The notes beneath the pieces are model-generated. The model ran no database searches and was not told the DNA's origin. It saw only the letters and a list, made by a program, of their open reading frames with translations. A stretch of DNA of 32,000 nt, taken from positions 1,710,001-1,742,000 of the forward strand of contig NC_014833.1 of the NCBI RefSeq assembly GCF_000179635.2, given 5' to 3'. Source of the stretch: Ruminococcus albus 7 = DSM 20455. Lineage in GTDB: Bacteria; Bacillota; Clostridia; Oscillospirales; Ruminococcaceae. Every line of letters starts with the position of its first letter. Positions within the stretch are counted from its first letter, which is position 1. Both the position numbers and the translations under genes were made by a program. Below, piece after piece: positions 1 to 32,000 of the stretch.

Positions 1-1
1 G

Positions 2-1297
2 CGTTCCCGCGTAAGACTTGAAACCGACGGCAAGCTGATGACAGGCAGAGATGTGCTTATTGCGGCTATGCTTGGTGCTGAGGAATTTGGTTTTGCTACA
101 GCTCCTCTGATAACCATGGGCTGCGTTATGATGAGAGTGTGCGATAAAGACACCTGCCCTATGGGTATAGCTACACAGAATCCCGAACTTAGAAAACGTT
201 TTGCAGGCAAGCCTGAGTATGTTGTAAACTTTATGCATTTTATCGCGCAGGAGCTAAGAGAGTATATGTCAAGGCTTGGCGTGCGCACAGTTGATGAGCT
301 TATCGGCAGAACAGACCTTCTTCATAAGTCTGCTGACTGTAATATCGACTTCACAAATATCCTCTTTGCTGACAATGACAGCGCAGCACACTTTGATAAG
401 AACTGCGTTTATGATTTCAAGTTGGAGGAAACTGCAGACGAAACAGTTCTTGCCAAGAAACTGAAAGCATCACTTAAAACCGGTGCGAAGAAATCTGTCA
501 GCCTGGAAGTCAGGAACACAGACCGTGCATTCGGTACGCTTTTCGGCTCCATGATAACCGAAAAATGGGGCGACCACTCTCTTGAAGATGATACATATAC
601 CGTACATTGCACAGGCAGCGGCGGTCAGAGTTTTGGTGCATTCATACCCAAGGGTCTGACACTGGAACTTTGCGGTGATGCAAATGACTACTTCGGCAAG
701 GGTCTTTCAGGCGGCAAACTTATAGTCTTTCCTCCAAAGAATTCAGCCTTTAAGACAGAGGATAATATCATCGCAGGAAATGTTGCGCTTTATGGTGCTA
801 CATCGGGCAAGGCGTTCATCAGCGGTGTCGCAGGCGAGCGTTTCTGCGTAAGAAATTCAGGCGCGTATGCGGTTTGTGAAGGCGTGGGAGACCACGGCTG
901 TGAGTATATGACAGGCGGTGCAGCTGTAATACTCGGAAGAACAGGCAAGAACTTTGCTGCAGGTATGTCAGGCGGAACAGCATTTGTTCTCGATGAGGAC
1001 AGAGATCTTTATATGAGGCTGAACAAGGCTCAGGTATCTCTTGAAAGTGTCAGTGAAAAGTATGATATCGGTCTGCTGAAAGATCTTATTGCTCAGCATC
1101 ATGAAGCGACAGGTTCACAAAAGGCGAAGCGCATACTTGACAGTTTTGATGAATATCTGCCGCTGTTCAAGAAAATAGTCCCCCATGACTATGCTAAGAT
1201 AAATAAGGCGATATCTGTATGTGAAGAAAAGGGCATGAACCGCGAACAGGCAGAGATAGAAGCATTCTATGCGGTAACAAGCAAAGGACAGGTGTAA
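2..1297 (+). CDS. gltB: Glutamate synthase large subunit, C-terminal part (5' end lies outside the window)
   Basis: The frame is open from nt 2 with no upstream stop. It reads ...VRLETDGKLMTGRDV.. (end of the FMN domain), then the C-terminal GXGXG beta-helix domain (GDHGCEYMTGG, AAGMSGG). The stop is 5 nt before gltD. Confidence 0.9.
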   Translation, partial: RSRVRLETDGKLMTGRDVLIAAMLGAEEFGFATAPLITMGCVMMRVCDKDTCPMGIATQNPELRKRFAGKPEYVVNFMHFIAQELREYMSRLGVRTVDELIGRTDLLHKSADCNIDFTNILFADNDSAAHFDKNCVYDFKLEETADETVLAKKLKASLKTGAKKSVSLEVRNTDRAFGTLFGSMITEKWGDHSLEDDTYTVHCTGSGGQSFGAFIPKGLTLELCGDANDYFGKGLSGGKLIVFPPKNSAFKTEDNIIAGNVALYGATSGKAFISGVAGERFCVRNSGAYAVCEGVGDHGCEYMTGGAAVILGRTGKNFAAGMSGGTAFVLDEDRDLYMRLNKAQVSLESVSEKYDIGLLKDLIAQHHEATGSQKAKRILDSFDEYLPLFKKIVPHDYAKINKAISVCEEKGMNREQAEIEAFYAVTSKGQV

Positions 1298-1302
1298 GTA
1301 AG

Positions 1303-2781
1303 ATGGGTAAACCGACAGGATTTCTGGAATATAACAGGGCGGAGACAGCAGCGCGTACTCCGCTGGACAGGATAAAGGACTTCAATGAATTCCACACGGA
1401 GATAAGTGCTGAGCACCGCTGTGAGCAGGCGGCACGCTGTATGGACTGTGGTGTGCCGTTCTGTCAGAACGGTAAGCTCATAGGTGGTATGATATCGGGT
1501 TGTCCACTTAATAATCTGATACCCGAATGGAATGAACTGCTTTACCGAGGCAAAAAAGAACAGGCACTCATGCGTCTGCTTGAGACTAACAACTTTCCCG
1601 AGTTTACTTCAAGAGTATGTCCGGCTCTTTGTGAAAAGGCTTGTATATGCGGCATACACGATGATCCGGTCACAGTAAGAGAGAATGAGAAGGCTATTAT
1701 CGAAAATGGTTTCTCCACAGGGCTTATCAAGCCGCGTATTCCTCTGAACAGGAGCGGCAAAAAGATAGCTGTCATCGGCTCGGGTCCCTCGGGTCTGGCA
1801 GCTGCTGATTCACTCAACAGGCGCGGACATAACGTTACCGTATTTGAAAGGAGCGACCGTGCAGGCGGTCTGCTTATGTACGGTATACCGAACATGAAGC
1901 TTGAAAAGGATATCGTTACACGCAGAACTGCACTTATGGAGCTGGAAGGTGTTGAGATACGCACAAGCTGCGATGTGGGCATTGATATCTCAGCCGATGA
2001 GATACTGGCAGACTACGATGCTGTTATCCTCGCCTGCGGTTCCTCCCAGCCCAGGGATATCACAGCAGCAGGACGTGATGCAAATGGTATCCACTTTGCA
2101 GTTGATTTCCTGAAAGCCACAACAAAGAGCCTATTGGATTCGGATCTTAAAGACGGTAGCTATATCTCCGCTAAGGATAAGGACGTTGTCGTGATCGGAG
2201 GCGGTGATACAGGCAACGACTGTGTAGGTACAGCTGTGCGCCACGGCTGTAAGTCAGTCACCCAGCTTGAAATGATGCCGAAGCTCCCTGATACCCGTGC
2301 TGCAAATAACCCTTTCCCCGAGTACCCCAGAGTATGCAAGACCGACTACGGTCAGGAGGAAGCTATCGCGGTATTCGGCAGTGACCCGCGTATCTATGAA
2401 ACTACAGTCAAGGAGTTCATAAAGAACGATAACGGAGAACTGGAAGCAATAAAGACAGTAAAGGTTAGATTTGAAAACAAGGACGGAAGGAGAGTGCTTG
2501 TTGAAGTAGAGGGCAGCGAACAGGTCATACCTTGTCAGCTTTGTCTTATTGCCGCAGGTTTCACGGGCTGCCAGAGCTATATTGCTGATGCATTCGGTGT
2601 TGAACTGAATGTACGCACCAACGTCAGCACCGCAGAAGGCAGTTTTGCATCAAGTGCTGAAAAGGTGTTCACTGCAGGTGATATGCACATTGGTCAGTCG
2701 CTGGTAGTACGTGCTATACGTGAGGGAAGGGACTGTGCTGCAGAGGTGGACAGGTTCCTGATGGGATATACAAATCTTTGA
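1303..2781 (+). CDS. gltD: Glutamate synthase small subunit (NADPH-dependent, beta chain)
   Basis: 492 aa with an N-terminal Cys cluster (CMDCGVPFC, CPALCEKAC). Two dinucleotide-binding motifs are present (VIGSGPSGLAAA and VIGGGDTGNDC). It lies immediately downstream of gltB. Confidence 0.92.
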   Translation: MGKPTGFLEYNRAETAARTPLDRIKDFNEFHTEISAEHRCEQAARCMDCGVPFCQNGKLIGGMISGCPLNNLIPEWNELLYRGKKEQALMRLLETNNFPEFTSRVCPALCEKACICGIHDDPVTVRENEKAIIENGFSTGLIKPRIPLNRSGKKIAVIGSGPSGLAAADSLNRRGHNVTVFERSDRAGGLLMYGIPNMKLEKDIVTRRTALMELEGVEIRTSCDVGIDISADEILADYDAVILACGSSQPRDITAAGRDANGIHFAVDFLKATTKSLLDSDLKDGSYISAKDKDVVVIGGGDTGNDCVGTAVRHGCKSVTQLEMMPKLPDTRAANNPFPEYPRVCKTDYGQEEAIAVFGSDPRIYETTVKEFIKNDNGELEAIKTVKVRFENKDGRRVLVEVEGSEQVIPCQLCLIAAGFTGCQSYIADAFGVELNVRTNVSTAEGSFASSAEKVFTAGDMHIGQSLVVRAIREGRDCAAEVDRFLMGYTNL

Positions 2782-2795
2782 TCGCATACTAAAAA

Positions 2796-2827
2796 ATGCG
2801 GAGGAAAGCGTTTGGCTTCCTCCGCAT
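2796..2827. terminator. Bidirectional intrinsic terminator between convergent gltD and the acyltransferase gene
   Basis: An 11-bp perfect stem ATGCGGAGGAA / TTCCTCCGCAT. It is flanked by an A-run on the left (a T-run on the minus strand) and by TACTGTTT on the right. Confidence 0.7.
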
Positions 2828-2833
2828 TACTGT

Positions 2834-3943
2834 TTATATGATATTTTTTATAAACGGTACAAATTTAAGTACTCTTGTTATGGCATATGAAATGATGAAT
2901 GCCGCAAGCATCACAAGTATAAGCATCCCTGCGCCTCCGTGAGCGAATGGGTCAAACTTCATTACTGCAAATATATGCTTGTAAACTACCATATGGATAA
3001 GATATATACCGAATGAGCATTTGTCGATCTCAGCCGCCAGTTTGTCTAGCACCGGTATCTCTTTGCCTTTGTCTGTTGACTTGAACAGCGCAAATACTCC
3101 GGCAGATGCAAGTACCGTGTGCGGTGCAAAATACTGATCTGCGATGTTCTTTATGCGATCAGCCATTACCGGGTCATCAGTGTGCAGACGGTAGTAGGTC
3201 ATTATTATCATACCCGCCGCACCGATGAGTATGAACACGATACTCAGCACATTTCCGATCTTCACCTTTCCGCTGTGTATGGCATATCCAAGGAAGAAGA
3301 ACAGCGGGAATATTGTTCCCGTGAATATGCTGAACACCAGTGTATTACAGCCCAGTGCCGTCTTTGCAGCCGTTATAGCTGAATTTGCCGCGAACAGCAC
3401 TCCCAGCAGATACATAAGCTCCTTTTTGTCAGCCGATCTGGTAATGATGCGGTATACAGGCAGCATCAGGTAAAATGATATCATAAGGTAGAGATACCAT
3501 GTGTGTGACCAGCTCATGCCGTTTTCGGTGAAAGTATCGAACACCGCGTGACGTACACCTTCCCAAAGATGTGACGGGACAAAATCCTTCTGATACACAG
3601 CGTGGTCATACACCGCGAAGATGATACCAAATGCGAACAGGGCTATAAGCATCCTTGGCAGGTATTTACCGAAGACCTTTTTAATATCTGTCTTTCGCTT
3701 TTCATCCAGCATCAGCGCACCGCTGACCATCATGAATGCAGGCACAGCCCAGTACATCAGATTGCGCACTGTGAACAGTACTGTCATGCGCTGTATATTA
3801 TCTCTTGCGAATGCACCTCCTGCCATGTAGCAGCCGTGGAGAACTACCACCGCGATGCAGGCAAGCGCCTTTAAACGGCTGAAGTAAAGTACCCTGCTTT
3901 TCTTTTCAGCGTCCTTGACCATATCAGAATGTGAAAGCGTCAT
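2834..3943 (-). CDS. Membrane acyltransferase, family 3 (OatA-like O-acyltransferase)
   Basis: About 10 hydrophobic segments and an N-terminal LKALACIAVVVLHG motif typical of acyltransferase_3. The start is ambiguous. ATG at 3943 overlaps the upstream gene by 20 nt, while ATG at 3922 lies 1 nt after the upstream TGA (TGAtATG coupling). Confidence 0.85.
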   Translation of the reverse strand: MTLSHSDMVKDAEKKSRVLYFSRLKALACIAVVVLHGCYMAGGAFARDNIQRMTVLFTVRNLMYWAVPAFMMVSGALMLDEKRKTDIKKVFGKYLPRMLIALFAFGIIFAVYDHAVYQKDFVPSHLWEGVRHAVFDTFTENGMSWSHTWYLYLMISFYLMLPVYRIITRSADKKELMYLLGVLFAANSAITAAKTALGCNTLVFSIFTGTIFPLFFFLGYAIHSGKVKIGNVLSIVFILIGAAGMIIMTYYRLHTDDPVMADRIKNIADQYFAPHTVLASAGVFALFKSTDKGKEIPVLDKLAAEIDKCSFGIYLIHMVVYKHIFAVMKFDPFAHGGAGMLILVMLAAFIISYAITRVLKFVPFIKNII

Positions 3944-4673
3944 CGCCTATGCAGCCGCCCTGATCGGTATTATCCTGTGCAGGTTCTTCATTTACCGGTT
4001 CTTCGGAAGCAGGCTGTTCATAAGAAGGTTCTTCGTTAACGGGCTCCTCATATGCAGGCTCATCATAGTTAGTTTCAGTGTCTTCGTTAATAAACTCGGT
4101 GTACTCAAAACCCTCTACATAAGAACCAACGATAGTCCTTGTTTCGCCATCCTTGGTTTTGCATATAACTGAAGGTTCGTTTACATTACGGCAGAGCATG
4201 ATCTCAGTGAGGTCACTTGTCTTGACACCCTTCATGTCAAATATAGTAGTGTCTTCGGTGCCATATCTTACCGTCAGATCATCGCCGGATGTTATCTCGA
4301 AGGATTTGGTAGATCCTGTAGTAAGCATTCCGTTGTCGAGGGAAAGATCATCGAGTACATTTCCTTCACTGTCCATGATCTGTATCTTTGTTACAGCAAC
4401 ACCGACATTGTTGTTAAAATCGACTGTTACTTTCTCGGCAGCCTCTTTAGCTTCGGGAGCATCCTCAGCCTTGCTTTCCTCTTCGGCAGCCGATTCCTTT
4501 ACTTCATTTTCTTCCTCAACTGTACTGCTTTCTTCCTTAGCAGCTGCCACAGAAGAAGTGTCTGACTTTTTGGACTCGTCCTTTTTGGATGTATCTCCGC
4601 AGGCGCTCATGCAAAGTGCTGTTACAGCTATAATTGCAAGGATAGATGCTTTCTTCATAAATATATTATTCAT
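3924..4673 (-). CDS. Acidic lipoprotein of unknown function
   Basis: Signal peptide with lipobox (LCMSAC). There is a Glu/Lys/Ser-rich linker, a beta-rich middle domain and a C-terminal (N/Y)EEP repeats tail. I place the start at 4673 (MNNIFMKK...) because the GGAGG inside the longer ORF sits 7 nt upstream of this ATG. Confidence 0.8.
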   Translation of the reverse strand: MNNIFMKKASILAIIAVTALCMSACGDTSKKDESKKSDTSSVAAAKEESSTVEEENEVKESAAEEESKAEDAPEAKEAAEKVTVDFNNNVGVAVTKIQIMDSEGNVLDDLSLDNGMLTTGSTKSFEITSGDDLTVRYGTEDTTIFDMKGVKTSDLTEIMLCRNVNEPSVICKTKDGETRTIVGSYVEGFEYTEFINEDTETNYDEPAYEEPVNEEPSYEQPASEEPVNEEPAQDNTDQGGCIGDDAFTF

Positions 4674-4692
4674 TTTACTTACCTCCATAGTA

Positions 4693-6126
4693 TCAACTCA
4701 TTATTACTCTTTTTATCGAGCCGCTTATATCGTACATAAGTGTACCCTTATCGCCGTAGCTTATTGCAAATCCGTTGCGTCCAAGCTCGCTCTCGAAATC
4801 GGGGTCAAAAATGTAAGACTTTCCTGTACCGTTGTAGTTTTTTATCTCTACCCAGGAATGATCGACAAAACCGTTGCTTGTAAGTGTTCCGCTTGATATC
4901 TGGTGTGCATCATATCCAAGCATCTTAGCCATCTCACAGAAGCACGCTGCCATAACGTAGCAGTTGCCCTCGTGTGCGTCAAAGCCTCTGTCAGCATACC
5001 ATTCCATTCCGGGAGAACCGTCTCTCGGCAGCCATTCACCGTTGATATAGTAAGCGTATGGCATGATACACCAGTTGAATGCCTTATGAAGATCCCAGCC
5101 TACCTTGTCAAGTACAGCTTCGGCTTTTGCGTAGTAGGGAAGAGTGTGTACCTTAGCAGTAGCGGACTTATCTGCATTAACATAGGATTTGCCCATAAGG
5201 TTTACAGCAAGCACCCTGAAACTTACGTCCTTGTTTGCAGGTACGTTGATCTGTCTGCTGAGCTCACTGGTCTGACCGTGGAAGGACTCCTTACCGTTAA
5301 CGGTGTAGTATACATTATATACATCCGCATCGGCAGCTGCCTTCCAGCTTAGCTTTACATAGTTGCGCTCTGACTTTGCTTTAAGTCCTGTAACGTTTTC
5401 AGGTTTTATTGAAAGCTTGCCCTCATAGCCGTCGCTGAAGCTCTTTACGCCCTGCCTTGTTTCAGTATTGTAATATGTATATGGCATCACCTTTATGTTG
5501 ATGATATCGTCATCTGACCATCTCAGTGCGTTTACGTTTATACTGTTGCTCTTTACCTGATACTTTTCGCTACGGTCAGCACCCGAGATCACAACATCGT
5601 AACCGTCAACACCGTTTACAGCAGTCCAGTCAACTTTTACAATGCTTCGCAGGGATACTATGTCCGGAAGTTTGCTGAACCTGGTTGTTTTGGCAACTAT
5701 ACTGCTGTCACTGACCGTTTCAAGAAGTTCCAGCCAGTTCATCACTCTTATGCCTTTGATCTCGGCTATCATTATGCTGAGATCGGTGATGTTTATCTTT
5801 CCGTCTTCGTTGATATCTGCTGCTTTCAGTGCCTTATCGTTCAGATTGATCTTTGCTTTGATGAAAGCCGCTACCTTAGCAGCATCTGTTATATTCAGCT
5901 TGCCGTCGTTATTTAAATCTCCGGCAGCGTAGTCTTCTTCTTCAGTTGCAGCTACGCTTTCGGTGATATCTTCATCGGCGGTGGTATTCTCGTCTGCGTT
6001 GAAAAAGATCTCATCCGCAGGAACTGTCTGTGCGTTGTTGTCTGCAAATGCATATACAGATGTCTGTGATAAAACAAGTGCCATAGCTGCAGCTGCAGCG
6101 CAGAACTTTTTAGAGATATCAGTCAT
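4693..6126 (-). CDS. Secreted dockerin-containing protein with two Fn3-like domains and a C-terminal transglutaminase-like (papain-fold Cys-His-Asp) domain
   Basis: A signal peptide is followed by the dockerin repeats DLNNDGKLNITD and DINEDGKINITD. Fn3-like signatures are VKVDWTAVNGVDGYDVVIS and VKLSWKAAADADVYNVYYT. The transglutaminase core is GNCYVMAA (Cys389), DHSWVE (His423) and IFDPD (Asp441). RBS AGGAGA lies 6 nt upstream. Confidence 0.85.
   Translation of the reverse strand: MTDISKKFCAAAAAMALVLSQTSVYAFADNNAQTVPADEIFFNADENTTADEDITESVAATEEEDYAAGDLNNDGKLNITDAAKVAAFIKAKINLNDKALKAADINEDGKINITDLSIMIAEIKGIRVMNWLELLETVSDSSIVAKTTRFSKLPDIVSLRSIVKVDWTAVNGVDGYDVVISGADRSEKYQVKSNSINVNALRWSDDDIINIKVMPYTYYNTETRQGVKSFSDGYEGKLSIKPENVTGLKAKSERNYVKLSWKAAADADVYNVYYTVNGKESFHGQTSELSRQINVPANKDVSFRVLAVNLMGKSYVNADKSATAKVHTLPYYAKAEAVLDKVGWDLHKAFNWCIMPYAYYINGEWLPRDGSPGMEWYADRGFDAHEGNCYVMAACFCEMAKMLGYDAHQISSGTLTSNGFVDHSWVEIKNYNGTGKSYIFDPDFESELGRNGFAISYGDKGTLMYDISGSIKRVIMS
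5752..5922 (-). other. Type-I dockerin module (aa 69-125 of the CDS), placed N-terminally right after the signal peptide and acidic linker
   Basis: Two 12-residue Ca-binding F-hand loops (DLNNDGKLNITD, DINEDGKINITD), each followed by an amphipathic helix. Confidence 0.85.
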
Positions 6127-6181
6127 GATAATTCTCCTATTCTCAGTATTTTCGGGATATCATGATGCGATCCCACCGCTT

Positions 6182-6210
6182 ATTATAACACATTCTCCAA
6201 TAAAAGTAAA
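6182..6210 (-). promoter_or_regulatory. Candidate sigma-A promoter of the dockerin operon
   Basis: On the minus strand: TTTACT (6210-6205), 17-nt spacer, TGtTATAAT (-10 at 6187-6182). It lies about 55 nt upstream of the ATG. Confidence 0.4.
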
Positions 6211-6513
6211 GACACGGTGAAACAGTTTTGTTAATAAGCAGATAACAACCGTGATTTGTAAAACAAATTGTGCTTACTGCCAATGTTTGGAAATGTCCTC
6301 GAAGATACGTCCGGTGCCGTGATATTTCTCGTGCTTTTATCATGTTAATATAATCTGCTCGGTTTTACGGAGTGCCGCAAGGCGGTTATATAATTCCTAA
6401 AAAGGCAAAGCAAAAGATAACTACGGGTGGTGATACGTTATCATGTGAAATGGGTATGTAATTGATCCTTTTTATCAGACGAATGCTGAAAACGATGTAT
6501 ATAGCCATATTCG

Positions 6514-6657
6514 TGCGATAACGTTGTCATTCCTTAGCGCGGGATCTTCATTTTGTTAAGATACTGAGGCAGATATCCTGCATAGTCCAAGGCTTTTTTT
6601 ATGAAATATCAGACAGTTAACGATGAACAGATACTGTGATGTGACAACGTTATCGCA
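6514..6657. repeat. 16-bp perfect inverted repeat (TGCGATAACGTTGTCA ... TGACAACGTTATCGCA) with a 112-nt spacer in a long non-coding gap
   Basis: Positions 6514-6529 are the exact reverse complement of 6642-6657. Each arm is itself centred on the palindrome AACGTT. The right arm ends 9 nt upstream of the -35 of the 6764 gene. Confidence 0.7.
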
Positions 6658-6665
6658 TCTTATCA

Positions 6666-6694
6666 TTGATTATGAAACAGATATATGTTATAAA
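6666..6694 (+). promoter_or_regulatory. Candidate sigma-A promoter of the lipoprotein/cupredoxin-repeat operon
   Basis: TTGATT (6666-6671), 17-nt spacer, TGtTATAAA (-10 at 6689-6694). Confidence 0.4.
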
Positions 6695-6763
6695 TATTAT
6701 TGCAGAGGTGACGGATTTGCATAAATTATTTTTATTAATGGAAAGGAAGCTTAGAAAATAGAT

Positions 6764-7360
6764 ATGATGAGAGCTAGATATGCTTTTACTGTCGCAGTTA
6801 TGATGTTTGTGCTGACAGGCTGCGGCGAGGCAGGGGATAAAGTATCAGATGCTTATAAAAAAAGCAGCGATAAACCGCCTGCGACCGTAAAGACGACAGA
6901 AGTCACCACAACAGAGATCTCCACGGAAACTACAGTGGAAACATCGGAGAAAACAACCTCGGTGACTACCTCTGCCATAACTGATGAAAGCAGCGAAGCA
7001 GTAACCAGAACAGAAACAGTAACCGAGGAAGTATCCGAAGTACCTGCGGAGAGCGAGATCATACAGGAAAAATACGATACATTCTATGGTATACTCATAG
7101 ATGAGGATTGCAGTGATGTGGAAGACCCCGTAATGCATGACCTGCCATGTATGCTGATGGAAGAATGTCGTGCAAGCGGATACGGTCTTGATATACTTCA
7201 GGAGGATGGTTCGTGGATATTCTATATGTTCGACAGTAATGGTCAGGATTTAGCCTGGGAATATCTGCTGCAGACCGAGCGTGAGTACGGTCTGTATGTA
7301 ACTGTTACAGGCAGATGGGAGGACAATGTGATCAAGGTCATATCAATAGAGGAAAGCTAA
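6764..7360 (+). CDS. Lipoprotein of unknown function (Thr/Glu-rich linker plus about 95-aa C-terminal Cys/Met/His-containing domain)
   Basis: Lipobox VLTGC and a T/E/S-rich linker. The C-terminal domain carries the motif MHDLPCMLMEEC. The stop is 12 nt before the next gene, whose RBS lies inside the gap. Confidence 0.8.
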   Translation: MMRARYAFTVAVMMFVLTGCGEAGDKVSDAYKKSSDKPPATVKTTEVTTTEISTETTVETSEKTTSVTTSAITDESSEAVTRTETVTEEVSEVPAESEIIQEKYDTFYGILIDEDCSDVEDPVMHDLPCMLMEECRASGYGLDILQEDGSWIFYMFDSNGQDLAWEYLLQTEREYGLYVTVTGRWEDNVIKVISIEES

Positions 7361-7372
7361 GGAGGAAGTAAA

Positions 7373-8986
7373 ATGGAAAAAAATGTAGTGGGGAAAAGTA
7401 AAATTGTGTTGGTTTCAGTACTGGTGATATTTGCAGTGCTGGCGGCTTTGCTGCCGATGAATGCAGCTGCTGAGGAAGTGCAGACGCTGGTTACTCCCTA
7501 TGATGAACTGTGGAAAGGTGATATCACAGTTACAGCGGGTGTTCCTGTCAGGTGGTATGTAAATGTTCCCGAAGGTACCGAGCCACGCGGCTGCGGTGCT
7601 ACCGTAAAGATCCCTGGGCTTGGTTTTGGCACAGATACCCATAACAAGGAGGAGGGTCATATAGTACTCAAGGAGGGGAATAATTTTATATACGAATTCA
7701 CTCCCGAAATGGAAGAGGATATCCTCTTTACCTGCTGGATGGGATCCGGCTGTCATAAAAACTATATCCATGTCAAAGCCGCTGAAGATCAGGGCAGCGA
7801 GGGAAATCCGTCCGGGGCTTCAGAAGAAAACGGAGCCAAAAAGATAGTTACTGCATACAGCGATCTCTGGACAGGAGTGATATCTGCAAAAGTCGGAGAG
7901 CCTGTAAGGTGGTATGTAAGTGTTCCTGAGGGTACCGAACCCCGCGGCTGCGGTGCTACCGTAAAGATCCCCGATCTGGGTTTCGGTACAGATACATACA
8001 ATAAGGAAGAGGGTCATATAGTCCTCAAGGAGGGCGAGAATTTCATATACGAATTCACTCCCGAAATGACCGGCGATATCCTATTTACGTGCTGGATGGG
8101 ATCTGGTTGTCATTCCAATTATTTCCATATAACCGAGAATGGCACATATTCTGTTCCCGCCCCCGCTGATCCCTCTGATATTACTGCTTCATGGAACGGT
8201 GAAAACGCTGTAATAGGATTTACAACACCCATAGCCCCCGAGGGTTCAAAGATAAAGGGCTACAAGGTAATAGCAGCCGATGATGAAGGCAACAGAAAGA
8301 AAGCAACAGGAGATTCAAGTCCTGTTATTATTGAAGGGCTTGATAGCAGCAAAAACTACACGATAACCGTTACCACGCTTGGTACATCAGGCAAAAGCGA
8401 GGGCGGCAGCGCTGTACTCTCGGCGGTGACACAGAGTATCCCTGAAAATAAACCCGATGACGACAGCAAGGCAGACTCATCACCGGCAAAAGAAGTACAG
8501 ATAATTGTTACAGATTTTGCTGACCTCTGGACTGGAAATATCACCGTTAAGCAGGGCGTTTCTGTCAGGTGGTATGTAAATGTCGTGAATGGTGCAGACG
8601 CCAAGGGCTGTGCCGCTACCATAAAGATACCCGGACTTGGCTTCGGTACTGACACGCACAACAAGAATGAGGGTCATATAGTTCTTAAAGAGGGAGAAAA
8701 CTTCATATACGAATTTACACCCGAAACTTCAGGCGATATCCTATTTACCTGCTGGATGGGTTCGGGCTGCCATTACAATTATATCCATGTTACCTCGGAC
8801 GGGATTGCTGATCCCTCTGCCGCAACAGGCGGAAAGGTTAACAGCAGACCAGACAGCCGATCAGACAGCAGCACAGCAGTAAAGAATAATTCAGCAAATC
8901 CCAAAACGGGTAACACTGATTACTCCATATTACTTATCATAGCAATTGTCGCACTTATACTCATCAGCAGGAAAAAGGCAAAATAG
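7373..8986 (+). CDS. Cell-wall-anchored surface protein with three cupredoxin-like Cys/His/Met modules, one Fn3-like domain and an NPKTG-type sorting signal
   Basis: Strong RBS AAGGAGG 7 nt upstream and a signal peptide. The module ...PVRWYVNVPEGTEPRGCGATVKIPGLGFGTDTHNKEEGHIVLKEGxNFIYEFTPExxxDILFTCWMGSGCH occurs three times. The C-terminus reads NPKTG-hydrophobic-RKKAK. Confidence 0.85.
   Translation: MEKNVVGKSKIVLVSVLVIFAVLAALLPMNAAAEEVQTLVTPYDELWKGDITVTAGVPVRWYVNVPEGTEPRGCGATVKIPGLGFGTDTHNKEEGHIVLKEGNNFIYEFTPEMEEDILFTCWMGSGCHKNYIHVKAAEDQGSEGNPSGASEENGAKKIVTAYSDLWTGVISAKVGEPVRWYVSVPEGTEPRGCGATVKIPDLGFGTDTYNKEEGHIVLKEGENFIYEFTPEMTGDILFTCWMGSGCHSNYFHITENGTYSVPAPADPSDITASWNGENAVIGFTTPIAPEGSKIKGYKVIAADDEGNRKKATGDSSPVIIEGLDSSKNYTITVTTLGTSGKSEGGSAVLSAVTQSIPENKPDDDSKADSSPAKEVQIIVTDFADLWTGNITVKQGVSVRWYVNVVNGADAKGCAATIKIPGLGFGTDTHNKNEGHIVLKEGENFIYEFTPETSGDILFTCWMGSGCHYNYIHVTSDGIADPSAATGGKVNSRPDSRSDSSTAVKNNSANPKTGNTDYSILLIIAIVALILISRKKAK
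7481..7774 (+). repeat. Intragenic repeat unit 1 (cupredoxin-like module, aa 37-134)
   Basis: It shares long identical DNA strings with units 2 and 3 (for example GGTGGTATGTAA, GGTCATATAGT, ATATACGAATT, CTGCTGGATGGG). Confidence 0.8.
7841..8131 (+). repeat. Intragenic repeat unit 2 (aa 157-253)
   Basis: Roughly 85% DNA identity to unit 1 by eye. CGCGGCTGCGGTGCTACCGTAAAGATCCC is identical in both. Confidence 0.8.
8495..8791 (+). repeat. Intragenic repeat unit 3 (aa 375-473)
   Basis: More diverged (VNGADAKGCAAT replaces PEGTEPRGCGAT), but the THNK(E/N)EGH and FTCWMGSGCH ligand-like motifs are kept. Confidence 0.8.
8897..8986 (+). other. C-terminal sorting signal: NPKTG motif, hydrophobic helix, basic tail
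   Basis: AAT CCC AAA ACG GGT at 8897-8911, then TDYSILLIIAIVALILIS and RKKAK-stop. Confidence 0.65.
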
Positions 8987-9030
8987 CGCATGATCATGTG
9001 ATATTTGCATACTGATCACGAATATATGAT

Positions 9031-9068
9031 AACTGCCCCCTGATGTTAGTTCACACCGGAGGGCAGTT
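9031..9068. terminator. Hairpin between convergent genes (probable bidirectional terminator)
   Basis: AACTGCCC(CC) ... (GG)aGGGCAGTT. The flanking T/A tracts are weak. Confidence 0.45.
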
Positions 9069-9080
9069 TATATACAGCGC

Positions 9081-9884
9081 TCATACGCCGAATGTATTTT
9101 TGAATGCAGTTATGTTTCTGCCGTCGGGTTTCCCGTATACAGCGAATACTATGTGGGTGAAGCATTTTTCGTAGCCATCATCTTTAAGGACATTTTGGAA
9201 ATATCCTGACACCTTCTCAGGAGGATTGCCGAAGGCACCGCATCCCCACGCACCAAGCACAAGCTCACGGCATCCGTGGGATGCGGCTGTATGAAGCATT
9301 ATACGTATGCGCCTTGTCATGGTTTCTTCTATCAGTTTTTCTGATGCTATCAAAGCAGCACCGCGTCTGTTTGGTGCAGGAACAGTTATGACCGATACGC
9401 GGAAGGGTGTTGGCAAAAGCTTCATATCGCTGTCACGGAATACCCATACCTCAGGTGAAAACAGCATATAGTCTGATTCTGTTCTTGAAAGGTGAGTGTT
9501 GTTGAATAAGTACATCTCGGTTGCAGCAGCAGATGTTATTGAACGGTACAGGGTACTGCATCTGCACAATGATTCCTCCTGTGCGTGAGCCCCATGACGA
9601 AATCCGCCGCCGGGCTTGTGGGCATTGGCGAAGTTCATTACCATTGGTTCTTTAAGCCGCCTTGCAGCCTGAAAGGAATCCTCACAGGTAACTTCGGTAA
9701 CACAGGATCCACCTGTGAAGTATTCTGATATATCCATAGCGAGCATATCTTTACCAATCGCGGGGGTTATTACCTCAACCGCAGACATATCATTCTTCGG
9801 CAGATCTATCGTTCTGCCCTCTGCTGTGTATTTATGCTCATCGGTTATCCTTATAGTCTCATTTGCGATAGCTATATAATTCAT
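9081..9884 (-). CDS. Bacterial-type poly(ADP-ribose) glycohydrolase-like macrodomain protein (DUF2263 / TIGR02452 family)
   Basis: NFANAHKPGGGFRHGAHAQEES matches the GGG-X7-QEE catalytic signature of microbial PARG. 267 aa. RBS GGGAGA lies 6 nt upstream. Confidence 0.82.
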   Translation of the reverse strand: MNYIAIANETIRITDEHKYTAEGRTIDLPKNDMSAVEVITPAIGKDMLAMDISEYFTGGSCVTEVTCEDSFQAARRLKEPMVMNFANAHKPGGGFRHGAHAQEESLCRCSTLYRSITSAAATEMYLFNNTHLSRTESDYMLFSPEVWVFRDSDMKLLPTPFRVSVITVPAPNRRGAALIASEKLIEETMTRRIRIMLHTAASHGCRELVLGAWGCGAFGNPPEKVSGYFQNVLKDDGYEKCFTHIVFAVYGKPDGRNITAFKNTFGV

Positions 9885-9894
9885 AATGTATCTC

Positions 9895-9931
9895 CCGAAG
9901 AAAAGCCCGAAACGCGTGAGTTTGCGGGCTT
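9895..9931 (-). terminator. Hairpin terminator/attenuator between the GGDEF gene and the PARG-like gene
   Basis: On the minus strand: AAGCCCG(c)AAAC-loop-GTTTCGGGCTT followed by TTCTTC. The PARG RBS follows directly. Confidence 0.5.
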
Positions 9932-9945
9932 GTTGGTAAATGTGG

Positions 9946-11688
9946 TCATACTACTACGAATCTGTTCTTGCCGCCGCGCTTTGCATCGTAAAGCGCTGAA
10001 TCAACACGGAAGAGAAGTTCATCGAGTGTATCGTCATCCAGTGCTTCGGTAACTCCAACAGATATAGTTCGCTGTCCCGCAAGAGGGAATTCTATATCAT
10101 TGAAATAATTTACCATTTCCTTAGCTGCAATTATAGCATCATTTACGCCTACAGGAAGCAATACCATGAATTCCTCACCGCCCCAGCGTCCTGCGGAGGC
10201 TATATTGTCGTGTCTTGCAATGCCTTCCTTCAGCATATCTGCAAGTCCTATTATGACGTTGTCACCTTCATTGTGTCCATAGGTATCGTTAACGGATTTG
10301 AAGTTGTCGATATCTATCATTACCAGTGACAGCGGCTTGCCGCTTATGAGTCGTTCGTTTATTCTGTGCTGTATTTCCGCACGGTTGTAAAGCTTCGTAA
10401 GGCTGTCAAGGATCGCGGCTTCTTCCAGCTCACGGAATGCAGCATTGATATAGTTGGCAAGGCGGTTAATAAGCGCCATCTTGCCTGTGAACTCATTTTC
10501 ATCGACTTCAAGGGCTTTTGCAGGTAAATCCTCTGCAAGTCCCTCACGCATACCTACCAGCACCATGGTAACATTGTGCTGATTGACATATTTGCCTGTA
10601 CGCAGAAATTCACCCGAGGTGTAGAATCCTGAGGTCGGCGCGATGTTTCCGAATGGCATGGATTCTTTGGATATCTCTGTATTTCCCCAGAAGCTTCGCC
10701 TTGCAGCGCAGGAAAATATCTGTACGTTCTCGGGTCTGAAATCTCGTATCTTGATACCTTCTTCTCGTACAGATTCCAGTATCGTACCGGGATCACCGTA
10801 AGCAAGCTGAGCAGATACATCTGATTCCATATCAGATGTCATCATCAGCGAACCGTCTTTCAGGCTCTCGGTAGGCGCACGCAGTATATTTATGCCGTGA
10901 TGGTTATAAAAGAACGGAAATTCCAGCGTGTGACTGAAAAATTTATCGTCATTCTTTATATTGAGATATTTGTGGTATACATCGTAAGCGGGAGCACCGT
11001 CAAGCTCATACAGCCTGCTGCCCTCTGACTTGGTTACATGGAATACCTTTCCAAGAGGTTTCCATCCGGTAACATAGGTGGATATGATATCAAGATCTTC
11101 TCCGCCAAGCAGCCAGAATACTACACTTCCTTCGGATATGCCTCCGTTCTTTGAAAATACGCAGGCATGATGATCGTTTACATCCGCTGCAAAAGCACCG
11201 CCTCCGAATATCTGTATATCTGGCTTAGCCTGACTCAGCTTTTCGCAGAAGCCCGTCATAGACATACCGCGTATAGTCGTTAACAGTTCCACCGCCTTGA
11301 CCCAGGGATTCCTGTCTATCATATCAAGCAGGTCATCAGTGACCGCTTCATAGGTCTCAGCAGAAAGGTCATACTGCTTTATTATCATATTTGTGGAAGG
11401 AAATTCAAAAACAGTGCATATCAGGCTAATCTCTTCGCCCGAATATTCACCGCCGATGATATTGCCGTTTGTTGAGCATCCGAAGTATTCAGCATTCGGC
11501 AGTTCTCTGCTGACAATGTCACATACGTTTTTAATTTTTTCTACATCGTTGTTCTCCGAATATATCTGGAATACGATATGGGAGTATACACTTGAATCAC
11601 ACCAGAGCCTTATTTTTGTAAGTTCATTCTTGAGTGTAAAATCAGTGTGATAGTCAAACTGGAATTGTCTCAATATTATCGCCTCCAC
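9946..11688 (-). CDS. FIST-domain sensor fused to a GGDEF diguanylate cyclase
   Basis: FIST_N/C signatures are YFGCSTNGNIIGGE, IQIFGGGA and SGFYTSGEF. The GGDEF domain has an intact active site RWGGEEF and no canonical RxxD I-site 5 residues upstream. The longest ORF starts with GTG at 11688 without an SD. An in-frame TTG at 11673 lies 8 nt after GGAGG and is the more likely start. Confidence 0.88.
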   Translation of the reverse strand: MEAIILRQFQFDYHTDFTLKNELTKIRLWCDSSVYSHIVFQIYSENNDVEKIKNVCDIVSRELPNAEYFGCSTNGNIIGGEYSGEEISLICTVFEFPSTNMIIKQYDLSAETYEAVTDDLLDMIDRNPWVKAVELLTTIRGMSMTGFCEKLSQAKPDIQIFGGGAFAADVNDHHACVFSKNGGISEGSVVFWLLGGEDLDIISTYVTGWKPLGKVFHVTKSEGSRLYELDGAPAYDVYHKYLNIKNDDKFFSHTLEFPFFYNHHGINILRAPTESLKDGSLMMTSDMESDVSAQLAYGDPGTILESVREEGIKIRDFRPENVQIFSCAARRSFWGNTEISKESMPFGNIAPTSGFYTSGEFLRTGKYVNQHNVTMVLVGMREGLAEDLPAKALEVDENEFTGKMALINRLANYINAAFRELEEAAILDSLTKLYNRAEIQHRINERLISGKPLSLVMIDIDNFKSVNDTYGHNEGDNVIIGLADMLKEGIARHDNIASAGRWGGEEFMVLLPVGVNDAIIAAKEMVNYFNDIEFPLAGQRTISVGVTEALDDDTLDELLFRVDSALYDAKRGGKNRFVVV

Positions 11689-11721
11689 TCACAATGATAA
11701 TAAGTTTCTTTGCGTAAAATA

Positions 11722-11750
11722 ATTATACCACATTTCATTGTAAATTTCAA
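11722..11750 (-). promoter_or_regulatory. Candidate sigma-A promoter of the FIST-GGDEF gene
   Basis: On the minus strand: TTGAAA (11750-11745), 17-nt spacer, TGgTATAAT (-10 at 11727-11722). Confidence 0.5.
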
Positions 11751-11826
11751 GTATATTCATAGTGCTTCTCTGAAATTCACAATAGATTTCCAAGGTTTTG
11801 TACATTATATTATTCCGGATGTGTAC

Positions 11827-11855
11827 TTGAAATTTATTACGATATGTGATATATT
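11827..11855 (+). promoter_or_regulatory. Candidate promoter of the 215-aa orphan gene
   Basis: TTGAAA (11827-11832), 17-nt spacer, TGaTATATT (-10 at 11850-11855). Confidence 0.45.
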
Positions 11856-11879
11856 TGTAATATAGAGGAGGGGAGTGCT

Positions 11880-12527
11880 TTGAAAAGAAACTGGCTGACT
11901 TCTGCCGATAAGGCAGCGCGTGGTAGAACGAAACGTACATTGGATAATTTTGCACATAATACGGCGGTATTTGATGAATACAGTAGCAGACTTCTGCACG
12001 GACAGCGAACCCGACCGCTGTGTGATATGCGATACGGGACTTACCCTCTCAGCTGGAACGGCTGCGAACTCATCGCCTGCTATAATTGTGCTGTTCTGCT
12101 TGGCAGGCAGATATCTTTTCCTCAGGTGGTATTTGAATTCGAGCTGAACCGTATGCACTATATTTTCCCGAACGGCTATTGGGGAACAGCGCCTAAAAAG
12201 CTGTGGTATTTCTTTATAAAACATGATATGCCGTACCGCTCCTTCCGCGACGGCGGTCAGTTTGCCAAATACGCCAGAACGGAGAGAGCCTCATGCGGTA
12301 TAATCTCTTTCTGGAACAATGAACGTTCGACCGCAAGATTCCATGGACTGGATTTTTTCAGCGGAGGACTTCATACCGTAGCCTACAGATACCGAGCAGG
12401 AAGATTCTTTGTGTACAACCTGTTCGGCAAAGATACCGCAACACGTTCATTTGCAGATATCAGCGAGGTTTACAGCGATAATCGTTTCATTATCGGCTAT
12501 ATTTTTGATGGTGATATAAAGGAATGA
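11880..12527 (+). CDS. Hypothetical protein, possible papain-fold (C39-like) cysteine peptidase
   Basis: TTG start 6 nt after the strong RBS GAGGAGGGG. Candidate nucleophile context is SWNGCELIACYNCAVLLG and candidate His is GGLHTVAY. No signal peptide. The function call is weak. Confidence 0.65.
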   Translation: MKRNWLTSADKAARGRTKRTLDNFAHNTAVFDEYSSRLLHGQRTRPLCDMRYGTYPLSWNGCELIACYNCAVLLGRQISFPQVVFEFELNRMHYIFPNGYWGTAPKKLWYFFIKHDMPYRSFRDGGQFAKYARTERASCGIISFWNNERSTARFHGLDFFSGGLHTVAYRYRAGRFFVYNLFGKDTATRSFADISEVYSDNRFIIGYIFDGDIKE

Positions 12528-12528
12528 T

Positions 12529-12557
12529 TTGACAATTAATGTATGATATGATACAAT
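12529..12557 (+). promoter_or_regulatory. Sigma-A promoter of the flavodiiron gene
   Basis: TTGACA (12529-12534), 17-nt spacer, TGaTACAAT (12549-12557). RBS AGGAGG lies 8 nt before the ATG. Confidence 0.6.
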
Positions 12558-12587
12558 AATAGTATACGTTATCAGGAGGTAATAGAA

Positions 12588-13757
12588 ATGGCAGAAGTTA
12601 AAATTTCAGAAAGCATAGTATACATAGGTGCTGACGATAAGGACATTGATCTTTTTGAAAGTCAGTATGATGTACCTAACGGTATGGCTTACAATTCGTA
12701 TGCAATACTCGATGACAAGGTTTGTATCATGGATACTGCCGACAAGCGCGTAAGTGATGTATGGCTTGCAAATGTTAAAAAGGCTCTTGGCGGAAGAAAG
12801 GCTGACTATCTTGTTGTACAGCACGTTGAGCCCGATCATTCGGGAAATATCGCAAAGCTCATGGAAGAGTATCCCGATATGAAGGTGGTGGGTAATGCAA
12901 AGACCTTCACTATGCTGGGACAGTTCTTTGATATACCGGGTATCGGATCGCGTTCGGTGATCGTCAAGGAGGGCGATACGCTCGAGCTTGGCAGCCACAC
13001 ACTTAAATTCTTTATGACACCTATGGTACACTGGCCTGAGGTAATGATGACCTTTGAGATCAGTGAAGGTGCATTCTTCTCGGCAGATGCTTTCGGTAAG
13101 TTCGGAACTCTCGATACTGACGAGGACTGGGCTTGCGAGGCAAGAAGATACTATTTCAATATCGTAGGCAAGTACGGCGCACAGGTACAGGCTGTTCTCA
13201 AAAAGGCAGCTGCGCTTGATATAAAAATGATACTTCCCCTCCACGGTCCGATACTGACCGAAAATCTGGACTACTATGTAGGCCTTTACAATACATGGTC
13301 AAGCTACGAACCTGAGAACAAGGGCATATTCATCGCTTGTGCTTCTATTCACGGCAACACTCTCGCAGCTGCTGAAAAGCTGAAGGAGATGCTGGAGGCA
13401 AGGGGAGCTGAAAAGGTATCACTCTCTGATATAACCCGTGATGATCAGGCAGAGGCAGTCGAGGACGCATTCCGTTATGACAGACTTGTGCTCATGTCGT
13501 CATCCTATGACGGCGGCGTGTTCCCTCCTATGGAGGAACTGCTAATGCACCTGCGTGACAAGACTTACAGAAACAGAAAGGTAGCGATAGTAGAAAACGG
13601 CTCATGGGCACCCTCTGCAGCAAGGGTCATCAAGGGATATGTTGAAAAATTCAAGGATATCACATTGATCGAACCTGTTGTTACTATAAAGTCAGCACTT
13701 AATGCTGAAAGTGAAAAAGCACTGGCTGAACTTGCAGATGCTCTGACAGCAGAGTAA
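12588..13757 (+). CDS. fprA: Flavodiiron protein (A-type flavoprotein: metallo-beta-lactamase-like di-iron domain plus flavodoxin domain)
   Basis: The di-iron ligand motif VQHVEPDHSG is present. The C-terminal flavodoxin-like half contains IFIACASIHGNT. 389 aa. Confidence 0.88.
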   Translation: MAEVKISESIVYIGADDKDIDLFESQYDVPNGMAYNSYAILDDKVCIMDTADKRVSDVWLANVKKALGGRKADYLVVQHVEPDHSGNIAKLMEEYPDMKVVGNAKTFTMLGQFFDIPGIGSRSVIVKEGDTLELGSHTLKFFMTPMVHWPEVMMTFEISEGAFFSADAFGKFGTLDTDEDWACEARRYYFNIVGKYGAQVQAVLKKAAALDIKMILPLHGPILTENLDYYVGLYNTWSSYEPENKGIFIACASIHGNTLAAAEKLKEMLEARGAEKVSLSDITRDDQAEAVEDAFRYDRLVLMSSSYDGGVFPPMEELLMHLRDKTYRNRKVAIVENGSWAPSAARVIKGYVEKFKDITLIEPVVTIKSALNAESEKALAELADALTAE

Positions 13758-13769
13758 AAGATAATGATA

Positions 13770-13801
13770 CAGCGGTTCGCAGCACACGGACCGCTGTTTT
13801 T
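13770..13801 (+). terminator. Intrinsic terminator of fprA
   Basis: CAGCGGTTC / GGACCGCTG forms a 9-bp stem with one G-U pair and a 9-nt loop, followed by TTTTT. Confidence 0.75.
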
Positions 13802-14003
13802 GAGTCTTTCGTCAATAGGTATAAAACATAATTATTAAATATAAGTAAACAATCGTTGTTAGGTTATTATTTTGATATATAGATTATTTGCCTGATATAG
13901 TTTTTTGTGAAAAAGTTGTATTATATATTCAAGGTAAATGTTGGGAATAAATAACCGTGTGAACATTATCACGATAGTTCATATTATTATGGAGGATATC
14001 TAC

Positions 14004-14795
14004 ATGAATAAAATATCAGCTTCATTATTTGCATTTGTTATTGCAATTTCTGCAACTGCTTGCGGTGATACAAAAGCAAGTGAGTCAAAAAAACAAGTAT
14101 CGTCAGCAGCCGAAAGTACTGTATCCGATGAGGAAGAGATCTCTGCTGATGACAGCCCGTATACAGTTCGGGCTGATTTTTCTAAGGGAGCTTCGGATGC
14201 ATTTATCTGTTCGGACGGCTGGTCGAATGGTTCACCGTTTGACTGTAAGTGGAAAGGCTCTAACGTTTCTTTTGAGGATGGTCTGATGAAGCTGACTATC
14301 GACAGTATCATCGAGGATGAATACAATGCAGCTGAGTACCGTTCAAATTGTTTCTACGGATACGGACTTTACGAGGTATGCATGAAGCCTATCAGGAATG
14401 TTGGCGTTGTTTCCTCATTCTTCACATATACAGGTCCGTCAGACAGCAATCCCTGGGATGAGATAGATATCGAATTTCTCGGCAAGGATACCACAAAGGT
14501 GCAGTTCAATTACTATACCAACGGCAAGGGCGGTCATGAATATTTGTTTGATCTCGGTTTTGATGCAGCTGAGGAGTTCCATACCTACGGTTTTGAATGG
14601 AAAGAGGATTCCATTACCTGGTATGTTGACGGCGCGGCTGTGTATACTGCGAACGAAAACCTGCCTGTTACACCCGGTAAGATCATGATGAATGCCTGGA
14701 ACGGCAAGGGTGTTGACGGCTGGCTCGGCAAATACGACGGCACAACACCTCTAACTGCTGAATATAAGTTTGCAAGATTCACAGCAGCTGAATAA
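14004..14795 (+). CDS. GH16 beta-glucanase (licheninase/laminarinase type), lipoprotein
   Basis: The catalytic motif EIDIEFLG is present. Lipobox ISATAC. GGAGG lies 8 nt upstream of ATG 14004. The longer ORF from 13938 has no SD and would bury the signal peptide. Confidence 0.9.
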
Positions 14796-14882
14796 GCCTT
14801 CTTCCGTTACTTCCTATAAAGGGGTAACGATACCCAACCATATCCATATATCCGTCGGGCGTTACCCTCGCCTGACAAAGTC

Positions 14883-14913
14883 AAGACCCTTTAATGAGGG
14901 TCTTTTCTTTTTG
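14883..14913 (+). terminator. Intrinsic terminator of the GH16 gene
   Basis: AAGACCCT-ttaatg-AGGGTCTT followed by TTCTTTTTG. Confidence 0.75.
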
Positions 14914-14940
14914 TACAAGGATCTTTAGAAATCATAATGC

Positions 14941-14981
14941 AAAAATACAGGACGTTCCTGCCTGGAGGCGGAAACGTCCTG
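14941..14981 (-). terminator. Intrinsic terminator of the AraC-family gene
   Basis: On the minus strand: ACAGGACGTT-loop-AACGTCCTGT followed by ATTTTT. Confidence 0.7.
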
Positions 14982-14988
14982 TTTGTTA

Positions 14989-15780
14989 TTATTCTTTTCC
15001 TTCCCAGCTCATCCTGAAATAATTCTCACGGAACTGTTTTGGGGTAAGACCCGTGTGCTTGCGGAAGCAGGCGATGAAATGGCTGTGGGAGCTGAAATTC
15101 AGGAAATTGCCGATGTCAAGCGGAGCATACTCTGAAAATTTCAGCATATTCTCAGCAGCCTGTATGCGCCTTGACATTATGAACTCCGATATAGTCACAC
15201 CTACCTCCTGCTTGAAAAGCTTGGATAGATACTGTGGAGTCAGACCCAGCTTGTCGGCTATCTCCTGTACACGTATGCCATTGTAGATGTTGTCATAGAT
15301 TATGTCAAGACACATAAGTACGTGCTTTGAGTAAGCGTTGCCCGAATTGATCTTCTGCATACGCTTTGCATACTCTATAAATACCTCACGGTGGATATCC
15401 TCAAGCTGTTCAACAGAGGTAGCAACATCCAGTCGATTAATGAAAATATCACTTATAGTATAGCTTGTTTCGGTAGGCAGACCCTTCTCTATGCAGAACC
15501 TGGCTATAAGCGCGATTGTGATGGTCAGATGATACTTGACATTTCTCACAGGATCATCGCTGAGTTTACCGTAGCCCTCAACAGCCAGCGGAGTGTAAAG
15601 ATCTTTTACCCGCTCAATATTGCCTGCTGCAACTGCTGAATAAAACTCAAGTTCTTTTTCATACGGCGAATGAGTTTCGCCGGTCTCACGCTGTATAAAT
15701 TCGCGTTGTGAAAGTTCTTTGTTGATGCCCACGAACAGCACCTCCTTCACAGAAGTCTGTTTTATAGTATCATACCACAT
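14989..15780 (-). CDS. AraC-family transcriptional regulator
   Basis: C-terminal double HTH (VQEIADKLGLTPQYLSKLFK ... FSSHSHFIACFRKHTGLTPKQFR). RBS AAGGAGA lies 5 nt upstream. A 7-bp palindrome AAGTCAG-N7-CTGACTT (15802-15822) sits just upstream of the RBS. Confidence 0.88.
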   Translation of the reverse strand: MWYDTIKQTSVKEVLFVGINKELSQREFIQRETGETHSPYEKELEFYSAVAAGNIERVKDLYTPLAVEGYGKLSDDPVRNVKYHLTITIALIARFCIEKGLPTETSYTISDIFINRLDVATSVEQLEDIHREVFIEYAKRMQKINSGNAYSKHVLMCLDIIYDNIYNGIRVQEIADKLGLTPQYLSKLFKQEVGVTISEFIMSRRIQAAENMLKFSEYAPLDIGNFLNFSSHSHFIACFRKHTGLTPKQFRENYFRMSWEGKE

Positions 15781-15935
15781 TTTTGTCTCCTTGTCAAAGT
15801 GAAGTCAGTTGTTAGCTGACTTTATACGGCCTGTTTTTTTGTTATATTACACAAAATAAAGGTGTAAAAATGCTTGATAAATAAAAATATACTGTGCAAT
15901 ATGACGAAAAATTATTGAATTCAGATCCGCTTAAC

Positions 15936-15966
15936 CAAAACGGCAGGCCATTGTTCAGCCTGCCGT
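15936..15966 (-). terminator. Intrinsic terminator of the solute-binding protein gene
   Basis: On the minus strand: ACGGCAGGC-loop-GCCTGCCGT followed by TTTTGG. Confidence 0.65.
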
Positions 15967-16014
15967 CTTGAAAAACCGGAATATAAAAATGAAGGATATT
16001 AAAGCAAGATCATA

Positions 16015-17457
16015 TTATTCCTCAGTCTTTTCCTGAGCCTCTTTTATCAGATAGTCGAGAGCCTTTTCGTTCTCTGCTACAGTAGAGGTCCAGGTATGGG
16101 ACTCGGCAGGGTTCATAGAATTCTTGATTATATTATCAGTCAGATTTGACAGATCACTGGAAACGCCCTGTGCAAACTCAAATACAGGATGCTCAGCTGC
16201 TTTTGCATAGATCTCATCGCGCATCTGGAGCATTTCATCTGTCCAGCCGTAATCTTTCTTATATTGATCAAGTGTGATCTGGTGAGCTTCTTCGTCTATT
16301 TCTGCATATCTTGTGCAGTCGAGCCAAGCAGCAACACCCTCAGGATTCTTAGCACCCTTGGCGATGCAGAATCCGTGGATCCTTGAAGGAACGTACATAT
16401 TGTCTGAATCCTTAGCACAAGGAACAGGAACGAACATTACTTCACCTGCAGCAAGATCACCGTAAGGAGCTGTTACGCTGGGAGCATCTTCGATAGCCCA
16501 CAGACCTATGGGATAGAACAGTGTATCGCCTGATGCTATACCTGTACCGAATACGTCGCCTCTTACCTTCCACTCATGCAGATGTTTGGGGTATACAACG
16601 TTGTTCTTCTGGAGCTCATACATCATGTTCTGTGCTTTGGCGAGCTCAGGAGTATTTATGTTGTTTACGATGTTGCCATTCTCCATACCTACAAGAGGTT
16701 TACCGGAGGATTCAGTGAGTGCATTCTCGTAATACCAGCCGTCCATAGCCCATTTATCAGCTTCGGCGTCTGTAAAGTCTACGCACATCTCGGAAAGCTT
16801 GTCCCAGTTCCATTCGCCCTTGTAGTAAAGTTCGGCGGGATCCTCATAACCGTTGTCTTCCATAACAGTTTTATTGTATATCCAGATATAACTTGGATCA
16901 ACACGGGAAACGGCTACATAGTGTTTTCCCTTGTACATAAACTGATCGTTAGCATTCTTCATCTGGCTCCACAGCGGATCATCGAAATTGATATAATCAT
17001 CAATAGGCTCGATCATGTTCTTTATGGCGCCCTTGGGGAATACGTCCATATCGTCAGCACCGATGAAATCGGGTGAATTGCCTGCCATGATAGAATTTGC
17101 GAGATCGTCGAACTTAGTTTCCCATGTTGTCTGTCTGTAATTTATCTTGCCGTTATACTTGGTCTGGAACAGAGCAAGGTCAACACCGATGTCCTTATCT
17201 GCTGAAGCAGTCGGGTTGATATCATAGAATGAGAACCATACGATCTCATTGTTTTCCAGTTCTCTGACATTTTCCATGCTGTCAGCAAGTCTTGAAACAA
17301 CATCCTGCTGATCTTCTTCCAGCTTTTTTTCAGGCATCGAAGATGCGTTGTTGCCGTTTTTGTCTGAATCGCCGTTATTGCCTGAGCCGCACGCTGTTAC
17401 GCCTATAGTGAGAGCCAGTGCAAGCAGTGCTGCTGCTGTGAGTTTTAATTTTCTCAT
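16015..17457 (-). CDS. ABC-type sugar/oligosaccharide solute-binding lipoprotein (family 1), with no adjacent permease genes
   Basis: Lipobox GVTACGSG. The 480-aa size and Trp/Tyr/Asp-rich composition are typical of carbohydrate SBPs. RBS AGGAGGG is present. The gene starts 37 nt after the upstream gene's stop. Confidence 0.85.
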   Translation of the reverse strand: MRKLKLTAAALLALALTIGVTACGSGNNGDSDKNGNNASSMPEKKLEEDQQDVVSRLADSMENVRELENNEIVWFSFYDINPTASADKDIGVDLALFQTKYNGKINYRQTTWETKFDDLANSIMAGNSPDFIGADDMDVFPKGAIKNMIEPIDDYINFDDPLWSQMKNANDQFMYKGKHYVAVSRVDPSYIWIYNKTVMEDNGYEDPAELYYKGEWNWDKLSEMCVDFTDAEADKWAMDGWYYENALTESSGKPLVGMENGNIVNNINTPELAKAQNMMYELQKNNVVYPKHLHEWKVRGDVFGTGIASGDTLFYPIGLWAIEDAPSVTAPYGDLAAGEVMFVPVPCAKDSDNMYVPSRIHGFCIAKGAKNPEGVAAWLDCTRYAEIDEEAHQITLDQYKKDYGWTDEMLQMRDEIYAKAAEHPVFEFAQGVSSDLSNLTDNIIKNSMNPAESHTWTSTVAENEKALDYLIKEAQEKTEE

Positions 17458-17494
17458 GAATATCCCTCCTGATTACCCTATAGTTACGATATTA

Positions 17495-18346
17495 TCAGTG
17501 CTTCTTCTTTGCAACTATCGCACCTGCAGCCGCAACAGACATCATACCAAGTACTGCACCTGTTGCCGATCCTGTGTTGGTGTTTGAGTTATTTAATGTA
17601 TTGGAAACTGCTGAAGATGCAGATGAGGTACTGTCAGTATTGCTTGACTTTGATTCAGCTTTGCTTTCCTTCTTGGAGTCTTCCTTGCTTTCGACCTTTT
17701 TGTTATCACCTGCAGCATCAGGTGCGCCGAAATCTATTGTAAAATACAGTGTACCGCCGTTGAAAGCACCTTCCTCATCCCAGCCTGCAACTTCGGGGTT
17801 TGCGGTCAGCAGCACTTCCTGAGTATCCTTATCGACTTTGTCAGTAGGACGGATGTGGAATCTTATATCGCCCTCGGCATCACGCGGCATCTCTGTGATA
17901 TTCATCATATCGTTGAATACTGTTTCAGTGCCGTCCTCAGCAACGAATTTAGCCTCAGTAACGCTCAGCTCGATTGGATAAGTGGAATCGTTTTCGAGAC
18001 CTGCAGCTTTTATTGCCTTGTCGAGATTGCATATCATAACGCCCATTTCACCAAGTGAGCCTTTGTTGGATATGGTCTTGTCTGCCAGAATGGGGCTGAT
18101 CTTGTATTCAACGGATATCTTGCCCTCAGCATCGATCCCGAACCATTCGCTCTGGTTCCAGGACCACTTACCGTCGTTGTTCATGAAGAATCCCATAGCA
18201 CCTACGCCGTACCACAGATCGTTCTTTGCTGCATCAGTATCACTGGGAGCACAGATATCAGAGAGCTTTGTTGCGGATACTGTAATAGTCATAGCTGCTG
18301 CGATAAATGCTGCGGAAAAACCCGCAAAAATTCTTTTAGCTTTCAT
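17495..18346 (-). CDS. Anchored surface protein of unknown function (possible glycan-binding beta-sandwich)
   Basis: Signal peptide, then an aromatic-rich roughly 200-aa domain and a Lys/Ser/Glu linker. The C-terminus reads NTNTG-hydrophobic-KKKH. RBS GGAGG is present. Confidence 0.75.
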   Translation of the reverse strand: MKAKRIFAGFSAAFIAAAMTITVSATKLSDICAPSDTDAAKNDLWYGVGAMGFFMNNDGKWSWNQSEWFGIDAEGKISVEYKISPILADKTISNKGSLGEMGVMICNLDKAIKAAGLENDSTYPIELSVTEAKFVAEDGTETVFNDMMNITEMPRDAEGDIRFHIRPTDKVDKDTQEVLLTANPEVAGWDEEGAFNGGTLYFTIDFGAPDAAGDNKKVESKEDSKKESKAESKSSNTDSTSSASSAVSNTLNNSNTNTGSATGAVLGMMSVAAAGAIVAKKKH

Positions 18347-18574
18347 GTTCTATTCCTCCGTTATTATTTCATACAGGACGTTCCTCGTCCCTTTCCTGAC
18401 AATGATTATATCTCAAAAATTGATTTTTTTATATAAAAAACGTAACTTAAATATTCAAATAATAATATAACCTTTGTTCATGCTCTCTAAATTTCAGTTT
18501 TCAATACCCTCTTAATATGGCAAAGTGTACTTAAGCTCAACTTATCTAATTAAAAATTTCTCTCTATAAAGATG

Positions 18575-20374
18575 TTATTTTTTCTTCTTTGCACGGAATA
18601 CACCGAATGCTGCGCCGAGCAAAGCAGCGCCTGCTATACCGACTGAAACGGCAGTGGTCTTTCTTTTGCTGCTGTTTTTCTTTTTGCCCTCAGTTTCTGA
18701 GGATTTCTGTTCTTTGGCATCTGCGGCATTATTTTTTGGTATGCTTTCCTTATCCTTGGCTATCACCAGCAGGGATACAGTTTCTGGTTCCATATCATAT
18801 ATAATAGTATTGTCAGATACCTGAACTGCGTTATTGCTGTCTGTCATATCAAATACCTGCGGCGCGAAATTATTAAGCCCGTAAAGGTGGACATAACTAT
18901 ATTCGCCGCCTTTTATCTTGATGTTAGCGGTTGTCTTGTCATTCATGGATTTGTTAGTAACAACAAGTGTAACAACATCGGTGTTGTCACCGTAGGTTGA
19001 AGCATAGGCTGTAGATAAACCGGTGTTGTCAGATACGGTCTGTCTGAGTGTATCACCAAAACGACCACCGTTACCATCGAAATTTGTGAAAAGATCAATG
19101 GCAGCGCACTGATAATCTGCCTGCATGGCAAACAGAGTAGCAAGATATACATCGTTCTCCATGAAAGCGCCAAGAGCGTCAGCTTCGGCTATTGCACCGC
19201 ATATATCGTAGCTTCCGCCGAAATCATATTCGGATATAGCTATCTTTGTTCCGGGATAGTATTTGTCTATGGACTGCTTGACATTAGGCAGCAGCGGCAG
19301 GAAAGTTCCGCCTGTATCGGTTATCCAGCTGTCCTCTTTGTAGGTATCATCCCACAGACTCCTTACCGAATCGAACCTGGCTTGTACACAGCCCTCGTCG
19401 GAATAATGCTTGCATGAGCGTTCTCCACAGGGCCCCTTTGCTTCGGTATAGTAATGTATATCCAGCGCATCCAGCAAACGTGTACCGGCTTCATCCTCTG
19501 CTTTTTTCATGCTGTCAAGATAGTAGTCGATGAACCAGCGGTAATCATCTCTCTCATTTTTTATATCTTTCCAGTCGGGCGCAGAGCATAGATCCACAAA
19601 TGCGCTGTAACCGAAAAGCGCAGGTCCGAAGATCTCTGCATCGGGATCAATTTGTTTTACAGCCTTAGCCATAGTCACATTTTTATCGACGATCTCAGCA
19701 CAGGTGGTCTTCTCGGGATGCATGAGCGCATGGGTCGAATTCCAGAGAGCGGGTTCATTATCCATTGAATACCCGCGTATCCCGCCGTTCTTTGCTGAGC
19801 CGAGGTTTTTTACAAGATAGTTTACGTACTCGTCCATGTACACAGTTCCGTCTGTGAGATCGGGTGTGTCAGCAAAATCGCTTCCCTTTATCAGCTCGAC
19901 TTTGTTCCATCTGTTTGAAGGTGCTTTCTCGCTCTGTGATACTATGCCGTCCATATCAGCAGAAACATATCCCGCAAGCTGTAGGGTTGTCATTGGATAA
20001 GCGTTGTTCTTTTCAGCACAGCGCCGGCTGAGATGTATGGACATAGCGCCGGGTACATCGGCAAGTTCTTTCTCCATGGTCTGCTGGAAGTAATTATCAG
20101 ATGTATGTTCCTTGTCAGAACCTGCGTTTGAAGCGTTTGTTTCCCAGTTGTATGCTGAAGACCTGTTGCCCCCTGCGCGAATGGCAGTCGGCATAACATC
20201 TCCGCCCATTAGTTCTTCATTTATACCATATATATAAGGGGAGATCGTTTTTGTCTCACCCGAAAGGTCAACTGCGATGTCTACAGTATTTCCATCTGCA
20301 CCAGCGCTTACAGCACAGGTGGCGATTATTGCTGCAGCAGCTGCCAGCTCAGCAGTTTTTCTTATCCTTATCAT
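18575..20374 (-). CDS. GH44 endoglucanase/xyloglucanase with a C-terminal membrane anchor
   Basis: GH44 signatures are RAGGNRSSAYNWETNASNAGSD, YSMDNEPALW (acid/base Glu), IAISEYDFGG (nucleophile Glu), YRWFIDYYLD and FLPLLPNV. The tail reads VGIAGAALLGAAFGVF-RAKKKK. No dockerin or recognisable CBM is present. Confidence 0.9.
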   Translation of the reverse strand: MIRIRKTAELAAAAAIIATCAVSAGADGNTVDIAVDLSGETKTISPYIYGINEELMGGDVMPTAIRAGGNRSSAYNWETNASNAGSDKEHTSDNYFQQTMEKELADVPGAMSIHLSRRCAEKNNAYPMTTLQLAGYVSADMDGIVSQSEKAPSNRWNKVELIKGSDFADTPDLTDGTVYMDEYVNYLVKNLGSAKNGGIRGYSMDNEPALWNSTHALMHPEKTTCAEIVDKNVTMAKAVKQIDPDAEIFGPALFGYSAFVDLCSAPDWKDIKNERDDYRWFIDYYLDSMKKAEDEAGTRLLDALDIHYYTEAKGPCGERSCKHYSDEGCVQARFDSVRSLWDDTYKEDSWITDTGGTFLPLLPNVKQSIDKYYPGTKIAISEYDFGGSYDICGAIAEADALGAFMENDVYLATLFAMQADYQCAAIDLFTNFDGNGGRFGDTLRQTVSDNTGLSTAYASTYGDNTDVVTLVVTNKSMNDKTTANIKIKGGEYSYVHLYGLNNFAPQVFDMTDSNNAVQVSDNTIIYDMEPETVSLLVIAKDKESIPKNNAADAKEQKSSETEGKKKNSSKRKTTAVSVGIAGAALLGAAFGVFRAKKKK

Positions 20375-20450
20375 TTAGTGTTCCTCCGTTGTGAGACTGC
20401 GGTAAATTTCCGCAGCCTTAATATAAAAAATGGATATAATACCCTCTCGT

Positions 20451-20479
20451 ATTTTAACATATTATTCAGAATTTGTCAA
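20451..20479 (-). promoter_or_regulatory. Sigma-A promoter of the GH44 gene
   Basis: On the minus strand: TTGACA (20479-20474), 17-nt spacer, TGtTAAAAT (-10 at 20456-20451). The roughly 70-nt leader contains the hairpin CTGCGG-aaattta-CCGCAG (20395-20413). Confidence 0.6.
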
Positions 20480-20657
20480 TAGTAAACGCCTTTATTTTGT
20501 AAATTTTTGTTAATCCAAAAGCAATAAACGGTAAGTGGCTGCATTGATATAGCAATATCGGGCTTGAATTTGGGCTTATACGGTGATATCATAAAATAAA
20601 GGTCGATTTCACGAATTGTGAAAAGGGCTGTATAAGTATAAAAAATTTACTAAACAC

Positions 20658-20687
20658 TTGAAATGTCACAGTGAATTGTGCTATAAT
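20658..20687 (+). promoter_or_regulatory. Candidate promoter of the two-component operon
   Basis: TTGAAA (20658-20663), 18-nt spacer, TGcTATAAT (-10 at 20682-20687). Confidence 0.5.
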
Positions 20688-20751
20688 TATTTAAAGTAAT
20701 TTTAAGCGGTGCATGGTATGATATACCAAAACATCAAAGGAGCTGTGATAT

Positions 20752-21426
20752 ATGAGACTGCTGCTTGCAGAAGATGAAAAGGAGCTTTCCAATGCTCTGG
20801 TAGCTGTACTGAAACATAATAATTATTCTGTTGATGCTGTGTATAACGGTCTTGATGCTTATGATTATATCATTGGTGCTGAGTATGACGGAATCGTACT
20901 TGATATCATGATGCCGGGACTTGACGGCTTGACTGTGCTTGAACGTATCCGCGAAAAAGGTATACAGACTCCTGTGCTGCTGCTCACAGCAAAGGCTCAG
21001 GTTGAGGACAGGATAGCCGGACTTGATACAGGGGCAGATGATTATCTCACAAAGCCCTTTGCTATGGGTGAACTGTTGGCGCGGATAAGGGCTATGACAA
21101 GGCGCAGGGCTGAATTTTCGCCTAATACGCTGAAAGTCGGAAATGTCACTCTTGACAGAGAAAGGTTTGTCATTTCCACCAAAAACGGTGAGACCAAACT
21201 TGGCAATAAAGAATTCCAGGTATTGGAGATGTTAATGCTCAACCGCAATATCCTTATTTCCACAGAAAGGCTTATGGAGAAGATATGGGGTTTTGATGCT
21301 GAGGCTGAGATAAGCGTGGTGTGGGTGTATATATCCTACATCAGGAAGAAGCTTTCTGCGGTCGGTGCCGATGTGGAGATAAAGGCCAGCCGCGGTGTGG
21401 GATACACGCTGGAGGTAAAGGAATGA
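20752..21426 (+). CDS. OmpR/PhoB-family response regulator
   Basis: The receiver has the expected acidic pocket and phospho-Asp context (LLAEDE, VLDIMMPGLDG, LTAK). The C-terminal winged helix contains VEIKASRGVGY. RBS AAGGAG is present. Confidence 0.92.
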   Translation: MRLLLAEDEKELSNALVAVLKHNNYSVDAVYNGLDAYDYIIGAEYDGIVLDIMMPGLDGLTVLERIREKGIQTPVLLLTAKAQVEDRIAGLDTGADDYLTKPFAMGELLARIRAMTRRRAEFSPNTLKVGNVTLDRERFVISTKNGETKLGNKEFQVLEMLMLNRNILISTERLMEKIWGFDAEAEISVVWVYISYIRKKLSAVGADVEIKASRGVGYTLEVKE

Positions 21427-22724
21427 TAAAAAGACTTCGGCGCAGGTTCATATTGATAGCTGCCTCAAGTGTGATGGCGGTAGAGCTTCTTGTGGTAGGT
21501 CTGATAAATGTCATATATATATCGCAGATAAACAAGCGCGAGTTACAGCTCATGCAGATACTGTGTGACAATGACGGCAGATTTCCCGAATTCGGCAAGC
21601 ACTTTGACCAGAAACCCGACAGTAGGAATGAAAACGTTTCCATACCTCCCCCCGAAAAGAAGTACAGACTTGGTGACCTTGGATTTAAGGTGAATGAAGA
21701 AACACGATATCAGACAAGGTATTTCTATATTCGCTATGATGAGAATATGAATCCTGCTGAGATAAATACGGGTCACGTAGCTGCAGTCACCTCAGGTGAG
21801 GCGCTGGGCTATGCGAAAGAGGTCGGGGATTCCGGCGAAACATCAGGTTTTATGGGCGATTACCGCTTTTCGGTAATTGAAAAAGAAAACGGTAAGCTGT
21901 ACATCTTTTTGGATTGCCGTGAAGATATACGAATGAAGCGTTCTTTCATGCTCATATCTTCGGCTATCTCTCTGGGGGGCTGGCTGCTGGTGTGCCTGCT
22001 CATAATTATATGCTCGCGGGCAGCTGTAAAACCGTTTATCGAGAATTTCGAGAAGCAGAAAATGTTCATCACTGATGCCGGACATGAGATAAAAACTCCT
22101 CTTGCTATAATACAGGCGAATGCAGAGGTCATCGAGATGATAAACGGCACCAGTGAGTGGACTCAGAGTATAACCAACCAGGTCACAAGGCTGAACGGGC
22201 TGACAGCAGATCTGCTGCGGCTGTCGCGTATGGAAGAGGATGGAGTCAGACAAACATTTGCTGAGTTCGATCTCTCTGAAGCCTTTGCAGATATAGCAGG
22301 ACCGTTCAGGACACTTGCAGAGAACAAGGGGCTATCCTTTGATGTCAAAGCTCAGGAGGGTATACGCATAAACGGCGACAGCTCCGCTATCAGACAGCTT
22401 ATATCCATACTTACAGAGAATGCAGTAAAGTATTGCGATGAAGGTGGCTGCATAACTGTTTCATTGGAAAAGACAAGCAGCGGCAGACACGCTTTGATAA
22501 GTACAGAGAATGACTGCGCTGAACCTCCCGAACATCCTGAACGTCTGTTTGACCGCTTTTACAGGGCAGATAAGTCACGCGGACGTGAGGAAGGTGAAGC
22601 TGCATCAGGCTACGGCATAGGACTTTCGGTAGCCAGGGCAGTGGTAATGTCCCACAAAGGCAGGATATCCTGTAAAGCTGAAGACGGCAGGATAGTATTC
22701 ACCGCGAAGCTGCGGTGCCTGTAA
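21423..22724 (+). CDS. Sensor histidine kinase (two TM helices flanking a roughly 150-aa extracytoplasmic domain)
   Basis: The start ATG overlaps the RR stop (ATGA at 21423-21426). H-box is DAGHEIKTPL and the N/G boxes are ENAVKY and SGYGIGLS. The ORF-track start at 21321 lies inside the RR gene and is rejected. Confidence 0.88.
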   Translation: MIKRLRRRFILIAASSVMAVELLVVGLINVIYISQINKRELQLMQILCDNDGRFPEFGKHFDQKPDSRNENVSIPPPEKKYRLGDLGFKVNEETRYQTRYFYIRYDENMNPAEINTGHVAAVTSGEALGYAKEVGDSGETSGFMGDYRFSVIEKENGKLYIFLDCREDIRMKRSFMLISSAISLGGWLLVCLLIIICSRAAVKPFIENFEKQKMFITDAGHEIKTPLAIIQANAEVIEMINGTSEWTQSITNQVTRLNGLTADLLRLSRMEEDGVRQTFAEFDLSEAFADIAGPFRTLAENKGLSFDVKAQEGIRINGDSSAIRQLISILTENAVKYCDEGGCITVSLEKTSSGRHALISTENDCAEPPEHPERLFDRFYRADKSRGREEGEAASGYGIGLSVARAVVMSHKGRISCKAEDGRIVFTAKLRCL

Positions 22725-22837
22725 AAAATGAAATAATATATTTCAGATAACTTACACATACGGTTAAGCTTCAATTAAGGTTGATAGCTTATAATAATAA
22801 CCATAGAAGAAAAACACATGGGAAAGGAATGATTTAC

Positions 22838-23602
22838 ATGGGTGCTGTACAGGAGATTTTCAAGAGGGTCGAAAAAAAGTACATAGTTACTGATGAACAG
22901 CAGGAAGAACTTGTACGTGTTATGGCAGGTAAAGCTGCTGCAGATAATTACGGGCTCACAACTATCTGCAACATATACTACGACACTCCGGATCATCAGC
23001 TGATAAGGACTTCTATGGAGAAGCCTGTTTATAAGGAAAAGCTGCGCATACGCAGCTACGGCGTGCCCGATAAGGACAGCAAGGTGTTCGTGGAGCTGAA
23101 GAAGAAGTACAAAGGTGTAGTCTATAAGAGGCGTGTTGATATGTCGCTGATAGATTCCTATGAATTTGTAAACTTCGGTGTTAACCCCGGAAAGAATCCT
23201 CAGATCGAGAAGGAGATAGCGTATTTTCTTAAATACTACCGCGATATAGGCCCCGCGATGTATCTCAGCTACGACAGGATCGCTTATGCAGGTACTGATA
23301 ATCCCGACCTGCGTATCACCTTTGACGGCAACATCACCTACCGCGAGGAGGAAACAAGGCTTGAAAAAGGGGTGTGGGGCGATAAGCTTCTTGATCCGCA
23401 CACAAGGATCATGGAGATAAAGATCCCCGGCGCTATGCCTCTGTGGCTCAGCTTTTTGCTTGATCGTATGAAAATCTATCCGGCAAGCTTTTCAAAATAC
23501 GGAGAGGCATTTAAAAGGGTCTTCAGTGAAGCCCTTGATCCCAACGAATACTTAAAGCTTGGCGGGACGAAAAGTAAAGGAAAGGTGAATGATTGTGCTT
23601 AA
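22838..23602 (+). CDS. VTC-domain protein (polyphosphate-polymerase-like triphosphate tunnel / CYTH-like fold)
   Basis: Charged beta-strand motifs FKRVEKKYIV, KLRIRSY, VFVELKKKYKGVVYKRR and IMEIKIP are present. The start is set at ATG 22838, 8-9 nt after GGAAAGGA. 254 aa. Confidence 0.78.
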   Translation: MGAVQEIFKRVEKKYIVTDEQQEELVRVMAGKAAADNYGLTTICNIYYDTPDHQLIRTSMEKPVYKEKLRIRSYGVPDKDSKVFVELKKKYKGVVYKRRVDMSLIDSYEFVNFGVNPGKNPQIEKEIAYFLKYYRDIGPAMYLSYDRIAYAGTDNPDLRITFDGNITYREEETRLEKGVWGDKLLDPHTRIMEIKIPGAMPLWLSFLLDRMKIYPASFSKYGEAFKRVFSEALDPNEYLKLGGTKSKGKVNDCA

Positions 23603-24293
23603 TGAGATCTATATGAATGCGGCGGACCTTACGTCCGGTTTAGGAGCGTCAGCTGTTACTACCAAAACTTTTGCTGTATGCTCACTGGTTTCCCTTTTGG
23701 TAGGAGCAGTTATAGCAGTTGCTTTCTGCTTCAGACAGCATAAGAGCAAGAGCTTCTTTACTACCCTTGCGCTGCTGCCGCTCATCGTGCAGGTTATAAT
23801 AATGATGGTCAACGGCAATCTTGGAACAGGCGTTGCGGTAGCAGGTGCCTTCAGTCTTGTAAGATTCCGTTCGATGCAGGGAAATGCCAAGGATATACTT
23901 GCCATATTTATGGCTATGGCAGTTGGCATCGCCACCGGTACCGATAATCTTAAACTTGCGATAATATTCACTCTTGTGGTATGTGCAGTGAACATTGGAT
24001 ATCTTGTACTTCCTCTGGGAATGGATGACAACAGCGACAAGGTGCTGACCATCACTATCCCCGAAAGTCTTGATTACAGCGATGTATTTGACGATATCTT
24101 CAGAAAGTTCACTGTAAAGGCAGACCTTGTACAGGTAAAGACAACCAATATGGGCAGCCTTTTCAAACTGAAATATGATATCACGCTGAAAAAAGGTGTA
24201 AGCGAAAAAGCTTTCATAGACGAACTCAGAGTCCGTAACGGCAATCTTGAGATACTCTGCTGCAGAAGAATGCCTGAAACATCACAGCTCTGA
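23589..24293 (+). CDS. DUF4956-like integral membrane protein (4-5 TM helices plus soluble C-terminal domain)
   Basis: It overlaps the VTC gene by 14 nt. The N-terminal 140 aa are hydrophobic, and the C-terminal roughly 90 aa are charged (VLTITIPESLDYSDVFDDIF...). Confidence 0.72.
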   Translation: MIVLNEIYMNAADLTSGLGASAVTTKTFAVCSLVSLLVGAVIAVAFCFRQHKSKSFFTTLALLPLIVQVIIMMVNGNLGTGVAVAGAFSLVRFRSMQGNAKDILAIFMAMAVGIATGTDNLKLAIIFTLVVCAVNIGYLVLPLGMDDNSDKVLTITIPESLDYSDVFDDIFRKFTVKADLVQVKTTNMGSLFKLKYDITLKKGVSEKAFIDELRVRNGNLEILCCRRMPETSQL

Positions 24294-24302
24294 TAGCTTT
24301 AT

Positions 24303-24344
24303 AATACTCGCCCGAAGCCGATATTTTCGGGTGAGTATTATTTG
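24303..24344 (+). terminator. Strong hairpin (terminator or attenuator) between DUF4956 and the beta-helix lipoprotein gene
   Basis: AATACTCGCCCGAA / TTCGGGTGAGTATT forms a 14-bp stem with one G-U pair and a 9-nt loop. It is followed only by ATTTG. Confidence 0.5.
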
Positions 24345-24396
24345 AATCAAATTTTAAGTTATAACATTTAACCAAATGAAATGGGAGGCGGCATTA

Positions 24397-26478
24397 ATGA
24401 AAATAAATACAATGAAAAGAGCAGCAGCCCTTGCGGCAGCGATAACAGTGCTAGCCATGACAGGCTGTTCGGATTCTAAGAATAATACAAATAAGACATC
24501 AACAGAAGTAAAGACAGCCGTAGTAACATCAACGGAAGCCGCCATTGACGCAGATGATATCGAAGTAGGGTATGAAGAAGATGATGCGGTCAGCGTGTCA
24601 TTTTCGGACAGCGGTATCGAAACGGAAGGCAGCGGGGTAACAGTTGACGGAACTGTGCTTACTATAACTGCTGCAGGAACGTATAAACTTAGCGGTACCT
24701 GCTCAAACGGCAGGATAGTCATAGAGGCAGGCAAGGAGGATAAGGTGAAGATTGTCCTGGACGATCTTGACCTGACCTGCAAGGATAACGCAGTTATCAC
24801 TGCAAGAACTGCAGATAAAGTGTTCCTGCTGCTTGAGAGCGAAACAGTTAACACCCTTGCAGACGCAACGGCTTATAATCTGGCTGCTGATGATAATACC
24901 GATGCTGCAGTATTCGCAAAATGCGACCTTATCATAAACGGTGACGGGACTCTCAATGTGACAGGCAACTACAAACATGGAATAGTTTCTAAAGATGACC
25001 TTGTTATTACGGGAGGCAATATCACTGTTAAGGCAGAATCATCAGGTCTTGTCGGTAAAGACAGCGTAAAAATAAGCGCGGGCAGTATTGATGTGACATC
25101 GGGCAAGGACGGAGTGAAGTCTGATAACTCGGAAGATGAGGGCAAAGGCATCATAAGTATCACAGGCGGTACAATTAAAATAAATGCAGGAGGTGATGGT
25201 ATCTCTGCTGCAAAGGAACTTCAGATAAGCGGCGGAGATTTCAATATCACAACAGGCGGAGGAAGTGTCAACGCTTCGATGAAGTCAGAGGCTATGCCCA
25301 ATGGTGACCGGATACCAGGATTTGGCGGTAAAGGCGATTTTACACCTCCCGATATGGGCAATTTCGATATGGGTGATCTCGGTACTCCGCCTGATATGGG
25401 TGAACGCCCTGATCGCGGAGACTTTGACCCTTCAAAATTTGATAATAATGGTGAACGTCCCGATTTCGGTGATATGGGCACTCCTCCCGAAATGCCTGAT
25501 GGCGAAACCTTTGAAAAGTCGGAAGAACAGTCAGCAGATTCAGATAATGATACTTCTTCCGGAAATACAGAAACTTCTTCGGATACTGTATCAACTTCAG
25601 CCAAAGCCCTGAAAAGCGGTGGCATCATCATGATCGAAAACGGCACCATTACAATAGATTCCGCAGATGACAGCCTGCACTGCGACGGGTCTGCAAACAT
25701 CAGCGGGGGAAGTATCACAGCATCTTCCGGTGATGACGGTATCCATGTCGGGGGTGATCTGATAATAGACGGCGGTGATGTGACTATCACAAAGAGCTAT
25801 GAGGGCATAGAGGGTATGACCGTTACCGTATCAGGCGGTACTATAAATGTTACCGCAAATGACGATGGCATAAACTGTGCAGGCGGTAGTGATACAGGTT
25901 CATCCGATCGCATGGGCAGGGATCAGTTCGCAGCACAGGAGGGAGTTTACCTTAAAATAAGCGGAGGTACAGTAAACGTTGATGCCGGAGGAGATGGACT
26001 TGATTCAAACGGAGATCTGTATATCGAGGGCGGAATGATAACTGTGAGCGGCCCTGAGAACAGCGGTAACGGGTCTATAGACCACAATGGTTCAGCAAGT
26101 ATAACAGGCGGAACGATAATAGCTGCAGGAGCTGTGGGCATGGAAGAAATGTTCGACGAAGAGGGCACTACTCAGTGCGCAGTCCTCCACGATTTCACAA
26201 AGAGCTTCTCAGCCGATACCGAATTCACCGTCACCGATAAGGACGGTAATACCATACTTTCATTCACTGATCCCAAGACGTGGCAGGGCGTGATATTCTC
26301 ATCTCCCGACCTTAAACAGGGTGAAACATATACAGTTTCAGCAGGCGGCGAAAGCGCCGAGATCACCATAGACGGGGTTATAACCTCAAACAGTACCGGT
26401 GGTATGGGCAATATGGGAGGTATGGGCGGACATGGCAGAAACGGCGGACGTTTAGGCACATCTCAAACCATGACATAA
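24397..26478 (+). CDS. Cthe_2159-type carbohydrate-binding parallel beta-helix lipoprotein
   Basis: GGGAGG lies 8 nt before ATG 24397. Lipobox AMTGC. The family-typical strings are VLTITAAGTYKLSGT, VKIVLDDLDL, ADKVFLLL, HGIVSKDDLVITGG, GKDGVKSD and DGISAAKELQISGGDFNITTGGGS. A second beta-helix half is present (DDSLHCDG, GDDGIHVGGDL, YEGIEG, NDDGINCAGG, GGDGLDSNGDLYIEGG). Confidence 0.85.
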   Translation: MKINTMKRAAALAAAITVLAMTGCSDSKNNTNKTSTEVKTAVVTSTEAAIDADDIEVGYEEDDAVSVSFSDSGIETEGSGVTVDGTVLTITAAGTYKLSGTCSNGRIVIEAGKEDKVKIVLDDLDLTCKDNAVITARTADKVFLLLESETVNTLADATAYNLAADDNTDAAVFAKCDLIINGDGTLNVTGNYKHGIVSKDDLVITGGNITVKAESSGLVGKDSVKISAGSIDVTSGKDGVKSDNSEDEGKGIISITGGTIKINAGGDGISAAKELQISGGDFNITTGGGSVNASMKSEAMPNGDRIPGFGGKGDFTPPDMGNFDMGDLGTPPDMGERPDRGDFDPSKFDNNGERPDFGDMGTPPEMPDGETFEKSEEQSADSDNDTSSGNTETSSDTVSTSAKALKSGGIIMIENGTITIDSADDSLHCDGSANISGGSITASSGDDGIHVGGDLIIDGGDVTITKSYEGIEGMTVTVSGGTINVTANDDGINCAGGSDTGSSDRMGRDQFAAQEGVYLKISGGTVNVDAGGDGLDSNGDLYIEGGMITVSGPENSGNGSIDHNGSASITGGTIIAAGAVGMEEMFDEEGTTQCAVLHDFTKSFSADTEFTVTDKDGNTILSFTDPKTWQGVIFSSPDLKQGETYTVSAGGESAEITIDGVITSNSTGGMGNMGGMGGHGRNGGRLGTSQTMT

Positions 26479-26530
26479 AAAAGCGCTCCTGTCTTACTGC
26501 GGGTGCCGATATAGAAGATTATATTATTTA

Positions 26531-26567
26531 TCGGGGGAAACTTTTCTGAAGAAAAGTTATCCCCCGA
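26531..26567. other. 15-bp G/C-clamped hairpin without a U-tract (atypical terminator or REP-like element)
   Basis: TCGGGGGAAACTTTT-ctgaag-AAAAGTT(a)TCCCCCGA with one bulged base. It lies 52 nt after the beta-helix gene stop. Confidence 0.45.
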
Positions 26568-26679
26568 ACCCATTTCAAAAGGATTTTTCCGGTAGATAAC
26601 ATAAACTTCCGTATAAGCACCAGCCGTAAGGGCGAGGACGTTTCTGATGCATAGGATATCTGACGTAAATGTAAAGTAA

Positions 26680-26708
26680 TTGACATTTGAAGTGTGATAT
26701 GATAAAAT
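26680..26708 (+). promoter_or_regulatory. Sigma-A promoter of the HD-GYP gene
   Basis: TTGACA (26680-26685), 17-nt spacer, TGaTAAAAT (26700-26708). Confidence 0.55.
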
Positions 26709-26728
26709 ATATATATTATATGAATAAC

Positions 26729-26757
26729 GGATATATCAATTTGGGGTCGATATATCC
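26729..26757 (+). promoter_or_regulatory. 5'-UTR hairpin upstream of the HD-GYP gene
   Basis: A perfect 9-bp stem GGATATATC / GATATATCC with an 11-nt loop AATTTGGGGTC. It lies 27 nt before the ATG. Confidence 0.35.
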
Positions 26758-26783
26758 TTGTATCTTGCGCGGGGGGATTTTAC

Positions 26784-27923
26784 ATGAACGAGAACGAGCT
26801 TCAGAGCAGGCTGCTCCATATAGATAAGATAGGGGTGCGTCTTACAAGGATAATGTGGGCGCTGATACTGGGTTTCGGACTTTCTGCTATACTGAATATG
26901 GCTGCTGCTGCAGGTTCGGTGTTTTATGACCATATGCCTGAAAAAGTCGCTGAGACCTTGTACATGAAGGATTTTCATTTCGGCACTTTCAGTATAGATG
27001 CTTTGAAGGACAGCATCGAGGCTCATCATCTTGCAGGCATCGGGTATCTGATGTATTCACTCTATTCTGCACTTATCGTGATGATACTCAGCTTTTACCG
27101 CAAGCTTATCATAACTGTGGTCAGGGGCGGACAGCCTTTCACCGAAGAAGCGGGTACGATGATGAAAAAGTATTCCTATCTTACACTGTTTTTTATCTTT
27201 TCATCAAATCCGATAGTTACTATACTGCTTTTTATGATACTCAGGCTTTTTGCCGTCATATTTGATTATGGTGCCTATCTGCAGAAAAAAGCGAATGAAA
27301 CCAACCGCATCCAGGAAGAGATGATAATGTCATTTGCGGAAATAACGGAAAACAAATCAGGTCAGACGGGTCAGCATATCAGGCGCGTTTCCGAATATTC
27401 AAAGATCATAGCTGAAGAACTTGGTCTAAAGGATAGTCAGGTCGAGATGATAGGTCTTGCCTCCACGATGCATGATATCGGCAAGCTTATAATACCTGCT
27501 GAGATACTTGACAAGCCGGCCAGACTCAATGATGAAGAATTTGCAACGATAAAGACTCATACTACATACGGTGCAGCACTTCTAAGCAGAGTTGAGGGCG
27601 ACATTATGCAGCTTTCTAAGACTATAGCGCTTGAGCACCATGAGAGGTTCGACGGAAATGGATATCCTCTCGGCAAGCAGGGTAGAGCTATTGCCCCAGA
27701 AAGTCGTATAGTAGCCGTAGCTGATGTTTATGATGCGCTTACCAGCCGCAGAAGCTATAAAAAGCCGTGGGATCCCAAGGATGCCTATGATGAGATAGTA
27801 AAGAATGCAGGCAAGCAGTTTGATATCAATGTTATCGAAGCTTTCAAATCGGGATATGAAAGGATAGAAGAAGCAAGAGAACGCTATGCCGACAAGGATA
27901 CAGTGGAAGATTGTGAATTGTAA
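26784..27923 (+). CDS. HD-GYP domain c-di-GMP phosphodiesterase with an N-terminal four-TM module (DUF2975-like)
   Basis: HDIGK and HHERFDGNGYP motifs are present. The N-terminal 170 aa hold four hydrophobic helices and a GGQPFTEE loop. Confidence 0.86.
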   Translation: MNENELQSRLLHIDKIGVRLTRIMWALILGFGLSAILNMAAAAGSVFYDHMPEKVAETLYMKDFHFGTFSIDALKDSIEAHHLAGIGYLMYSLYSALIVMILSFYRKLIITVVRGGQPFTEEAGTMMKKYSYLTLFFIFSSNPIVTILLFMILRLFAVIFDYGAYLQKKANETNRIQEEMIMSFAEITENKSGQTGQHIRRVSEYSKIIAEELGLKDSQVEMIGLASTMHDIGKLIIPAEILDKPARLNDEEFATIKTHTTYGAALLSRVEGDIMQLSKTIALEHHERFDGNGYPLGKQGRAIAPESRIVAVADVYDALTSRRSYKKPWDPKDAYDEIVKNAGKQFDINVIEAFKSGYERIEEARERYADKDTVEDCEL

Positions 27924-27940
27924 AAAAAGTATTAAATGCA

Positions 27941-27969
27941 TTGACAAATGTGATTTATTGTGTTATAAT
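27941..27969 (+). promoter_or_regulatory. Consensus sigma-A promoter of rpmE
   Basis: TTGACA (27941-27946), 17-nt spacer, TGtTATAAT (27961-27969). This matches the consensus at -35, extended -10 and -10. Confidence 0.7.
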
Positions 27970-28080
27970 ATTTTAGTCTGATAAGACATTATATTGAATG
28001 CTGCATAGAACTACTGTCTGAACTAAGGATGATGGGCTTCTATGAGCCATAATTTTTAGTTTGGAAGGAGGTAAGTTCTG

Positions 28081-28281
28081 ATGAGAGAAGGTATTCACCC
28101 TAACTATGTCGAGACTACAATTACTTGTGCTTGCGGCAACGTTATAAAGACCAGATCCACCAAGGAGAACATCAAGGTCGAGATCTGCTCCAAGTGCCAC
28201 CCTTTCTTCACCGGTAAGCAGAAGCTGGTTGACAGCGGCGGACGTGTTGACAGATTCAAGAAGAGATTCAATCTCGGCTAA
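28081..28281 (+). CDS. rpmE: 50S ribosomal protein L31 (Zn-ribbon, C+ form)
   Basis: MREGIHPNY...CACG...[13 protein letters not shown]..., 66 aa. RBS GGAAGGAGG is present. Confidence 0.95.
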
Positions 28282-28296
28282 TTATCAAGAAGTTAA

Positions 28297-28323
28297 AGAG
28301 CGGATATTTTCCGCTCTTTTTTT
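28297..28323 (+). terminator. Intrinsic terminator of rpmE
   Basis: AGAGCGGA-tattt-TCCGCTCT followed by TTTTTT. Confidence 0.8.
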
Positions 28324-28346
28324 CACCCCGAAATGAGGAGAAAAAT

Positions 28347-28979
28347 ATGAACTACAAAACGGTCTACGGTTGTGCCCAAGGCACCTATACCGAGAAAAAA
28401 AGTGAGTTTATAGGACAGATCGCCCCTGTAAAAACAGCCGAACAGGCTATCGCTTTTATCGAGAAGATAAAGGCTGAGAACCGCAAGGCGAGGCATAATG
28501 TGTATGCCTATGTGGTGCGTGAGGGCAACGTTTCAAGGTATTCTGATGACGGAGAGCCCCAGGGCACAGGGGGTGTGCCGGTACTTGATGTGATAAACAA
28601 GGCAGGTCTGACTGATGTATGCGTTGTGGTCACAAGGTATTTCGGTGGGGTACTGCTGGGTGCTAACGGTCTTGTGAGAGCGTACTCACAGGCTTGCTCA
28701 CTGGCAATAGCCGATGCAGATATAATGGAGATGTATGAATGCTCCAGGATAGTATTCTCCTGTGATTATAACCTTTACGGCAAGATAAAGTATATCCTGC
28801 CCGATCATGAAGCTATCACCGAGCGTGAGGACTTTGCTGATACTGTTGATATGACCCTGCTGGTCAAAAGCGAACTCGTTGATCCATTCACAAAAAAACT
28901 GACAGATATATCCAATGGTCAGCTGAAATTTGAAATTGAAAAAGGTCTGTGGGCAGATTTTTCAGCACAAGCTGGATAG
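28347..28979 (+). CDS. yigZ: YigZ/IMPACT-family protein (UPF0029 plus DUF1949)
   Basis: KKSEFIGQIAPVKTAEQAIAFIEKIKAENRKARHNVYAYV and DGEPQGTGGVPVL are family-typical. RBS GAGGAG is present. Confidence 0.86.
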   Translation: MNYKTVYGCAQGTYTEKKSEFIGQIAPVKTAEQAIAFIEKIKAENRKARHNVYAYVVREGNVSRYSDDGEPQGTGGVPVLDVINKAGLTDVCVVVTRYFGGVLLGANGLVRAYSQACSLAIADADIMEMYECSRIVFSCDYNLYGKIKYILPDHEAITEREDFADTVDMTLLVKSELVDPFTKKLTDISNGQLKFEIEKGLWADFSAQAG

Positions 28980-29137
28980 TCACTGTGCATAATTAAACGA
29001 GGTATAAATTAGAATAATTGTGATGTTCTACAAAAATCTGTTTTTGCCCTGAAAAAATAAAGGTTTTTTATTGATGCGGAAAGTATATATTTTTAGTGAC
29101 ATTTTTCGCGGAAATTATTTTCGGGCGGGGTGATGAT

Positions 29138-30154
29138 ATGCTTCCAAGAGAACAGTGGGAACAGTTTGAACATATTATACTATGCGATAAAGCCGCATTC
29201 TCGGATATGTCTGAGGGAAGGGAAAAACAGGAGGAAAAATGTTCCATACGTTCTGAATACAGGCGTGACAGGGACAGGATACTTCACTGCAATTCTTTCA
29301 GGAGGCTGAAGCACAAGACACAGGTGTTCCTTTCACCTGCCGGAGATCACTATCGTACCCGCCTTACACATACTTTGGAAGTAAGCCAGATAGCAGGTAC
29401 CATAGCGCGTGCGCTCAGGCTTAATGAAGATCTTACTGAAGCTATAGCACTGGGACACGATCTTGGGCATACTCCCTTCGGTCATGCAGGAGAGCGTATG
29501 CTTAATGAGTTGAGTCCTTACGGTTTTCACCATTATGAGCAAAGTCTGCGCGTGGTGGACAAGCTTGAAAAGGAAGGCAAGGGGCTCAATCTTACCTATG
29601 AGGTCAGGGACGGCATACTCAAACATACCAACGCTGTGGCAAAGACCTATGAAGGCTACGCTGTGCGCTTTGCCGATGTTATAGCTTATATAAACCATGA
29701 TATCGACGATTCCATCAGGGCGGGGATACTGAGAGAGGATGATATCCCCTCAAAGATAACCTCGGTACTGGGACATGATAAATCCTCACGTATAACTACG
29801 CTTGTAAACTCACTGATCGAATGCGGTCTGAATGGGAAAGCGGGGGACGAGGATTCACTGAAAATGACACCCGAGGTTGAAACTGCATATAAAGCACTTC
29901 ACAGGTTCATGTTTGACAGTGTGTATACAAATCCTGCCTGCAAATCCGAAGAACGCAAGGCGCAGGATATGATCGCATTTTTATATAAATATTATACCGA
30001 CCATCTTGAAAGATTGCCAGCAATGTATATGAATCTTGCATATCATTACGGTATAGATATGGCGGTCTGTGATTATATATCGGGTATGACCGATGTATTC
30101 GCAGTAGAAACTTTCAAGGAACTTTTTATCCCCGCGGCATGGATGATAAAGTGA
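29138..30154 (+). CDS. dgt: dGTP triphosphohydrolase-like HD-domain protein
   Basis: RDRDRILHCNSFRRLKHKTQVF, DHYRTRLTHTLEVSQI and LGHDLGHTPFGH are present. I use ATG 29138 after GGGCGGGGTG; the ORF-track start at 29096 has no SD. The position upstream of dnaG is typical. Confidence 0.87.
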   Translation: MLPREQWEQFEHIILCDKAAFSDMSEGREKQEEKCSIRSEYRRDRDRILHCNSFRRLKHKTQVFLSPAGDHYRTRLTHTLEVSQIAGTIARALRLNEDLTEAIALGHDLGHTPFGHAGERMLNELSPYGFHHYEQSLRVVDKLEKEGKGLNLTYEVRDGILKHTNAVAKTYEGYAVRFADVIAYINHDIDDSIRAGILREDDIPSKITSVLGHDKSSRITTLVNSLIECGLNGKAGDEDSLKMTPEVETAYKALHRFMFDSVYTNPACKSEERKAQDMIAFLYKYYTDHLERLPAMYMNLAYHYGIDMAVCDYISGMTDVFAVETFKELFIPAAWMIK

Positions 30155-30169
30155 TGATCATGCCGTATA

Positions 30170-31984
30170 ATGAGAGGGGGCATCTGTTTGGATCAGGAAT
30201 TTCTTGAAAAACTGAAATATGAAAACCCGATCAACGAGGTCATGCGCGAGAACGGCGTTGAGTTAAAGACCTCGGGACGCGGTTATATGTGCAAATGTCC
30301 TTTCCACGATGACAGCACAGCTTCCTGCAGTGTCGTGCCTTCACAGGGATTCTTCCACTGCTTCGGCTGCGGTGTCAGCGGAGATGTGGTAACTTTCATA
30401 AGAAAGTACAGGAACTTAGGCTTCATGGACGCTGTAAATTTCCTGGCACAGCGTGCGGGAATGACAGTACCCACATGGCAGGGCGCGGACGATAAAAGCT
30501 ACAAGCGCAGGATGCGCATATACGAGATGAACAAGTGTGCTGCAAGGTTTTTCCGCGACCAGCTGAAAACTCAGGATGGATTAAGGTGCTTGAATTACCT
30601 CGTGCATACCCGTAAACTTTCTGCCGATGTTATAAAAAAGTACGGTATGGGCTTTGCTCCAAAAAGCTTCACAGCGCTGAAGTCATATATGCTGAGCTGC
30701 GGCTACAGCGAGGATGAACTTGTATCTGCGTCGCTTCTGGGGCGTTCACAGACATCGGGCAGAACTTATGATTTCTTCATGGACAGGGCGATGTTCCCTT
30801 TTATAGATGTTACTGGAAATATAGTCGGCTTCGGTGGAAGAACGCTGGGGGACGACAAGCGTAAGTACCTCAACACCGGCGATACTACCTCGGAAGAATT
30901 CCGCAGGACTAATGACGAAAAAAAGCTGGACGGCTATTCAAAGGCGAGGTTCGTATTTTCCCTCAATTATGCCAAGGACGTTTCGGTAAAAAGCCGTGAA
31001 CTTCTTTTGTGCGAGGGCAATCTCGATGTGATATCCCTGTACCAGCACGGATTCACCAATGCGGTGGCATCCTGCGGTACAGCGCTTACACCCGAACAGG
31101 TCAAGGTAATGAAGAATTACGCCGATAAAGTCGTAATATGCTACGATGCCGATGACCCGGGACAGAAAGCAGCACTTCGTGCGGTTGGTATGCTGCGCAG
31201 CGGAGGTCTCGGCAGCAGTGTTATCCACATGGAAGGTGCAAAAGACCCCGACGAATATATAAACAAGTTTGGTGAGGATCATTTCAGGTACCTGTTAAAT
31301 AATGCCGCTGACGGCTTTGATTTTGAGCTTGGGTATTACTCACGAGGACTTGACCTTGAAAAACGTGACGATAAGATTCGTTTTTTGAAAATGGCATATA
31401 CTTCCATAGCCGGTGAACCCGACAGTACCGCTAGGGATACGATGGAAAGGCAGCTGTCAGAACAGTATAACGTTTCATTTGATGTGGTAAGGGCTTCGGT
31501 AGATGATATAATGATGCGTGAAATGGATACGCAAAGACGTGCAAAACAGCGCGAAGAAGTCAGAAAGACTATTGCTACCGAAGAGGAGAGCGCAGCTAAT
31601 AAGGCGGTCTACTGTGAACGCGGTTTGATATACTATATCTGTACCAATGCCGATTCGGCGCAGGAGATAGGTCAGCGTATCTCCCCCGAGGAATTCACTG
31701 ATGAGCTAAACAGGAAGATACTTCTGGAGATCTCGGGCAGGATAGCGCTGGGTGATATCGTATCACTTGATGTTATCTGTGAGACCCTCACCGAAGAAGA
31801 AGCTGACAGGCTCAAGCGTTCATTTACTAAGTACGCAGGGCTCAATGTCACAAGAGAAGTGGCGCAGCAGTATATTGACTCCATAAAGGAGTATAATAAG
31901 AAAAATGCGCCGCAGCAGGAAGATGGATTGACAGACAAGGATTATCTGAGAATGATGGAGGAACTGCGCAGAAAAAAACGCTGA
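30170..31984 (+). CDS. dnaG: DNA primase
   Basis: Zinc ribbon CKCPFHDDSTASCSV...FHCFGCGVSGD and TOPRIM region LLCEGNLDVISL...ICYDADDPG. An alternative in-frame TTG start at 30188 lies 7 nt after GAGGGGG and gives the usual N-terminus (L)DQEFLEKLK. Confidence 0.92.
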   Translation: MRGGICLDQEFLEKLKYENPINEVMRENGVELKTSGRGYMCKCPFHDDSTASCSVVPSQGFFHCFGCGVSGDVVTFIRKYRNLGFMDAVNFLAQRAGMTVPTWQGADDKSYKRRMRIYEMNKCAARFFRDQLKTQDGLRCLNYLVHTRKLSADVIKKYGMGFAPKSFTALKSYMLSCGYSEDELVSASLLGRSQTSGRTYDFFMDRAMFPFIDVTGNIVGFGGRTLGDDKRKYLNTGDTTSEEFRRTNDEKKLDGYSKARFVFSLNYAKDVSVKSRELLLCEGNLDVISLYQHGFTNAVASCGTALTPEQVKVMKNYADKVVICYDADDPGQKAALRAVGMLRSGGLGSSVIHMEGAKDPDEYINKFGEDHFRYLLNNAADGFDFELGYYSRGLDLEKRDDKIRFLKMAYTSIAGEPDSTARDTMERQLSEQYNVSFDVVRASVDDIMMREMDTQRRAKQREEVRKTIATEEESAANKAVYCERGLIYYICTNADSAQEIGQRISPEEFTDELNRKILLEISGRIALGDIVSLDVICETLTEEEADRLKRSFTKYAGLNVTREVAQQYIDSIKEYNKKNAPQQEDGLTDKDYLRMMEELRRKKR

Positions 31985-32000
31985 CGCATAATAGTTCTAA

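Follow-up and report, generated by a model that had tools for sequence, protein, structure and literature searches.

Which function could link a lipoprotein and a repetitive, wall-targeted surface protein encoded by neighbouring genes of Ruminococcus albus 7? We addressed this question for a gene pair located in a 32,000-nucleotide stretch of genomic DNA, referred to here as the window. No literature was found under the two protein accessions, and an earlier note on this DNA had described the larger product as an array of recently duplicated cupredoxin-like modules. Our data retain the cupredoxin relationship, revise the history of the array and place the pair in the context of a cysteine-motif transport system found in relatives.

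A lipoprotein and a three-module surface protein are encoded back to back

Both open reading frames lie where the earlier note had placed them, separated by the 12 nt that it reported, with a GGAGG element right behind the lipoprotein stop codon. Since the gap is this short, there is no space for a terminator between the two genes. A single transcription unit is the best explanation of the arrangement, as part of an overall reading of the locus in which we have moderate confidence. A gene for a dockerin protein adjoins the locus in R. albus 7. The features of the pair are as follows, the signal peptides, the sorting signal and the promoter described further below having been read directly from the sequence.

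6764..7360, + strand: lipoprotein gene, 198 aa (ORF; ADU21994.1 / WP_013498159.1; NCBI name 'hypothetical protein')
6764..6823, + strand: lipoprotein signal peptide to lipobox L-T-G-C with Cys20 (weak N-terminal matches to lipoprotein models)
7073..7357, + strand: OB-like C-terminal domain, aa 104-198, termed lipoC (alignments; AF2 pLDDT 90.4)
7361..7365, + strand: Shine-Dalgarno GGAGG of the 537-aa ORF, directly 3' of the lipoprotein stop
7373..8986, + strand: surface-protein gene, 537 aa (ORF; ADU21995.1 / WP_013498160.1; NCBI name 'fibronectin type III domain-containing protein')
7373..7471, + strand: Sec-type signal peptide, aa 1 to ~33 (...LPMNAAA/EE)
7475..7786, + strand: module 1, aa 35-138, CupA-like cupredoxin-fold domain (family HMM 195 bits)
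7835..8143, + strand: module 2, aa 155-257 (family HMM 189 bits; 78% identical to module 1)
8171..8407, + strand: Fn3-like spacer, aa 267-345 (Pfam fn3)
8492..8803, + strand: module 3, aa 374-477 (family HMM 194 bits; 73-74% identical to modules 1 and 2)
8897..8983, + strand: sortase-type sorting signal, composed of NPKTG (aa 509-513), a 19-residue hydrophobic stretch and RKKAK

The 198-aa protein carries the lipobox VLTGC with Cys20; the segment MMRARYAFTVAVMMFVLTGC conforms to the pattern [LVI][ASTVI][GAS]C, and the lipobox is kept in homologues. A Thr/Glu/Ser-rich low-complexity tether (aa 21 to ~100) leads to lipoC, where the Cys/Met/His motif MHDLPCMLMEEC was found, as described, at aa 124-135. 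Cys116, His125, Cys129, Met132 and Cys135 of this domain are invariant, distant variants included, and Met130 is nearly so; in the structural model, the segment bearing the candidate ligands is helical and is inserted between the first two strands. Fold searches with lipoC yielded weak matches to SSB and to the OB folds of SilF/CusF. No Pfam match and no PDB sequence match was obtained, the PDB sequence search returning signal-peptide noise only. As modelled, lipoC is an OB-like fold that belongs to no family.

The 537-aa protein starts with a signal peptide lacking a twin-arginine motif and comprises the three modules that had been recognized in it, each of ~104 aa and each scoring ~190 bits against the family HMM. 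In protein numbering, the conserved residues of module 1 are Cys74, Cys121, Met123, Cys127 and His128. The Fn3-like segment proposed between modules 2 and 3 scores 24.7 bits (E 2.8e-5) against Pfam fn3, for which the cut-off is 25; a homologue (P0099) reaches 30 bits, and the NCBI name agrees. Signal peptide, xPxTG motif, hydrophobic stretch and basic tail together give the layout of a sortase-anchored protein. A clear tail of this kind is present in 25 of 59 family members, one relative (P0003) is named LPXTG anchor protein by NCBI, and some module homologues bear dockerins instead of the xPxTG signal. NCBIfam sortase-substrate models matched the 537-aa protein weakly (EF0750_LPXTG, E 0.017; IsdC, E 0.025), and no sortase was found among the window ORFs scanned against Pfam. 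Cell-wall attachment, as suggested earlier, is plausible from a sorting signal that recurs across the family, and the protein is very probably anchored by a sortase via NPKTG.

The modules are cupredoxin-fold domains of the CupA lineage

The earlier note had likened the modules to the Pfam family Cupredoxin_1. We obtained no direct match to this model (PF13473, gathering threshold 27 bits), neither with the whole protein at E<=1 nor with single modules at E<=10, but profile comparison, hhalign and fold search all relate the modules to it. Direct Pfam and NCBIfam scans with the whole protein, single modules and the lipoprotein domain gave nothing useful, and a Self-incomp_S1 match (36.7 bits summed over the repeats) proved to be a chance match to the FTCWMG region. 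Whereas a word-indexed protein search with one module returned 6 relatives only and missed the protein itself, exhaustive profile searching revealed a far larger family, the module profile retrieving 487 proteins. Among its distant matches, 66 of 90 were PF13473 members, 36 carried DsbD_2 and 24 HMA, and the matched regions coincided. When the module family was compared by hhalign with these PF13473 members (HMA-DsbD_2-Cupredoxin_1 fusions), the two aligned at 99.9% (E 8e-34). The outline given in the earlier note (C...FSCWMGMI) matches the consensus of the HMA/DsbD_2 ('TauE-like') relatives.

The AF2 model of module 1 (pLDDT 97) displays 7 strands. Its best Foldseek matches in the PDB were CupA (4f2e, E 8.6e-5) and the CopA metal-binding domain (4f2f), followed by AcoP, the Bacillus anthracis Cupredoxin_1 protein (4hci/4hcf/4hcg) and other cupredoxins; the matches listed were cupredoxin-fold proteins or domains, with a top TM-score of 0.59-0.65. 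Using a joint profile, full-length domain alignments were obtained with CupA (E 9e-13) and with the CopA metal-binding domain (E 2e-12), in which C40, C87, M89 and S91 of the module, in module numbering, correspond to C74, C111, M113 and M115 of CupA. The module is a cupredoxin-fold domain of the Cupredoxin_1/CupA lineage. As a sharper comparison, the Cys...Cys-x-Met Cu(I) site of CupA and the CopA metal-binding domain appears to be its closest parallel, rather than a blue-copper redox centre. A type-1 (blue) copper electron-transfer centre was rejected, given that the upstream ligand position is Cys40 and not His, and that C87-W-M89 is not followed by a later His-Xn-Met. Likewise, an Fe-S cluster would be an unlikely occupant of the Cys3-His sets in Sec-exported proteins that fold outside the cell.

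Candidate ligands are conserved and the triplication is old

The strings GC(G/A)AT, THNK(E/N)EGH / TYNKEEGH and FTCWMGSGCH are all present as previously described. Across 67 module instances, C40 is kept in 67, C87 in 66, M89 in 67, C93 in 66 and H94 in 66. The proposed ligand set thus stands for the Cys, Met and Cys-His positions, only in part for the His of EGH, which is kept in 56 of the 67 instances, and not for that of THNK, kept in 26; in some homologues, the loop is missing altogether. The extra Cys-His is real, representing a 2-residue insertion maintained in 66/67 instances, and lies several residues into the last strand of the model (Cys93/His94). Ser91 is shared by the three modules and occurs in 53 of the 67 family instances. 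While ligand positions are conserved, the module surface varies.

The history of the array differs from what had been supposed. Instead of the claimed 80-85% identity and long identical DNA strings, the modules share 73-78% at the protein and DNA level, no stretch of identical DNA exceeds 29 nt, and where two modules have the same residue, the codon is also the same in just 57-67% of cases. The nearest relative of each module resides in a protein of another organism (79-83% identity, versus 72-74% to the sibling module), and module 3 is 83% identical to a single-module protein (P0103). Because the modules are closer to those of other species than to their siblings, the triplication is old, and a recent duplication or homogenization by gene conversion is ruled out by identity, synonymous divergence and nearest-neighbour analysis alike. 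Nor is the triplication peculiar to this protein, as relatives have 1, 2 or 3 modules.

Synteny and gene fusions connect the pair to a transport operon in relatives

The functional link between module protein and lipoprotein put forward in the earlier note is strongly supported by synteny and gene fusions. Of the 38 loci with enough sequence, 21 have a lipoC gene as the immediate, same-strand upstream neighbour of the module gene, and 15 lack lipoC. Moreover, module and lipoC-like domain are joined in one protein at two loci (L014, L034), and four termite-gut loci (L008, L041, L045, L053) encode fusions of classical Cupredoxin_1 with a lipoC-like domain. In many relatives, the genes follow the order NMT1/SsuA/SaoX-like substrate-binding protein (SBP), permease, ATPase, DUF4418, FtsX/MacB_PCD, ATPase, (GNAT), lipoC and module, which places the pair at the distal end of an operon of eight genes. 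Conserved cysteines recur in this operon: the SBP has an FCC motif, FtsX a CC motif, and DUF4418 four Cys. The one paper found to mention DUF4418 does not concern this system. In the R. albus KH2T6 locus (L009), metA (homoserine O-acyltransferase) is divergently oriented upstream of the operon.

The R. albus 7 pair has none of these transport genes next to it. In tblastn searches for plasmid-borne copies in R. albus 7, the single-module protein of locus L013 revealed no copy of the module gene, and the SBP query yielded unrelated matches only. No copper, metal or sortase genes were found in the window.

The operon composition bears on the direction in which a bound metal would move. MacB/FtsX-type ABC systems are usually exporters, and the presence of such a permease in the relatives' operon, with its conserved CC in the extracytoplasmic domain, would suit a detoxification sink or buffer with outward flow: the wall array would hold toxic Cu(I), Ag, Cd or Hg, or would receive metal that the FtsX/MacB-type pump drives out by way of DUF4418 and the lipoprotein. 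The several tandem sites fit a storage or sink role, and CupA and the CopA metal-binding domain act in copper resistance. However, the same operon also encodes an ABC system that depends on an SBP, a type that works in import. Furthermore, the copper-homeostasis genes CopA, CopZ, CsoR and CopY were found neither in the window nor in the related loci examined, leaving no resistance genes or sensors of the CopA, CsoR or CopY type nearby, and a stoichiometric wall-bound sink with three sites per protein would have a small capacity. We consider detoxification unlikely.

A candidate operator and promoter are shared with the transport operons

The predicted control elements flanking the pair are listed below.

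6514..6657, strand unassigned: perfect 16-nt inverted repeat, TGCGATAACGTTGTCA at 6514-6529 and TGACAACGTTATCGCA at 6642-6657
6517-6528 and 6643-6654: palindrome-like box GAYAACGTTRTC in each arm, candidate operator
6666..6694, + strand: predicted promoter with putative -35 TTGATT (6666-6671), 17-nt spacer and -10 TATAAA (6689-6694)
9032..9066, strand unassigned: GC-rich hairpin followed by TTTATATA, likely terminator between the convergent 537-aa gene and PARG-like gene

The box matches twice in the window, compared to 0.21 matches expected, and is also present 5' of the first gene of orthologous operons at five loci (L009, L010, L013, L016, L022). The predicted promoter begins 11 nt 3' of the proximal box, and the layout of box, 11 nt, TTGAY, 17 nt and TATAAA-like element is kept in five genomes. 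We take the box to be more like a LacI-type palindrome than a known metal-sensor box. At the other end, a 116-nt fold at the hairpin has a free energy of -39.2 kcal/mol (z = -4.4); a terminator consensus scan did not call it.

The shared promoter is relevant to an adhesin or structural role, in which the modules would be Ig-like beta-sandwiches attaching to plant material or cells, their Cys and His residues would form a structural Zn site or disulfides, and the lipoprotein would be an unrelated neighbour. Signal peptide, repeats, Fn3 and sortase signal are the typical layout of a Gram-positive surface adhesin, and dockerins are found on some homologues, as in cellulosomal components, and on the protein encoded next door. 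Such a role is nevertheless very improbable, as it hardly explains the synteny and fusions with lipoC or a promoter in common with Cys-motif transport genes; in addition, the homology is specifically to metal-binding domains, and the ligand positions are kept while the surface varies.

An Rfam search of the 637-bp upstream region gave no riboswitch or leader RNA match even at E<=1, hence neither an S-box nor another sulfur riboswitch. This finding, together with the invariant Met and His that point to metal coordination and the residue-for-residue alignment of Cys...Cys-x-Met with a structurally defined Cu(I) site, argues against a thiol redox or sulfur relay. Here, the cysteines would carry reducing equivalents or persulfide/polysulfide sulfur, serving a NitT/TauT (sulfonate-type) importer and sulfur/methionine metabolism, or would shield surface thiols from oxidants. 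The importer does belong to the sulfonate/taurine/nitrate group, Cys-Cys motifs occur in several operon proteins, metA is the divergent neighbour in R. albus KH2T6, and distant relatives are fused to DsbD_2, of a thiol-disulfide transporter family; yet the same DsbD_2 relatives also contain HMA heavy-metal domains. We judge a sulfur relay to be quite improbable.

A proposed extracytoplasmic metal relay

We favour, with moderate confidence, the reading that the pair relays a thiophilic metal outside the cytoplasm, Cu(I) being the probable ion. The 537-aa protein would be exported by the Sec pathway and display its three modules on the wall, each offering CupA-type bis-thiolate and thioether ligands (Cys...Cys-x-Met) plus the family-specific Cys-His. 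The lipoprotein would be tethered to the membrane through its long flexible linker, presenting an OB-like domain with a Cys3-His-Met set of its own. A soft metal ion may be captured by the modules on the outside of the cell and then exchanged between them and lipoC by ligand swapping. Cu(I) is our best guess because of the CupA homology and the reducing, sulfidic rumen habitat. Because the pair is distal in the relatives' transport operon, its products could form the two outermost stations in a thiolate relay that spans the envelope. We lean towards a flow in the direction of the importer, which would win metal made scarce by sulfide, rather than towards disposal.

More tentatively, the pair could form the outer end of a so far undescribed thiolate relay with several stations in Gram-positive herbivore-gut bacteria, handling a thiophilic trace metal or a metal-sulfide/organometallic species and controlled by one dedicated regulator binding GAYAACGTTATC. 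From the outside in, the stations would be the wall- or cellulosome-displayed module (via sortase or dockerin), the OB-fold Cys3-His lipoprotein, the Cys-Cys FtsX domain with DUF4418 and the Cys-Cys SBP, and finally the ABC permease.

In a few streptococci, cupredoxin domains of the CupA type are known to act as copper chaperones in the cytoplasm. The sister lineage characterized here is multiplied and, by its signals, predicted to be exported and wall-displayed in major rumen fibre degraders, and dockerin-displayed in some relatives. If modules and lipoC bind and pass on a soft metal, a testable function would follow for lipoC, DUF4418 and the Cys-Cys variants of FtsX and SBP. Such a relay would be informative about the ways in which strict anaerobes acquire or control Cu, Zn, Ni or Co locked away by sulfide, would represent a new route for winning metals back from sulfide, and would be of relevance to rumen trace-element nutrition. 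The conserved candidate operator offers a direct handle for finding the rest of the regulon.

Comparison with known systems

The best structural match is CupA, the Cu(I) chaperone of Streptococcus pneumoniae, with three of the four ligands of its binuclear Cu(I) site aligning with Cys40, Cys87 and Met89 of the module, whereas CupA Met115 is replaced by Ser. CupA is a single cytoplasmic domain on an N-terminal membrane helix that works with CopA; in contrast, the R. albus protein is extracellular and combines three tandem domains with a cleavable Sec signal and a sortase signal. The module further differs by the inserted Cys-His dipeptide and a ~10-residue loop, and while CupA is encoded with CopA and CopY, the R. 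albus 7 window contains no P-type ATPase or CopY.

The PF13473 domains of HMA-DsbD_2-Cupredoxin_1 membrane proteins, found in Clostridia and other anaerobes and of untested function, share the outline G.PV.W...GC..I.IP...L..G.N.IEFTP...G...(F/Y)(T/S)CWMG with the module and also occur in tandem copies. In these relatives, the motif is CWMGM (Cys-x-Met-x-Met) and the protein also contains a transporter-like membrane domain to which the cupredoxin domain is fused, whereas the window family shows CWMGSGCH, occurs free-standing with a predicted surface anchor, and scores under the Pfam threshold. The B. anthracis Cupredoxin_1 protein (PDB 4HCF, Cu-bound; 4HCG, Zn-bound; 4HCI) shares the fold (Foldseek E 1e-3 to 5e-3, profile E 1e-3) but is a more distant relative and lacks Cys...Cys-x-Met at the aligned positions. 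For lipoC, the periplasmic Cu(I)/Ag(I) chaperones CusF/SilF, likewise small extracytoplasmic OB-like barrels and parallel to lipoC in that it would pass a soft metal on to a transporter, are among the top fold matches, though these are not significant (Foldseek E 0.06-0.7, TM 0.40-0.49), there is no sequence similarity, and the CusF ligands are His/Met/Met plus Trp as opposed to Cys3-His-Met.

Finally, the relatives' operon can be compared with the selenocysteine-assisted organometallic (SAO) system of Clostridioides difficile and other anaerobes (Haft & Gwadz, preprint 10.1101/2022.07.06.499078). That paper makes no mention of DUF4418, FtsX or cupredoxin. The relatives' loci examined contain no MerB-like lyase (SaoL) or selenoprotein, and the genes compared with SAO are absent from the window. 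Among named NCBIfam models, SaoX, SaoP and SaoA come closest, with scores far under the equivalog cut-offs (55 vs 300, 101 vs 295 and 265 vs 360). What the relatives' operon has in common with SAO is a NitT/TauT-type ABC importer, a lipoprotein SBP with a Cys-Cys motif and Cys motifs distributed across many of its proteins.

A two-gene unit with an old, maintained module triplication

Both proteins encoded by the pair are identical to entries from Ruminococcus albus 7 (ATCC 27210 / DSM 20455): the 198-aa lipoprotein to ADU21994.1, annotated as 'hypothetical protein', and the 537-aa protein to ADU21995.1, annotated as 'fibronectin type III domain-containing protein'. The pair is laid out as follows:

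6764-7360, + strand: lipoprotein ORF, 198 aa
7358-7360, + strand: lipoprotein stop codon
7361-7365, + strand: GGAGG directly 3' of this stop codon
7373-8986, + strand: three-module protein ORF, 537 aa, ATG at 7373
9032-9066: strong hairpin 3' of the 537-aa gene

No terminator-like site was found in the gap between the two genes. Both flanking genes lie on the opposite strand, the upstream one coding for a dockerin/transglutaminase-like protein and the downstream one for a PARG-like protein, so the pair forms a self-contained two-gene unit. The rest of the 32-kb window holds nothing related to metals, to sortases or to the relatives' transport genes. The divergent upstream neighbour (4693-6126, -) encodes a secreted protein of 477 aa that combines a type I dockerin and two Fn3-like stretches with a transglutaminase-like cysteine protease core at its C-terminus (weak match to Pfam Transglut_core). 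Downstream, the microbial PARG-type (poly-ADP-ribose glycohydrolase-like) protein (9081-9884, -) adjoins a FIST-FIST_C-GGDEF diguanylate cyclase (9946-11688, -). Further along, at 20752-26478 (+), genes for a response regulator and a histidine kinase precede those for a VTC-domain protein, a DUF4956 protein and a Cthe_2159-family carbohydrate-binding protein of 700 aa; this cluster may be polyphosphate- or surface-related.

The family HMM delimits three modules in the 537-aa protein:

aa 35-138: module 1, ~190 bits
aa 155-257: module 2, ~190 bits
aa 374-477: module 3, ~190 bits

The earlier note had regarded their duplication as recent or homogenised, a view that the comparison overturns. The modules are 73-78% identical to one another, in protein and DNA alike, they share no identical DNA run longer than 29 nt, and identical residues use the same codon in only 57-67% of cases. 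Each module finds its nearest relative (79-83% identical) in the protein of another organism, compared with 72-74% for its siblings. The module count in relatives ranges from one to three per protein, and the three-module layout recurs in a homologue of 536 aa. The nearest relatives in other organisms, together with this homologue, indicate that the triplication is old and has been maintained.

The module is a variant of the Cupredoxin_1/CupA kind

The earlier note had likened the module to the Clostridial cupredoxin-like domain. Pfam Cupredoxin_1 gave no direct match, not even when modules were scanned one by one at E<=10; the outline given in the note agrees with the consensus of distant PF13473-type relatives (...NGCN..I.IP...L..GEN.IEFTP...G...YSCWMGMI...I.VV). 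An exhaustive search with the module profile returned 487 proteins, 51 of these at E<=1e-30; among the more distant matches, 66/90 were PF13473 members, with DsbD_2 in 36/90 and HMA in 24/90. When the module set was aligned to the distant-relative set with hhalign, the probability was 99.9% (E 8e-34), and three changes set the module apart: replacement of a Met by Ser, a two-residue Cys-His insertion, and an inserted loop of ~10 residues (G.GTD..NKEEG). Module 1 was modelled with AF2 (pLDDT 97, pTM 0.87) as a seven-stranded domain; its closest structural matches are CupA of S. pneumoniae (4f2e) and the metal-binding domain of CopA (4f2f), ahead of AcoP, the Cupredoxin_1 proteins of B. anthracis and other cupredoxins. 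Likewise, a joint profile reached CupA and the CopA metal-binding domain at E about 1e-12, covering the whole domain. The module is a variant of the Cupredoxin_1/CupA kind that is invisible to Pfam and occurs in a new location and architecture.

Conserved Cys, Met and His residues in both proteins

Residue conservation was counted over 67 module instances from 54 proteins. Cys40 and Met89 are present in all 67, Cys87, Cys93 and His94 in 66 each, Asn96 in 65, His99 in 59 and His62 in 56, while the 'THNK' His56 is kept in only 26/67 and the inserted loop is wholly missing in some homologues. Of the ligand-like set put forward previously, the nearly invariant Cys/Cys/Met/Cys/His core therefore stands as robust candidate ligands, whereas the 'THNK' His does not.

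The lipoprotein consists of a lipobox (LTGC, Cys20), a ~80-residue Thr/Glu/Ser-rich tether and a ~95-residue C-terminal domain, hereafter lipoC, which has no sequence match in Pfam, NCBIfam or PDB. Its confident model (pLDDT 90) is an OB-like barrel that includes a helical insert; fold matches are weak and comprise only SSB-type OB folds and two Cu/Ag chaperones, SilF and CusF (E 0.06-0.7). Cys116, His125, Cys129, Met132 and Cys135 are invariant, Met130 is nearly so, and distant variants retain the motif G-x6-C-x5/6-P-x2-H-x3-C-x2-M-x2-C-x2-SG-x-G. Small secreted proteins of ~120 aa (P0278-P0283) carry the related motif C-x10-H-x3-C-x-L-M-x2-C-x2-SGY/F, so the OB-like Cys3-His domain represents a wider, unnamed family. 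Cys, Met and His are thus strongly conserved in both proteins. The sites of module and lipoprotein are proposed to bind a soft metal, with Cu(I) as our best guess; a thiol or sulfur relay is a rival reading.

Probable surface display of module proteins

A clear xPxTG/hydrophobic/basic sorting signal was recognized in 25/59 family members, and among the remaining module proteins some have near-variant signals and others C-terminal dockerin modules. This range of anchors suggests that surface display is a family trait achieved in more than one way; an adhesin is among the rival explanations. In P0096, P0109 and P0135, a C-terminal type I dockerin takes the place of the sortase signal, implying display on cohesin-bearing scaffoldins and a cellulosome association for the putative metal-binding module.

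Module and lipoC are coupled and fused

Nearly all of the 52 homologous loci come from rumen Ruminococcus, Oscillospiraceae, Lachnospiraceae and termite-gut MAGs. Where upstream sequence sufficed, a lipoC gene lies directly 5' of the module gene on the same strand in 21/38. Moreover, two loci (L014 9839-11296, L034 326-1828) encode both domains in one sortase-signal protein, in which a signal peptide, a single module and a lipoC-like Cys3-His domain are accompanied by further beta-rich domains; this fusion gene adjoins a separate lipoC lipoprotein gene. Four termite-gut loci (L008 291-1496, L041 3726-5036, L045 8314-9465, L053 744-1802) encode fusions of a lipoC-like domain with a classical Cupredoxin_1 domain. 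These fusion proteins, from MAGs of Family XIII, Oscillospiraceae and Treponema, are membrane-anchored, carry a C...CWMG or CGMNM motif in the Cupredoxin_1 part, and are encoded immediately 3' of the module gene; in L008, the only one of these four loci in which genes were called, the next genes encode an ABC-2 type transporter and DUF4340. The case for module and lipoC domains working together rests most strongly on this Rosetta-stone pattern, and metal may be handed between them.

A shared promoter layout, and an operon in relatives, link the pair to Cys-motif ABC components

The window pair and the operons of relatives have a common promoter layout: GAYAACGTTATC, 11 nt, TTGAY, 17 nt and a TATAAA-like -10. 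In at least five genomes, the box GAYAACGTTRTC, a LacI-like palindrome centred on AACGTT, lies 11 nt 5' of the conserved -35/-10 promoter, before the first cassette or operon gene (L009 3606-3617; L013 3607-3618; L022 3625-3636; L010 4139-4150; L016 3568-3579). A second, inverted copy in the window creates a perfect 16-nt inverted repeat (6514-6529 / 6642-6657, 112 nt apart), and near 6428-6444 there is a third copy in degenerate form.

Many loci, including those of R. albus KH2T6 (L009) and AR67 (L013) as well as L010, L016, L022 and L033, share one operon (genes preceding the pair at L009 3697-9876): NMT1/SsuA/SaoX-like SBP, permease, ATPase, DUF4418, FtsX/MacB_PCD permease, ATPase, (GNAT), lipoC and module protein. 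L016 is an exception, having the pair at the front. The SBP has a conserved FCC motif, the extracytoplasmic (periplasmic) domain of FtsX/MacB a CC motif, and DUF4418 four conserved Cys, which in one of two subgroups are joined by a His. Operon membership in relatives and the shared operator couple the pair to these Cys-motif ABC components. Upstream of the KH2T6 operon lies a divergent homoserine O-acyltransferase gene (metA, methionine biosynthesis; L009 2296-3234, -), and L016 has pdxS, pdxT and a GntR/aminotransferase regulator upstream. In the literature searched, we found no description of the lipoC domain, the operon or its Cys-motif SBP/FtsX/DUF4418 combination. As the operon contains an SBP-dependent importer, we lean toward uptake as the direction of metal flow, the rival being a detoxification sink.

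Comparison with CupA and the SAO system

In the joint profile, module Cys40, Cys87 and Met89 align with CupA Cys74, Cys111 and Met113, and Ser91 occupies the position of CupA Met115. In CupA, these residues make up the binuclear Cu(I) site, in which S1 is a bis-thiolate and S2 is rich in Met (PMC7558416; PMC5552934). The module is homologous to cupredoxin domains that bind Cu(I), and the correspondence extends to the candidate ligands. Although the relatives' operon scores far below the Sao cut-offs, it shares with the SAO system a NitT/TauT-type importer with repeated Cys-Cys motifs, which Haft and Gwadz (10.1101/2022.07.06.499078) interpreted as a signature of heavy-metal or organometal handling in SAO.

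Follow-up and report, generated by a model that had tools for sequence, protein, structure and literature searches.

Yeast Vtc4 and the Pel loci of Gram-positive bacteria are among the closest described relatives of the locus considered here. The functional residues of Vtc4 have been listed, and one of them, K458, is present in active Vtc4 and replaced by Ile or Leu in inactive Vtc2/3 (bioRxiv 10.1101/2023.01.27.525886). In the triphosphate tunnel metalloenzyme (TTM) hydrolases, four acidic-patch positions build a hydrolytic second metal site (PMC4641920). A pair of genes encoding a VTC-domain protein and a DUF4956 protein has already been noted in Gram-positive Pel loci (Whitfield 2020, PMC7112168; PMC12345266). 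In Streptococcus intermedius, deletion of the DUF4956 gene or of cotH changes the Pel level and aggregation, and the VTC-gene mutant has no phenotype; the authors annotate DUF4956 as an MgtC-type TM domain followed by an ACT domain, summarize literature according to which MgtC exerts its effects through protein partners that it binds (F1Fo and PhoR), and state that the cotH/polyP-polymerase/DUF4956 trio is found only inside Pel loci (PMC12345266). These published deletions supersede the statement of an earlier note on this DNA that no experimental function was known for the bacterial module. As the DUF4956 mutant is altered and the VTC mutant is not, they fit poorly with an obligate synthase-translocon pair. 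No biochemistry of any bacterial VTC-domain protein was found in the literature.

In the window (the whole stretch of 32,000 nucleotides from Ruminococcus albus 7 that was analysed), the five genes of the earlier note were all found at the positions given there; they and the other features described below are on the + strand. For the last three of these genes, Pfam returned exactly the families that had been predicted, VTC, DUF4956 and Cthe_2159, and a survey of 80 species genomes found their synteny to be conserved, as had been expected. Since this gene arrangement recurs in dozens of species, it is far beyond chance. A GH44 gene, a gene for a dockerin protein and sugar-binding genes are found near the operon. 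In Ruminococcus bicirculans, the same triad lies in another genomic context, among glycolysis and tRNA-synthetase genes. The VTC-DUF4956 pair is clearly much more widespread than Pel loci. The reading put forward here, with a probability of roughly 0.45, is that of a two-component system (TCS)-inducible envelope operon organized around a bacterial stand-alone polyphosphate (polyP) polymerase of the Vtc4 type, with a proposed export chain. The module is widespread and may constitute a second bacterial polyP route, acting at the cell envelope.

The central gene (22838..23602) encodes a stand-alone VTC-domain triphosphate tunnel enzyme of 254 aa (Pfam PF09359 VTC, 3.1e-41, spanning 2-234 of the 235 profile positions) that has neither a signal peptide nor an SPX or TM domain. 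Public gene calls start it at ATG 22829 (257 aa) rather than at 22838, the start chosen by the earlier note; the latter is favoured because an RBS, GGGAAAGGA, lies 9 nt upstream of it. A profile built from 69 diverse relatives matches Vtc4 (3G3Q) at 1e-12, and a Foldseek search with the AF2 model of the ORF (pLDDT 82) retrieves Vtc4 as its top match (7.6e-12, TM 0.68), Vtc4 and Vtc2 being the best structural matches with CYTH hydrolases behind them. All nine triphosphate/Mn residues of Vtc4 are conserved in the protein; among the same 69 relatives, K14, R70, R72, K88, R147, E193 and K220 (K200, R264, R266, K281, R361, E426 and K458 of Vtc4) are each invariant (69/69), S219 (Vtc4 S457) is conserved in 68/69 and Y145 (Vtc4 Y359) is Tyr in 61/69. 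Three of the four acidic-patch positions are basic, as in Vtc4 (R10, K97 and K195), and the remaining one is occupied by an invariant E12, where Vtc4 has Thr and the TTM hydrolases have Glu. The VTC HMM match and the residue alignment, with the tunnel Lys/Arg/Glu intact, bear out the tunnel-enzyme call; the enzyme is of the Vtc4 type. Judging from these residues, the protein is a candidate polyP polymerase, and polymerase chemistry appears reasonably probable.

The next gene (23589..24293) encodes a DUF4956 membrane protein of 234 aa (Pfam PF16316 DUF4956, 1.4e-15). Among the 80 species genomes, a VTC gene is directly followed by a DUF4956 gene of the same orientation in 70 of 75 loci, and the two genes overlap in 53/71 loci (mode -8 nt). 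In R. albus the overlap is of 14 nt, as had been claimed, and the RBS of the DUF4956 ORF, AAGGAAAGG, sits within the C-terminal codons of the VTC ORF; these overlapping genes support the proposed translational coupling. No VTC-DUF4956 fusion was found among the top matches. Five TM helices (N-out) are predicted for the DUF4956 protein, together with a cytoplasmic domain of the ACT/ferredoxin-like type (beta-alpha-beta-beta-alpha-beta); Foldseek with its AF2 model (pLDDT 74.5) gives weak ACT/ferredoxin-like matches and nothing else. Within a cytoplasmic-face motif, R92-F-R94-S95, residues R92, R94 and S95 are invariant in all 71 homologues examined (71/71), and both R92/R94 and the C-terminal domain lie on the cytoplasmic side of the membrane, which is also that of the enzyme. 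Profile alignment with MgtC/SapB by hhalign (probability 81%, E=1.3e-5, against E=0.24 for the reversed control) makes DUF4956 a distant relative of this family, the sole kinship detected for it. To our knowledge, MgtC/SapB proteins do not form channels, the family being known as a regulator and not as a transporter. A Vtc1-like channel split from the VTC enzyme was considered for DUF4956 and rejected in view of its MgtC/SapB-like 5-TM region with a cytoplasmic ACT-like domain, and the idea of the earlier note that the channel logic of VTC is split over two ORFs is abandoned with it. That the enzyme and the DUF4956 protein form a membrane complex is somewhat favoured.

Upstream of this pair, the TCS comprises an OmpR/PhoB-family response regulator of 224 aa (20752..21426; Pfam Response_reg 7.8e-29, Trans_reg_C 6.3e-20), which remains below all NCBIfam equivalog cut-offs (best, RppA, 224 bits versus a cut-off of 250), and a sensor histidine kinase of 433 aa (21423..22724; HisKA 3.2e-11, HATPase_c 2e-15), whose start overlaps the stop of the regulator gene in the ATGA previously reported and read here directly from the letters. 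Two TM segments of the kinase flank an extracytoplasmic domain of ~140 aa that matched no Pfam family and that is homologous in 28 of the 33 VTC-adjacent kinases of other species; a dedicated TCS with this common sensor domain adjoins the VTC module in ~48% of the 80 species genomes. In front of the VTC operon lies a putative promoter that would depend on the RR (22764..22795). Its TTAAG-N6-TTAAG direct repeat (22764-22779) is separated by 10 nt from a -10 box, TATAAT (22790-22795), and the promoter has no good -35 box. Allowing at most one mismatch, the repeat occurs upstream of VTC in 23/34 TCS-linked loci versus 14/979 other genes (Fisher p=3.7e-29); it precedes the RR genes in 11 of 38 related loci (versus 14/979, p=1.3e-10) and is found in none of 72 regions upstream of DUF4956. 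In R. albus, a putative autoregulatory TCS promoter (20691..20722) has the same layout, with a TTAAAG-N5-TTTAAG direct repeat (20691-20706) placed 10 nt before a -10-like TATGAT (20717-20722); further upstream, at 20658-20687, TTGAAA-18-TGnTATAAT is a stronger match to a sigma-70 promoter of the constitutive type. This comparative enrichment suggests that TTAAG-N6-TTAAG is likely an operator of the adjacent TCS. Control by the adjacent TCS, already proposed, is now backed both by the conservation of the sensor domain and by that of the operator in front of VTC, and the VTC operon is quite probably under its direct control.

The DUF4956 gene is followed by a hairpin (24301..24341) with a weak U-tract, whose stem was announced as 14 bp and turns out by folding to be real and of 17 bp (centroid -23.4 kcal/mol; z=-3.3 for a 116-nt region). 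Equivalent hairpins are found in close Ruminococcus relatives (-24.1 in locus L008, -19.2 in L009 and -19.7 in L004, the last with a true T-run). The hairpin is absent outside these close relatives, where the lipoprotein gene is usually near, typically within ~30 nt, a spacing that rests on crude ORF calls. Its probable role is that of a partial terminator or attenuator that keeps lipoprotein expression lower. The last gene (24376/24397..26478) encodes a two-lobed parallel beta-helix lipoprotein of the Cthe_2159 type (Pfam PF14262, 2.5e-90, three stretches) with the lipobox LAMTG/C, whose residues 75-299 match PDB 4PEU at 3.4e-41. The description given of it earlier stands: homology links its two lobes (E=1e-10), which are separated by a Met/Gly/Pro/Asp-rich low-complexity insertion (~residues 293-398), the tail being Gly/Met-rich. 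A lipobox and low-complexity segments are found in 25 of 45 syntenic proteins, that of the window included. The solved member (4PEU) is said, in the original structure paper, to bind Ca2+, cellulose and polygalacturonate, i.e. anionic or cellulosic polysaccharides. A Cthe_2159 gene lies downstream in 37 of the 57 loci with room for it there (~65%), and the lipoprotein is considered an optional accessory because ~35% of loci have none. CotH, claimed to be a frequent associate, is found in none of the 80 closest loci (0/80) and occurs instead in streptococcal, clostridial and bifidobacterial Pel loci.

Combining these data, the following model can be proposed for the operon. The extracytoplasmic sensor domain of the kinase would detect some envelope signal. 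The phosphorylated OmpR-type regulator would then bind the TTAAG-N6-TTAAG repeats, located 10 nt ahead of the -10 boxes, and activate both its own promoter and the VTC promoter, a scheme proposed because the comparative footprint is strong. The VTC enzyme and the DUF4956 protein would be made in coupled amounts; the enzyme, in the cytoplasm, would bind NTP/Mn2+ through its Vtc4-matching residues and polymerise gamma-phosphates into polyP. The invariant Arg residues and the ACT-like domain of DUF4956 seem placed to recruit and regulate the enzyme at the membrane, and DUF4956 might pass the polyP chain outward, which is the weakest step. At the outer face, the lipoprotein would bind, anchor or use the polyanion, or its cations. 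Export of polyP with hand-off to the lipoprotein is, on its own, doubtful.

Among the alternatives, the one that survives best, although rather unlikely, is that polyP is made at the membrane and stays intracellular. In this reading, DUF4956 would be no conduit; it would be an MgtC-like anchor or regulator that senses a metabolite through its ACT domain or adjusts ATP/Pi homeostasis, and the lipoprotein would be co-regulated with the pair while having a separate mechanism, as an envelope-stress or cation-binding protein. The likeness of DUF4956 to MgtC/SapB in sequence and architecture, shared by the S. intermedius annotation, the action of MgtC through protein binding, the dispensability of Cthe_2159, the terminator-like hairpin that sets the lipoprotein gene apart in Ruminococcus and the Met-rich, Cu/cation-binding-like segments of many lipoproteins all agree with it. 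It does not account for the near-constant translational coupling of a cytoplasmic enzyme to a membrane protein, nor for an operon that associates them in most loci with an extracytoplasmic protein and with an envelope-sensing kinase, and the third partner of other clades (CotH-FN3) is likewise secreted. An exopolysaccharide or plant cell-wall module is improbable. In such a module, the VTC/DUF4956 pair would influence how much of a surface polysaccharide is made or what charge it carries, as has been suggested for Pel, and the lipoprotein would be a protein that binds carbohydrate or resembles a lyase, with pectin or cellulose as its target. This reading would suit a cellulolytic Ruminococcus with the above-mentioned GH44, dockerin and sugar-binding genes nearby, the binding reported for the solved Cthe_2159 member and the effect of homologous pairs on Pel level; however, the GH44 surroundings are not conserved, as R. 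bicirculans illustrates, glycosyltransferase or pel genes were neither found in the window nor recurrent in the 80 loci, and an intact polymerase active site would be left without a role. Least probable is a hydrolase or other triphosphate tunnel enzyme (tripolyphosphatase, polyphosphatase, NTPase or cyclase). In its favour, hydrolases and cyclases make up the majority of the characterised TTM/CYTH enzymes of bacteria, CYTH enzymes come next after the VTC proteins in the structural comparison, AtTTM3 has the Vtc4 tunnel centre and only hydrolyses PPPi (PMC4641920), and E12, at the hydrolase Glu-4 position, speaks against a polymerase. Against it, the protein retains a single acidic-patch residue out of four and has the basic polyP-guiding residues of Vtc4 at the three other positions, the equivalent of K458, critical for polymerisation and dispensable for hydrolysis (PMC4641920), is invariant, and Vtc4 is nearer than any CYTH hydrolase by both sequence and structure.

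The preferred reading, an inducible envelope operon around a Vtc4-type enzyme, can finally be set against known systems. The 254-aa protein shares its Pfam family and predicted tunnel fold with the TTM domain of yeast Vtc4 (PDB 3G3Q, 8I6V, 7YTJ), as well as the triphosphate/Mn residues, catalytic K458 and the basic exit path (R196, K294, K428), despite a sequence identity of only ~20%. It differs in standing alone, without SPX or a fused 3-TM domain, in lacking Vtc1/2/3/5 partners, in the invariant Glu that replaces Thr198 and in its apparently transcriptional regulation by a TCS, whereas the yeast complex is regulated by inositol pyrophosphates. The Pel-locus trio (SIR_1594-1592) contains the same VTC-DUF4956 pair, again with a secreted third protein, which is CotH-FN3 there and a Cthe_2159 beta-helix lipoprotein here; the Ruminococcus operon has no pel cluster and possesses a dedicated TCS with its own putative operator. 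DUF4956 resembles MgtC/SapB/YhiD in its architecture, with an ACT-like domain on the cytoplasmic side coming after 4-5 TM helices, and in a collinear profile-profile match over 171 columns that includes the G-rich TM3/TM4 core, but it does not reach the threshold of Pfam MgtC (E about 1), has distinct conserved motifs (NGNLGTGVAV and RFRS) and is encoded by a gene obligately paired with that of the VTC enzyme; we know of no enzyme partner of MgtC. The lipoprotein has the same right-handed parallel beta-helix as Acetivibrio thermocellus Cthe_2159 (PDB 4PEU/4PHB), but it is a duplicated, two-lobed lipoprotein that carries a Met/Gly/Pro/Asp-rich insertion, and its gene shares an operon with that of a polyP-polymerase-like enzyme. 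PPK1 and PPK2 have the same presumed product, polyP from NTP, with an unrelated fold and mechanism, and they lack a dedicated membrane protein, lipoprotein or TCS such as those that accompany the VTC enzyme here.

The earlier note had described five same-strand genes as a candidate system for the synthesis and export of polyphosphate (polyP) or another polyanion, controlled by the adjacent two-component system (TCS); the observation was confirmed and its interpretation was supported in part. The six-frame ORF list and direct reading of the sequence place on the + strand a response regulator (RR) gene (20752–21426; Pfam Response_reg/Trans_reg_C), a histidine kinase (HK) gene (21423–22724; Pfam HisKA/HATPase_c), an ORF of 254 aa with a VTC domain (22838–23602), an ORF of 234 aa belonging to DUF4956 (23589–24293; E=1.4e-15) and a lipoprotein gene of the Cthe_2159 family (24397–26478; 693/700 aa). 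The last three families were returned by Pfam exactly as foreseen. The same reading recovered the ATGA common to the start codon of the HK and the stop codon of the RR, as well as the 14-nt overlap between the VTC and DUF4956 ORFs, the RBS of the latter (AAGGAAAGG) being located inside the last VTC codons. For the three core proteins (VTC, DUF4956 and Cthe_2159), NCBIfam has no model and PADLOC gave no defence-system match. At the end of the VTC ORF (23575–23602), a C-terminal KGKVxxCA sequence that is conserved in the clade coincides with the AAGGAAAGG RBS and the DUF4956 start codon. Residues 237–254 of the VTC protein are disordered in its AF2 model (pLDDT <50), and the conservation of KGKVxxCA is probably a signal for translational coupling rather than for enzyme function.

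The VTC domain (PF09359) covers residues 10–228 of the protein and positions 2–234 of the 235 of the profile (E=3.1e-41, 141.9 bits vs a cut-off of 23); SPX and transmembrane (TM) domains are absent, Pfam detecting the VTC domain only. A single-sequence phmmer search of the PDB retrieved only chance matches to P450 and no Vtc4, and a profile built from just the last 65 residues found nothing but DARPins. When 69 representatives, 38–52% identical to the query, were combined in one profile, it matched the catalytic domain of Vtc4 at 1e-12. The AF2 model (pLDDT 81.9) leads to the same family: the top 13 Foldseek matches in the PDB of this predicted, not solved, structure are Vtc4, Vtc2 and Vtc3 (best 7.6e-12, TMq 0.68), and CYTH hydrolases and cyclases rank after them, at 6e-8 or weaker. 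The predicted fold is thus the beta-tunnel of the triphosphate tunnel metalloenzymes (TTM), closest to that of Vtc4. This VTC family includes 4,518 clusters at 50% identity (E≤1e-3), whose best 150 representatives are all 202–356 aa long, short enough for stand-alone proteins. The window protein has identical copies in 42 metagenomic contigs, its nearest named relative being from R. albus (91%).

All nine equivalents of the Vtc4 tunnel residues sought by alignment are present in the 254-aa ORF. Seven of them do not vary among the 69 relatives: K14 (Vtc4 K200), R70 (R264), R72 (R266), K88 (K281) and R147 (R361), all triphosphate-coordinating, E193 (E426), the Mn ligand, and the catalytic Lys K220 (K458; Lys in 69/69). 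The two other triphosphate-coordinating residues, Y145 (Y359) and S219 (S457), are Tyr in 61/69 and Ser in 68/69 relatives, respectively. Mutagenesis in yeast showed that the residues of this list are needed for polyP synthesis, and K458 is the one residue separating active Vtc4 from inactive Vtc2 and Vtc3, which carry Ile/Leu there (bioRxiv 10.1101/2023.01.27.525886); it counts for polymerisation and not for TTM hydrolysis (PMC4641920). K220 sits in an FSKY motif aligned with FSKF of Vtc4. The E426/K458 region was aligned by scoring the segment 420–467 of Vtc4 against the family HMM, and this C-terminal alignment scores weakly by itself but is collinear with the Pfam and fold matches. In TTM hydrolases, four positions of an acidic patch form a second metal site that activates water (PMC4641920); three of the four are basic in the VTC protein (R10, K97 and K195), as in Vtc4, and the fourth is an invariant Glu (E12), as against Thr198 in Vtc4. 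On these observations, polymerase chemistry is likely for the VTC protein, with a probability of roughly two in three.

The comparison was extended to 80 related loci, one per species genome, from Oscillospiraceae, Lachnospiraceae, Peptococcaceae, Christensenellaceae, Bacilli and a few Actinomycetota and Bacteroidales bins, annotated with our own ORF calls and HMMs. The synteny foreseen for the three genes was found: the gene immediately after VTC, on its strand, is DUF4956 in 70/75 loci, the two overlapping in 53/71 (most commonly by 8 nt). Of the 57 loci whose downstream sequence reaches 2.5 kb or more, 37 contain Cthe_2159, and of the 65 with enough sequence upstream, 31 have a neighbouring TCS. 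R. bicirculans (57% identity) has the VTC-DUF4956-Cthe_2159 triad in an unrelated neighbourhood and without any TCS. A linkage to CotH, which had also been proposed, was not encountered in the 75 annotated loci, and among their 257 unlabelled neighbour ORFs no family occurs in more than four loci, the recurring ones being housekeeping genes.

The membrane partner does not correspond to the channel split off from VTC that had been envisaged. The AlphaFold model of the DUF4956 protein (pLDDT 74.5) has five TM helices followed by a C-terminal beta-alpha-beta-beta-alpha-beta domain; in Foldseek, this domain has weak matches only, to ACT/ferredoxin-like folds, and the TM part has none, and the sequence has no match in the PDB. 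None of these three approaches (Pfam, PDB sequence search and Foldseek) detected any similarity to Vtc1. Pfam MgtC (PF02308) gives weak collinear matches for the four members tested (E=0.5–1.6, below the 31.4-bit cut-off). An hhalign comparison of 71 syntenic DUF4956 sequences with 8 MgtC/SapB sequences gives a probability of 80.7% (E=1.3e-5 over 171 columns), a value that TM compositional bias may inflate, vs E=0.24 for the reversed control. This possible kinship surfaced only with these larger profiles, a comparison of 30 DUF4956 sequences with YhiD alone being insignificant (E=0.29), and the authors of work on Streptococcus intermedius independently describe their DUF4956 orthologue as MgtC-TM plus ACT (PMC12345266). 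The probable distant MgtC/SapB kinship and the ACT-like architecture therefore argue against a detached Vtc1-like channel. Clusters of Lys and Arg occupy loop 1 and the end of TM3, the remaining loops being uncharged; by this distribution the N-terminus lies outside, and the ACT-like domain is cytoplasmic, on the same side as the VTC enzyme. R92, R94 and S95 are invariant across all 71 DUF4956 sequences.

The third protein has the features that had been read from its sequence, i.e. a lipobox, two beta-helix lobes and a Met/Gly/Pro/Asp-rich insertion. Pfam Cthe_2159 (PF14262) matches it in three stretches (2.5e-90), residues 75–299 match the solved structure 4PEU at 3.4e-41 and the two lobes are paralogous (E=1e-10). 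Low-complexity segments rich in Met/Gly/Pro/Asp(His) occur in 25 of the 45 syntenic Cthe_2159 lipoproteins, that of the window included, between the lobes or at the C-terminus; in that of the window they span residues ~293–398 and the last ~30 aa. Examples, some from orthologues of the compared loci L063, L072, L079, L050, L024 and L048, include GGMHGGGMHGGGMHGGG, MPEMPDGT repeats and GGMRGGMDNGMGGG. Copper-resistance proteins have similar Met/His-rich motifs that bind Cu(I) or cations, and by this analogy the module could have a metal or cation role. The hairpin between the DUF4956 and lipoprotein genes (24301–24341; centroid -23.4 kcal/mol) is present, with a stem of 17 bp instead of the 14 bp first reported, but is confined to the Ruminococcus clade and is not a conserved element of the module. 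Outside Ruminococcus, the lipoprotein gene usually lies close behind DUF4956, typically within ~30 nt according to crude ORF calls. In two loci, a DUF4097 toastrack protein replaces Cthe_2159 after DUF4956 (L028:2644–3435 and L081:11421–12326), which suggests that accessory proteins are interchangeable in this position.

The proposed control by the adjacent TCS gained support from both its kinase and its predicted operator. The N-terminal, extracytoplasmic sensor region of the HK (21510–21980, residues ~30–186) has no match in Pfam even at E≤10 and is shared by 28 of 33 VTC-adjacent kinases from many genera. It is therefore an undescribed sensor domain tied to the VTC module, which makes the TCS a dedicated partner of the module, not one that merely happens to lie beside it. 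The HK-VTC intergenic regions carry tandem TT(T)AAG half-sites with an 11-bp periodicity that end ~10 nt before a -10 box. When TTAAG-N6-TTAAG was scored with up to one mismatch from -200 to +60 of each ORF start, it was found upstream of 23/34 VTC genes with an adjacent TCS (Fisher p=3.7e-29 vs all other genes, 14/979), of 11/38 RR genes (p=1.3e-10), of 6/42 VTC genes with no TCS detected nearby (p=8.5e-5) and of 0/72 DUF4956 genes. The window has two putative + strand promoters of identical layout, one for the VTC operon (repeat 22764–22779, 10 nt, TATAAT 22790–22795) and one for the TCS (repeat 20691–20706, 10 nt, TATGAT 20717–20722), both matching the classic arrangement of OmpR/PhoB-type activator sites. 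The TCS itself is of this type, with a receiver and winged-helix RR, a HisKA/HATPase HK and 11-bp direct repeats beside the -10 box. These data support a direct and autoregulated control of the operon by the RR, which would bind the repeats. A third copy with one mismatch lies on the - strand (18530–18545), 184–199 nt upstream of a gene (17495–18346) for a 283-aa secreted, C-terminally anchored protein that stands just downstream of a GH44 gene. By chance alone, the window should contain about 2.5 matches of this kind, and this copy may be meaningless or its gene may be part of the regulon. In a Clostridiales MAG (L016:~10100–10250), tandem repeats of ~17 nt (TAATTTATAGAATCGTA-like) lie in the HK-VTC intergenic region upstream of the TTAAG boxes.

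Directly downstream of the module, a gene for a membrane-anchored HD-GYP-like (HD_5) protein (26784–27923, + strand) was considered as a further component and rejected; it has its own strong sigma-70-like promoter (26680–26708) and adjoins the module only in near relatives and in one opposite-strand case (L048). A DGC/PDE gene is reported in bifidobacterial cotH/VTC/DUF4956 loci (PMC7112168), and by analogy a loose link of the module to c-di-GMP signalling is possible. Upstream, a plant-fibre cluster on the - strand (14989–20374) encodes a GH44, the secreted anchored protein, a sugar-binding lipoprotein and an AraC regulator, with a GH16 on the + strand, and a dockerin-bearing protein is encoded farther upstream (4693–6126, - strand). 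Such genes are in keeping with a cellulosomal Ruminococcus; R. bicirculans does not have them beside the module.

The VTC-DUF4956 pair has already been noted three times in the literature. Genes for a so-called polyP polymerase and DUF4956 lie beside cotH in NELoc-2 of Clostridium perfringens (PMC2879425) and accompany the pel loci of Gram-positive bacteria as accessory genes (PMC7112168). In S. intermedius, a DUF4956 mutant makes more Pel and aggregates less, a CotH mutant makes less Pel and a VTC mutant has no phenotype (PMC12345266). Taken as a whole, the best-supported scheme can be viewed as follows. The TCS would induce the operon, so that a candidate Vtc4-type polymerase would be made in amounts coupled to those of an MgtC-like membrane protein and would work on the inner side of the membrane; most lineages would add a surface beta-helix lipoprotein to the pair. 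That DUF4956 exports the polymer and the lipoprotein captures it is an attractive hypothesis, as the sensor and, in all clades, the third partner are extracytoplasmic and Arg lines the cytoplasmic mouth; the discordant S. intermedius phenotypes count mildly against it. A rival reading keeps polyP inside the cell and makes DUF4956 a regulator. Another gives the module an exopolysaccharide or cell-wall role. A third, that the VTC protein is a hydrolase, is unlikely.

Beyond the TCS-induced operon with its candidate polymerase, the pair could be viewed as a widespread PPK-independent polyP synthase-exporter in which the MgtC-like partner oligomerises into a polyanion conduit with Arg residues around its cytoplasmic mouth, and polyP reaches the Gram-positive cell surface to be used by lineage-specific partners; this wider proposal is tentative and rather unlikely. 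The VTC family has ~4,500 clusters (50% identity) from Bacillota, Actinomycetota and Bacteroidota. The partners would be Cthe_2159 beta-helix lipoproteins, CotH kinases or toastrack proteins, and polyP would serve as a cation/metal sink, an anionic cross-linker of cationic matrix polymers (Pel) or an extracellular phosphoryl donor. In the polyP reviews and papers searched, VTC figures as a eukaryotic invention and polyP synthesis in bacteria is ascribed to PPK1/PPK2, and no biochemical characterisation, enzyme assay or polyP measurement of any bacterial VTC-domain protein was found in this literature. A 2026 preprint on Bacillus cereus, which according to its authors has no VTC4 homologue, describes synthesis of polyP that does not depend on PPK, as well as extracellular polyP whose source is unclear (PMC13484657), so that the question of PPK-independent polyP is live. 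What is new here is the residue-level, synteny and operator evidence on a bacterial VTC module. A large bacterial VTC family that has a complete Vtc4 active site and is linked to a membrane protein, to a surface protein and to a TCS that senses the envelope is a testable candidate for PPK-independent polyP synthesis in gut and rumen Firmicutes, possibly directed to the surface. It would also account for the puzzling accessory genes of the pel biofilm loci of Gram-positive bacteria; the putative operator TTAAG-N6-TTAAG offers a handle for finding the inducing signal. Judged from its sequence, the enzyme is of the Vtc4 type, in a bacterial context outside the VTC complex: the eukaryotic complex (Vtc1/2/3/4/5) has SPX domains and Vtc1-type 3-TM subunits, whereas the 254-aa VTC protein and DUF4956 have neither.
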